From: Laetmonice hystrix
Taxonomy: Eukaryota
DNA length: 64,000 nt
Assembly (NCBI GenBank): GCA_965235115.1
Contig: OZ249436.1
Span: 24,244,001 to 24,308,000, forward strand
Reading direction: 5' to 3'
Numbering within the stretch: the stretch's first letter is position 1; every line of letters starts with the position of its first letter. Shown in pieces: positions 1 to 64,000 of this stretch. Under the pieces are notes generated by a model that searched no databases, was not told where the DNA came from, and saw only the letters and a program-made list of their open reading frames with translations. The position numbers and the translations under genes were made by a program.

Positions 1-597
1 TATCAAAATCGAAGGATACCCACATCTTCAAAAAAGGGGCCCAAATAGGGTTTTTTCCTGCTGAGACCCGGGACATGCTATTCTTACCAGAAAACTACTA
101 ATCTTAAGTAACTGCTTTTGTTACTGTGGGAAGCCCTTTAGGTGTACTATCATTTAGAAACAACTAAACTCAATTCATCCTATGAGGTATGGGTGAAAAG
201 CTGATCTGAAATGTGACGATTTTTCATTTTCGTCAGAAAAATGCTTAAATGTAGCAGATAATTGCTTGACTCCTACTTGATTAAATTTTAATCTGACACC
301 TGTCAACAAGAGAGTACATGATGAAGGATCTATGTTGAAAAAATCAAGTTGATATCTTTGATAGTTCCTGAGCTATGGTTTGTTAAAGATGGGAATAAAT
401 CTGTCGGCAGCATTTTTGTCGTGATAAAAGGAGCCACGCCCACTTTTTTGACCCCCTATTTAAAAAAAACTATAAATGATAATGAGGTAAAACTTGGCAT
501 ATTTTCATTTGGCACCACAGGCAACATGCCAAAAAAATTTGAAGCAAATCTGAGACTATCACTACGGGAGCCCTGGGTGATTTCACATGGAATGACC
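1..597. mobile_element. Right end of a GGGTCATTCC-terminus (Sola2-like) non-autonomous DNA element
   Basis: Ends in ...CACATGGAATGACCC, the reverse complement of the GGGTCATTCCA terminus of the complete elements at 26870-29217 and 33346-37553. The left end is outside the window. Confidence 0.5.
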
Positions 598-734
598 CAG
601 AGACTTGTCTTTAGGAGCTAAAGTGTGTTGCTATCTTTACATGCTGTGTATGCCGGGCTTAACTTACTTTCATTTGGCGTGATTGAAATTTGGCCTCTGG
701 TTAAGGGGTTCTTAGGTTGGTTGGGAATTAGATT

Positions 735-975
735 TGGATTTGATTTGTATGTCACGCCTTCGCAACAGCCAGTGTCATATCATATCAAGGGGGAGGGCAG
801 TTTTTACTGTTGGACAAAACGCAGGAGTATCCTGGAGAAACCCACTGAAGGGAATTCAAATCTAAACCTATTGAGCCAATGGGCTTCCTCTCAAATTAGC
901 ATTTATGCAATGACACCCCTGTTGAGAAGTAAAAGACATGTGATGAAACACAACAGTGTTAATTGCCCAACCAAA
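735..975 (-). mobile_element. Degenerate SINE-like remnant
   Basis: GGAGTATCCTGGAGAAACCC (~824-843) resembles the reverse complement of the GGGTTTTCTCCGGGTACTCC core common to invertebrate tRNA-derived SINEs. Boundaries approximate. Confidence 0.3.
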
Positions 976-996
976 TTTAGTAATACTGCCCAGTGA

Positions 997-1235
997 TGGC
1001 CCTGTCACACCTTGCCGGATAGCATAAACGGACGTGTGACGGAGAGAAACTTTGTCAAAATTAACCATCCAGTGGTAAAAGTCATCTCCGTTGCTACTCG
1101 TTGCCCTTAGGCGTTTCCCAGGATTGAACGGACCTCGCCTGACAAGGAAAGCATTTGGCGAACGAGAAACGGACAAGAAATGCATGCAAACGGAGATGAT
1201 CCGTTTATGCTATCTGGCAAGGTGTGACAGGGCCA
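997..1235. mobile_element. PIF/Harbinger-like MITE
   Basis: ~40-bp TIRs TGGCCCTGTCACACCTTGCC...GGCAAGGTGTGACAGGGCCA; 3-bp TGA duplication at 994-996 and 1236-1238. Confidence 0.8.
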
Positions 1236-1662
1236 TGAACGGCTGAAACAACATTTGGTATGTCTCAATTCCGCAGGGGGGGGAGGGTCCTGAAAATTAA
1301 ACTTGGGAAAGGTACCACACTTACAGTAGATGTAGTGAGCAAGTGATTCTTTGTCATCTGTCAGCAATCAGTGGCCAACTTGTGGCAAAGAATAGCAATG
1401 TTCTTATAATGCATCCATCTATCTCATATGATTGACATGGCTGAGCATCTTTGGGCATTTCCATAAGCAGATGAAAGGGGCCTTCCATTTCTCCTCCCTG
1501 GTTGCCTGGCACCGATGCAAGTGTCCTAAACATGTCCACACATGCCAATCACACGTTCTAAAAGTGGTGTACATAAGCTGTGACATTAAAAGTTTGACAT
1601 TTTCTAATCAAATGTTTATGACCAAACTGTTGTTAATTAAATAGGAAATCATTGGTACTCAC

Positions 1663-2075
1663 AGACTGGTCAACAACAGCAATACCATTGTCAAATTCAC
1701 TGCCCTTTTCTTCACTTCCAATGTAGTCAGGGACATTTATCATTGGTGCAGGGCCAACAGATGGATCACTAAAGCTTCTCTCACTGTCTAGGTGATCACC
1801 TTGGGCATATTTCCTTTGAGACTGACCAAACAGGAGTTCAAAGTCTTCATCATTTGATGGGCCAGGGCTGTTGCAAGTTGAGTTTGATATATCCGGTTGA
1901 CTGTGTGCCAGACGCGATTCATCCAAATTCTTCTTCAGTTTATCCCTGCTTCGAGAACGGAAGCGTTTAGCAGATTTTTTGAAAGAGTGCCACATCTTCT
2001 TCCGACGACTAATGGGTGAGGATTCACCGACACGTACATCAAGGGAACTCTTTGCCCACAGTCTGCTTGGTGCCC
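1663..2075 (-). CDS. Internal coding exon (exon 2) of a host gene; N-terminal region resembling multiple C2 and transmembrane domain protein (MCTP)
   Basis: Open frame with a strong acceptor (ttttcttttag|GG, phase 1) and donor (TCT|gtgagt, phase 0). Peptides MWHSFKKSAKRF and SRLAHSQPDI resemble, from memory, the MCTP N-terminal 'W.S.K' and 'RL..S.PDL' motifs. No C2 domain lies in the window, so the family call is tentative. Confidence 0.7.
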
Positions 2076-3529
2076 CTAAAAGAAAATTGTTAGTTTCCAA
2101 AAATCAAGACTTCAACAAATATACTTTTTCATATTTTCTCCAGTGTCACTTAACATTAAAGGCAGTCATTAGATCAAAATCAACAAAAGTGGCTTCTCCA
2201 CAGAGTATTGATTGTTTCTAGATAGTTTAGACACATTAAAAACTATTGGCACTAACGCACAGATGTATAAGCAGCAACTTCCACGAGATCAGACAATTTT
2301 TCACTGCTCCTTGTCTCAAACGGCCTGCCCACTGAAGGCACGTGACATCTGTTTATGTCAACGTAATACCTAGCCTGAACAGCGAGCGCATGCGGGTCAG
2401 GTTTGTTTTGGACTGAAACGATTATGGCGGCCGCTGCTTCCCATCGCTTCCCCGGGCTTTAGACTAGTGTAGTGAGCTTAGCTTGCTCAGATGGACCAGT
2501 GGGTTGGGGGGGGGGGGGGGGGGGGGGGGTGTTAGGCCTTTGAATTTGTTTCAGCTGGGTAGGCCTACACTCAATTTACTTGTATATGGAGCGGTGCCAG
2601 AGGCTGTCACTCAGAGGAGATGCAAGTGCCCTGACCTAGAACCTACTTAAATGTGTGACTGTAATAGGTAAATTTAGGCTGCGGCTACACTACAAGCTTT
2701 GAGCTACGCTGTGAGCGGCGCTATAACTGCTCCATGAAAATGATTGTATGAATTATTGTTTGAGTGGCCACACCATGACCTGTGGCCGCGCGGTCGGTGC
2801 TAGCGATGAGCGACGCTTGACTTTTCAATGTTTATAAATCATGATGGATCCCATCTCTTGGGTGACATGTCCCTATGATTTAATGAGGTCATTATGACGT
2901 GTGATGTCATGATACATATTATGTCTTGGTGTTAATTGTGTTGAATAGTAGCTATGGCTCTATCTTGGAAGGTTTATGACTAATAGTAAATGTAAACAAG
3001 CTTGTGAAGCTTATAGCCCCCACCATGAACTATGGATTCTTGAAAAAACGATGCACGACTTCAATTGATCTTTGAAGGGCAGAGGAAATATTGTCAAATG
3101 AAACTTCGTAAACTTAGTAAAGTTCTATGCAGTTATGCACAGCTTGATAGCCTTATCCGGTGTAAAGATGCATGTGTCTGCAATAACAATGCAGTTATGT
3201 ACAGTTTGATAGTGTTATCTGACGTGTAGTGTTTTGTAGATATGCTTGACCTCGATTGACCTTTAGAGGTCAGTTATGTACAGTTTGATAGCGTTATCCG
3301 GCGTGAACCAACTGAGTAGGGACAAATTATCTGTGGGTCCAGGAACTATGCGTACTTTTGGCACGCTTTTTGCCCCTCATACATTCTGTCAGCAAGAACG
3401 AAATCCAGAAAATGTCAGGGTTATTGCTTCGAATTTCTTTAAATCCAAGATGGCCACCAAGCAGCCATTTTTAATGATATATTTGACCTGTGTCCTGCTT
3501 AGACTGTCCCTGGTTATTATGTAATGTTT

Positions 3530-4981
3530 CATGCAAGATTAGATGTTGTTATTTTCAACTGGTTTGGAGGTACAGGCCATTAAAATATGCATGACCTTGA
3601 TTGACCTTTCAAGGTTGCTCAAGGTCATGGAAAATGACGCCAAATGAAACTTCATATATGACTTCCTATCTGTCAATAATAATAACTATTGCCTTATCTT
3701 GCACCGTTTTCGAGATATGAGCCAAAACATTGTTATGGGGGGGGGGTAAGATATTAATATGGCCGCCATGTCGCCATATTTGATCTGATCTGGCATTACA
3801 TTGGCATATACATTGCCCCTCATATATACACCTTCTTTCCACCAAATTTGGCCACCATGCGATGTCAAAAATATCTTTGACCTGCCTCATCCATGGACTG
3901 TCCCGGATCATTATGTAATGTTTCATGCAAGATTATGTCGTTATCTTTAACTGTTTTGAAGATTCAGGCTACTGAAAATATGCATGACCTTGATAGAAAC
4001 GTCATATATGACTTCCTATCTATCAATAATAGTAACTTTTGCGTCATCTTGCACCGTTTTCGAGATATAAGTCAAAACAGTGTCATTGTGGGGGTCAAGA
4101 AACAAATATGGCCGCCATGTCGCCATTTTGGATCTGAATTGAAATTTCATTGTGATGCATATTGGCCCTCATTATGCCTCATCCCTGCACCATGTTTGAA
4201 AGAAATCGTGATTGTTTTGGCTGAGTTATTGCTCAAAATGTGTTTACATCCAAGATGGCCGCCAAGCGGCCATTTTCAATGATATCAAAAATCTGTTTGA
4301 CGTGCATCATCCTCATTTCATCCCTGATCCTTGTGTGAAGTTTCAAAGAAATCGACCCATACACTTCTGAGAAATCGCTGTCTACGGTTATTGAAAATAT
4401 GCATGACCTTGATTGACCTTTCAAGGTCGCTCAAGGTCATCGAAAATGGCGCCAAATGAAACGTCATATATGACTTCCTATCTATCAATAATAGTAACTA
4501 TTGCGTCATCTTGCACTGTTTTCGAGATATAAGCCAAAACAGTGTCATTGTGGGGGTCAAGAAACAAATATGGCCGCCATGTCGCCATTTTGGATCTGAA
4601 TTGAAATTTCATTGTGATGCATATTGGCCCTCATTATGCCTCATCCCTGCACCATGTTTAAAAGAAATCGTGATTGTTTTGGTTGAGTTATTGCTCAAAA
4701 TGTGTTTACATCCAAGATGGCCGCCAAGCGGCCATTTTCAATGATATCAAAAATCTGTTTGACGTGCATCATCCTCAGTTCATCCCTGATCCTTGTGTGA
4801 AGTTTCAAAGAAATTGACCCATACACTTCTGAGAAATCGCTGTCTACGGCTATTGAAAATATGCATGACCTTGATTGACCTTTCAAGGTCGCTCAAGGTC
4901 ATCGAAAATGGCGCCAAATGAAACGTCATATATGACTTCCTATCTATCAATAATTGTGGTTATCACCGCAACGGGTCTAGT
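3530..4981 (+). repeat. Helitron/Helentron-type non-autonomous element with internal 462-bp tandem repeat
   Basis: Two near-identical 462-bp units (ORF echoes at 4233 and 4695) plus a diverged upstream unit. Recurring TGACCTTGATTGACCTTTCAAGGTC motif. Ends with a short hairpin CCGCAACGG followed by CTAG|T. 5' limit uncertain. Confidence 0.6.
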
Positions 4982-7146
4982 TCATATTGCGACACTGACA
5001 GGGCCCTCCCTACGCTCTGCGCTCTGCGAATTGACCGGCGCTCGAACTGGTTCGCGCTCGAACTGGCCTGCACTCAAAATGTCCTGGGACCACTTAGGCG
5101 CCCTATAATAGGCGGGTTAAAGTCTCGTGACCTAGTTATGCAAATGACGTTAAAAAGCCTCAAACCAGTTCACGGTAGTGCCTAACATGCAATTGTGACG
5201 TCAAAAAATTTCCCATAGGATTAACATTGGCAGGGCCGACAGCTTTACAAAAACCAGCCTGTATATTCACAATCTAACTTTCTAAACTATAAAACAAACT
5301 TTATCCCAGGCCTTGAATTAGAAGTTAAAAAGGGTACAGCAAAAATTGCCATCGAGGGCCTTGTTAAAAGGAGGGCACCACAGCATTTTCAAAAAGTTTG
5401 GAAGGGCACCATGGTAAATTTATAGGGAGGGGCACCAAGGCATTCACAATTAGATCTGAATATGTGAATGTCAATGTCTTGGAAAGTGATCCTGAAGAAT
5501 AGCTAGAGGAATTTAATGAGGTTGAATATAGAATATCTAAACTTTGTTAAGGTTTTAAGTGTTAAAACCTTACAGTTAACTATTGTGTGGCCAGACCCCC
5601 CCCCCCCCCCCCCCCGACCAAACCTCTAACTACTGTGAAGGTTTGTATAAGTGGTTCCTATCATTTTCATCAACATCATTCTGTTGTGTTTGTATCAGTG
5701 TTGTTTATGTCGTCTATGGACGGTGTTGTAAACTGGCTTCTAGATGAAAACCGGCGTGTGCCGACAAGAGGCCAGTATAACAAATTGAATAAAAAAAAAA
5801 AAAAAAAAAAAAGTTTTTAGAAAGTCGGGTTATTAAGATTGTTAGACAGTGGGGTGTCATCTGGCCTGCGTCCACAGAAGGGCACAAGACAGCAAGGGAA
5901 AAGGGCATCACGGCACTGGACTGAATTTTACTGACAAATGTCATATAGTTATTCTACCTTTTAAAAAAATTTGAAGTGTCTGAGTAGTTGCCTACATGGT
6001 GAAATCCTACCTAGAATGGAGAGCTTTTTTCGACGTTTTTCAACCATGATCGATATGGAGCTACAGCTCAAAAACTATTATTGTGATGGGCATTGTTTTG
6101 GACTAAACACAAGGTGGGAATCTACCGAGGTAAGCTGTGTAATATGAAAATGATCACTTAATACACATTTTGTGTAGAGCCCCCTAAAGTTTGAAAAAAA
6201 TGTTCCGCTATGAACAAAATGCCATTTTTAGTCAGCTATAAAAAAATTTAAAAAATCCAATTTGGCGCAACTTTGATTATTGGCACTGAATACGTGGGCA
6301 GGGGAACTTGCACATACCAAATTACAGCCCGATACATGCAACCAGTCCTGAGATATAACGCTTTGAAAATGGGAAAACACACAAAAATGACTTTCTACGT
6401 ATAAAGTCTGCACTGACACACAAATTTTAAAAATTAATATCTGAAAACCTACTGGGAGTTGGAGCAAAAGATTTTGCATGTGTTCATCACACATATGGAG
6501 GTACTTGTAAACAAAAAATCATAAAAATCTGAGATTGTCACCTGGGAAGATTTCTGGATTTCAGGTGATTCCGCACGGAATGATCCAATTTTCAAATGGC
6601 TTTTATTTCTTGCGCCCTCTTTATATTTTGATATTTCTATTATATGGATGACGGTCTGTGAATTCAGTGATTTTCGGTCTGGGATATAATTGGCGTGACC
6701 AATAGGGGGCAAGTGCTGTGATATGGCTGAAAGTCAATTTTTTTCACTTTTTGGCCCCCCTGTGCTCCTTGCGGGTTCCTTATCCCAAGACTATTATTAT
6801 TACATTAAATAGGTGATAGGTACCTATTAGGTAGAGCTACCCATTTGAAAATCACATCTTGGTTTTGGGCCAATTTCAGGTTTGACCTCTAGCATCCAAA
6901 TGACGCAGCGTCTGGCCAAAAAAATCTGGCATTTTTCTAGGCTTGGTACAGGCATCAATTCACCAAATTTTCAGCAAAATTGGAGAAGGTGACTATCACA
7001 CCCTCAATGGTAACTGCCTGAACTTCTCAGACAATGGCTCTTAACTGACATTTATTCGACAAATCACAATCGAGAAAATCCAGCAACTCGGAAATTCAAG
7101 ATGGTGCCGAACATGGACTGCGGTCCTGGGGCCCGTCTCACTAAGG

Positions 7147-7259
7147 CAGGGGTGCATTTCACAACAATCGTAACCCTGTCGTGCGTAAAAATCCCCATTG
7201 AAAACACATCAGTGTTTACGATACGACAAGCTTACGACAGATTGTGAAACGCACCCCTG
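7147..7259. mobile_element. Small MITE
   Basis: TIR CAGGGGTGCATTTCACAA ... TTGTGAAACGCACCCCTG. Confidence 0.65.
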
Positions 7260-7284
7260 GTTATTAACCAGATCGTTACATTAA

Positions 7285-8311
7285 AGGAATGGTATTTTCT
7301 CAAATTTTTCCAGTATCACACTGGTTCTGCCTTATCCTAACTGAAGAGAAACATGTAATCTTACCAGATTTGCCCCTAAAGCCATCTATTTACTCGTAAT
7401 TACTGCGAAATTTGATAAGCAAACCTGCACATCTTGATCGGTTCTGAAAAACGCGGCACGCGTTTTTGAGTAGGCTGTTTACAATCATCAACTCACAGAA
7501 ACATGACGTCATACACAGTTTCGCCTGAGCCAAGCATTGTCCCCCATGGTCCATTGCGCTAGACGAAAGCGAGGCTCGCACCTGTCGGGGGGAGGGAGGG
7601 TTTACCAATGACATGCCGCTTGCATGAGTTGCAGGCTACTATAACTGAATCAGTGAAGAATCGTTAGAATTATGCTGAGAATCAGGATAGATCGAAACGC
7701 CGAGTCTATATCGGGGCGGCTTTTAATCGCTGGGTGGATTTATGGGAAGTTATTGGCTTTCGAGCAGCTTACAATGCCGGTGTTCGAAGGCGCTTCGGTG
7801 CTGGCCCGCGCATGTTCCCGGTGCAGGGTGACTGAGCAGGCCGGGCGGTGAGGCCCAGAGATTACAACCGGTGAAACCCTCTTATGCCGGATTGTCAACA
7901 GAAAAAAATATCAAACTTGGAGGCCCAGTCGTCCCCCTCCTGTCTACATAAGGTGAATACGACAGATGGTACAGATATATTTCGTTGTATTATAAAATAT
8001 GACTTATGTCTGGGCGACTTCTGCTGGGTGATCGGTACTTGGCTTGCTGGACGCCATAAGGTTTGGCTGCGTCATCAATAACTGCGTAGAAAGTCACGTG
8101 AGGGAATTCCCTTCCAGTTCAAATCCAATGGTGGTTGAATCATTGCACGTTTTTCTTTCGATTGATCGCGATTTTCGGTAGTACTGCAGGTAACACGCAT
8201 GTATTGTCCCTATTGGACTTTGCAAATATTCGTACACGTCTTTGGTAACATGAAGGAAGTAATATTAGAAAATCGCTAAAATTTTCTTACATTTCACACT
8301 ATAATATGACT
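7285..8311. mobile_element. Kolobok-like element with TTAA target duplication
   Basis: TTAA at 7281-7284 and 8312-8315; AG..CT ends. Removing it restores a palindromic host MITE (AACCAGATCGTTA...TAACGATCTGGTT). The right end recurs inverted at ~41025-41290. Confidence 0.65.
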
Positions 8312-8529
8312 TTAACATAGGAGTGAATGGAAGGCTGCTGGTTATAGCCACCATTCACTGCTATGTTAACTTAACGATCTGGTTATTAACCAGCCGGCCT
8401 GGTTTAAGCAATAACTTCGTGGCGCCGCCTTTGGCGGCGCGCACTGCGTGCTATTAAGGAGGCTCACTGGGGTAAAATCATTTTATTTAAAAATGTTTTT
8501 TTATTTATTTATACGAACAAACACTTTAA

Positions 8530-9176
8530 AGGTACAAAATTTTTAAAATTTTAATATCGAACCCCTGCCATATAAAGCAGCTTAGTGTCACATGTAAAAC
8601 TCAAATAAATTGAAGTGAGACCAACCAAATGTAATGTGAGAAGGCTCAGCTGACTCCGTTGCAATCTAATGTTCTGCCGTCGAACCGCTTGGCCATTTTT
8701 TCCCACGCATAGTGCTGTGCGCCTCTCACAGTCTAAGGTAACGCTCGGAGTGTGGGGTTTCAAGGCCATCCACCGATCTATTTCAATGCCAAGAGCACTG
8801 TCACATCTTCTGTCCAACTCCTTTCTCAGTTTTTTAGCTGATTCTGCTGCATACATCGACTTTCGTCGCTTAAAAGCCCTCGGCGGCATATTTACAAAGC
8901 AAGCGTATGATGATGATCAAATATGGTGGAGCGATACCTGAAGACCTAGGACTATTATGGGATGTTGTTCGACGTGATTTGCAGTGCCCCTTCCGGAGAG
9001 CGGAGGCAAATTCAAACTCCTGCTAATTATCATGTTTTAGCTTCGGTCCGAATTTTAGTTAACAGAAATCATCATACTGCATTATTGCAGCAACAGTGTG
9101 CCTTCATATATATGTCAATAGGTGACTATAGGGGACAGGTAAGTGTTTTAATTTCGAAGATACTCACGATATCACT
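8530..9176. mobile_element. Kolobok-like ~650-bp element (duplicate copy at 11696-12342)
   Basis: TTAA at 8526-8529 and 9177-9180; AG..CT ends; carries a short ORF remnant (KKLRKELDRRCDSALGIEIDRWMALK). Confidence 0.5.
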
Positions 9177-9724
9177 TTAAACCAACCACATTTTAAGGAT
9201 AAAAAATATAGATTACCGACCTAATTTTGGACCTATCCCACTTTGAAATTGCCATGGCAACATGCCGGAAAGTACAAGCTTTACTATGGGGCCCTATGGG
9301 GAAAATGGTATCTTGTCATAAAAAATCGTAGCTAAAGTAAAAAAAAAATATTTAAACTTTTTTTTTATTGTTTAAACATATACTAAATTATGATGAAAAT
9401 GATATAACGAATGATATAACGAAATCGTGGGGTACCCGATCTACTTTTTTAGGTATACAGCATTTTTAAAAAGTAATCAGGGAAAAAATCGCTCAAAACT
9501 CTGAATAACTGATGCCACCAAGATATATTTATCTGTCTATATACTCGATCCCCACATCTCTGAGCATGGGCCTGAGCATAGATTAGCGATTGCTAATATT
9601 GTTTAGCATTTTTTTTAAATTAAAAATAAGGTGCGGGCACCACTCTCCTGACAATGAGCTTATGAGGTAACTTCCAGTCTTGTGCGGAAGGAAGTGAAAG
9701 CACGTACAGAAGCGGTAGGCCTAG

Positions 9725-10092
9725 CAGGGCTTCAGATAAGGTGCGTATTTGCGTATAAAGCTTCCCATACGCTAGGTCCTTCTGTACTGAGCGTCATATA
9801 TGGTTGGGAGGGGGCTTCTAAAATGGTCTGCAGTGGTCAGCAAGCGCTGGCTGGGTGCCAACAGCTGGACACGTTGGCACCCTGCCAGTAGGGTGCCAAC
9901 TGGACAATACTATAACTATAAGTTGTCAGTTTCAGTTGTTCCCAGCATTAGCAAACACATGCAGGTCATTTGAAAGTTGAAAGTTAGAAGTCAAATACGC
10001 AACACTTGTTGAGGATGGGTACTACAATACGCAAGCTGAAAAAAGAGGGGGAGTCAAAAACTCCCCACCTTAAAATATTATCTGAAGCCCTG
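9725..10092. mobile_element. CAGGG-terminus MITE with 6-bp TSD (copy at 12891-14392 is interrupted by the solo LTR)
   Basis: TIR CAGGGCTTCAGATAA...TTATCTGAAGCCCTG; GCCTAG on both sides. Confidence 0.85.
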
Positions 10093-12992
10093 GCCTAGGC
10101 CCTACATGTTGGTGATCTGTCAACTGACTGAGTAAAATATTGTTACGGGTAGTATGCAATATGGGTAAAGTCACACTAAAGGAGGCCAATGGTTAAGGAG
10201 TGACTTTGCCTTGAATATCTTTGTATCTAGTAGGTATTTTTAAATGATATTCGGAGGACCTTTCTTGCATAGGATAAGGTATATTTTTTCAAAATTTCAC
10301 ACGTCTATATGCAGTTACCGATTTTTTATAAAAGTTTAAATCTTAAAAAAAAGGCCGTTTTGGTCATGTCAAACGTTACATTCACGCAGGGGCAAGTTTG
10401 AGTGGAAATAAAAGCATATTATTGTACATATATACTACATCTGTGTGTCTGTTGTCATGTTCTTCATGTTAAGAATATAAAATATTTCTGATCTAAATAA
10501 ATGAATCCTGCAAAGTACCTCTTGTGCCTTTTTTATACTGTTTCAAAGTAGAGTAACGTTACCTGATGATTTCTGTCAACGTGAAACCTAGCTTTTTCTC
10601 TCTCTTTTCTCCACCGGATCGCCAAGTTGGAACAATGTAATTGGAGCATATATGCTCCATGAACCCACTAATTTGTGAAATGAAACCACTTTTTTGTCCA
10701 AGTACTGCATGGAAACTAAATACGCTAGACGAAAGCGAGGCTCGCACCTGTCGGGGGGAGGGAGGGTTTACCAATGACATGCCGCTTGCATGAGTTGCAG
10801 GCTACTATAACTGAATCAGTGAAGAATCGTTAGAATTATGCTGAGAATCAGGATAGATCGAAACGCCGAGTCTATATCGGGGCGGCTTTTAATCGCTGGG
10901 TGGATTTATGGGAAGTTATTGGCTTTCGAGCAGCTTACAATGCCGGTGTTCGAAGGCGCTTCGGTGCTGGCCCGCGCATGTTCCCGGTGCAGGGTGACTG
11001 AGCAGGCCGGGCGGTGAGGCCCAGAGATTACAACCGGTGAAACCCTCTTATGCCGGATTGTCAACAGAAAAAAATATCAAACTTGGAGGCCCAGTCGTCC
11101 CCCTCCTGTCTACATAAGGTGAATACGACAGATGGTACAGATATATTTCGTTGTATTATAAAATATGACTTATGTCTGGGCGACTTCTGCTGGGTGATCG
11201 GTACTTGGCTTGCTGGACGCCATAAGGTTTGGCTGCGTCATCAATAACTGCGAAGAAAGTCACGTGAGGGAATTCCCTTCCAGTTCAAATCCAATGGTGG
11301 TTGAATCATTGCACGTTTTTCTTTCGATTGATCGCGATTTTCGGTAGTACTGCAGGTAACACGCATGTATTGTCCCTATTGGACTTTGCAAATATTCGTA
11401 CACGTCTTTGGTAACATGAAGGAAGTAATATTAGAAAATCGCTAAAATTTTCTTACATTTCACACTATAATATGACTTTAACATAGGAGTGAATGGAAGG
11501 CTGCTGGTTATAGCCACCATTCACTGCTATGTTAACTTAACGATCTGGTTATTAACCAGCCGGCCTGGTTTAAGCAATAACTTCGTGGCGCCGCCTTTGG
11601 CGGCGCGCACTGCGTGCTATTAAGGAGGCTCACTGGGGTAAAATCATTTTATTTAAAAATGTTTTTTTATTTATTTATACAAACAAACACTTTAAAGGTA
11701 CAAAATTTTTAAAATTTTAATATCGAACCCCTGCCATATAAAGCAGCTTAGTGTCACATGTAAAACTCAAATAAATTGAAGTGAGACCAACCAAATGTAA
11801 TGTGAGAAGGCTCAGCTGACTCCGTTGCAATCTAACGTTCTGCCGTCGAACCGCTTGGCCATTTTTTCCCACGCATAGTGCTGTGCGCCTCTCACAGTCT
11901 AAGGTAACGCTCGGAGTGTGGGGTTTCAAGGCCATCCACCGATCTATTTCAATGCCAAGAGCACTGTCACATCTTCTGTCCAACTCCTTTCTCAGTTTTT
12001 TAGCTGATTCTGCTGCATACATCGACTTTCGTCGCTTAAAAGCCCTCGGCGGCATATTTACAAAGCAAGCGTATGATGATGATCAAATATGGTGGAGCGA
12101 TACCTGAAGACCTAGGACTATTATGGGATGTTGTTCGACGTGATTTGCAGTGCCCCTTCCGGAGAGCGGAGGCAAATTCAAACTCCTGCTAATTATCATG
12201 TTTTAGCTTCGGTCCGAATTTTAGTTAACAGAAATCATCGTACTGCATTATTGCAGCAACAGTGTGCCTTCATATATATGTCAATAGGTGACTATAGGGG
12301 ACAGGTAAGTGTTTTAATTTCGAAGATACTCACGATATCACTTTAAACCAACCACATTTTAAGGATAAAAAATATAGATTACCGACCTAATTTTGGACCT
12401 ATCCCACTTTGAAATTGCCATGGCAACATGCCGGAAAGTACAAGCTTTACTATGGGGCCCTATGGGGAAAATGGTATCTTGTCATAAAAAATCGTAGCTA
12501 AAGTAAAAAAAAAATATTTAAACTTTTTTTTTATTGTTTAAACATATACTAAATTATGATGAAAATGATATAACGAATGATATAACGAAATCGTGGGGTA
12601 CCCGATCTACTTTTTTAGGTATACAGCATTTTTAAAAAGTAATCAGGGAAAAAATCGCTCAAAACTCTGAATAACTGATGCCACCAAGATATATTTATCT
12701 GTCTATATACTCGATCCCCACATCTCTGAGCATGGGCCTGAGCATAGATTAGCGATTGCTAATATTGTTTAGCATTTTTTTTAAATTAAAAATAAGGTGC
12801 GGGCACCACTCTCCTGACAATGAGCTTATGAGGTAACTTCCAGTCTTGTGCGGAAGGAAGTGAAAGCACGTACAGAAGCGGTAGGCCTAGCAGGGCTTCA
12901 GATAAGGTGCGTATTTGCGTATAAAGCTTCCCATACGCTAGGTCCTTCTGTACTGAGCGTCATATATGGTTGGGAGGGGGCTTCTAAAATGG

Positions 12993-14122
12993 TGTAAAAT
13001 ACCGATGGTATATTTTGTGTATTTGTGTAATACCGATGGTATATTTTGAGTATTTGTGTATTGGACGCATAGAGAAGAAACCTCCCTCAAACCATATATT
13101 TATTAGATGTGTAGAACGTAACTTTACAAAATTACTTGTTCGTACCGGTGGGGTTCAATTAGGCCCCTCACCGTGGCGTCTCACACGTACGCGGAGGAAA
13201 CAACACCGGGCAGGCGGGCGGGGAGGCAATTAAGGACAATGAAGGCGCAGACGGAGCCGAGCCGCGCCAACGCACTCCATTGTCTCCCCAACCCAAAGAC
13301 ATTTTTAGGGCCCCGTTTGAACTCTTTTACGAGATCCAATGGCTTCGTGGCTGGACGTCCACAAGCCCATTAAACAGATCTCTTGACGCCACGGAGAGGA
13401 GCCGGAATTCCATCGGGTACAATTATCCACTTAGGCCACCTTGTGGCAACCAAGGAGGGGAACGGTCAGTCCGCTGAGGTGCAAAACCCGACTTTGGGGA
13501 TGGCCAGGTGTGCAGGTAGGTGGCACCGCCGCCCCTTTGATCAGCTTAACCACGCGGCGGTTTAGCTGGGAGGGACGGGGGGTTGTCCACTCGGAGCGAC
13601 GCCACCTGTGGGTGGGAGCGTGGGAGGGGTTCGTGCGCCGGTGAGTCTACGACCCCGGGACGTGTCTATGCACGGCCCGGCGGGCGGCGAGCCTTGACCA
13701 AGCTCCCCACCAATCACAGCGGGGGCGTCACCACGTGACCTGTAGGCGGCAAACCTTAGCCAGGCTCCCCACCAATGATAGCGGGGCATCACCACGTGAC
13801 CTGCCGGCAGCACCATACTGGGAGTCCCACTCCCCCTCCTCCTTGATCATATAAAAATGTGAGTTTTTATGAATAAAGTCAGTTCGACAGGAGTTAGACA
13901 GTTCGACAGCAGCTCGACAGGCAGTTAGTCAACGAGTCTGATGAAGCCTTAAACAACACTCAGAGTTCGAGTACTTTGTGCGGAGTATGACCCCGGGTCT
14001 AACTCCATTCAGTTCGTGTTAGGGACCCCCCTAACACTGGTGACCGCAACCAACCCCACCAGGTAAACCAGCACGCCCTCTAGCGAGTATGAACGACGCA
14101 ACATAGGGGTCCTGACTTTACA
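12993..14122 (+). mobile_element. Solo LTR (1130 bp), probably from a Ty3/gypsy-type retrotransposon
   Basis: TGTAAA...TTTACA ends; ATGG TSD at 12989-12992 and 14123-14126. The empty site is visible in duplicate copy 1 (~9823-9826). TATAAAA at ~13850 and AATAAA at ~13872. Confidence 0.9.
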
Positions 14123-14462
14123 ATGGTCTGCAGTGGTCAGCAAGCGCTGGCTGGGTGCCAACAGCTGGACACGTTGGCACCCTGCCAGTAGGGTGCCAAC
14201 TGGACAATACTATAACTATAAGTTGTCAGTTTCAGTTGTTCCCAGCATTAGCAAACACATGCAGGTCATTTGAAAGTTGAAAGTTAGAAGTCAAATACGC
14301 AACACTTGTTGAGGATGGGTACTACAATACGCAAGCTGAAAAAAGAGGGGGAGTCAAAAACTCCCCACCTTAAAATATTATCTGAAGCCCTGGCCTAGGC
14401 CCTACATGTTGGTGATCTGTCAACTGACTGAGTAAAATATTGTTACGGGTAGTATGCAATAT

Positions 14463-16562
14463 GGGTAAAGTCACACTAAAGGAGGCCAATGGTTAAGGAG
14501 TGACTTTGCCTTGAATATCTTTGTATCTAGTAGGTATTTTTAAATGATATTCGGAGGACCTTTCTTGCATAGGATAAGGTATATTTTTTCAAAATTTCAC
14601 ACGTCTATATGCAGTTACCGATTTTTTATAAAAGTTTAAATCTTAAAAAAAAGGCCGTTTTGGTCATGTCAAACGTTACATTCACGCAGGGGCAAGTTTG
14701 AGTGGAAATAAAAGCATATTATTGTACATATATACTACATCTGTGTGTCTGTTGTCATGTTCTTCATGTTAAGAATATAAAATATTTCTGATCTAAATAA
14801 ATGAATCCTGCAAAGTACCTCTTGTGCCTTTTTTATACTGTTTCAAAGTAGAGTAACGTTACCTGATGATTTCTGTCAACGTGAAACCTAGCTTTTTCTC
14901 TCTCTTTTCTCCACCGGATCGCCAAGTTGGAACAATGTAATTGGAGCATATATGCTCCATGAACCCACTAATTTGTGAAATGAAACCACTTTTTTGTCCA
15001 AGTACTGCATGGAAACTAAATACAGACGTCTTTTTCAATGAAGGTCTACTTTTCCCCTTTCGTCACGTAACCAGGGTGTCAAGTGCCAATGACCCTCAAA
15101 AAAATAGGAAAATAGGAATGTGCTGTCCCAAAAAATAAGACTAAAATAGGAATATCAAACAAAAAATATATGGAAAATAGGAATTTTTTTAAATAGTCAG
15201 TATCGACTTAGATAAACATGTTATCTTTTTTGACTAATTTTTTGAGATTTTAAAGCTTAAGTCTTTATAAAAAAATGTCCAGCGACGAGGTGGTCTTCAC
15301 TTTGGTACCATTTATTGAAATTCACGCAATTTTACGGATTATAAAAATCGACTAAAGACATGTTTAGGAATATTTTTAGGATCTGCCTAAAAAATAGGAA
15401 AAAATAGGAAGTTTACTCCAAAAATAGGAAAAAAAGGAATAATGCTGAAAAATAGGAAAAAATAGGAACTTGAGACCCTGCGTAACGTTTCGCTGGATAT
15501 TTTGCTTGAATAGAGATGTTTTGAACTTCAAATTTCAACTGTGCTGCTGGTCATTGTGTACTACGTCATGACTTCTTGTGCGGGAGCCTCCCCTTCACTG
15601 AGTAGCAGACAACATGGCAGAGGGGAGAGAGAGGCGAGTTTGCAATGTCAACGAAAATTCGAACATCACGTACGTTCAGAGACGTAACGTACTGAAAGAT
15701 ATTCCACAAGTTGACTATAACATGTAATAGATCATGTAGGCATTGTGTTGAAGTAGTAAATGTCAAAAACGGTACATAGCGTTTGACCATCCCACAACTG
15801 CCAGACCTCCAGACGTACATAGTTTTTGACAAATGATTAATCTGCAATGTGTCCATCAAGCACATGCACAAAACACACCAGGAATTTACTTGTGGCACTG
15901 CCAAAGGGCTCACACAAAGGGGGAAAGGAAGTAGACACAACTAAAAGCCATGCAGAGTAATATGCTGTGGTGGAATTTAACACTGTCAATAATCATGTAA
16001 CATGGAAGTTACGTACGTTACATTGTCAAAGGTTATGTCACATTTGAAATATGTGTATAGTATGTCTGTTACCCCATTTTATCTTGCGTTTTTTAAGTAA
16101 AAATGTTTTTTATCAGATACATTATGCCCTTAAATACTTAAAAATGGTTTAACTTTGATTTCTTTCATGCCAAAAAACTTGACACTTGGAAACGAGGGGT
16201 GTCTGACCGACAAGGTGTCAATATGCATTAGTTCCTTTTTTTATTACCGAATATAGGCATCCATTTGTTTATTTAACCCGTTCTATGATATTCTTGTGGA
16301 AGTGCTATGTAATTTTGTAATTTATCAATATTTTTCATGAAAGAATCACATGAATGTTTGCATCACATACGTTACCAATCAGACATGGTCACAAAGAATG
16401 TCAATTTCTGAATATTATAATGGGTGGAATTTGTTGACACTCTGCAGTTACAAACTAGGGACCCTGTGAAATATAATCAATATTTATAATTTGAAGAAAA
16501 GAAAAGGTTTGAAAATTTGGCTCCATGTAACGCCTTTGGCCTCCTTTAGTGTGATTTTACCC
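14463..16562. mobile_element. Sola2-like non-autonomous DNA element
   Basis: TIR GGGTAAAGTCACACTAAAGGAGGCCAA / TTGGCCTCCTTTAGTGTGATTTTACCC; ATAT 4-bp TSD. A truncated left part is duplicated at 10163-10723. Confidence 0.75.
15072..15480. mobile_element. CAGGG-terminus MITE with 6-bp TSD
   Basis: TIR CAGGGTGTCAAGT / ACTTGAGACCCTG; CGTAAC on both sides; internal AAAATAGGAA repeats. Confidence 0.85.
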
Positions 16563-18531
16563 ATATATAAACTGCATAACAATATCGGGAACAGTTGTGT
16601 TCAGGTGTTTGCTTGGTTCCATTTGAAGCTGTACAGTGAAGGAGACAGCTGATGGGAGGTTGGCAATCGAATGAGCCAACGCCGGCTGCGGGCCGGGCAT
16701 GGACAGGTGACGGTGATCAATCGTGTACGAGTTTACAGCTGAACCTTTTTGAATCGTGATAATCGCAAATCAATTTGAAAATTCAGGACTGGACTTAAGG
16801 ATTTTTTTCTGGTTGTCCGCCTAAATGTCCTCCGGACAACCGGAGCCTCCCATCACAGTTGTCCGCCGGACAACCCAACAATTCTTCTGACTGCAAAACA
16901 CTGAGTGGGAACCCACTCGGCGCAGACACAGGCCAGTGGCAGAGGTACAACAGAATGACACCAACAGTGATGACAGCATCTAGGGCTGACGATTTTTAAA
17001 CAAAACTGCAGGCCTCGAATTAGAAGTTGAAAGGGGCACGGCAAAAACTGCCGTCGATACATAAGAATCAACATCAGATTTTTCCAGGGCACGGCGGCAA
17101 ATTTACAATACATGGAAAAGGCACAATGGCAAATGCCGCCGTCCATGCTGTCGTGTAATTCGAGGCCGGCAAAAGAATGGTCAGTGGGGCCCAGCCGACA
17201 GCCAGGATGGGTGCTGGCTTAGCCAGTCACCCCCCAACCTCCACCCACCATGACCGGTTAACTGCTCTGCAAGCACTTGGTCAGTTGGCCCCCTGTGGTT
17301 TCACAGTTATAACAGGCTGTGATGACAAGTGTCCAGCTACCAGCTACCGCCCCGTCACCTCTTCAGTCCTGCTGCTGACTTGTGATGCTCCCCTGGTCAG
17401 ACTCCTTCAGTTGGCCCAGACATGGTGAAATCTTTTGACATTTCACTGGACAAATGTCCTGTGAATTTCTAAAATTCACCGGACATTGGGGCAATTTACT
17501 GGACATTTACCTGACAATCAAGTCAAAACTAAAGGATCTGGACATGCCCTCTTTTGGGGCTGTGGTCCAGTACGTTAGTTTTATTGTGGCCTGGCCTTCC
17601 TGGGCTTGGCCCCCTTTACATTATGATATCATCACGATCTTGAGCTGACCGTCATAGAAAAAACAGATAACACCCCCGGGAAAAAACGGTATTATGGCGG
17701 ACTTGTTTACCTTGCTTGCTAACTGGTGATAGAACTTGTCAATTCATTGTGAAATCAAAGAAAAATTAGGGATTTTTACCACAAATTTAGGGTACTAGAT
17801 CGAAATACCGGACATTTTGTCCGGTGTTTTGCCAACATTTACCGGACATTGTGATTTTTTTTTTCGTCATTGTCCGAAGTCCGGTGAATTTCAGCATGTC
17901 TGTTCAAGCCTAATTTTTAATTTTTTCCAATTACAATTAAAGAACCATTAATGGGTCATTCTTCCAGAGTATGTCACATTCTGTTACACACCCTTAAAAT
18001 TGAGAAAAATATGAAGTGTGTGATGAAAGCTACCTAGACAATTAGTTCATAATAAGAAACCCCTGGAAAAAATTTGTGACCCCCATTTTTGGAATAATTC
18101 TTGATTTTTGTGAAAAAAATAGGGCAAAAACGCTGAAATTGGCTGTGTTACTCCTACAAAGTATTTGGGTTTGGATGTAAAGAAAACCTCAATAAGGGTT
18201 TCATTTAGCATTTAATTTCAAAAGAAATCAATGGAAAGGACATAAAGGTGCAGTTAATGATTTCTTAGGCAAAAGTCTGATGTTTTTCGCTTTTTTCTTT
18301 TTTCTTTTTTTTTTATTCCACTTTTTATTGAACAGAGGGTTACATCAGTGCTGTACAGCACTGGTCTTCCTGCGACGCCTCTGTGCCTAGTTCGGCACAC
18401 TGCTGCTCAATTCCTAGGCACTATGTTATTAAAATATATCTACTCTGGGTGAGGGGGGGGGGCGAGACATCACTGTGAATTACTTTTTGAGCTTGTTAGG
18501 AGACGCTGTCTATATCAGGATTATGTTTTCT

Positions 18532-21388
18532 CTAATGATCTTCGTGCATGGACACACTCCAAGAACGATATTTGCTTTTAAATTCTTGATACGTTGACGC
18601 TTTTTGAATTTCTGCAGGAAGTCTGTTCCAAAGTTTCGCTCCTCTGTATGCTGGGGATTTCATTAGTTTACCAGTACGGGGGGCTGGAGTGATCATGACA
18701 ATTTTATTGTGTTGTCTGGTGGGTAGTGGGCGTTTGTCCAGATAGGCGTCATTTGTGGCCCTCTTGTACATTAGATTTATAAGGTGAGCTCTTCGCCGGG
18801 TATTCAAATATTGTAGGTTTGCCATGGTATGCATCTGTTCAACACTGTAATAAGCATCGTTATATATGATTCGAAGAGCACGATTCTGGACAGACTGTAA
18901 TTTCTTGCGTTGGTGTTCAGTGTTAAGGTCATAACAGATATCACTGTAGTCCAATATTGGTAAGATAGTGGATTTATATACTTGGACTGCTGTCCGCGTG
19001 CTCATCATATAGCGCAATTTTCTAAAGGTATTCAATTTCAAGGTAAGACTACTAATTATTTTATTATATTGTTGCAGTCCATTTAGTGTCTTGTCCAGAA
19101 TGGTGCCAAGATATTTATATTGGTTTGCTTGCTGCAATTTTTCTCCCCCTATGTTTAAATTAATATCTGCGAACTTACGGCCTACCTTTTTTGTTGCAAA
19201 TACAACATACTGGGTTTTGTGTACATTCAACGTAAGTTCGTTTTCATTGCACCATGTCGCTATTCTATTTAAGTCAGCTTGCACTTTATTTTGTAGGGTT
19301 GTTTGGTTAGAGCCCCTTGCGTATGCTGAAGTATCATCTGCAAATAATATGTCCTTCGTGTTCTGTAGTATTGGTGGCAGGTCATTTATATACAAAAGGA
19401 AAAGCAACGGACCTAAAGTAGATCCTTGCGGGACTCCAGTGGCGAGTTTGCGAGCGTCAGATACGCAGTTTTCGTAAAGAGTTGTTTGCATCCTGTTGCT
19501 TAGATAGTTCACCAACAGATCTACAGTGTTGCTATCTAGGCCGCTCCTATGGAGCTTGTTTGCCATTATTTGGTGGTTAATTGTATCGAAGGCCTTCCGA
19601 AAATCGAGGAATACTACTAATGTGGCCATTCCATTATCCATTGCTTCAAGGAGATCGTCTAAAAGGATGGCCAGTGCGTTGGTTGTCGACATACTTTTTC
19701 TAAAGCCATTTTGTGTCGGAGAAAAATATTTAGTGTCCTCGTAAAAATTTTTGAGTTGATCGTGAATGATTTGTTCTGCTATTTTTCCTGGTAAGGGTAA
19801 TAGAGATATGGGTCTAAGATCGTTTGGTGTCTTTGCTATGGATGTTTTAGGCAGGGGTATGACAGTTGCAATCTTCCATTCGTCTGGGAATATGCCCGAT
19901 TCTATTGTTCTATTTATTAAGTACGTGAATTCTGTAATCATAATACTCATTGCGTCCTTAACTAGTCGTGAGCTTATACTTCTTAGTCCAGATGATTTGT
20001 GTATTGAGATTTTAAAGATTTTCTCAAGCACCTCTTGTTCCGAAACAGGTCTAAGTTTGTACGAATATTGGTTCCTCCTGGCGCTATATTGTTTTGGTGT
20101 GTTTCGGCTCCCAGCAAATTTGTCGGCCAATCGTGGACCTATGTCAGCAAAATAATTGTTAATAGTGTCTGCAGTTTCTTGTGCGGAAATCTTTGCTCCA
20201 GTGTCGGGATTCACTAGGCAAATCGATCCTGAGTTGCTTTGTGGTAGTACTTCATTCATTGTTCGCCAAAACTTTTTTGGGTCTTTAATGTTTTCATCTG
20301 CTTTTTGTTTCACAAACTGCCCCTTGGCCATTTTAATTGCATTATTGGCTTTGTTTTTTAAGGTATTTGCTAAAAACCAGTCCTCATCTTGATCTGTTTG
20401 TAGAGCTTTTCTAAAGAAGTAATCTCTATCGTGGCAGAGTTCGAGTAACTCGTTACACAGCCACGCGGGCTTATCACTTTTTCCTCGGAATGTTTTTATA
20501 GGACACAGGTCATCCGCTATGTTAACAATGACCTTTAGCAGTTTTTCCCAGCACATGTTGGGGTCTTGTTCTTCTAAGATATTTGATGTGTTTAGTTGGT
20601 CATATTGTTGTGTATGTTCTGTATGTTCTGCCCTTAAACTCAACCTTTTCTCGCTTATCCTTTGGTTTCTTTTTTACAATAAATACAGGTTGATGGTCAC
20701 TCACGTTATAGTTTAAGACGCCTGCTAGTGCACAGTACTTCATATTCGTGAATATTAAATCGATCATGGTCCTAGTCTTATTATTACATCTTGTTTTTTC
20801 TTTAATTTTTTGCTCAACACTTAGTTCCAGCTCAAGTCTTTTAAGCTTACGGGTGCTATTTTGGCCCGACTTAGAATAGTCAATATTAAAGTCCCCCAAA
20901 ATTATTATCTCATACTTATTACTATTCGGGATAGAGTCATACTTGGATATAAGCGTTTCGATTGCATTTTCAATGTTTCCATCTGGTGGTCTGTATATGT
21001 TAGTAATAATAATATCTCTCGTAAACTCTCTTCGTAAGATAATGTTCTGCATTTCTAAGTCTGCATTCGAAACGTTGTATTCGGATAAACATTCTGAATC
21101 ATAATTTAAATCGGCTCTAACATAAGTAGCCAGTCCTCCACCTTTCTTTATCCCCCCGTGACGATCTAATGTCTGTCTGTCCAATCTAAGAAGTGTATAG
21201 TTATCCATGGCGACCAGTCCTGATGACGTCTCCTGGTTGAGCCAGGTCTCACTTATAGTGATAATGTCTAATCCGCTCGGATTAAAATCAAGCCGCAATG
21301 TATCAATTTTGTTAAATAGGCTGCGAACATTCATGTGGCAAAGACCCTTGAGACCCTTGTGGCTCGTAAGCTCATCAAGGCTGGCCAT
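18532..21388 (-). pseudogene. LINE ORF2: AP endonuclease plus reverse transcriptase, split by one frameshift at ~20600-20643
   Basis: APE motifs HMNVRSL, ISETWL, IYRPP, LGDFNID, IDLIF, SDH. RT motifs LRPISLL, QNGFR, FLDFRKAFD, GVPQGSTLGPLLF, FADDT, YKYLG. C-terminal GAKLWNRLP. Confidence 0.95.
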
Positions 21389-21631
21389 GAGCAGTTAAGT
21401 TTATACCTTCAATGTCTCGCTCCATAAGGCCCCACACCCAACGCAGAATTCTATTTACATTCATAGTATGTACAATTTGTGGTTCAATAATATTATTATA
21501 TATATATACGTGCATAATGTAAGAATAGTGTAACTATGCTCCAGCTCCTTATGCGTCATATGTAGGCCCATTTGGCCTTTCAAGTTGCAGTGTAAGAAAA
21601 GGTATTAGCTCAGAAGATTCGGCTGAAAAAA

Positions 21632-22048
21632 ACATCCCTTAAATTAAGGTGATGCAGGCCCATAACGCTCGCCATCGGCTGGCATATGTAAATGCATAGA
21701 ATGTTGGTTGCTACACCCCTTAAATTAAGGTGATGTAGTCTGCTTCGACTCTCAACCAAACCTATTGCAGTGGATGGTAGAACTAAAGAGAGTACTTACG
21801 ATTTAGTTGCTACACCCCTTAAATTAAGGTGATGCTGACCTCTTCATCTCTCGCCCTATACTGTTTGTCATATAACTCTTGTCTTATGTGGTAGAACTAT
21901 ACATAGCTATTACGATCTAGTTGCTACACCCCTTAAATTAAGGTGATGTAGTCTCCTTTGACTCTCAACCAAACCTATTGCAATGGATGGTAGAACTAAG
22001 AGAGTACTTGCGATCTAGTTACTACATCCCTTAAATTAAGGTGATGCA
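21632..22048 (-). repeat. Five-copy array of a conserved bulged-A hairpin upstream of LINE ORF2
   Basis: Invariant CCTTAAATTAAGGTGATG core in hairpins at ~21632, 21711, 21812, 21924 and 22023; periods 81, 99, 114 and 98 bp. Confidence 0.9.
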
Positions 22049-24796
22049 GACCTTTTCACCTCTCGCCCTATTCTAGCATTCTCTAACTGTGTTACAGGTT
22101 TTGGAATCAATGTGTCAACACCGTAACAGCTGCAACAGATGGTGCCATCTAATGGATAAATGATAAACTAACATGTGTCACGTGATTACGTAAGCGTTCA
22201 AGAAGCACTATATTTCAAAACGCTTGTCAACAAACAGCCATTATAAGTTTGATTTTTTTCTCTGTTCACTGGTAGAATTAGGTGGTTACCTGCATACCCT
22301 TATTCAGAGTCAACACCATAACGGGTATATTTCATAATTAGTTGTACATTAAGAATAGTATTTCTCCAGAGAACATGTAACTAGGTGTTCCAATGATAAC
22401 TACAGTCTAACGTGGCCAACAAAAGTGGCAAGGGAGCATGCACAGCATTTTATTAAAATTTGTCAACACCATCACAGTCAACACCGTAACATTTTCTACT
22501 GTTACGGTGTTGAAAGAGCCGTTACGGTGATTTTGTGCAATGTGACCAACTTTCTGAATATAGACCTAAGAAAAGTATGAATCGTATATCATATCATTTT
22601 GTGGATGAAGTTGCTTTTTGCCGTCGAAGCATTGATTGTTTATCCAATAAATGTTCATCAATACTTTAAATTTTTTATTTTATTTTACAGACACAAAAGT
22701 TTTACAGGAAATGATGCCACAGTGTAACACTTTCGTCAACTCCGTAACACTCTTGTCAACACCGTAACACTCTATCAACACCATAACAAGTCATATATGG
22801 GGGAAAATTTATCGAATTAGACTCTATTATTTGGAAATAAAATTATTTTCTGAATCTGTGCTATAACCGGTTCATGGATTCCTGGAAGTTGGGTCCCTCT
22901 TATTATTCCGTGAAGCAAAATATAGAAAATTTTCCTCTTAACTCAACACCAGTCAGTGCATTTGAAAGGCCCACTTCAGAAAGATTAATAGGAAAAAATT
23001 AATAAAGTTTCCCTCACCCATATTCCTTCTTAGCAATGGTGCTTGTCATTTGCAGAAAAGGTTTTTCAAACTTTTAATTCACTGTTTGTGGTTTTTGTAT
23101 GGTTATTTAGGAATTTGGGACAAAACAGTCACCTGTTACGGTGTTGACAAGCTGGAAGAAAAGTTGTGAAAAATCCTAAAGTCTTTAGTAAAGTTCGCTG
23201 CTAGATATGGAAATATATTCTGCTGACCTCACTGATACTACCTGATTGTATAAATTATCACAATTAAAAAAAAAAAATCAGAAAATTATTATGCAAAATG
23301 ACACACTTCGGGAGAATGACCCTAATATGACCTTGTAAGGGCGACATCAGAACGTCTCAGTAAAGTTCGTTTTGGTTCAAATAACATTGTTATTTCAAGA
23401 AATAATTTTCAGATTAGTTTTGATGAATGCCTATGCTTAAAATCCCCCCTCCCCCTTTACAAAAATGGCTGACAGCTGAAAAAATTAAGGGCGAACACTG
23501 TGATAGTGATCCTGAGGAACTTGAAAAGCCACTGACTCTGCTCATTAGCGAGTCTTATTAGTTGTCTTGTTGATGAAATAAAAGATAAATCGCTGGATCA
23601 ATACAAGTATTTGGGATTAATTGTGCATATAAATTTGCAGGACAACCTGAAATTTCTGTGGACAACCATGGTTCTAGAGGTAGGTTGTCCGGCGGACAAC
23701 CAGAAAGAAATCCTTAAGTCCAGCCCTGCCCCCCCCCTCCCCTCGGCATTAGGGTTAAATGAGATAATAAACATTTCTAAATTATACATGAAAGAAAAGT
23801 TTTCAAGTGCATATGTCTACATGCGCAGAAACCTGCATGGAAGTGATCATTTCTTACCCGGTGAGCCTCCTTAAAAGAAACGACCACCGCCAGTCTGTAC
23901 AGGCCAGGCACACAGGCCGTGATATTCTAAGCAAGTTAAAAAATATTTGAACACAATTGGTGCTCAAATAGTTAAGATATAAGCACTTTAGTGCCGGAGC
24001 CTGCTTAGAACCTGCTCCGCTGGCGATGTCGGCCATATCTGTCTGCTCCTTGGGCTAATCTCACATTGCGTATGCTCCAATCACTGCTCTCCAGTTTGGG
24101 AGGAACGAAAAACTGACGCACCTGTTGCGTTGAGCGAACGTTGACAGCTTATTTATATAAGCAAAATTTGTTAGAACATAGACGAAAACCACCGATCATA
24201 GTGATGAGGAATGGCTAGGAATTAAGCCTACCGATGTCAGGGGATATATCAGGGTGGACACGGATCTGGGCAAGCTCCAGCCGTGGGTTTCGGCCGCCTG
24301 CATTCGTGATTTTGACAGCACCCGCAGGGCCACTGGGCCGGGCCCTGACCGTGGCTTCGACCGCGGGCAGGTGCTGGCAGTGTCAGACTCCTGTGGTGAG
24401 TTCAGCACAGACCTGTTTTAGTTGTGACTGTGACTGTGGGACTGACCCCTGTTGATTTTGCAGACCCGCCCCAGCTGCCTTTACTTTAGTCGAGTCTAGC
24501 CTAGCCCCGGCATGCAATAGATTAGCCCCGGAACGTCACTTCCGGCCAGCCCAATACCAACAAATGGCTGCGCCGCTGAAGCCAGTGATTTTGACATGGT
24601 TGCCATTTTCAACATATGACTTCTGACTTAGAATTTATTTCCAACCACTACTCTGAAAGGTGAGTGCATATAGAGGCCTTGCAGCTGTCCAAATGTGATA
24701 TTTGACTGGACTTCTCCTTTAACAGCGACTTCACTGCAGAATCAAGAATGAAAATATTGACTGTAGAAGTGTCACTGTTCCCTATGCTATGGCCAT

Positions 24797-25379
24797 CGTA
24801 GACGTGGACACCCTTAACAGCTTCGCGTTAAGGATGTGGGACAAGCCATAGAGAATTTACCAAATGCATGGGTTGGCTCGGTTTCAACGCCGATTTCAAA
24901 CCCCTGTCGCGATGTCTACTTACAATAAAATGCCCATGTTAATGTGTATAGTGTTCGCTAGGATCTTGGTCAAGGAATTGTCTATTCCGAAGGTGATATT
25001 GACTTGTCAGGCCTTTTGTTGTAAGTTCAGTCCGACTTATTAAAACTCTCCGTCGCCATTCGGCATCCGTGATAACATGAATCACCTGATTCCGGTTCCA
25101 TTTGCACATGCGCAGTACCGACAGACAACAATGGCGGACAGGAACGAATCTTCGATTTGCTTCGATTCAGGGTATAAAAACGGCCGTAATATATTACAGA
25201 AGGAGCGCATTACTTCCTAAACTGTGCGCTGCACGTCGTTAGATGTAAATGGAAGTAATCATGTATTCGTAGAGATATGAATCGGTGCCGTTTCTTTATT
25301 TGAAGGGATTTTGCAAATTCTCTATGACGATTCCAACGGCCCTAACACGCTAGTGTATAACGTTAGGGGAGAGTCAACG
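24797..25379. mobile_element. Unclassified insertion flanked by 11-13-bp direct repeats
   Basis: GCTATGGCCAT(CG) at 24786 and 25380; ends CGTAGAC...GTCAACG; subterminal hairpins at both ends. Confidence 0.55.
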
Positions 25380-26869
25380 GCTATGGCCATCGCAATGTTA
25401 AACCCAGGGGCGGATCTAGGGTCTATAGTAGGGAGTTTCGTCACGGGACCAAAACAAGGGGATTCTGCCACATTTCGCCATCGTGGCTGGACAATGTGCA
25501 AACAACACCTTGTATCTATAAAACTAAAAGTTTTTCAAAGATGAAACTCGCGTGGTGCACGTAAAACATGTTAAGCACGATGTCTGGCCAGTTTTTAAGA
25601 CCAAAGATCGTCGATTTCTAGAATTATGGAGAGTTCTTCATGGCGTTACGGCTGCGACGGAGCTCCACCGCTCTGGGAGCACTGTGACGCGCATTTTTGT
25701 GATTGTGACGAAAATCGCATCACAGACAAATTAAAAACCTCTCGCCGTTATTGGATGAAAGACTAAAACAATAGGGCCATCTGATAGAAAAGAGGCTGAG
25801 GATTCTGGAACTGTTTGAACTAAATCTGAAGGTCAGTAAACAACGGAGATACGATCGAAACTGTCACAGATTTGAAAATAACTATTGGAATCATCTTAGG
25901 TCGGTAGTTAGTTCACTCGGATCTAGTTAAATGAAGTAACAGAGATTCAATTGAGCTAGTTTTTTAAGAGGTTAATGTTACTATGAGTGGAGGTTTTTGA
26001 TTTGAAAAATGCATGACTGGGCCGGTTTGTGATTAAAATGGCGCGCCGGTGTCGACGCCGGCACAACTGTGACGTTTGCCGACTTTTGACGCTAGCGCGG
26101 GCGGCAGACCGGACATTGTTGACGGCCTGTGATGGCGGTTACTCCCGCAGTGCTGTACCCCCCAGCGCCCGGGTCTTTGCAGTTACTTATCAATAGACTG
26201 TTAGCATACTGGGGCTTTTAAAGATGGATTTAACAAGTGCAGACGAGGTCAGCTCTAGTATACCCTTGCTGTCAAGTTGTTGAGGGTGAGAGTACGCCAA
26301 CTGACAACAGCCTGTTGAACAGGCAACAGCGCAGCGGTAGCACACGCACGGCGACACGGCGGTGATTGACGGCGGCTCGGCCGCCGAGTGAGCCAGTGCA
26401 GTGGGGGGTGGCTGGGGCGGTGTGGGTTTGGCTGGTCCTGGTAATGGTACAATGTGTCTTTGTATTTTACTTTATGGCCACTTCTGTCTTGACTTTATGT
26501 CATCTTAATTAACCGTAAACCGAAGTCAAGTTGGCAAGAAACATAGACCTGTTATGAAAGTTAGAAATGATCAGCATTGGATTGGCGGATCCAGGGTGGG
26601 GGGGGGTGGGTGTTCTGGGATTGCAACTCCCCTTCCCTTAGGCAGTGATTTTTCTTTCTGATTGAAAGGCACCTACAACCCCCCTCTTGGCACCCCCACA
26701 ACACCCACCCACTCGGCACAAACCTGGATCTGCCCCTCCCTGATCAGTTGTGATTTTGTGAACTTTCTGTTACTTGTGATTACATGCTTCCATGCTTTTT
26801 TTCATCCACCTTAGATTTTAGGGGCCATTTTTGGCGTCATTTTGAATTTAAATAACGTCTATATTCATG

Positions 26870-29217
26870 GGGTCATTCCATATGAACTCAACCAAATTTG
26901 AGAAATTTTCCCGGGTCACCGACTCAGATTTGGCTGAATTTTTTTTTCAGAGTACCTCTACACATATAATGAACACATGCAAAATTTTAGGCTTCAACTC
27001 CCAAGGGTTTCTGAGATATGACCCTCAGAACATGGTGGGGGGTAGCCCACTTTTTGCACTCGCAAATCGCAGACGTTAATTTGTAGGGGGATTTGGAGGC
27101 CAATAGCTTAAAAATAAATCAAAGGTTTGGGCTGAAACTTGCTAGCCAGGGTAATTGAGACCCAGGCTTTCAGAATCCGTCATCGAAATTAGTCTACCTC
27201 TTCTCATTTCTGTGTTATTGGCCTCTCAAATATGAATATTTTTATGGCCGAAAATACAAAATTCAATTTTCAAGGACCCCCCATCAGCCCAGGATCACCT
27301 GCAGAGGGTAAATGATGCTGGATTTCTTTTATTTAGGGACAGATCTGTCAGCAGTAGGAATATTGACTATATTAAAGACTTAATATAGGAGTTACGAGCC
27401 TCTGAAATGGGTCTCAGCCGGAAAAAATGAGTTTTTTGCCATTATTTGGTTGACAAGCTCACCATGTGGGCAATTGCTGAAGGTTATGAAACTTTTTCTA
27501 TATAATTGTATATATCTTACCTGTATTTGTTTGAAATTTCAACTTGTTTTTTCATTTCGTTCTCTTTTAAATAATTTTGTTAAATGTAGGCATTTTTTTG
27601 CGATTCGCAGGTGGGTCATTCCATGTTGAACCAATGGCAAAAAAGTTGATGTCTTCGAATTTCTTTAAATTTTAACCACATATTTGATAGCCATATTTGG
27701 CTACCTCTGCAAAATTTCTAAGCATTTGCATGAAAATTGTGTCTCTGGGGCCTCCAAGTATGAGGTGGGGGGTTGTCGACAAAAGCGCACCACTAATTCT
27801 GAGTAGGTTTTCAAACACCTCTAACTTTATGGCTTTTAAATTTAGAAGGCTGAAATTTGCTTTGCTTGCAGACAGTTTGGTGTAGAATAAGTCTACAAAA
27901 GATTGGATAGATATGTGAAAGGGTCTTGGCAGCATAATTGTCTGGAAATGGGAAAAAAATAAGTTTTACCGTTTCCGGTTGCTCAGTAATTTTGAGAATA
28001 TAATCTCTGTATATCTGTTGACCCTTATACTAGTTACCAATATGTCTGACAATAGATACTTGGCAATTTGGATACTGTAAGAAGACATTTGCATGGAGAA
28101 AATGACTGGTAAAACCCTACTCGAAAAGAGTAAAACTTATTTTTTCCCATTTTCAAACAATTATGCTGCCAAGACCCTTTCATAGATCTCTTAAATCTTT
28201 TGTAGGCCTACTCTACACCAAACTGTCTGTAAGCAAAGCAAATTTCAACCTTCTAAATTTAAAAGCCTTAAAGTTAGAGGTGTTTGAAAACCTACTCAGA
28301 ATTAGTGGTGCGCTTTTGTCGACAACCCCCCACCTCATATTTGGAGGCCCCAGAGACACAATTTTCATGCAGATGTTTAGCAATTTTGCAGAGGTGGACA
28401 AATATGGCTATCAAATATGTGGTTAAAATTTAAAGAAATTCGGACACATACTTTTTTGCCATTGGTTCAACATGGAATGACCCACCTGTGAATGTAAAAA
28501 AAACGCCTACATTTAACAAAATTTTTTAAAAGTGAAGGAAATGAAAAAACAAGTTGAAATCTTAAACAAATACAGGTAAGATATATACAATTATATAGAA
28601 AAAGTTTCATAACCTTTAGTAATTGCCCACATGGTGAGCTTGTCAACGAAATATTTGCAAAAAAGTCATTTTTTCCAGCCGAGACCCTTTTCAGAGGCTC
28701 GTAACTCCTATATTAAGTCTTTAATATAGTCAATTTTCCTACTGCAGACATATCTGTCCCCAAATAAAAGGAATCCAGCATCATTAACCCTCTGCAGGTG
28801 ATCCTGGGCTGACAGGGGGTCCTTGAAAATTGAATTTTGTATTTTCGGCCATAAAAATATTCATATTTGAGAGGCCAATAACACAGAAATGAGAAGAGGT
28901 AGACTAATTTCGATGACAGATTCTGAAAGCCTGGGTCCCAATTACCCTGGCTAGCAAGTTTCAGCCCAAACCTTTGATTTATTTTCAAGCTATTGGCCTC
29001 CAAATCCCCCTACAAATTAACGTCTGCGATTTGCGAGTGCAAAAACTGGGCTACCCCCCACCATGTTCTGAGGGTCATATCTCAGAAACCCTTGGGATTT
29101 GAAGCTTAAAATTTTGCATGTGTTCATTGTATATGTAAAGGTACTCCCACAATTTTTTTGAGCCAAATCTGAATCGGTGACCTGGGGACCTCTGGTTGAG
29201 TTCATATGGAATGACCC
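26870..29217. mobile_element. 2.35-kb foldback (palindromic) Sola2-like element
   Basis: GGGTCATTCCATATGAACTCAACC ends; ~1.1-kb inverted arms (mirror ORFs 27672-27935 - and 28163-28426 +) around a ~150-bp spacer; flanks CATG and CATT. Confidence 0.9.
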
Positions 29218-29595
29218 CATTAAATAACTGTCTTAGAACAATTAAACAATAAATAGAGTACATTTAGTTTAAGATTCAGCAGACTGCTGTGAAAAAAAAT
29301 CATGAAATTTTATTTGGTATCTGTTTTGACTCGCGACACGGCCGCCATCTTGGATTCGACGAAATTATGAAAGGCGAGGGGTTGACCTACTTATTATTAA
29401 AAACCAAATTAAAATTAGACCAAAACTTTTTCAGATATCATATATTCTGTTAAAAATACAGTTTCTAGATTTCTGTAAAAGTGGGATTTCTGGTGCCATG
29501 GCTTCCACTACTTTGAATAGGCCCAGCGATCCCCTCGAGGACCCATTTTTTGACCCACTAAAATAGTCATAACTTTGTTAATAATGGTGCTAGAG

Positions 29596-30178
29596 GGTTG
29601 CCAGAGGAGTGTGCTACGCGAGGAGTGTGCTACTCGTTCTGTGCTACGTGACTCAGCCAGGCCGCCGCGGCCCCTCCCCGGACCCTGTGCCCGTTGACAC
29701 GCGTGTAAGGAGGGGCGCTATTTAATCGAACTTTACACTAGCATAGACTCTATGAACATTTGTTGTAGACTCTACTAGTCTAAGTCTGATAACGATGCGT
29801 AGCGTACCGTAGTTTATGAAAAATCGCGAGTTTAAAATGAGTGTGTGCCAGCAGCAGCCTTCCCAAGTTCCCTCCCGCGGGGCGAACCGTGATGCCGCTG
29901 TCCCTCTCAGAGCACTGCCGTCCGTCGGGCTGCCACTCAGTGACACATTCGGCAGCCGCTCGAGGTGGCGATGGTGGTGAGGGCCGGGGTGGAGGACCGG
30001 GGTGTCTGTGTTTGTAGGGACCACCAGTGGTCCACCCCTCCCCTTCACTACCGGCACTACCCTCCCTGTGCCGCGGCCGCCCACTCCCACCACGCCGCCC
30101 CAAACCCTTCCGCGACGCACAGGTGGCCTCTGAAAATACTGTAGCACACTCCTCGCGTAGCAGACTCCTCTGGATACC
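29596..30178. mobile_element. Merlin-like MITE
   Basis: TIR GGTTGCCAGAGGAGTGTGCTACGCGAGG / CCTCGCGTAGCAGACTCCTCTGGATACC; 8-bp TSD TGCTAGAG at 29588-29595 and 30179-30186. Confidence 0.8.
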
Positions 30179-30598
30179 TGCTAGAGACTTCATTTAAAAT
30201 CTGTAGGTCTTAGAATTGTGTGTTCTATGCAGTGATAACAATAAAAAAACAGTATCTTTCCTATTTAAAAATGGCCGAAACACCCTATCTATAGTCGGGG
30301 GGGGTCCGGGGGGGGGGTCGTAGGGGGGTCCAGCATAAAAAGGGCAAATCGAGGGGGGAAACAATAAGGCATTTTGGTTAAAAAAAATTTACTTTGGCAA
30401 ATTTGGGGGGGGGGGGGGTCCGGACGTCGCCGACACCCCCCGTGGATCCGCCACTGAAACCAGCGAGGCTATCTACTCCTTGTCCCGCTAACGCGAAAGC
30501 TCTTGAATTCTCGTGACATACTTAAACGCCCTTGACTGACGATGCTGAATAAAATGCGCTTAGGGCCTAGCCCTACGCCTAGGCCTATGTGTTCTTAC

Positions 30599-30638
30599 CT
30601 CGAATAGGCCTAGGCCTATGTCCATTCCCACCGTCCAT
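30599..30638 (-). CDS. Probable first coding exon (MDGGNGHRPRPIR) of the MCTP-like gene
   Basis: aacaacATGG start context, 13 codons plus 1 nt, donor GAG|gtaaga. The phase-1 donor matches the phase-1 acceptor at 2075 (G+GG = Gly). Confidence 0.65.
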
Positions 30639-31248
30639 GTTGTTGTTCAGCGCACGTTACCGATGCGTGCGCAATATTGACAGTCGGCTACTTCCGTGAA
30701 CAGCATTATCTTGATCTTGATCATCGATGTACAGTGTATACTAACTATAGATCTACACATCGATGGTCTTGATCATCAAGACAAGCAGGCCGCAGGCAGT
30801 TCGGGTGACCGGGACTGGTAAACGGTAGGCATCAGCTCGCAACTCGGTAATTTTCTTCGAGTGTGTGCGCTAGCCTATGCCAGTCGCAGTACGCGCACGG
30901 GATTATGGGAGCGCTATGTGGCGTAGACTTCCGATTCAATTGGCAGTCCCCTTCTATACTATGCCGTGCCAATGCCATAGCCTGGTCCTCTGCCCGGCCT
31001 ACCAGACGCATCCGATATGCTAAGCTTCTAAATAAATAGGTATCAATATAGACCTGGGGACCAGGCTACCAATACCAGCCTCGCTGAGCCACCATGCGCT
31101 AAACAGTGACTCCGGGCTGCAACGGATAAGCGGTCGCTTCTTGTTTAAGATCCAGCATAGAACTCAAGTTCTGTGGATACAGACGTTGAAACACTAAAGT
31201 AAACGGCTCTAAGAAGACTGGAGTCTGGCTCAGTCAAGCAGTCCGATA
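30639..31248. promoter_or_regulatory. Putative bidirectional promoter and 5' UTRs shared by the MCTP-like gene and LARP6
   Basis: CpG-rich stretch with no recognisable TE, lying between divergent ATGs; ACTTCCG (ETS-like) motifs; an inverted pair of CATCGATG motifs at ~30720-30767. Confidence 0.55.
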
Positions 31249-32874
31249 ATGAGTAAAGTGGAAACCTTAAGGACCGTTAATAAGGGAGGTGGAGATATTA
31301 ATGAAAAGAACATGGTTGAACAGGTGTCGAGCGGTAGTAGATCTACCATGTCCAAGAATGGCAAGATGGTGGCACCAGCCCTGCGCATCGAGGAACTGAA
31401 AGACGAGGACGGGCCGAGTTCAGCCGCTTACGTCAGCGAAGAAGAGGGTGCAATAAGCCATGGAGAAGGAGGTACTTCAGACACTGACAGATGTGGAAAA
31501 CAACTGCCTGAAGAGTTTCAACCTCCAAATGGTGACTTAATGGCAAAGATTATACAGCAAGTGGAGTTCTACTTCTCCGACATGAGTATATTGAAAGATG
31601 CATTTCTCCTTAAACATGTGCGGCGCAATAAACAGGGATATGTCAGTTTAAAGCTAATTACTTCCTTTAAGAAGGTTAAGACTCTAACCAAAGACTATCG
31701 AGTGGTTGCCTACAGTTTAAGACAGTCGAAAAAACTTGAAGTAAATGAAGAAGGCACGAAGGTCCGTCGTACTGATGCGCTTCCAGATTATGATGAGACT
31801 ACTCCATCAAGAACTGTAGTAGCTGTCAACCTTACCCAAGATAATCCAACCATTGAAAATATTGCTGAAGCATTTGCAGGCTGTGGAGAGATTGCACTCA
31901 TACGAATTGTGAGACCTGGCAAGGCTGTGCCTCAGGATGTAAAAAAACATATGAATCGTCATCCTGAAATTGGAGCAACTGTGTGTGCCATTGTTGAGTT
32001 TGAGGATCATGAAGCAGCAGAGAAGGCATGTGAGATGCTTACTGACAAGGACAATTGGAGAAAAGGAATGCGTGTTGTTTTACTTTCAACAAAGAAGGAA
32101 AAATGTAAAAGAAGGGAAGTAGGTAAAGAACACTGTGAAGCTGCAGGGAAAGATTATGGTGACATGCATGTTCCACAGTCGGGGGACGGAAAGGATTCCG
32201 ATCATGGTGATTGTGAAAAAAGTGAAAAAAGACGCCGTAAAAGAGGTGGAAAGAGGAAGAATTCTCGTGTGGATGAACTCATAACTTCAGAATCTCCTAG
32301 TTATAGTAGTGACTCAGGAGGGGAGAGTGTTGACATGATGTCAATAGAAAGTCATGATCGATCTTCTATTTCTGAATTGTCCTGTGGTAAAAAAAAAAAT
32401 CACAGGAACTCTCTCAGTCCTAAACAGGATCCAATGCGTCTAAGTCCCAGTAACACCCCAAGAAGCAGTCCATCTTCTAGTCCAAGAGGAAGTCCCAACA
32501 CAACTCGGAGAAAACATCATGGACGTTCACCCTTAGCAAGTGAGCTGAGCCCTTCTGGAAGCCCACATCCAAGTCCTGCCTGCAGTCCAGAAGTAAGACG
32601 TCGAAGCTCAGTAGAAGACAAAGAGATGACAGGGTCTCCTAGCAGTCCATGGGTTCAACGGCGCCTAAAGGCTCAACAAGCTGGTCAACTTGTATTTATT
32701 AGTGCTGCAAATCCAAGAGTAGGGCATCGAATATCTGAAGGAACTCATGATAAAGCATGCACCCCACGAATGGCAAACATGGAGGGCATCATTCGTCAGC
32801 CACACGGTCCAGATGGCACTCGAGGATTTTGTGTAGGTGCATGCAGGGCCAAACTCAGGGGTGACACTGTTTAA
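31249..32874 (+). CDS. LARP6: La-related protein 6 (La motif + RRM + C-terminal LSA/SUZ-C motif), single coding exon
   Basis: La motif QVEFYFSD...KDAFLLKHVRRNKQGYVSLKLITSFKKVK; RRM SRTVVAVNL...CAIVEFED; SPWVQRR; C-terminal IIRQPHGPDGTRGF. AATAAA at 33032. Confidence 0.95.
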   Translation: MSKVETLRTVNKGGGDINEKNMVEQVSSGSRSTMSKNGKMVAPALRIEELKDEDGPSSAAYVSEEEGAISHGEGGTSDTDRCGKQLPEEFQPPNGDLMAKIIQQVEFYFSDMSILKDAFLLKHVRRNKQGYVSLKLITSFKKVKTLTKDYRVVAYSLRQSKKLEVNEEGTKVRRTDALPDYDETTPSRTVVAVNLTQDNPTIENIAEAFAGCGEIALIRIVRPGKAVPQDVKKHMNRHPEIGATVCAIVEFEDHEAAEKACEMLTDKDNWRKGMRVVLLSTKKEKCKRREVGKEHCEAAGKDYGDMHVPQSGDGKDSDHGDCEKSEKRRRKRGGKRKNSRVDELITSESPSYSSDSGGESVDMMSIESHDRSSISELSCGKKKNHRNSLSPKQDPMRLSPSNTPRSSPSSSPRGSPNTTRRKHHGRSPLASELSPSGSPHPSPACSPEVRRRSSVEDKEMTGSPSSPWVQRRLKAQQAGQLVFISAANPRVGHRISEGTHDKACTPRMANMEGIIRQPHGPDGTRGFCVGACRAKLRGDTV

Positions 32875-33951
32875 AAGGAGCATAACCTATCAGACTTCCC
32901 ATAGTAGAGATTCTGACATTGACTTGGAAGGAATAACTAGGTTGAATGATGTAAATTAGTGCATATGCACATGTGGTAATACATGGACCGGTGATCATCC
33001 ATGTATGCATGAGCATTAAGCTTTAAAAACTAATAAAGTTTATAAATAGCCTGTCACCCATAGAGATATACATGACCCCTGAATGTAGTGTATGGGAAAA
33101 GTTTTCAGGCATGTCCAGCTTTGTGGTCATCTGTATCATGCACCAATATTTCTTTGTTACCTCTTTCCAAGCCAGAGTGTTAAAAAGTGCTCACTGTAGG
33201 CTCCAGTTCAAAGTGCCCCAAAGTGCCCAGACACAACATTAACCTGTTTACTCTTTCAAGCTCTCAGGTTTTATCTAACCAAGGCCCAGTTGACAAATTG
33301 GCTTTGGAAAATTCCATGAAACCATCCAAGGTTAAAATGAGGCTTGGGTCATATCATGAACTCAACCAAAGTTGAGGAATCTTCCCGGGTCACCGACTCA
33401 GATTTGGCTGATGTTTATTTTCAGAGTACCTCTACACATATAATGAACACATGCAAAATTTTAGGCTTCAACAGTTGAACTCCTCTCTGATATGCCTCTC
33501 TGAACATGGTGGGGGGTAGGTCACTTTTTGCACTCGCAAATCGCGGACAAAATCAAATCAAAGGTTTGGGCTGAAACTTGCTAGCCAGGGTAATTGAGAC
33601 CCAGGCTTTCACAACCTGTCATCGAAATTGGTCTACCTCTTATCATTTCAGTGTTTTTGGCCTCAAATATGAATCTTTTTATGGCCGAAAATCCAAAATT
33701 CAATTTTCAAGGACCCCCTGTCAGCCCAGAAACACCTGCAGAGGGTTAATGATGCTAGATTCCTTTTATGTAGGGTCAGATCTGTCAGCAGTAGGAATAC
33801 TGACTATATTCAAGACTTAATATAGGAGTTAAGAGCCTCTGAAATGGGTCTTAGCGGAAGTTAGCCAGAAAAAATGACTTTTTTGCCATTATTTGGTTGA
33901 CAAGCTCACCATGTGGGAAATTGCTGAAGGTTATGAAACTTTTTCTATATA

Positions 33952-34285
33952 CAGTTAGTTTCACTTAACCCGAACTTTTGGGGAAATCAGAAAAAGTTTG
34001 GGTTAACCGAAAATTCGGGTTAACCGAAATGGCCCCATTTAGGCTCGAAACCATTAAAAAGGGCTTCCTCAATGTTGGGGTAGGCTGACTGGCGGATTCT
34101 CTTACGGGCCAAATCACCGCAACCTTGGTCACGCTCAGCAAAAATCTGAACACGACTAGCGGGCTGCTTCCACTGAGAAATAGTGGCGGGAGGTATACCT
34201 AACTCCTTGGAAAGCTTACGAGCCTTCTCCCCATTGTCAAGACGTTGCAAAACGCTAACTTTCACTGACAAGGGGTATGATGATT
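33952..34285 (-). mobile_element. Tigger/pogo-like fragment with N-terminal transposase HTH remnant
   Basis: TA|CAGT terminus; peptide KVSVLQRLDNGEKARKLSKELGIPPATISQWK...RKRIRQSAYPNIEEALF is typical of the HTH_psq/CENP-B N-terminus. Confidence 0.75.
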
Positions 34286-34622
34286 GCAGGCACGTGTCCA
34301 GGATTTTCAGCAGGGGGGGGGGGTCTCCCTAAAGTTAGAGGTGTTTGAAAACCCACTCAGAATTAGTGGTGTGCTTTTGTCGACAACCCCCCACCTCATA
34401 TTATTTGGAGGCCCCAGAGACACCATTTTCATGCAAATACAAATATGGCGATCAAATATGTGGTTAAAATTTAAAGAAATTCGGAGACATTCTTTTTTGC
34501 CATTGGTTCAACATGGAGTGCCCACCTGCGAATATCAAAAAACGCCTACATTTAACAAAATTATTTAAAAGTAAACGAAATAAAAAAAAGTTGAAATTTT
34601 AAACAAATACAGGTAAGATATA

Positions 34623-36074
34623 CAGGGATGAAAGTTTTCAGGAAATTTCCTGAAATCAGGAAATTTGAAAAAATCCCCCCCCCCCCCCCAAGAAATAACA
34701 CCCAAAAAAGAAAATAGGCCTAGATCTATAGGCAAAAGAGGTAGGCCTAAGCCAAGGCTAAGTATTGCCCTGGACTGTGTGGTGGGCAATTAATATCAAA
34801 TGAAACAATATCCCCTTCCAGGACGTTTTTTAACACCATGCAGCTCAATATATCTCTACCTGCCAAAGTTCGTTTATAGATGGGGATATTAGAGTGTCTC
34901 AAACCCGTTCAGTGTCACGGGTGCCGCCGTGCATAGGCCGGTCTGCCGGGGGTGCTGGTCCCTGTAGCTGTGGTGACATCGCTCACATAGACCGGCCCGC
35001 GTCGGCTGACTTCTACCGCACGCGGTGGCGTCTGTCCCGTCTGGCAGGCACGGCCCCGTGTCGCTGTGGTGAGAGCGACTCACCTCAGGTAATGACTTCA
35101 GGCAAAATTGATGGTCAGGCAGCTGCGAAGCCCGTTGATTCAGGCTTGCCATTATGCCATATCCATGCGCGAGTTTTGCCTGAGCGCTCACTTAGTGAAC
35201 GAGACTATAGTATAGACAGACCGGTCTGTCTAGTCCCGGCGTTGGTGATAGTGATTAGGCTGACGAACTATGCACCATCACAATGTCACTCCTCACAGGA
35301 AACTGGGTCAATTTAGTTCTATGAATCTGCCTAGTATATATGTCAGTAAGTTCTCATAATGTGTTCTTGCATATAAATTTGAGGATAGTGGCATTACGTA
35401 AGTGGTTTTCACTGAAGTTTTGGGGTTGTCAGGACTTTTCATTACATTTGTCGATCAGTGCAGGTGTCCTGATAAGACCGGAAGTGACAATTTTCACAAC
35501 AACATGAGTGGCACATGGACACACGGGCTGAACCACTCGACTCAGCGAAGCCTGTGTTGCTTGGCTGAGAGCCGCTGAGGGTCGTGACTGCTGAGGGTCA
35601 AGACTGATGGACAGCCTGTGTGGTCAGTCTAACACATGGAAGCTGTTTGACAACGTAATCGGTTGCATTTTGGACGCTAAAAGCCGACTGGATTCCAATG
35701 TTGGAGAGAGACGGCAGAGCCAGGCAGAGGTTGACATGCACTGACTGTGAGTGTGACTGAGTGACAGGCAAGCAACAGCCTTGAACAGGGGCATGGACTG
35801 ATGAGTGATGGAGTCTATCCAGCAAATTTGCAGGGGTGGGGGTTGGGGGGGGGGTGGCGACTAAATACTGAGGGCTAGGCCCTATAATATATAATAGCTA
35901 GAAGGCCTTATCGGATCATGATTGTCTGCTGTTCCTAGCCTGACTTTTTTTAAGGGGGGGGGGTAAGCCTTGGATGTGCGCATGAACAAATATTAATTAT
36001 GGACATTGGCCCCCGCCGCTCCCCCCCCCGGTCAGAATTTCAGGAAATTTTACAGCTGGCCACTTTCATCCCTG
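34623..36074. mobile_element. CAGGG-terminus element with 6-bp TSD
   Basis: TIR CAGGGATGAAAGT / ACTTTCATCCCTG; GATATA on both sides. Confidence 0.8.
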
Positions 36075-36605
36075 GATATATGTATATAGAAAAAGTTTCG
36101 TAACCTTCAGCAATTGCCCACATGGTGAGCTTGTCAACCAAATAATGGCAAAAAAGTCATTTTTTCCAGCCGAGACCCTTTTCAGAGGCTCTTAACTCCT
36201 ATATTAAATCTTGAATATAGTCAATATTCCTACTGCAGACAGATCTGTCCCTGAATAAAAGGAATCCAGCATCATTAACCCTCTGCAGGTGATCCTGGGC
36301 TGACAGGGGGTCCTTGAAAATTGAATTTTGGATTTTCGGCCATAAAAAGATTCATATTTGCATGAAAAGAGTTAGACCAATTTCGATGAAAGATTGTGAA
36401 AGCCTGGGTCTCAATTACCCTGGCTAGCAAGTTTCAGCCCAAACCTTTGATTTATTTTCAAGCTATTGGCCTCCAAATCCCGCTACAAATTAACGTCCAC
36501 GATTTGCGAGTGCAAAAAGTGGGCTACCCCCCACCATGTTCTGAGGGTCATATCTCAGAAACCCTTGGGAGTTGAAGCTTAAAATTTTTGCATGTGTTCA
36601 TTATA

Positions 36606-37465
36606 TCGGGTGTCCCAGAAAAAGTGAACCGCTTTTTGACAAGTATTTTCTTAGTGATAGGTAAACCGAATTCATTGAAAATTTTCACACAGTAACCTTA
36701 GGGTATCATCAACAAGTCTGCAAAATATCTAAAAGATCTGACTTAACTTATGCGAGTATTGTCAAATTCAAAACAGCATGTCAAAAAATCCAATATCAAA
36801 AGAAAACCCTTATTTCAGTTTATACTCAATGTGGCCTCCATCTTCCTTCACGGTTAAAGGAAGCCGTTTCTTGCAAACAGATAAAGCGATTTCATTGAAA
36901 TTTTTCACACAATAACTTTAGGGTATCATCAACAAGTCTGCAAAATATCTAAAAGATCGGACGGAAATTATGCGAGTATTGTCAAATTCAAAACAACATG
37001 TCAAAAAATCCGATATCAAAACTGTGCAATCTGACCATCACCATCATGTTCATGGATTATGTTATATGGAACTCTCTGAAGGAGAAAGTTTACCGGGCAC
37101 TGAGAGACAAATTGACCCAGGCAGCGTTAAAGGACAGGATAATTATGTCATAGGAGAAGATATCGGTGGAAGAAATACGTAAAAGCATTCCTGTTTGGAA
37201 GGAACGGCTTCCTTTAGTCGTGAAGGAAGATGGAGGCCACATTGAGCATAAACTGAAATAAGGGTTTTCCTTTGATATTGGATTTTTTGACATGCTGTTT
37301 TGAATTTTACAATACTCGCATAAGTTCTGTCAGATCTTTTAGATATTTTGCAGACTTGTTGATGATACCCTAAGGTTATTGTGTGAAAATTTTCAAAGAA
37401 TTCGGTTTATCTATCACTGAGAAAATACTTGTCAAAAAGCGGTTCACTTTTTCTGGGACACCCGA
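36606..37465. mobile_element. Tc1/mariner-superfamily deletion derivative with ~275-bp inverted repeats
   Basis: TCGGGTGTCCCAGAAAAAGTGAACCGC ends inserted in a TA run; internal transposase C-terminal remnant. Confidence 0.85.
37052..37261 (+). pseudogene. Tc1/mariner transposase C-terminal remnant
   Basis: Hand translation gives MDYVIWNSLKEKVYR...LKDRIIMS*EKISVEEIRKSIPVWKERLPLVVKEDGGHIEHKLK*, the typical DY.IW..LK.KVY ... GGHIE ending, with an in-frame stop where W is expected. Confidence 0.8.
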
Positions 37466-38612
37466 TATATGTAAAGGTACTCCCACAATTTATTTGAGCC
37501 AAATCTGAGTCGGTGACCATGGGACCTCTGGTTGAGTTCATATGGAATGACCCGCTTGCAGTGGTCGCCACAGATTTTTATTTTGTTAAGACAGCTGAAT
37601 ACTGACGGGGATGGTGAGAGTCTGGACACTGGTTGATCTAAAATGAAAATAAATCTTTGTTTTTATGCTTCAAACTAAAGTTGGCAAGGTCCTAGATAAG
37701 GACAGGGAGGTTAATTGTGATTGTTGAATCAAGTTTCAGTGATACTGATATCTGCTAGCTAGTGGCAAACCGTAGTCTGGTTGACGGTCAATCTGACGGT
37801 TGGGTGGTTGTCTTCGGTTAGCTGGATTACCTGTGATTGACCACAGTCCAACCTTACACCCATCTGGGATTTGGCCTTCACCCCATGCCTGAGATGCCAC
37901 TCTTCCACTTTTTAATGGAATTCCATTTTTTCCAACTCCGCCTCAAAATTTACACACACAAAAAAACTTATATTTCTGTACTTAAAGTATACCTTGAGTG
38001 TGGACATGCAGATACAGTTCTCTGTAATTTATAGTCCTGTACATACTGGTTCTGATCCTAATGGATAACATCTACTCACTCCTCCCTGACTGCCAGTAGG
38101 CGGTAGGATGGGCTATCGGCTGCCCTTCAGCCCATGAACCTGTTCCATTATTTTTCCACTCTGTATTTAGTGGAAGATGCATAGGTTAACTTGCAGGGTT
38201 CCCACAAGACCTGGGAAACGATACAAACCTGGAAAAATCATGGAATTTCAAAAATCCACTCAAAAGCCTGGAATTTTAGGGTCTGACCTGGAAAATAAGC
38301 AAGATTTCATACAGAATGACCTGCCAACAGATAGAGAAATTAAATTTTAAAGATTATTATTTGAAGGTTAGATAGGCAGTTCGGAGTTGAAATATAGAAT
38401 CGTTAATCAGGGCAAATAAATATTATGAAGATAAAACCGCATAGCAGTCATGTCATTTACAATTTACTGTAATGGCCGTGATGCCCTTTCAGAGTATTGG
38501 CCTCAGTGACCCCTATATTGTGAAACCGCGAAAAACATTTCCCATGGCAGCCATAATAACAGGCCTCCCAGTGAAACCTATAAAAGCCTATTTTTCAATT
38601 TGGGAGCCTGTA

Positions 38613-39450
38613 CTTTTTAGACCCCAAAACGGGGGCCTTATAATTTGCCCTCTGTCCGTACGTCCGTCCGTATGTCCGTAGACAGCGATTTCTCAGAAGT
38701 GTATGCGTCGATTTCTTTGATACTTCACACAATGATCAAGGATGAACTGAGTGTGATGCACCGCAAACAGATTTTTTACATCATTTAAAATGGCCGCTTG
38801 GCGGCCATCTTGGATGTAAACACATTTTGAGCAATAACGGCCAAAACAATCGCGATTTCTTTCAAACATGGTGCAGGCATAATGAGGGCCAATATGCATC
38901 ACAATAAAATTTCAATTCAGATCCAAAATGGCGACATGGCAGCCATATTTGTTTCTTGACCCCCACAATGACACTCTTTTGGCTTATATCTTGAAAATGG
39001 TGAATGATAACGCCATAGTTGGTATTATTGACAGATAGGAAGTCTTAGGCCAAAAAAAAAAAAAGTTTCGTTTCTTGTCCCCGCGCGCGTTGCCTAAAAC
39101 CCCCGCGTCTTTTTCTTCAAATCCGACTGCTTTATAATGGTGGGCAGTGTAGTGCTGTGACAGAACGTTGCAACGGTTCTTTGGCGTTGGCGTTTTTCTG
39201 TTAGTCTTATTGCTTTTTATGTGAGTTTTACACATTCTTTAATGAAAACATGGAACATCAGTGCATTTCTTCATGTACCCAACAGCAGTTGCATTCGAAG
39301 AATCGGCCGTTGTCTAGTTGTCTAGTTGCATCCAAAAAAAAAACGCACCAAATTTTTTTATATGAAAGGACGAGAAACAAAACTTTTTTTTTGTTTGGCC
39401 TTATATGAAGTTTTATTTAGCACCATTTTCCATGACCTTTCCTTGACCCG
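38613..39450. mobile_element. Helentron/DINE-1-like element related to the 462-bp repeat
   Basis: CCCC-AAAAC-GGGG hairpin, then a (GTCC)n microsatellite, then an inverted match to ~4010-4385; interrupted by the MITE at 39048. Confidence 0.6.
39048..39400. mobile_element. Zator-like MITE
   Basis: GGCCAAAAAAAA...TTTGGCC ends; TTA TSD. Confidence 0.75.
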
Positions 39451-40539
39451 AGTTAGCCAAGAATCCGACTTATCTGAAGATGGTCATTTTTGGATCCTCA
39501 TAGGAAGGAGGGTAGATGAGTAGTAGAAGTCATTAAAACAAAAGTTATTTGAGCACAAGATCAACACTGGATAACGAAAACGTCTAGTCAACACTAAGCA
39601 GAGAAGTGGTCCACAGCAGAATGATATAGTCGGCGTTCAACTTCCGGAGAAGACCCGTAGTTTGTGCGTCGTTCTGAGGAAACCCCTTCTAAATGTGCTG
39701 CCCCTCCTGCTTAGGCGAGGTAAAACAACAGAATTTGGCTCAAATGTCTGAAGCATTTTCTCTGAGATGAGCAAAGATCCAACTTAAAAAATCCGACTTA
39801 TGCATAGATTTTTACATAGTAAAACATTACAAATCATCCGTACCACCGAACTTTGTCCGAGATAAGGGAAGATCCGACTTATGCACGTCCGATTTATGCG
39901 AGTTTTACGGGCATCAATAAACAGCAAAGGGAGCGAACTGAGATTGTTAGTTACGCCTGGGGGGGGGGGGGGGGGGGGGATTCCAACAATGGGCACTAAC
40001 TTCCGGCCATGATGCTATATCTGAAGTCACGGGCTTGTCGCACAACTTAGAACTAATCGATCTCAGTTCGCTCAGTTTTATTGATGCCCATGCACTCCAT
40101 GCAGACAAACGAAGTTCAAAGGTTGCACAGGTACAGCAAGAGTTGATTGAGTTTGGCCGTTCTTCAATGTACCTGCTCAGATCAGCATCACCCTTCCCCG
40201 CCATCACATCTCAACTGGCCGGTTGCATCAATACAGCAGGAGTTCTTCAGTGTACCACCGCCAAGGTAAGATAATTTATCATGTACGATGCGTAATCGCA
40301 TTTTCGTCTAAACCTCATCCTCCCATCCTCCCACCAATCAGATTACAGCACTGTCTGAGGCACGATTCATAAAAATTAGCTTGCATTTCTGGTTAGCCAA
40401 TAGGATCATCCCGAGAAAAGTTATTGTGGTTGAAGCAAGATGGCGAAGCCAACGATGGCAGCAGCGGGTAGGCAGTAAATCCAGACAGTGGGAGGAACAA
40501 CTTTGAGTTGGCAGGGCTTCAAGAACACACTAACTATAA

Positions 40540-40869
40540 GGCCAAACAAAAAAAAAGTTTTGTTTCTTGTCCTTTCATATCAAAAATTTGGTGCGGTGAC
40601 GCTGTTTTTTGTTTTGCAACTAGACAACGGCCGATTCTTCTAATGCAATTGCTGTTGGGTACATGAAGAAAGACTAAATGCACTGATGTTCAATGTTTTC
40701 ATTAAAGAATGTGTAAAACTCGCATAAAAGGCAATAAGACTAACAGAAAAACGCCAACGCCAAAGAACCGTTGCAACGTTCTGTCACAGCGCTACACTGC
40801 CCACCATTATAAAGCAGTCGGGGGGGGGGGGGGGGGTTAGGTGATGCGGGCGGGGACAAGAAACGGGCC
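40540..40869. mobile_element. Zator-like MITE, inverted sister copy of 39048-39400
   Basis: GGCC...GGCC ends; TAA TSD; body is the reverse complement of 39048-39400. Confidence 0.75.
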
Positions 40870-42779
40870 TAATCCCTTTCCGGCCCACGGGCACGGCAGA
40901 GGCCGCGACCGATGGCTAGTGCCAGCGACACCGGGCCGAGCAGGCTGGTGCCAGTTCGGATGTCAGCCAAACCGAAGCAACGATGCTGAAATCAGGGAAG
41001 ATTAAATTTTGGAATTTCGCGTGTTAAAGTCATATTATAACGTGAAATGTAAGAAAATTTTAGCGATTTTCTAATATTACTTCCTGCATGTTACCAAAGA
41101 CGTGTACAAATAGGGACAATACATGCGTGTTATCTGCAGTACAACCGAAAATCGCGATCAATCAAAACAAAAACGTGCAATGATTCCACCACCATTGGAT
41201 TTGAACTGGAAGGGAATTCCCTCACGTGACTTTCTACGCAGTTTTTGAAGACGCAGCCAAACAAGATGGTGTCCTCATCATCGAGCGATCACCCGACAGA
41301 AGTAAGTGGCATGTTATATTACAATGAAACACAGATCTGTCCTATTTACATTAACCTAAGTAGACTGAGGGGGAGGGGACAAGTGTGCCTCCAAGGGTGA
41401 TATGTTTTGCTGTTAACAATCCTGCATTCGAGAGTTTCTCCCGTCAGTCTACCAGTACCCGGCGGGCCAACATACGTTAGCTGTGGAGGCGAGGTCGGAG
41501 TCCTACGCTCTCACTGTCTCAGCGATGATCCATAAGCCATAAGGCAGGCCCGTAGCTGTAGCCGGGGGGGGGGGGATCAGACCAGACCCAAAGGTTTCAC
41601 CCTGTGGTGGTTGGCCTCGCCTACAGGGCCAAGATCTGTGCGCCGAGTTCCACCCCACCGTCCTCAGATCCCCCCCCCCCCTCCAAACAAAGCTGGCTAC
41701 GCCTGTAACCACACTGGGCTTACATTATTTAGATTGCCATTATCCAGCTCTGTTTATTATCCCGTTCCTCCGACAGGATCTTGAAATTGTACGGTTTGGG
41801 TGTACACTATTATTATTGTCGTAGTTAACCTATGGAGAATATAGGGAAATATCTTGCTCACTTTTCAAGATACATGTATCTGGGTGAAACTTGCAGGGAT
41901 GATTCATCATAACATGAAGATCTCGACTTTCGATGGAATATGTCATGGAACGTCATGACATCATTTCATGACGTCGTAAACACAGCAACTTTGGTGTCAC
42001 GTAGTACTCTTCCGGGCAGAGATAGACAAAAGTTATTCATGCCAACTTACTCAGCATTAGTAACTCTATCATTTGCCCCATACATTTGACCTTTAACCTT
42101 TGACCTAATTCAGATATACGTAATAATGTAGAAAACAGTCAAAAGGATTAAGATGCTTTGTTTCTTGATAAAACAAAAAATAAATGGCTCCATAATATTC
42201 TCCATAGTGGGCTTTACAAAGTTATGGCAAATTATTTTGATCTGACATCATATGGCTGAGTCACGTGATTTCGAAGTTTGTCTATTTTCCGTCTAATCAG
42301 AAAGTTGACTGAATCACTGTCATATCTAATGTTTATGGCATAATTCTCTTTCACTAGGCCTCGTTTATTAAGCCTGGCATGACGTAACCGTGGTATGACG
42401 TAATACATAGTTCTTTACCGCTATGGTCATTCATTTACAGCAACACTCTGACACTTAAGCCGGTTGCACATATACCGACCCGATCGCCCGATTAAGCCAT
42501 AAGCCGATTAAACGCCTGGCATGTACGTGGGCATATACACACATGGATCCCTTGGTCGTCCTCAGAGCATATAGGCAGGGTAAAAATTAACAAAATAGAT
42601 GTTGCAATGTGTGGGTAGGGGGTAAATATCCATAGACTATTATAGTATTACACGTAATAGAAAAACATTTACTAAATGATTAGTAGTAGTACACCGACGA
42701 GTTAGACCGATAAGTTATAACAATCTGCATGCCCTGAAATAACATTTAATAATTTTAAACTTTTTAAAACTTTTTTCAG

Positions 42780-42963
42780 AGGCAGTGGTCAGGACGAGAA
42801 TGACCTCTCTGCGCACACGCTATGGTAAGGTCAGGGCCATTGCGACTAAAAGTGGTACAGGAGCCGAATCAGAAAAGCTCACAAGAATTAAAAAGAAACA
42901 AAGGGAGTTGCTTTGCTTCCTGGAACCACATATATGCGCAAACGAGCCTCACAAAGCAACCTG
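42780..42963 (+). pseudogene. Exon encoding the C-terminal part of a MADF/Myb-SANT-like domain
   Basis: ttttttcag acceptor; RMTSLRTRYGK..KSGTG..LLCFLEPH. Removing a 2-nt AT slip gives ...PHMRKRASQSNL|gtaagt, a phase-0 donor. Confidence 0.7.
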
Positions 42964-43286
42964 GTAAGTGTTTAGGAATATTAAGGGTAAGAACATGGAT
43001 GCATCTATAGGGAGTGCACGGCTAGAACACTGAACAATTCTTTAATCTGCTCACTGATTTATAAATTCGTAAGGTACAGTACGAGGTGCATAGATATAGT
43101 TTCAGTCATGATGACAGTAGCCATCATATTTCAGTTGATCATATTATCCTGCCAACTAACTGACCCTTCTGCACTGACAAAGAGTCACACAGGTAGTCCC
43201 GGTTACTTTTTGCAACCAGAGTGACACTTCTACGCCCAGCAACCCTTGCTGCAGGCAGTTGTTGCTGATCGTGCCAGTCCCCCCGT

Positions 43287-44326
43287 TGTAACATATGGGT
43301 GTTGTTGTGTTCCTGGTCCACATCAGCAATGTACAGCAATTTACCTGGTGGAGGGTAGTTGCGGTCACCAGTGTTAGGGGGGTCCCTAACACGAACAGAA
43401 TGGAGTTAGACCTGGGGTCATCCTCCATACAAAGTACTCGGACTCTGAGTGTTGCTAGGATCTCATCAGACTCATCGCCGTGGCTAAGAGCAAGCTGACT
43501 AACTCCTTTATTCATGAAAACTCACATTTTTATATGATCAAGGAGGAGGGAAGTGGGACTCCCAGTAGGGTGCTGCCGACAGGTCACGTGGTGACGCCCT
43601 GCTGTGATTGGTGGGGAGCCTGGTCAAGGTTCGCCGCCCGCCGGGCTGTGCCTAGACGCCGGGCTGTGCCTAGACACGTCCCAGGGTCGAAGACTCACCG
43701 GCGCCCGAATCCCTCCCATGCTCCCACCCACAGGTGGCGTCATTCCAAGTGGACAACCCCCGTCCCTCCCAGCTCAACCGCCGCGTGATTAAGCTGATCA
43801 AAGGGGCGGCGGTGCCACCTACCTGCGCACCTGGTCATCCCCGAAGTCGGGTTTGCACCTCAGCGGACTGATCGTTCCCCTCCTTTGTTACCACCGGGTG
43901 GCCTAAGTTGATAATTGTACCCGATGGAATTCCGGCTCCTCTCCGTGGCGTCAAGAGATCTGCTTAATGGGCTTGTGGACGTCCAGCCACGAAGCCACTG
44001 GATCTCGTAAAAGAGTTCAAACGGGGCCCTAAAAATGTCATTGGGTTGGGGAGACAATGGAGTGCGTTGGCGCGGCTCGGCTCGGTCTGCGCCCATCATT
44101 GTCCTTAATTGCCTCCCCACCCGCCGGCCCGGTGTTGTTTCCTCCGTACGTGTGAGACGCCACGGTTAGGGGCCTAATTGAACCCCACCGGTATGAACAA
44201 GTAATTTTGTAAGTTACGTTCTACACATCTAATAAATCTGGTAAAGTTATATATATGATTTGAGGGAGGTTTCTTATCTATGCGTCTAATACACAAATAC
44301 ACAAAATATACCATCGGTATTTTACA
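43287..44326 (-). mobile_element. Second LTR of the family at 12993, inserted into the Harbinger transposase
   Basis: Reverse-complement match to 12993-14067; TGTAAA...TGTTACA ends; cuts the transposase at LACCVLHNI. Confidence 0.85.
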
Positions 44327-44905
44327 ATATTATGTAGAACGCAACATGCCAACACGACGAAGTCCACGTTATCGGGGGACAGACATATCGGGTTAAGCAG
44401 TACCCGGAACCGATTAGCCATTATTCCAAACGCGTTTTCTACGCAACGACGTGCACGGGAAAGCCGGTAGTTATATATCCTCTGTGGGTGAGTCAGGTTC
44501 CTATGAGGATATGGTTTTTGAAGGTAGTCGCATAATGGAAAGGCGTCGTCACCAATGATACAAAAGGGGAATGGCTCGTCCCGCCCAGGTAGTGCGACTG
44601 GCCCAGGGATCCGTATGGTTTGTTTCTCCATTGCTTTCTGAAGATGACTCTCAGCGAATACACCACCATCAGGTATTCTTCCTTGAGTTCCAACATCACA
44701 GAAGAGGAATTTATACTCTGCATCGACTATTGCTAAAAGTACAGTTGAGAATGTGTGTTTATAGTTAAAAAAATTTGGCACCGGAGCAGCCAGGTTGCCG
44801 TATTGCGATGTGTTTCCCGTCAATACTGCCAAGGCAATTTGGGAAGTTCCATTTCTTCCAGTAATCTGCTGCCACCTCCAACCATTCTTCTTGCATTTTG
44901 GGGCA
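44327..44905 (-). pseudogene. Harbinger (HARBI1-like, DDE_Tnp_4) transposase exon with a +1 frameshift
   Basis: WNFPNCLGSIDGKH, FNYKHTFS, DVG.QGR..DGGVF, IGDDAFPL, YNYRLSRARRCVENAFG, LACCVLHN; acceptor ttctttttcag at 44906; extra T in the run at 44767-44773. Confidence 0.92.
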
Positions 44906-44991
44906 CTGAAAAAGAAAAGAAATTGTATAACCGGTCCATAATGTTATTATCGCGTGAAGAATACTTAGTATATTTATCAATGTGTTTCCAG

Positions 44992-45786
44992 GATGACGAC
45001 GATGACAACGAAGATGAAAATGCTTCCAAGGATTTGGAAGAAAGTTTAAATGACGGTAATGAAAGTGAAAGCACATTCCAAAACGCCAGCACAAGAAAAC
45101 AACACGAACATGATCCATCCCCTGAAATGGCCGACAATGAAACCAACTCCTCAGACATTGAGTTCGCCCCTTCCAGTAGTCCCGTTTCAACAAAGAAACC
45201 TCTAAAAACAAGAGGTGACCACCGCATTCTGCCAGCGAAACGATCCCTCAAGCATGACGAACAAGCTTTTATGCTTGCAATGATGAGAGCCTTGGAAAAA
45301 GATGATGTGGACAAGGTGGGACCTGCTGAAAAAGAAGCTGATATTTCAGCGTTTCTGGAACACATTGGAAATCAACTTCGAGATATCAAAGACAAAAGAC
45401 AGAGAAGGATAATCCAGAACCAAATAGAGAACGTCCTGTTTCGTTGCCAGATGGACCTCTGGCAAGTCCCAGTCGGTGATAGGCCAACGCCCCCTGCATG
45501 TGGAAACCTGTCACAACACTTAAACCTACCCCAGCAGCCGTCACACTATTTCAGTGAGTCAAGTGGGGCCTCCCAAACAAGCTTCCCTCCCGCAATAAGA
45601 TACAATCAACAGGTAATTCAAGAAAACTTCACAGATTCCTCCACGATGAGCCCACACTTTACAAGTCACCCAAACATTCCCTTACACACCATGGCAACTA
45701 CTGGCTCACTGTCACAGATGGCTACTCCTGACAACTGTACCCCATCAGAGGTACTAAAGCGAAGTCTGGACATCATAAATCAGTGA
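44992..45786 (+). pseudogene. Terminal exon of the MADF partner gene with a BESS-like motif
   Basis: tgtttccag phase-0 acceptor; acidic linker, then DISAFLEHIGNQLRDIKDKRQRRIIQNQIENVLF, then a P/S/T/Q-rich tail; frame open to the stop. Confidence 0.7.
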
Positions 45787-46471
45787 GCACATTGCATAGG
45801 TATAATTACACTTCGTTCCACTTTACCCGTTAAACAAATGTTCAGCTTAAGAAAAATAACCCCATGGGCGGATCCAGGGGTTTTTTGTTGGGGGTGGGGG
45901 GTGGGGGGTTAACCATCAGTCAAAAATATATTATGTATTAGGCCAAGGCCTAAAACATATGATAATATTATCATAATTGGAGGATAAAAGAAACCAGGGT
46001 CCTGGGATAACATCGTGCAGAATTCTTTTTGGGAGGGGGGGGGGCGGCTGGGGTGATGAACAAAGAGAGCTTGTGAATCCTCCTTAGTTTGAGATCAGAG
46101 ACTATCCGTGCAAACGGAACTTTCGGGTTAACTGGAAAAATGGCTTTTAGGAAAAAAAAAAAAAAAAAAGTTCGGATTAACAGAAAATTTAGGTTAAACG
46201 AATTCCAGGGTAAAAGAACAAAATATACAGCATGAAATAGGACATAGATCTGCAGGGAAATTATAAAAAGTTCAGCTTAAGCAGGGATGAGCGTCGCATA
46301 TATAGTTTCGACCACTGCGCAGTCGGTCAGTCCAGACTAGTTTACGGAAATGCAAGACTTGTTGTCAATATCTATAATATTAGACTGAAGAGTACCAAAT
46401 TATTTGCACGCCCCTCTCTGTTAAATGCCATTTTATGCACTATATGGGTATACAAATTCAACTTGTCATTG

Positions 46472-46641
46472 ACCCACCCAGCGACATCCACTCTAATACA
46501 CGCCTAAAAGGAACCTCACTGTCCCATATGATGCTCCAGCCCCTATGGAAGGGTTTCAAGTAACATTCATCCACGGTCTGCGCCAATACCCTGCCACAAG
46601 GCATAGGCCTAGTAAGTCAATGCGAGCTCGCATGTCAAACC
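46472..46641 (+). repeat. Isolated diverged fragment of the downstream satellite
   Basis: Matches ~50517-50679 (ACCCACCCAGCGACATCCACTCTAATACACGCCTAAAAGGAAC...GCATGTCAAACC). Confidence 0.9.
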
Positions 46642-47250
46642 GGTGTGACTAATTACCGAAATCTACCGAAATCTACCGGAATCTACCGGAATTCAGAAAC
46701 CCCATGACTAATTACCGAAATCGACCCCCAAACTTCCCGAAATGGACCTCTAGTTGTGCTTGGGACCCCCCAAACTTCCGAAATCGACCTCTAGTTGTGT
46801 TTGGGAGTCCCCAAACTTACGGAAATCGACCCACTCTAATTGGGTTTGGGAGCCCCGAAACTTACCGAAATCGACCTCTCATTGGGTTTGGGAGCCCCCA
46901 AACTTACCGAAATCTGGGGCTCCCAAACACAACTAGAGGTCGATTTCGGTAAGTTTCGGGGCTCCCAAACACAACTATAGAGGTCGATTTCGGTAATTTT
47001 AGGGGCTCCTAAACCCAATTACAGAGGTCGATTTTGGTAAGTCTCGGGGCTTTCCAATAGTATTAGAGGTCGATTTCGGTAAGTTTGGGGGCTCCCAAAC
47101 ACAAAGTTCTAGAGGTCAATTTCGGTAAGTTTGTGGGCTCTCAAACACAACTAGAGGTCGATTTCGGTAATTAGTCATGGAGTTTCTGGATTTCGGTAGA
47201 TTCCGGTAGATTTCGGTATATTCCGGTAGATTTCGGTAATTAGTCACACC
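46642..47250. mobile_element. Palindromic MITE with mirrored ~40-bp tandem subrepeats
   Basis: GGTGTGACTAATTACCGAAATCTACCG TIRs; internal TTACCGAAATCGACCTCTAGTTGTGTTTGGGAGCCCC units switch orientation near 46915. Confidence 0.85.
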
Positions 47251-47454
47251 CGTGGACAGTTTTCGCCCTAGTAGGAATTGGAACGAGTTGCGCATGTCCG
47301 AGACTTTGGCTCCCTTATGCCAATCTCCTACCGCAGCGTCTCAGTATCGCCAGAACTAGTCAGAATGCAAACACCCCTGTCCACTTAGACTCGCCCTGGT
47401 CGTCCCTGGGCCCCGAACATGTATACCATTCTTGTAAGCGTGCTACACGCCAAC

Positions 47455-47757
47455 TTGTTGTTCGCGTTTGTGATCTCTCTCTTGCATTTGCGTGTTTGAA
47501 TTTGTTTTCGCGGTTTTTGTTTTGTAATTGCCGTTTTGGCGTTTGCGTTTGTGTTTTCTCTTTTGTTTTTGCGTTTTTGAATTTGTGGTCGTGGTTTCTG
47601 TTTTGTAATCGCCGTTCTAACTTTTGCGTTTGTGTTTTCTCTTTTGCATTCGTCGTTTTTAATTTGTAAACGTGTTTTCTCTTTTGCATTCGTCGTTTTT
47701 AATTTGTTAACGTGTTTCCTCTTTTGTAATCGTCGTTGGCACTAACCGGCCACCGTA
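47455..47757. repeat. T/G-rich minisatellite at a TACGG-type element end
   Basis: Repeated TTTTGC(A/G)TT.GTGTTTTCTC units ending in ...CCGGCCACCGTA. Confidence 0.55.
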
Positions 47758-49000
47758 CATGTGCACTCTGAAAGGTTGGTTGAGTATACACCTGAGAACT
47801 GACATGCTTATAGTAACCACCGTAAACAACACAGTCATGCGGTAAGGCATGAGCCTATAGGTCTTCCGGTAGGCTACTCAGTGGCAGATCCAGAAGGGGG
47901 GGGGGGGGGGGTCGGCGACGCCCAGCCCCCCCCCCTCAAATTTCCCTTTTTACAACCAAAAGTGGCCCCTTTTTTTTACAACGGGTCGACCCTTGATCTG
48001 TCCTTTTTATGCCCCCCCCCCCTCCAAATATAGACCCTATAGATCCGCCGAGGCTGTAACTTGTGCGCCGGTATGATGATAGCAATGATGTGGGATGATG
48101 ACAATGATGAGAAACTATACTGCCGTGCAATGACAAAAGGAAGCAAGTCCAACTTTCATCAAAATCGACTTTAGTGTAAATTTGGATTAAGGGAAGTAAG
48201 TCCTATCTATCAATGTGTGTATTTCTGCTAAACATATCCTTCTATGAAGCTATCAGTCACATGACAGAAGGAAGCACGTCCATCCAAGTGCACTGTAGAG
48301 ACAACTTGTTTATGTCCATTTCTCGAAACTTGAACTTTTCGACTTGCTTCCTTTTGTCATTTCACTGCAGTATAGAGGGTCATAGAATTGCATGTTGGCC
48401 TACATCCGATGAGAGGGGGGGGGTCAGTCATGTAGGCCTGCCCTAATTATTTAGATAAATAGACCTAGCTGATCCTCCAGTGTTTATGTGCGAGGTGGAA
48501 AAGGAGAAAGACCTGCTAAATTCTTGGATCAGCCGCTGTACAGGGCTGGGTGGTGTCCCGAGGTGAGTGGGGAGCTGTTCTAGCAGGTATACTGAGCCGG
48601 CAGGGGGCAGTCATGCATGTTCATGTTTGCTTTCTGTCACGTCCACTGGGGGCGCTGCAGACAAGGCGACAGTGGCGCCATCTTGTGTGAACAACTCTCA
48701 TGAATACAGCGACAGGAAGGTGAGACTCGAGATTGGTTGATTTTGACGGACTGCCTGAGTCTCTACATCGTCCGTTACCATCATCTTGATCAAGATGGAG
48801 CAAGAAGATATTCTCTACAATAAGCCGGAGTACATAGAAACCGTATGTACCGCAAGGTAATTGAAAAAACAAAAAGTAAATAGTCCTGTAAATTCTGAGC
48901 AATAATATAAGCAAACTTTGATTTAGCCTCTGATGGACAACGCCTCCTCACGACCTCATCCGTCAAACCTGTACTTCTTGTCACTTTTGTGTTATAATAG

Positions 49001-49111
<111 letters not shown>

Positions 49112-49300
49112 TAAAAACAAAAGACTAATGTGATTATTAATTTTTTTTATGTTGTACCAGTATTTTAAAGTGGCACCCCAAATTCCTCAAATACTTATCT
49201 TTGAACCCCAAGGACACCATGTTAAAATTTCAGGTTCGAGCGATAAGTGAAAGTGTATTAAAAAAATGGATGTTGTTAGGGCCCTGACGTTACCGTTTGG

Positions 49301-49500
49301 NNNNNNNNNNNNNNNNNNNNNNNNNNNNNNNNNNNNNNNNNNNNNNNNNNNNNNNNNNNNNNNNNNNNNNNNNNNNNNNNNNNNNNNNNNNNNNNNNNNN
49401 NNNNNNNNNNNNNNNNNNNNNNNNNNNNNNNNNNNNNNNNNNNNNNNNNNNNNNNNNNNNNNNNNNNNNNNNNNNNNNNNNNNNNNNNNNNNNNNNNNNN
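49301..49500. other. Assembly gap (200 N)
   Basis: Run of exactly 200 N. Confidence 1.
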
Positions 49501-52500
49501 AGGTTGTAATTTACTTTAATCAACGGGCTGCGCCGCAGCAACCCACTCTGGTCTTTGCAATCTTTTTCAATATGCGTTAACATTTGTAACCAGCTCAACG
49601 CGCCTTGTAAAATTTTTCAAAGTGCGTAAAAGTGTGTGTCCACCCCGACACGCTTTCCAAACCACTATACCCACCGAGCGACATCCACTCAAATACAGGC
49701 TTCGACCGATCCTCACTGTGCCAATAATCCGCCACAAGGCAAATTCAGTCAATGCAAGCTGGAAAATCGAATGTCAAACCTAATACTCCCCCCCCCAGCA
49801 CGTTAACTGAAAATAATCAACTAGCTTGAAAACTAGAATATAGCTTTCTTTAGCTAACAATCTACTCTCCCAGCGCCATCAACTCGCATACAGGCGTAAA
49901 AGCAAACGCACTGCCCCATATAATGCTCCCAGCCTAAAACGATGTTGCAATTAATTTAAAATTAACAAGATGCACTAGTAATCCGATCCAAGCTTAATTA
50001 CGTCATTGCTAGTTTCATAACCAAATCTCACAGAAAATACCCCACCCGCGCACATAACCTGAAAATATTCAACTTTTATCTCCAATGTATCCCTGTGCAC
50101 CTAGTAGCACCCAAGCGGGCCCAATTTTGACATCCCAACACAAATACCGCAAATACCCGCCTAATGGCACAAAAAACTTTCTACCCCGTTGCAAGTCACA
50201 TTAGCGTGCTGCTTGTCGTAAAAAATGGTGCAGACCATTTCTAAAGTCACAGTACCCCACTCCCGGCCTAATATTACGTTTCAGTATCCATATACGCTGC
50301 AAGCGGCAGGAACTCGAATACAGGCCTAAAAGTAACCTCAGTCTAGCAATATCATACTCCCATGCCATATACGAGCTTGTAATTATCTTTAATTAATGGG
50401 CTCCGCAGCACCAACCCACTGCATTAACATTTGTTTAACAGCTTAACACACCTTGTAAAATTTTTTCAAGTGCGTAAAAATGCGTGTCCACCTCCACATA
50501 CTTTAAAAATCACTATACCCACCCAGCGACATCCACTCTAATACACGCCTAAAAGGAACTTCACTGTCCCATTTGATTCTCCAGCACGTATAGGATGTTT
50601 CAAGTAACATTCATCCACGGTCTGGCCCAATAACGTGCAACAAGGCATAGTAAGTCAATGCGAGCTCGCATGTCAAACCTAACCCGCCCCCAAGCACATG
50701 AGCTGAAAATATTCAAATAGCTTGAAAACTAGAATATAGCTTTGCTTAATACCATTATACCATCAACTCGCATTACAGGCCTAATGCGAAGCTCCCAGCC
50801 TAAAACGAGTTTCCAATTAATTTAAAGTTAACAAGATGCACTAATAATCGATTCCAAGCCTAATTAGGCCATTGCTAGTTGGATAACCAAATCTCATACA
50901 AAATACACCCTCCCGGCAGATGACCTGAGAATATTCAACTCTTATGTCCGATATATCCCTGTCCGCTTAGTAGCACCCAGCCGGGCCCCCATTTTGACAT
51001 TGCAACACCAATACAGCAAGTGCCCAGCTAACAGCACAAATAACAGGATTCAGGGCTTCCTACCACGTTACAAGTCACAATAGATTGCTGCCTGTCGTAA
51101 AAATATACCAGACCATTTTAAAAAGTCACAGAACCCCAATCCGGCCCTAATATGTCACTCCCAGTACCAATAGACGCTGGAAGCACCATCAACTGAAATT
51201 CAGGCCTAGAACCCACCTCTCTCTACCAATATCATGCACCTAGTCCGTATACGAGGTTGTAATTTACTTTAATCAACGGGCTGCGCCGCAGCAACCCACT
51301 CTGGTCTTTGCAATCTTTTTCAATATGCGTTAACATTTGTGACCAGCTCAACGCGCCTTGTAAAATTTTTCAAAGTGCGTAAAAGTGTGTGTCCACCCCG
51401 ACACGCTTTCCAAACCACTATACCCACCGAGCGACATCCACTCAAATACAGGCTTCGACCGATCCTCACTGTGCCAATAATCCGCCACAAGGCAAATTCA
51501 GTCAATGCAAGCTGGAAAATCGAATGTCAAACCTAATGCTCCCCCCCCCAGCACGTTAACTGAAAAAAATCAACTAGCTTGAAAACTAGAATATAGCTTT
51601 GTTTAGCTAACAATCTACTCTCCCAGCGCCATCAACTCGCATACAGGCGTAAAAGCAAACGCACTGCCCCATATAATGCTCCCAGCATAAAACGATGTTG
51701 CAATTAATTTAAAATTAACAAGATGCACTAGTAATCCGATCCAAGCTTAATTACGTCATTGCTAGTTTCATAACCAAATCTCACAGAAAATACCCCACCC
51801 GGGCACATAACCTGAAAATATTCAACTTTTATCTCCAATGTATCCCTGTGCACCTAGTAGCACCCAAGCGGGCCCAATTTTGACATTCCAACACAAATAC
51901 CGCAAATACCCGCCTAATGGCACAAAAAACTTTCTACCCCGTTGCAAGTCACATTAGCTTGCTGCTTGTCGTAAAAAATGGTGCAGACCATTTCTAAAGT
52001 CACAGTACCCCACTCCCGGCCTAATATTACGTTTCAGTATCCATATACGCTGCAAGCGGCAGGAACTCGAATACAGGCCTAAAAGTAACCCCAGTCTAGC
52101 AATATCATACTCTCATGCCATATACGAGCTTGTAATTATCTTTAATTAATGGGCTCCGCAGCACCAACCCACTGCATTAACATTTGTTTAACAGCTTAAC
52201 GCACCTTGTAAAAAAATTTTCAAGTGCGTAAAAATGCGTGTCCACCTCCACATACTTTAAAAATCACTATACCCACCCAGCGACATTCACTCTAATACAC
52301 GCCTAAGAGGAACTTCACTGTCCCATTTGATTCTCCAGCACGTATAGGATGTTTCAAGTAACATTTATCCACGGTCTGGCCCAATAACGTGCAACAAGGC
52401 ATAGTAAGTCAATGCGAGCTCGCATGTCAAACCTAACCCGCCCCCCAGCACATGAGCTGAAAATATTCAAATAGCTTGAAAACTAGAATATAGCTTTGCT

Positions 52501-55500
52501 TAATACCATTATACCATCAACTCGCATTACAGGCCTAATGCGAAGCTCCCAGCCTAAAACGAGTTTCCAATTAATTTAAAGTTAACAAGATGCACTAATA
52601 ATCGATTCCAAGCCTAATTAGGCCATTGCTAGTTGGATAACCAAATCTCATACAAAATACACCCTCCCGGCAGATGACCTGAGAATATTCAACTCTTATG
52701 TCCGATATATCCCTGTCCGCTTAGTAGCACCCAGCCGGGCCCCCATTTTGACATTGCAACACCAATACAGCAAGTGCCCAGCTAACAGCACAAATAACAG
52801 GATTCAGGGCTTCCTACCACGTTACAAGTCACAATAGATTGCTGCCTGTCGTAAAAATATACCAGACCATTTTAAAAAGTCACAGAACCCCAATCCGGCC
52901 CTAATATGTCACTCCCAGTACCAATACACGCTGGAAGCACCATCAACTGAAATTCAGGCCTAGAACCCACCTCTCTCTACCAATATCATGCACCTAGTCC
53001 GTATACGAGGTTGTAATTTACTTTAATCAACGGGCTGCGCCGCAGCAACCCACTCTGGTCTTTGCAATCTTTTCAATATGCGTTAACATTTGTAACCAGC
53101 TCAACGCGCCTTGTAAAATTTTTCAAAGTGCGTAAAAGTGTGTGTCCACCCCGACACGCTTTCCAAACCACTATACCCACCGAGCGACATCCACTCAAAT
53201 ACAGGCTTCGACCGATCCTCACTGTGCCAATAATCCGCCACAAGGCAAATTCAGTCAATGCAAGCTGGAAAATCGAATGTCAAACCTAATGCTCCCCCCC
53301 CCAGCACGTTAACTGAAAATAATCAACTAGCTTGAAAACTAGAATATAGCTTTGTTAAGCTAACAATCTACTCTCCCAGCGCCATCAACTCGCATACAGG
53401 CGTAAAAGCAAACGCACTGCCCCATATAATGCTTCCAGCCTAAAACGATGTTGCAATTAATTTAAAATTAACAAGATGCACTAGTAATCCGATCCAAGCC
53501 TAATTACGTCATTGCTAGTTTCATAACCAAATCTCACAGAAAATACCCCACCCGCGCACATAACCTGAAAATATTCAACTTTTATCTCCAATGTATCCCT
53601 GTGCACCTAGTAGCACCCAAGCGGGCCCAATTTTGACATTCCAACACAAATACCGCAAATACCCGCCTAATGGCACAAAAAACTTTCTACCCCGTTGCAA
53701 GTCACATTAGCTTGCTGCTTGTCGTAAAAAATGGTGCAGACCATTTCTAAAGTCACAGTACCCCACTCCCGGCCTAATATTACGTTTCAGTATCCATATA
53801 CGCTGCAAGCGGCAGGAACTCGAATACAGGCCTAAAAGTAACCCCAGTCTAGCAATATCATACTCTCATGCCATATACGAGCTTGTAATTATCTTTAATT
53901 AATGGGCTCCGCAGCACCAACCCACTGCATTAACATTTGTTTAACAGCTTAACGCACCTTGTAAAAAATTTTCAAGTGCGTAAAAATGCGTGTCCACCTC
54001 CACATACTTTAAAAATCACTATACCCACCCAGCGACATTCACTCTAATACACGCCTAAGAGGAACTTCACTGTCCCATTTGATTCTCCAGCACGTATAGG
54101 ATGTTTCAAGTAACATTTATCCACGGTCTGGCCCAATAACGTGCAACAAGGCATAGTAAGTCAATGCGACCTCGCATGTCAAACCTAACCCGCCCCCCAG
54201 CACATGAGCTGGAGATATTCAAATAGCTTGAAAACTAGAATATAGCTTTGCTTAATACCATTATACCATCAACTCGCATTACAGGCCTAATGCGAAGCTC
54301 CCAGCCTAAAACGAGTTTCCAATTAATTTAAAGTTAACAAGATGCACTAATAATCGATTCCAAGCCTAATTAGGCCATTGCTAGTTGGATAACCAAATCT
54401 CATACAAAATACACCCTCCCGGCAGATGACCTGAGAATATTCAACTCTTATGTCCGATATATCCCTGTCCGCTTAGTAGCACCCAGCCGGGCCCCCATTT
54501 TGACATTGCAACACCAATACAGCAAGTGCCCAGCTAACAGCACAAATAACAGGATTCAGGGCTTCCTACCACGTTACAAGTCACAATAGATTGCTGCCTG
54601 TCGTAAAAATATACCAGACCATTTTAAAAAGTCACAGAACCCCAATCCGGCCCTAATATGTCACTCCCAGTACCAATAGACGCTGGAAGCACCATCAACT
54701 GAAATTCAGGCCTAGAACCCACCTCTCTCTACCAATATCATGCACCTAGTCCGTATACGAGGTTGTAATTTACTTTAATCAACGGGCTGCGCCGCAGCAA
54801 CCCACTCTGGTCTTTGCAATCTTTTTCAATATGCGTTAACATTTGTGACCAGCTCAACGCGCCTTGTAAAATTTTTCAAAGTGCGTAAAAGTGTGTGTCC
54901 ACCCCGACACGCTTTCCAAACCACTATACCCACCGAGCGACATCCACTCAAATACAGGCTTCGACCGATCCTCACTGTGCCAATAATCCGCCACAAGGCA
55001 AATTCAGTCAATGCAAGCTGGAAAATCGAATGTCAAACCTAATACTCCCCCCCCCAGCACGTTAACTGAAAATAATCAACTAGCTTGAAAACTAGAATAT
55101 AGCTTTGTTTAGCTAACAATCTACTCTCCCAGCGCCATCAACTCGCATACAGGCGTAAAAGCAAACGCACTGCCCCATATAATGCTCCCAGCCTAAAACG
55201 ATGTTGCAATTAATTTAAAATTAACAAGATGCACTAGTAATCCGATCCAAGCTTAATTACGTCATTGCTAGTTTCATAACCAAATCTCACAGAAAATACC
55301 CCACCCGGGCACATAACCTGAAAATATTCAACTTTTATCTCCAATGTATCCCTGTGCACCTAGTAGCACCCAAGCGGGCCCAATTTTGACATCCCAACAC
55401 AAATACCGCAAATACCCGCCTAATGGCACAAAAAACTTTCTACCCCGTTGCAAGTCACATTAGCGTGCTGCTTGTCGTAAAAAATGGTGCAGACCATTTC

Positions 55501-58500
55501 TAAAGTCACAGTACCCCACTCCCGGCCTAATATTACGTTTCAGTATCCATATACGCTGCAAGCGGCAGGAACTCGAATACAGGCCTAAAAGTAACCTCAG
55601 TCTAGCAATATCATACTCCCATGCCATATACGAGCTTGTAATTATCTTTAATTAATGGGCTCCGCAGCACCAACCCACTGCATTAACATTTGTTTAACAG
55701 CTTAACACACCTTGTAAAATTTTTTCAAGTGCGTAAAAATGCGTGTCCACCTCCACATACTTTAAAAATCACTATACCCACCCAGCGACATCCACTCTAA
55801 TACACGCCTAAAAGGAACTTCACTGTCCCATTTGATTCTCCAGCACGTATAGGATGTTTCAAGTAACATTCATCCACGGTCTGGCCCAATAACGTGCAAC
55901 AAGGCATAGTAAGTCAATGCGAGCTCGCATGTCAAACCTAACCCGCCCCCAAGCACATGAGCTGAAAATATTCAAATAGCTTGAAAACTAGAATATAGCT
56001 TTGCTTAATACCATTATACCATCAACTCGCATTACAGGCCTAATGCGAAGCTCCCAGCCTAAAACGAGTTTCCAATTAATTTAAAGTTAACAAGATGCAC
56101 TAATAATCGATTCCAAGCCTAATTAGGCCATTGCTAGTTGGATAACCAAATCTCATACAAAATACACCCTCCCGGCAGATGACCTGAGAATATTCAACTC
56201 TTATGTCCGATATATCCCTGTCCGCTTAGTAGCACCCAGCCGGGCCCCCATTTTGACATTGCAACACCAATACAGCAAGTGCCCAGCTAACAGCACATAT
56301 AACAGGATTCAGGGCTTCCTACCACGTTACAAGTCACAATAGATTGCTGCCTGTCGTAAAAATATACCAGACCATTTTAAAAAGTCACAGAACCCCAATC
56401 CGGCCCTAATATGTCACTCCCAGTACCAATAGACGCTGGAAGCACCATCAACTGAAATTCAGGCCTAGAACCCACCTCTCTCTACCAATATCATGCACCT
56501 AGTCCGTATACGAGGTTGTAATTTCCTTTAATCAACGGGCTGCGCCGCAGCAACCCACTCTGGTCTTTGCAATCTTTTTCAATATGCGTTAACATTTGTG
56601 ACCAGCTCAACGCGCCTTGTAAAATTTTTCAAAGTGCGTAAAAGTGTGTGTCCACCCCGACACGCTTTCCAAACCACTATACCCACCGAGCGACATCCAC
56701 TCAAATACAGGCTTCGACCGATCCTCACTGTGCCAATAATCCGCCACAAGGCAAATTCAGTCAATGCAAGCTGGAAAATCGAATGTCAAACCTAATGCTC
56801 CCCCCCCAGCACGTTAACTGAAAAAAATCAACTAGCTTGAAAACTAGAATATAGCTTTGTTTAGCTAACAATCTACTCTCCCAGCGCCATCAACTCGCAT
56901 ACAGGCGTAAAAGCAAACGCACTGCCCCATATAATGCTCCCAGCATAAAACGATGTTGCAATTAATTTAAAATTAACAAGATGCACTAGTAATCCGATCC
57001 AAGCTTAATTACGTCATTGCTAGTTTCATAACCAAATCTCACAGAAAATACCCCACCCGGGCACATAACCTGAAAATATTCAACTTTTATCTCCAATGTA
57101 TCCCTGTGCACCTAGTAGCACCCAAGCGGGCCCAATTTTGACATTCCAACACAAATACCGCAAATACCCGCCTAATGGCACAAAAAACTTTCTACCCCGT
57201 TGCAAGTCACATTAGCTTGCTGCTTGTCGTAAAAAATGGTGCAGACCATTTCTAAAGTCACAGTACCCCACTCCCGGCCTAATATTACGTTTCAGTATCC
57301 ATATACGCTGCAAGCGGCAGGAACTCGAATACAGGCCTAAAAGTAACCCCAGTCTAGCAATATCATACTCTCATGCCATATACGAGCTTGTAATTATCTT
57401 TAATTAATGGGCTCCGCAGCACCAACCCACTGCATTAACATTTGTTTAACAGCTTAACGCACCTTGTAAAAAAATTTTCAAGTGCGTAAAAATGCGTGTC
57501 CACCTCCACATACTTTAAAAATCACTATACCCACCCAGCGACATTCACTCTAATACACGCCTAAGAGGAACTTCACTGTCCCATTTGATTCTCCAGCACG
57601 TATAGGATGTTTCAAGTAACATTTATCCACGGTCTGGCCCAATAACGTGCAACAAGGCATAGTAAGTCAATGCGAGCTCGCATGTCAAACCTAACCCGCC
57701 CCCCAGCACATGAGCTGAAAATATTCAAATAGCTTGAAAACTAGAATATAGCTTTGCTTAATACCATTATACCATCAACTCGCATTACAGGCCTAATGCG
57801 AAGCTCCCAGCCTAAAACGAGTTTCCAATTAATTTAAAGTTAACAAGATGCACTAATAATCGATTCCAAGCCTAATTAGGCCATTGCTAGTTGGATAACC
57901 AAATCTCATACAAAATACACCCTCCCGGCAGATGACCTGAGAATATTCAACTCTTATGTCCGATATATCCCTGTCCGCTTAGTAGCACCCAGCCGGGCCC
58001 CCATTTTGACATTGCAACACCAATACAGCAAGTGCCCAGCTAACAGCACAAATAACAGGATTCAGGGCTTCCTACCACGTTACAAGTCACAATAGATTGC
58101 TGCCTGTCGTAAAAATATACCAGACCATTTTAAAAAGTCACAGAACCCCAATCCGGCCCTAATATGTCACTCCCAGTACCAATACACGCTGGAAGCACCA
58201 TCAACTGAAATTCAGGCCTAGAACCCACCTCTCTCTACCAATATCATGCACCTAGTCCGTATACGAGGTTGTAATTTACTTTAATCAACGGGCTGCGCCG
58301 CAGCAACCCACTCTGGTCTTTGCAATCTTTTTCAATATGCGTTAACATTTGTAACCAGCTCAACGCGCCTTGTAAAATTTTTCAAAGTGCGTAAAAGTGT
58401 GTGTCCATCCCGACACGCTTTCCAAACCACTATACCCACCGAGCGACATCCACTCAAATACAGGCTTCGACCGATCCTCACTGTGCCAATAATCCGCCAC

Positions 58501-61500
58501 AAGGCAAATTCAGTCAATGCAAGCTGGAAAATCGAATGTCAAACCTAATGCTCCCCCCCCCCAGCACGTTAACTGAAAATAATCAACTAGCTTGAAAACT
58601 AGAATATAGCTTTGTTAAGCTAACAATCTACTCTCCCAGCGCCATCAACTCGCATACAGGCGTAAAAGCAAACGCACTGCCCCATATAATGCTTCCAGCC
58701 TAAAACGATGTTGCAATTAATTTAAAATTAACAAGATGCACTAGTAATCCGATCCAAGCCTAATTACGTCATTGCTAGTTTCATAACCAAATCTCACAGA
58801 AAATACCCCACCCGCGCACATAACCTGAAAATATTCAACTTTTATCTCCAATGTATCCCTGTGCACCTAGTAGCACCCAAGCGGGCCCAATTTTGACATT
58901 CCAACACAAATACCGCAAATACCCGCCTAATGGCACAAAAAACTTTCTACCCCGTTGCAAGTCACATTAGCTTGCTGCTTGTCGTAAAAAATGGTGCAGA
59001 CCATTTCTAAAGTCACAGTACCCCACTCCCGGCCTAATATTACGTTTCAGTATCCATATACGCTGCAAGCGGCAGGAACTCGAATACAGGCCTAAAAGTA
59101 ACCCCAGTCTAGCAATATCATACTCTCATGCCATATACGAGCTTGTAATTATCTTTAATTAATGGGCTCCGCAGCACCAACCCACTGCATTAACATTTGT
59201 TTAACAGCTTAACGCACCTTGTAAAAAATTTTCAAGTGCGTAAAAATGCGTGTCCACCTCCACATACTTTAAAAATCACTATACCCACCCAGCGACATTC
59301 ACTCTAATACACGCCTAAGAGGAACTTCACTGTCCCATTTGATTCTCCAGCACGTATAGGATGTTTCAAGTAACATTTATCCACGGTCTGGCCCAATAAC
59401 GTGCAACAAGGCATAGTAAGTCAATGCGACCTCGCATGTCAAACCTAACCCGCCCCCCAGCACATGAGCTGGAGATATTCAAATAGCTTGAAAACTAGAA
59501 TATAGCTTTGCTTAATACCATTATACCATCAACTCGCATTACAGGCCTAATGCGAAGCTCCCAGCCTAAAACGAGTTTCCAATTAATTTAAAGTTAACAA
59601 GATGCACTAATAATCGATTCCAAGCCTAATTAGGCCATTGCTAGTTGGATAACCAAATCTCATACAAAATACACCCTCCCGGCAGATGACCTGAGAATAT
59701 TCAACTCTTATGTCCGATATATCCCTGTCCGCTTAGTAGCACCCAGCCGGGCCCCCATTTTGACATTGCAACACCAATACAGCAAGTGCCCAGCTAACAG
59801 CACAAATAACAGGATTCAGGGCTTCCTACCACGTTACAAGTCACAATAGATTGCTGCCTGTCGTAAAAATATACCAGACCATTTTAAAAAGTCACAGAAC
59901 CCCAATCCGGCCCTAATATGTCACTCCCAGTACCAATAGACGCTGGAAGCACCATCAACTGAAATTCAGGCCTAGAACCCACCTCTCTCTACCAATATCA
60001 TGCACCTAGTCCGTATACGAGGTTGTAATTTACTTTAATCAACGGGCTGCGCCGCAGCAACCCACTCTGGTCTTTGCAATCTTTTTCAATATGCGTTAAC
60101 ATTTGTGACCAGCTCAACGCGCCTTGTAAAATTTTTCAAAGTGCGTAAAAGTGTGTGTCCACCCCGACACGCTTTCCAAACCACTATACCCACCGAGCGA
60201 CATCCACTCAAATACAGGCTTCGACCGATCCTCACTGTGCCAATAATCCGCCACAAGGCAAATTCAGTCAATGCAAGCTGGAAAATCGAATGTCAAACCT
60301 AATGCTCCCCCCCCCCAGCACGTTAACTGAAAATAATCAACTAGCTTGAAAACTAGAATATAGCTTTGTTAAGCTAACAATCTACTCTCCCAGCGCCATC
60401 AACTCGCATACAGGCGTAAAAGCAAACGCACTGCCCCATATAATGCTCCCAGCCTAAAACGATGTTGCAATTAATTTAAAATTAACAAGATGCACTAGTA
60501 ATCCGATCCAAGCCTAATTACGTCATTGCTAGTTTCATAACCAAATCTCACAGAAAATACCCCACCCGCGCACATAACCTGAAAATATTCAACTTTTATC
60601 TCCAATGTATCCCTGTGCACCTAGTAGCACCCAAGCGGGCCCAATTTTGACATTCCAACACAAATACCGCAAATACCCGCCTAATGGCACAAAAAACTTT
60701 CTACCCCGTTGCAAGTCACATTAGCTTGCTGCTTGTCGTAAAAAATGGTGCAGACCATTTCTAAAGTCACAGTACCCCACTCCCGGCCTAATATTACGTT
60801 TCAGTATCCATATACGCTGCAAGCGGCAGGAACTCGAATACAGGCCTAAAAGTAACCCCAGTCTAGCAATATCATACTCTCATGCCATATACGAGCTTGT
60901 AATTATCTTTAATTAATGGGCTCCGCAGCACCAACCCACTGCATTAACATTTGTTTAACAGCTTAACGCACCTTGTAAAAAATTTTCAAGTGCGTAAAAA
61001 TGCGTGTCCACCTCCACATACTTTAAACATCACTATACCCACCCAGCGACATTCACTCTAATACACGCCTAAGAGGAACTTCACTGTCCCATTTGATTCT
61101 CCAGCACGTATAGGATGTTTCAAGTAACATTTATCCACGGTCTGGCCCAATAACGTGCAACAAGGCATAGTAAGTCAATGCGACCTCGCATGTCAAACCT
61201 AACCCGCCCCCCAGCACATGAGCTGGAGATATTCAAATAGCTTGAAAACTAGAATATAGCTTTGCTTAATACCATTATACCATCAACTCGCATTACAGGC
61301 CTAATGCGAAGCTCCCAGCCTAAAACGAGTTTCCAATTAATTTAAAGTTAACAAGATGCACTAATAATCGATTCCAAGCCTAATTAGGCCATTGCTAGTT
61401 GGATAACCAAATCTCATACAAAATACACCCTCCCGGCAGATGACCTGAGAATATTCAACTCTTATGTCCGATATATCCCTGTCCGCTTAGTAGCACCCAG

Positions 61501-64000
61501 CCGGGCCCCCATTTTGACATTGCAACACCAATACAGCAAGTGCCCAGCTAACAGCACAAATAACAGGATTCAGGGCTTCCTACCACGTTACAAGTCACAA
61601 TAGATTGCTGCCTGTCGTAAACATATACCAGACCATTTTAAAAAGTCACAGAACCCCAATCCGGCCCTAATATGTCACTCCCAGTACCAATAGACGCTGG
61701 AAGCACCATCAACTGAAATTCAGGCCTAGAACCCACCTCTCTCTACCAATATCATGCACCTAGTCCGTATACGAGGTTGTAATTTACTTTAATCAACGGG
61801 CTGCGCCGCAGCAACCCACTCTGGTCTTTGCAATCTTTTTCAATATGCGTTAACATTTGTGACCAGCTCAACGCGCCTTGTAAAATTTTTCAAAGTGCGT
61901 AAAAGTGTGTGTCCACCCCGACACGCTTTCCAAACCACTATACCCACCGAGCGACATCCACTCAAATACAGGCTTCGACCGATCCTCACTGTGCCAATAA
62001 TCCGCCACAAGGCAAATTCAGTCAATGCAAGCTGGAAAATCGAATGTCAAACCTAATGCTCCCCCCCCCCAGCACGTTAACTGAAAAAAATCAACTAGCT
62101 TGAAAACTAGAATATAGCTTTGTTTAGCTAACAATCTACTCTCCCAGCGCCATCAACTCGCATACAGGCGTAAAAGCAAACGCACTGCCCCATATAATGC
62201 TCCCAGCCTAAGACGATGTTGCAATTAATTTAAGATTAACAAGATGCACTAGTAATCCGATCCAAGCCTAATTACGTCATTGCTAGTTTCATAACCAAAT
62301 CTCACAGAAAATACCCCACCCGCGCACATAACCTGAAAATATTTAACTTTTATCTCCAATGTATCCCTGTGCACCTAGTAGCACACAAGCGGGCCCAATT
62401 TTGACATCCCAACACAAATACCGCAAATACCCGCCTAATGGCACAAAAAACTTTCTACCCCGTTGCAAGTCACATTAGCGTGCTGCTTGTCGTAAAAAAT
62501 GGTGCAGACCATTTCTAAAGTCACAGTACCCCACTCCCGGCCTAATATTACGTTTCAGTATCCATATACGCTGCAAGCGGCAGGAACTCGAATACAGGCC
62601 TAAAAGTAACCCCAGTCTAGCAATATCATACTCTCATGCCATATACGAGCTTGTAATTATCTTTAATTAATGGGCTCCGCAGCACCAACCCACTGCATTA
62701 ACATTTGTTTAACAGCTTAACGCACCTTGTAAAAAATTTTCAAGTGCGTAAAAATGCGTGTCCACCTCCACATACTTTAAAAATCACTATACCCACCCAG
62801 CGACATTCACTCTAATACACGCCTAAGAGGAACTTCACTGTCCCATTTGATTCTCCAGCACGTATAGGATGTTTCAAGTAACATTTATCCACGGTCTGGC
62901 CCAATAACGTGCAACAAGGCATAGTAAGTCAATGCGACCTCGCATGTCAAACCTAACCCGCCCCCCAGCACATGAGCTGGAGATATTCAAATAGCTTGAA
63001 AACTAGAATATAGCTTTGCTTAATACCATTATACCATCAACTCGCATTACAGGCCTAATGCGAAGCTCCCAGCCTAAAACGAGTTTCCAATTAATTTAAA
63101 GTTAACAAGATGCACTAATAATCGATTCCAAGCCTAATTAGGCCATTGCTAGTTGGATAACCAAATCTCATACAAAATACACCCTCCCGGCAGATGACCT
63201 GAGAATATTCAACTCTTATGTCCGATATATCCCTGTCCGCTTAGTAGCACCCAGCCGGGCCCCCATTTTGACATTGCAACACCAATACAGCAAGTGCCCA
63301 GCTAACAGCACAAATAACAGGATTCAGGGCTTCCTACCACGTTACAAGTCACAATAGATTGCTGCCTGTCGTAAAAATATACCAGACCATTTTAAAAAGT
63401 CACAGAACCCCAATCCGGCCCTAATATGTCACTCCCAGTACCAATAGACGCTGGAAGCACCATCAACTGAAATTCAGGCCTAGAACCCACCTCTCTCTAC
63501 CAATATCATGCACCTAGTCCGTATACGAGGTTGTAATTTACTTTAATCAACGGGCTGCGCCGCAGCAACCCACTCTGGTCTTTGCAATCTTTTTCAATAT
63601 GCGTTAACATTTGTGACCAGCTCAACGCGCCTTGTAAAATTTTTCAAAGTGCGTAAAAGTGTGTGTCCACCCCGACACGCTTTCCAAACCACTATACCCA
63701 CCGAGCGACATCCACTCAAATACAGGCTTCGACCGATCCTCACTGTGCCAATAATCCGCCACAAGGCAAATTCAGTCAATGCAAGCTGGAAAATCGAATG
63801 TCAAACCTAATGCTCCCCCCCCCCAGCACGTTAACTGAAAATAATCAACTAGCTTGAAAACTAGAATATAGCTTTGTTAAGCTAACAATCTACTCTCCCA
63901 GCGCCATCAACTCGCATACAGGCGTAAAAGCAAACGCACTGCCCCATATAATGCTCCCAGCCTAAAACGATGTTGCAATTAATTTAAAATTAACAAGATG
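49501..64000. repeat. Large-unit tandem satellite, 1752-1754-bp period, 8 complete units plus a partial unit
   Basis: Unit starts (AGGTTGTAATTT) at 49501, 51254, 53008, 54760, 56513, 58266, 60020, 61774 and 63528; units differ by only scattered substitutions; continues past the window end. Confidence 0.99.

Follow-up and report, generated by a model that had tools for sequence, protein, structure and literature searches.

The spacer upstream of ORF2 in a clade of LINE retrotransposons carries, in the one genome studied here, an array of small bulged hairpins that is a real and apparently undescribed cis-element among the structured signals of retrotransposon RNA. Comparison among families shows a fold under selection, in which the pairing is kept while the letters of the stem are free to change and the bulge and the A(Y)UU loop are nearly fixed. 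The array was noticed in the 64,000-nt stretch of DNA analyzed here (the window; Table 1) by a sequence-only reading, which described five copies of an 18-nt core. The five copies are indeed exact, but the core is 19 nt long (CATCACCTTAATTTAAGGG); they lie on the minus strand at 21636, 21717, 21816, 21930, and 22028 (cores spanning 21636–22046). By chance 0.01 core copies are expected, and none of 100 shuffles reached five. The array had correctly been placed upstream of the ORF2 ATG at 21388, the measured distance being 244–660 nt. The cores follow each other, start to start, at 81, 99, 114, and 98 nt with linkers of 62–95 nt, and the proposed two alternating linker types were recovered: over 80 nt, copy 2 matches copy 4 at 96% identity, and the linker upstream of copy 3 shares sequence with that upstream of copy 5. 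This likeness indicates that a two-hairpin unit was duplicated, in agreement with the suggested growth of the array by duplication.

Each 34-nt copy folds into a stem, a bulged A, 5 bp, and an AUU loop, the two-part stem with one bulged A having been predicted. In the local ensemble (span ≤60 nt), however, only four of the five copies form with P ≥ 0.96, whereas copy 3 (21816) is out-competed (P ~0); its hairpin is part of the minimum-energy fold of a 130-nt fragment. The second helix (AACUA...UAGUU) that was thought to follow some hairpins can form after three of the five window copies, but reading of the sister-family spacers by eye revealed none, and it would thus be a trait of family A only.

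Table 1. Coordinates of the LINE features (positions within the 64,000-nt window unless a locus is named).
Feature	Position	Strand	Remark
3′ UTR with AATAAA, A-tail, and a separate conserved stem-loop	18290..18531	-	GGAAGAC-type internal loop near 18361-18370
ORF2, APE endonuclease and reverse transcriptase	18532..21388	-	Pfam Exo_endo_phos_2, RVT_1
Small ORF, 46 codons, AUG-initiated, -1 frame	21375..21515	-	stop 11 nt past ORF2 AUG; candidate stop-restart coupling
UGGG motifs	21430..21440	-	at -52 and -46 from ORF2 AUG; resemble TURBS motif 1, not the exact UGGGA core
Last hairpin copy, followed by U-run	21632..21655	-	bulged A at 21650; ~260 nt 5′ of ORF2 AUG
Hairpin copy	21711..21738	-	bulged A at 21731
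Hairpin copy with competing local fold	21812..21835	-	bulged A at 21830
Hairpin copy	21924..21951	-	bulged A at 21944
Second possible helix after first hairpin	21994..22020	-	similar at ~21895-21922 and ~21781-21808; weakly supported
Hairpin copy, 5′-most in element	22022..22049	-	bulged A at 22042
5′ truncation junction of window LINE copy	22070..22080 (~22074)	-	upstream ORFs missing in window
ORF1 (RRM-CTD-NADAR)	L053:418-1647 (-), L051:934-2139 (-), L054:1356-2717, L057:2445-2975, L017:7567-7812 (-)		
Separate SGNH/GDSL esterase ORF between ORF1 and spacer	L017:6859-7563 (-), L051:350-937 (-), L055:1064-1795 (-)		fold match E ~2e-7

A genome-wide search for the core (627 Mb, 35 contigs, ≤1 mismatch) returned 16 matches in clusters of 5, 6, and 5, against none for the control. 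All 16 sit upstream of one ORF2 family (family A) while the flanks of the three clusters differ, which confirms the original view that the array is linked to the LINE and not to the DNA element flanking it. An origin in that host DNA element was rejected, as the element has a 15-nt repeat of its own and the two arrays on C3 have other flanks; nine copies of this 15-nt motif, in both orientations at 22114–23148, are the subterminal repeats of a non-autonomous DNA element. The two C3 copies of the LINE reach further 5′ than that in the window, and in them the array lies past the stop codon of an ORF of 231 codons that has an SGNH/GDSL fold and is itself preceded by the tail of a NADAR-bearing ORF1. 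The array is intercistronic, lying 3′ of the upstream ORFs in the spacer that leads to ORF2; a location in the 5′ UTR was rejected because these fuller copies place the upstream ORFs 5′ of the array. A common 5′ start inside the NADAR ORF, as expected for an internal promoter, was also rejected, since copies extend further upstream. Relative to the copy on C8, the window ORF2 has one 17-nt deletion near 20612, which breaks the frame, and an in-frame 3-nt insertion near 21347.

The element is laid out as ORF1, an esterase ORF that is not always present, spacer, ORF2, structured 3′ UTR, and A-tail. An ORF2 of ~960 aa without a C-terminal CCHC knuckle or RNase H and a structured 3′ UTR are features of the CR1 group. 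The ORF2 proteins studied here have C-termini without a CCHC knuckle, and RVT_1 is the only Pfam domain in the C-terminal part; the assignment of the LINE to the CR1 group (CR1/L2/Crack) is called from such features, the reverse transcriptase (RT) tree containing no named reference elements. In the sister families, ORF1 is an L1ORF1p-like coiled coil-RRM-CTD protein fused to a NADAR/YbiA domain, which may counter ADP-ribosylation. The accessible text of PMC12477816 describes NADAR domains in ORF1 of oyster Tx1 and in algal Gypsy elements; here they occur in CR1-group elements. The esterase ORF is present in families A, B, and I, apparently deleted in some copies of E, reduced to a remnant in D, and absent from C and G. 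Beside the A-tail, a stem with a purine-rich internal loop of the GGAAGAC type (18335–18380 of the window, minus strand) recurs with variants in most of nine families and is likely the RT recognition site. The possibility that the spacer hairpin mimics this 3′ stem-loop was rejected, because the 3′ motif of these families is different.

The shape of the hairpin was found in the spacers of four sister families with ~41–48% ORF2 identity (four copies in B, one in C, two in D, and three in E). The shared form can be written as Y - bulged A - CYNNA - A(Y)UU - UNNRG - R, i.e., a lower stem, a 5′ bulged A, a 5-bp upper stem, and an A(Y)UU loop, with one to six copies in each of the five families. 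Family A has the largest number of copies and a loop shorter by one base; in family E, A or C is left unpaired in a 2x1 internal loop. The bulged A that characterized the initial description is present in 20 of 22 rows across families, but it is replaced by C in two of the three family-E copies. On sequence evidence the motif is older than family A. A quick RT tree joins families A, B, C, D, E, and G in one clade (SH-aLRT 100); the hairpin is absent from clade member G, from H, I, and J, and from nine more representatives, some of them 5′-truncated. Families lacking the hairpin (L055+L045, L056+L046, L143, L054) have tandem repeats in the same spacer, with units of ~100–350 nt, some of which carry a repeated hairpin of their own.

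Within the elements, no hairpin copies were found in ORF1 or the 5′ regions of families B, C, D, and G. A near-perfect copy with an AAUU loop lies inside ORF2 of family D (L027:2076–2110, minus strand) and is not kept in sister family E. In distant LINE loci, of which 80 out of 136 confirmed metagenome loci were retained, the strict motif had no match in 315 kb on either strand, the only motif match among the 65 loci with at least 150 nt upstream was a TA-repeat artefact, and a model of the motif gave nothing better than E = 0.18 against all 80. The viral contigs searched held no relative. A pattern search of the genome for copies in host genes yielded 65 matches versus 57 for the control, about half of them being by sequence the spacer hairpins of B, C, and D; host-gene copies were rejected after inspection of nine of the other matches, none of which had the full motif.

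Selection on the fold is indicated by several lines of evidence. In the 10 hairpins of families B–E, 92.7% of the cells are paired, a percentage that is inflated since the alignment rows were chosen by a pairing-aware pattern, and a double-sided change occurs in 9 of the 11 pairs. The covariation score of 0.80 compares with 0.28 for shuffled alignments (0 of 500 reach the observed value) and ≤0.19 in slid registers. One stem position shows all four Watson-Crick types. As the spacers do not align across families, the homology of the hairpins between families is inferred. Double-sided changes also occur among paralogues within family B. Three further checks are free of the bias in row choice. 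Firstly, in an unsupervised ranking of local 30-nt hairpins the motif came first in families A, B, C, and D, and took ranks 2, 5, and 6 of 6 in E. Secondly, the cores are conserved relative to their flanks: those of family A are identical at 20–24 of 24 positions (83–100%) and those of family B at 64–100%, while the 40-nt flanks of non-sister family-A copies are ~40–55% alike (random, 44%), and a diverged B copy kept 25 of 25 core positions versus 73 of 113 and 83 of 100 in its flanks. Thirdly, a model trained on B–E and run with filters off recovered three of six family-A copies on the element strand at E ~0.007–0.008 (15.7–15.9 bits) and a fourth at E 0.82, although family A was missed at default filters and one antisense chance match (16.7 bits) exceeded the A copies. 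The earlier proposal that the pairing and not the sequence is under selection thus agrees with the double-sided changes, with the retention of cores as linkers decay, and with the position of the motif at the top of the hairpin ranking.

These data also bear on whether the hairpins are a neutral by-product, i.e., palindromes that arose by template switching and were amplified through tandem duplication or gene conversion. In this genome, spacers are prone to duplication, and conversion could homogenize cores within a family. Bulge position, stem length, and loop, however, recur in five families with different stem sequences, the family-B paralogues differ by double-sided changes, and the strict motif was never matched in 2000 shuffles of each of eight spacers. 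We consider this neutral reading largely refuted and its probability very small.

A self-cleaving ribozyme module, which had also been suggested for the array, would fit the fact that other non-LTR elements carry ribozymes. The conserved unit, however, is a lone hairpin of ~25 nt with flanks at random-level identity, neither the array region nor five sister loci matched any Rfam ribozyme, HDV-like, hammerhead, twister, pistol, and hatchet models included, or any other Rfam family, and no hammerhead, HDV, or twister core was seen by eye, so that the suggestion loses its footing and a ribozyme is extremely improbable. The stray Rfam matches were one to a miRNA model in the adjacent DNA element, with a score well short of the gathering threshold, and another at E = 3.8.

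That the motif acts through single-stranded pairing is well supported by the comparisons, since a double-stranded DNA site would not explain all four Watson-Crick pairs at one position together with a one-sided bulge. Which strand is read is a separate matter. The sequence-only reading had argued for the sense strand from G.U pairs, and this holds for family A (10 G.U versus 1 A.C cells) but not for families B, D, and E, which have no G.U cells, contain A.C or other mismatches (a fixed A.C in D), and fold as stably or more so in antisense. D, E, and B1, in which A.C pairs of the sense strand turn into G.U, gain stability when folded as antisense, whereas for family A and C1 the sense RNA gives the better fold. 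For the 501-nt array region of the window, z is -4.3 for element-sense RNA versus -2.5 for antisense, both values being inflated by the repeats. In a LINE, the single strand that persists is the sense RNA, and it is on this biology that we infer the sense RNA to be the working strand. The alternative would be a function in single-stranded DNA (first-strand cDNA or a cruciform) or antisense RNA, as a pause, a second-strand signal, or an internal promoter for a sub-genomic ORF2 transcript. The more stable antisense folds of D, E, and B1 are in its favor, as are the tandem repeats that fill the hairpin-less spacers of G, I, J, and L143 in the way promoter monomers might. Free compensatory change in the stem and the one-sided bulge misfit recognition of double-stranded DNA, and the better sense folds of family A and C1 and the longevity of sense RNA also count against it; we regard this alternative as quite improbable. 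Two further candidates were rejected: a 3′ splice site or branch point, for which the AG is missing in D and B4 and the branch context shows no conservation, and a heat-shock element, which fits B and C only.

Between the hairpins and ORF2 lies a second feature, a small ORF that runs out of frame over the ORF2 start. In all 18 family representatives (the window, L148, L051+L022, L053+L027, L052+L028, L054+L025, L057+L042, L055+L045, L056+L046, L138, L140–L146, and L149) an out-of-frame ORF with at least 32 open codons reaches up to the start of ORF2, against a null of 0.154 per frame; the naive joint p of ~1e-10 is overstated as the families are related. Some of these loci (e.g., L144) are 5′-truncated, and their upstream DNA may be partly that of the host. 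The stop falls at -3 to +26 nt from the ORF2 start in all 18, and at +5 to +11 in families A–E. A first AUG is found within the first 10 codons in 10 of the 18 (null 0.197, p = 8e-4), and the sequence of the small ORF is unconserved. Each of the five hairpin families, but none of the 13 others, G included, has a UGGG between -40 and -52, a range that was drawn post hoc for families that are related; the exact UGGGA lies in this range in two of the five hairpin families only (B and D). Clade member G, which lacks the hairpin, also lacks the positioned UGGG and an AUG start. At L025/L147 and L144, the expected ORF2 start has no AUG (in family G it has an AUA overlapping the small-ORF stop), which makes these loci candidates for non-AUG restart. 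In the distant metagenome loci, generality of the small ORF was not shown: among the 13 of 80 that could be anchored, at least 20 open codons were found in the -1 frame in four and in the -2 frame in two. The arrangement in the 18 representatives suggests stop-restart translation, with the small ORF as a candidate general stop-restart relay for ORF2. Plain scanning seems implausible, because the last 250 nt before ORF2 contain 6–10 AUGs in the five hairpin families.

The spacers of the five hairpin families are 341–955 nt long. Their last bulge lies at -263, -216, -280, -311, and -262 from the ORF2 AUG, and hairpins overall are found from 216 to ~840 nt upstream of ORF2; by subtraction, the last hairpin is 90–180 nt 5′ of the small-ORF AUG. 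How ORF2 is initiated across long spacers is a question that the accessible text of PMC3894237 leaves open for the majority of non-LTR elements. We tentatively favor, at somewhat less than an even chance and in keeping with the protein-binding platform proposed by the sequence-only reading, the view that the hairpin is a putative cis-acting, operator-like multivalent protein-binding site that feeds or gates the small-ORF/ORF2 cassette in this CR1-group LINE clade. A protein would read bulge and loop, and multiple copies would add avidity; the bound array could then draw in or gate ribosomes that initiate internally at the small ORF, and those terminating on it would restart at ORF2, giving a low, regulated output of endonuclease and RT. 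A host protein is somewhat more likely to be the binding partner than ORF1p, since bulge and loop are fixed while the element's proteins diverge by more than half. In a more specific, phage-like operator circuit, ORF1p (RRM-CTD-NADAR) would bind the array by sequence and shape and set initiation at the small ORF, from which terminating ribosomes would restart on ORF2. We consider this version doubtful, with a rather low probability; if true, it would provide a specific ORF1p target and, in the small-ORF relay, a new and general answer to the question of ORF2 synthesis across long LINE spacers.

Not all observations fit a role in gating. The hairpin is not required for ORF2 coupling in general, since the small ORF is also carried by all 13 hairpin-less representatives, and the copy inside ORF2 of family D cannot act on initiation, which counts against gating. 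The position in the spacer says little, the spacer being the main unconstrained place in the RNA. The hairpins might be a position-independent tag of the RNP to which either ORF1p or a host protein binds, so as to nucleate RNP assembly or to export, stabilize (e.g., against NMD following the upstream stop), or localize the LINE RNA in the germ line in the manner of the I-factor signal, and the coupling by the small ORF would be a separate matter. Such a tag accords with the multicopy arrangement, the extra copy in family-D ORF2 (in view of its absence from the 315 kb of other LINE loci), the 13 representatives with a small ORF and no hairpins, the position of the first hairpin ~20–65 nt past the upstream stop in A, B, and C, and the L1-type RRM-CTD of ORF1p. 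In addition, stem-loop localization signals of retrotransposons and avidity of two elements are known from the accessible part of PMC13186709. According to the same partial source, however, signals of the Egl type require a pair of helices, each at least 6 bp long, with bulges in the 3′ strand, whereas here the bulge is on the 5′ side and the upper stem has 5 bp. Furthermore, the lack of copies in ORF1 and the 5′ regions of B, C, D, and G, the fairly constant distance to ORF2, and the loss of the family-D ORF2 copy in E are less readily explained by a tag. We consider the tag the main and close rival, somewhat less probable than the operator-like reading.

Alternatively, the hairpins could be processing signals, at or beside which a host endoribonuclease cuts to produce a shorter RNA bearing ORF2. 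Of the eight 5′-truncation junctions located in spacers, four fall inside a hairpin or no more than 15 nt away from one. This clustering is not significant (~30% expected, p = 0.19), and the junctions fall on both sides of the hairpin and not at a single phosphate, which RT pausing explains equally well. Processing is, therefore, very unlikely.

The sequence-only reading knew of no such array in CR1/L2-group LINEs; we likewise found none in the literature searched, nor any description of a small-ORF relay (subscription papers, repeat-database notes, and supplements lay outside the search). For the question of how ORF2 is accessed, two compact parts are on offer: a hairpin of ~25 nt that covaries across five divergent families, with family G as a natural negative control, and a small ORF in 18 of 18 representatives. 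If a specific partner exists, it would be either ORF1p, with the hairpin as its specific target, or a host protein, in which case LINEs would exploit a new host RNA-protein recognition pair; an animal would then have a natural tag in multiple copies like those of MS2/PP7, as yet from one genome only.

Elsewhere in the window, a 553-codon frame at 31213–32874 (plus strand) encodes La and SUZ-C domains (LARP6-like), and a fragment of a DDE_Tnp_4 (Harbinger-type) transposase lies at 44278–44943 (minus strand). The last 14 kb (50001–64000) have a constant strong GC skew (~-0.30) and an AT skew, with no TRF report at periods ≤500 and an internal repeat of ~850 nt in the first kilobase; this is probably a long-period satellite.

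Among known systems, the iron-responsive element has a lower stem, a single 5′ C bulge, a 5-bp upper stem, and a CAGWGH loop. The LINE hairpin is like it in the lower stem, the single 5′ bulge, and the 5-bp upper stem, but differs in its mostly A bulge and A(Y)UU loop, and no Rfam match to the iron-responsive element was obtained. Natural leviviral operators are single and situated at the replicase start; when read as 4 bp with a 6-nt loop, the LINE hairpin recalls the geometry of the PP7 operator. It is unlike these operators in having one to six copies, the nearest 216–311 nt from the AUG, and in being eukaryotic. No homologue of a coat protein was seen, ORF1 folding as L1ORF1p plus NADAR and the middle ORF as SGNH. 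The operators of MS2, Qbeta, and PP7 are, in the accessible text of PMC7549692 and PMC11724954, small asymmetric bulged-A hairpins before the polymerase cistron that are read by protein, as is proposed for the LINE. The same texts give a 3-nt loop and a 4-bp upper stem as needed for the Qbeta operator. The likeness to leviviral operators, as an analogy, is one of shape only.

For the junction itself, UAAUG coupling in SART1, ORF2 reinitiation in L1, and the TURBS of caliciviruses and influenza B have a stop/start overlap comparable to that at ORF2. The partner here, however, is an unconserved small ORF in a long spacer and not ORF1, and the structure of SART1 sits downstream of the junction. 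The UGGG run ~45 nt upstream resembles motif 1 of TURBS as given in the part of PMC5972666 available, although the exact UGGGA is in range in only two of the five families. The localization signal of the I-factor (Egalitarian-BicD class) is likewise a bulged stem-loop of a retrotransposon RNA, and two elements are needed for its efficiency (PMC13186709, in part). As described there, however, the helices of Egl signals are bent by their 3′-strand bulges and have U-A pairs 8 bp apart, whereas the LINE motif has an invariant C-G. The stringent-type 3′ stem-loops of LINEs (CR1/L2 group), finally, differ in lying at the 3′ end; the present families have a motif of their own there too, but as it is unlike the spacer hairpin, the latter is no copy of it. 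They resemble the hairpin, as far as the accessible text of PMC3747384 describes them, in joining a conserved structure with variable stems and compensatory change.
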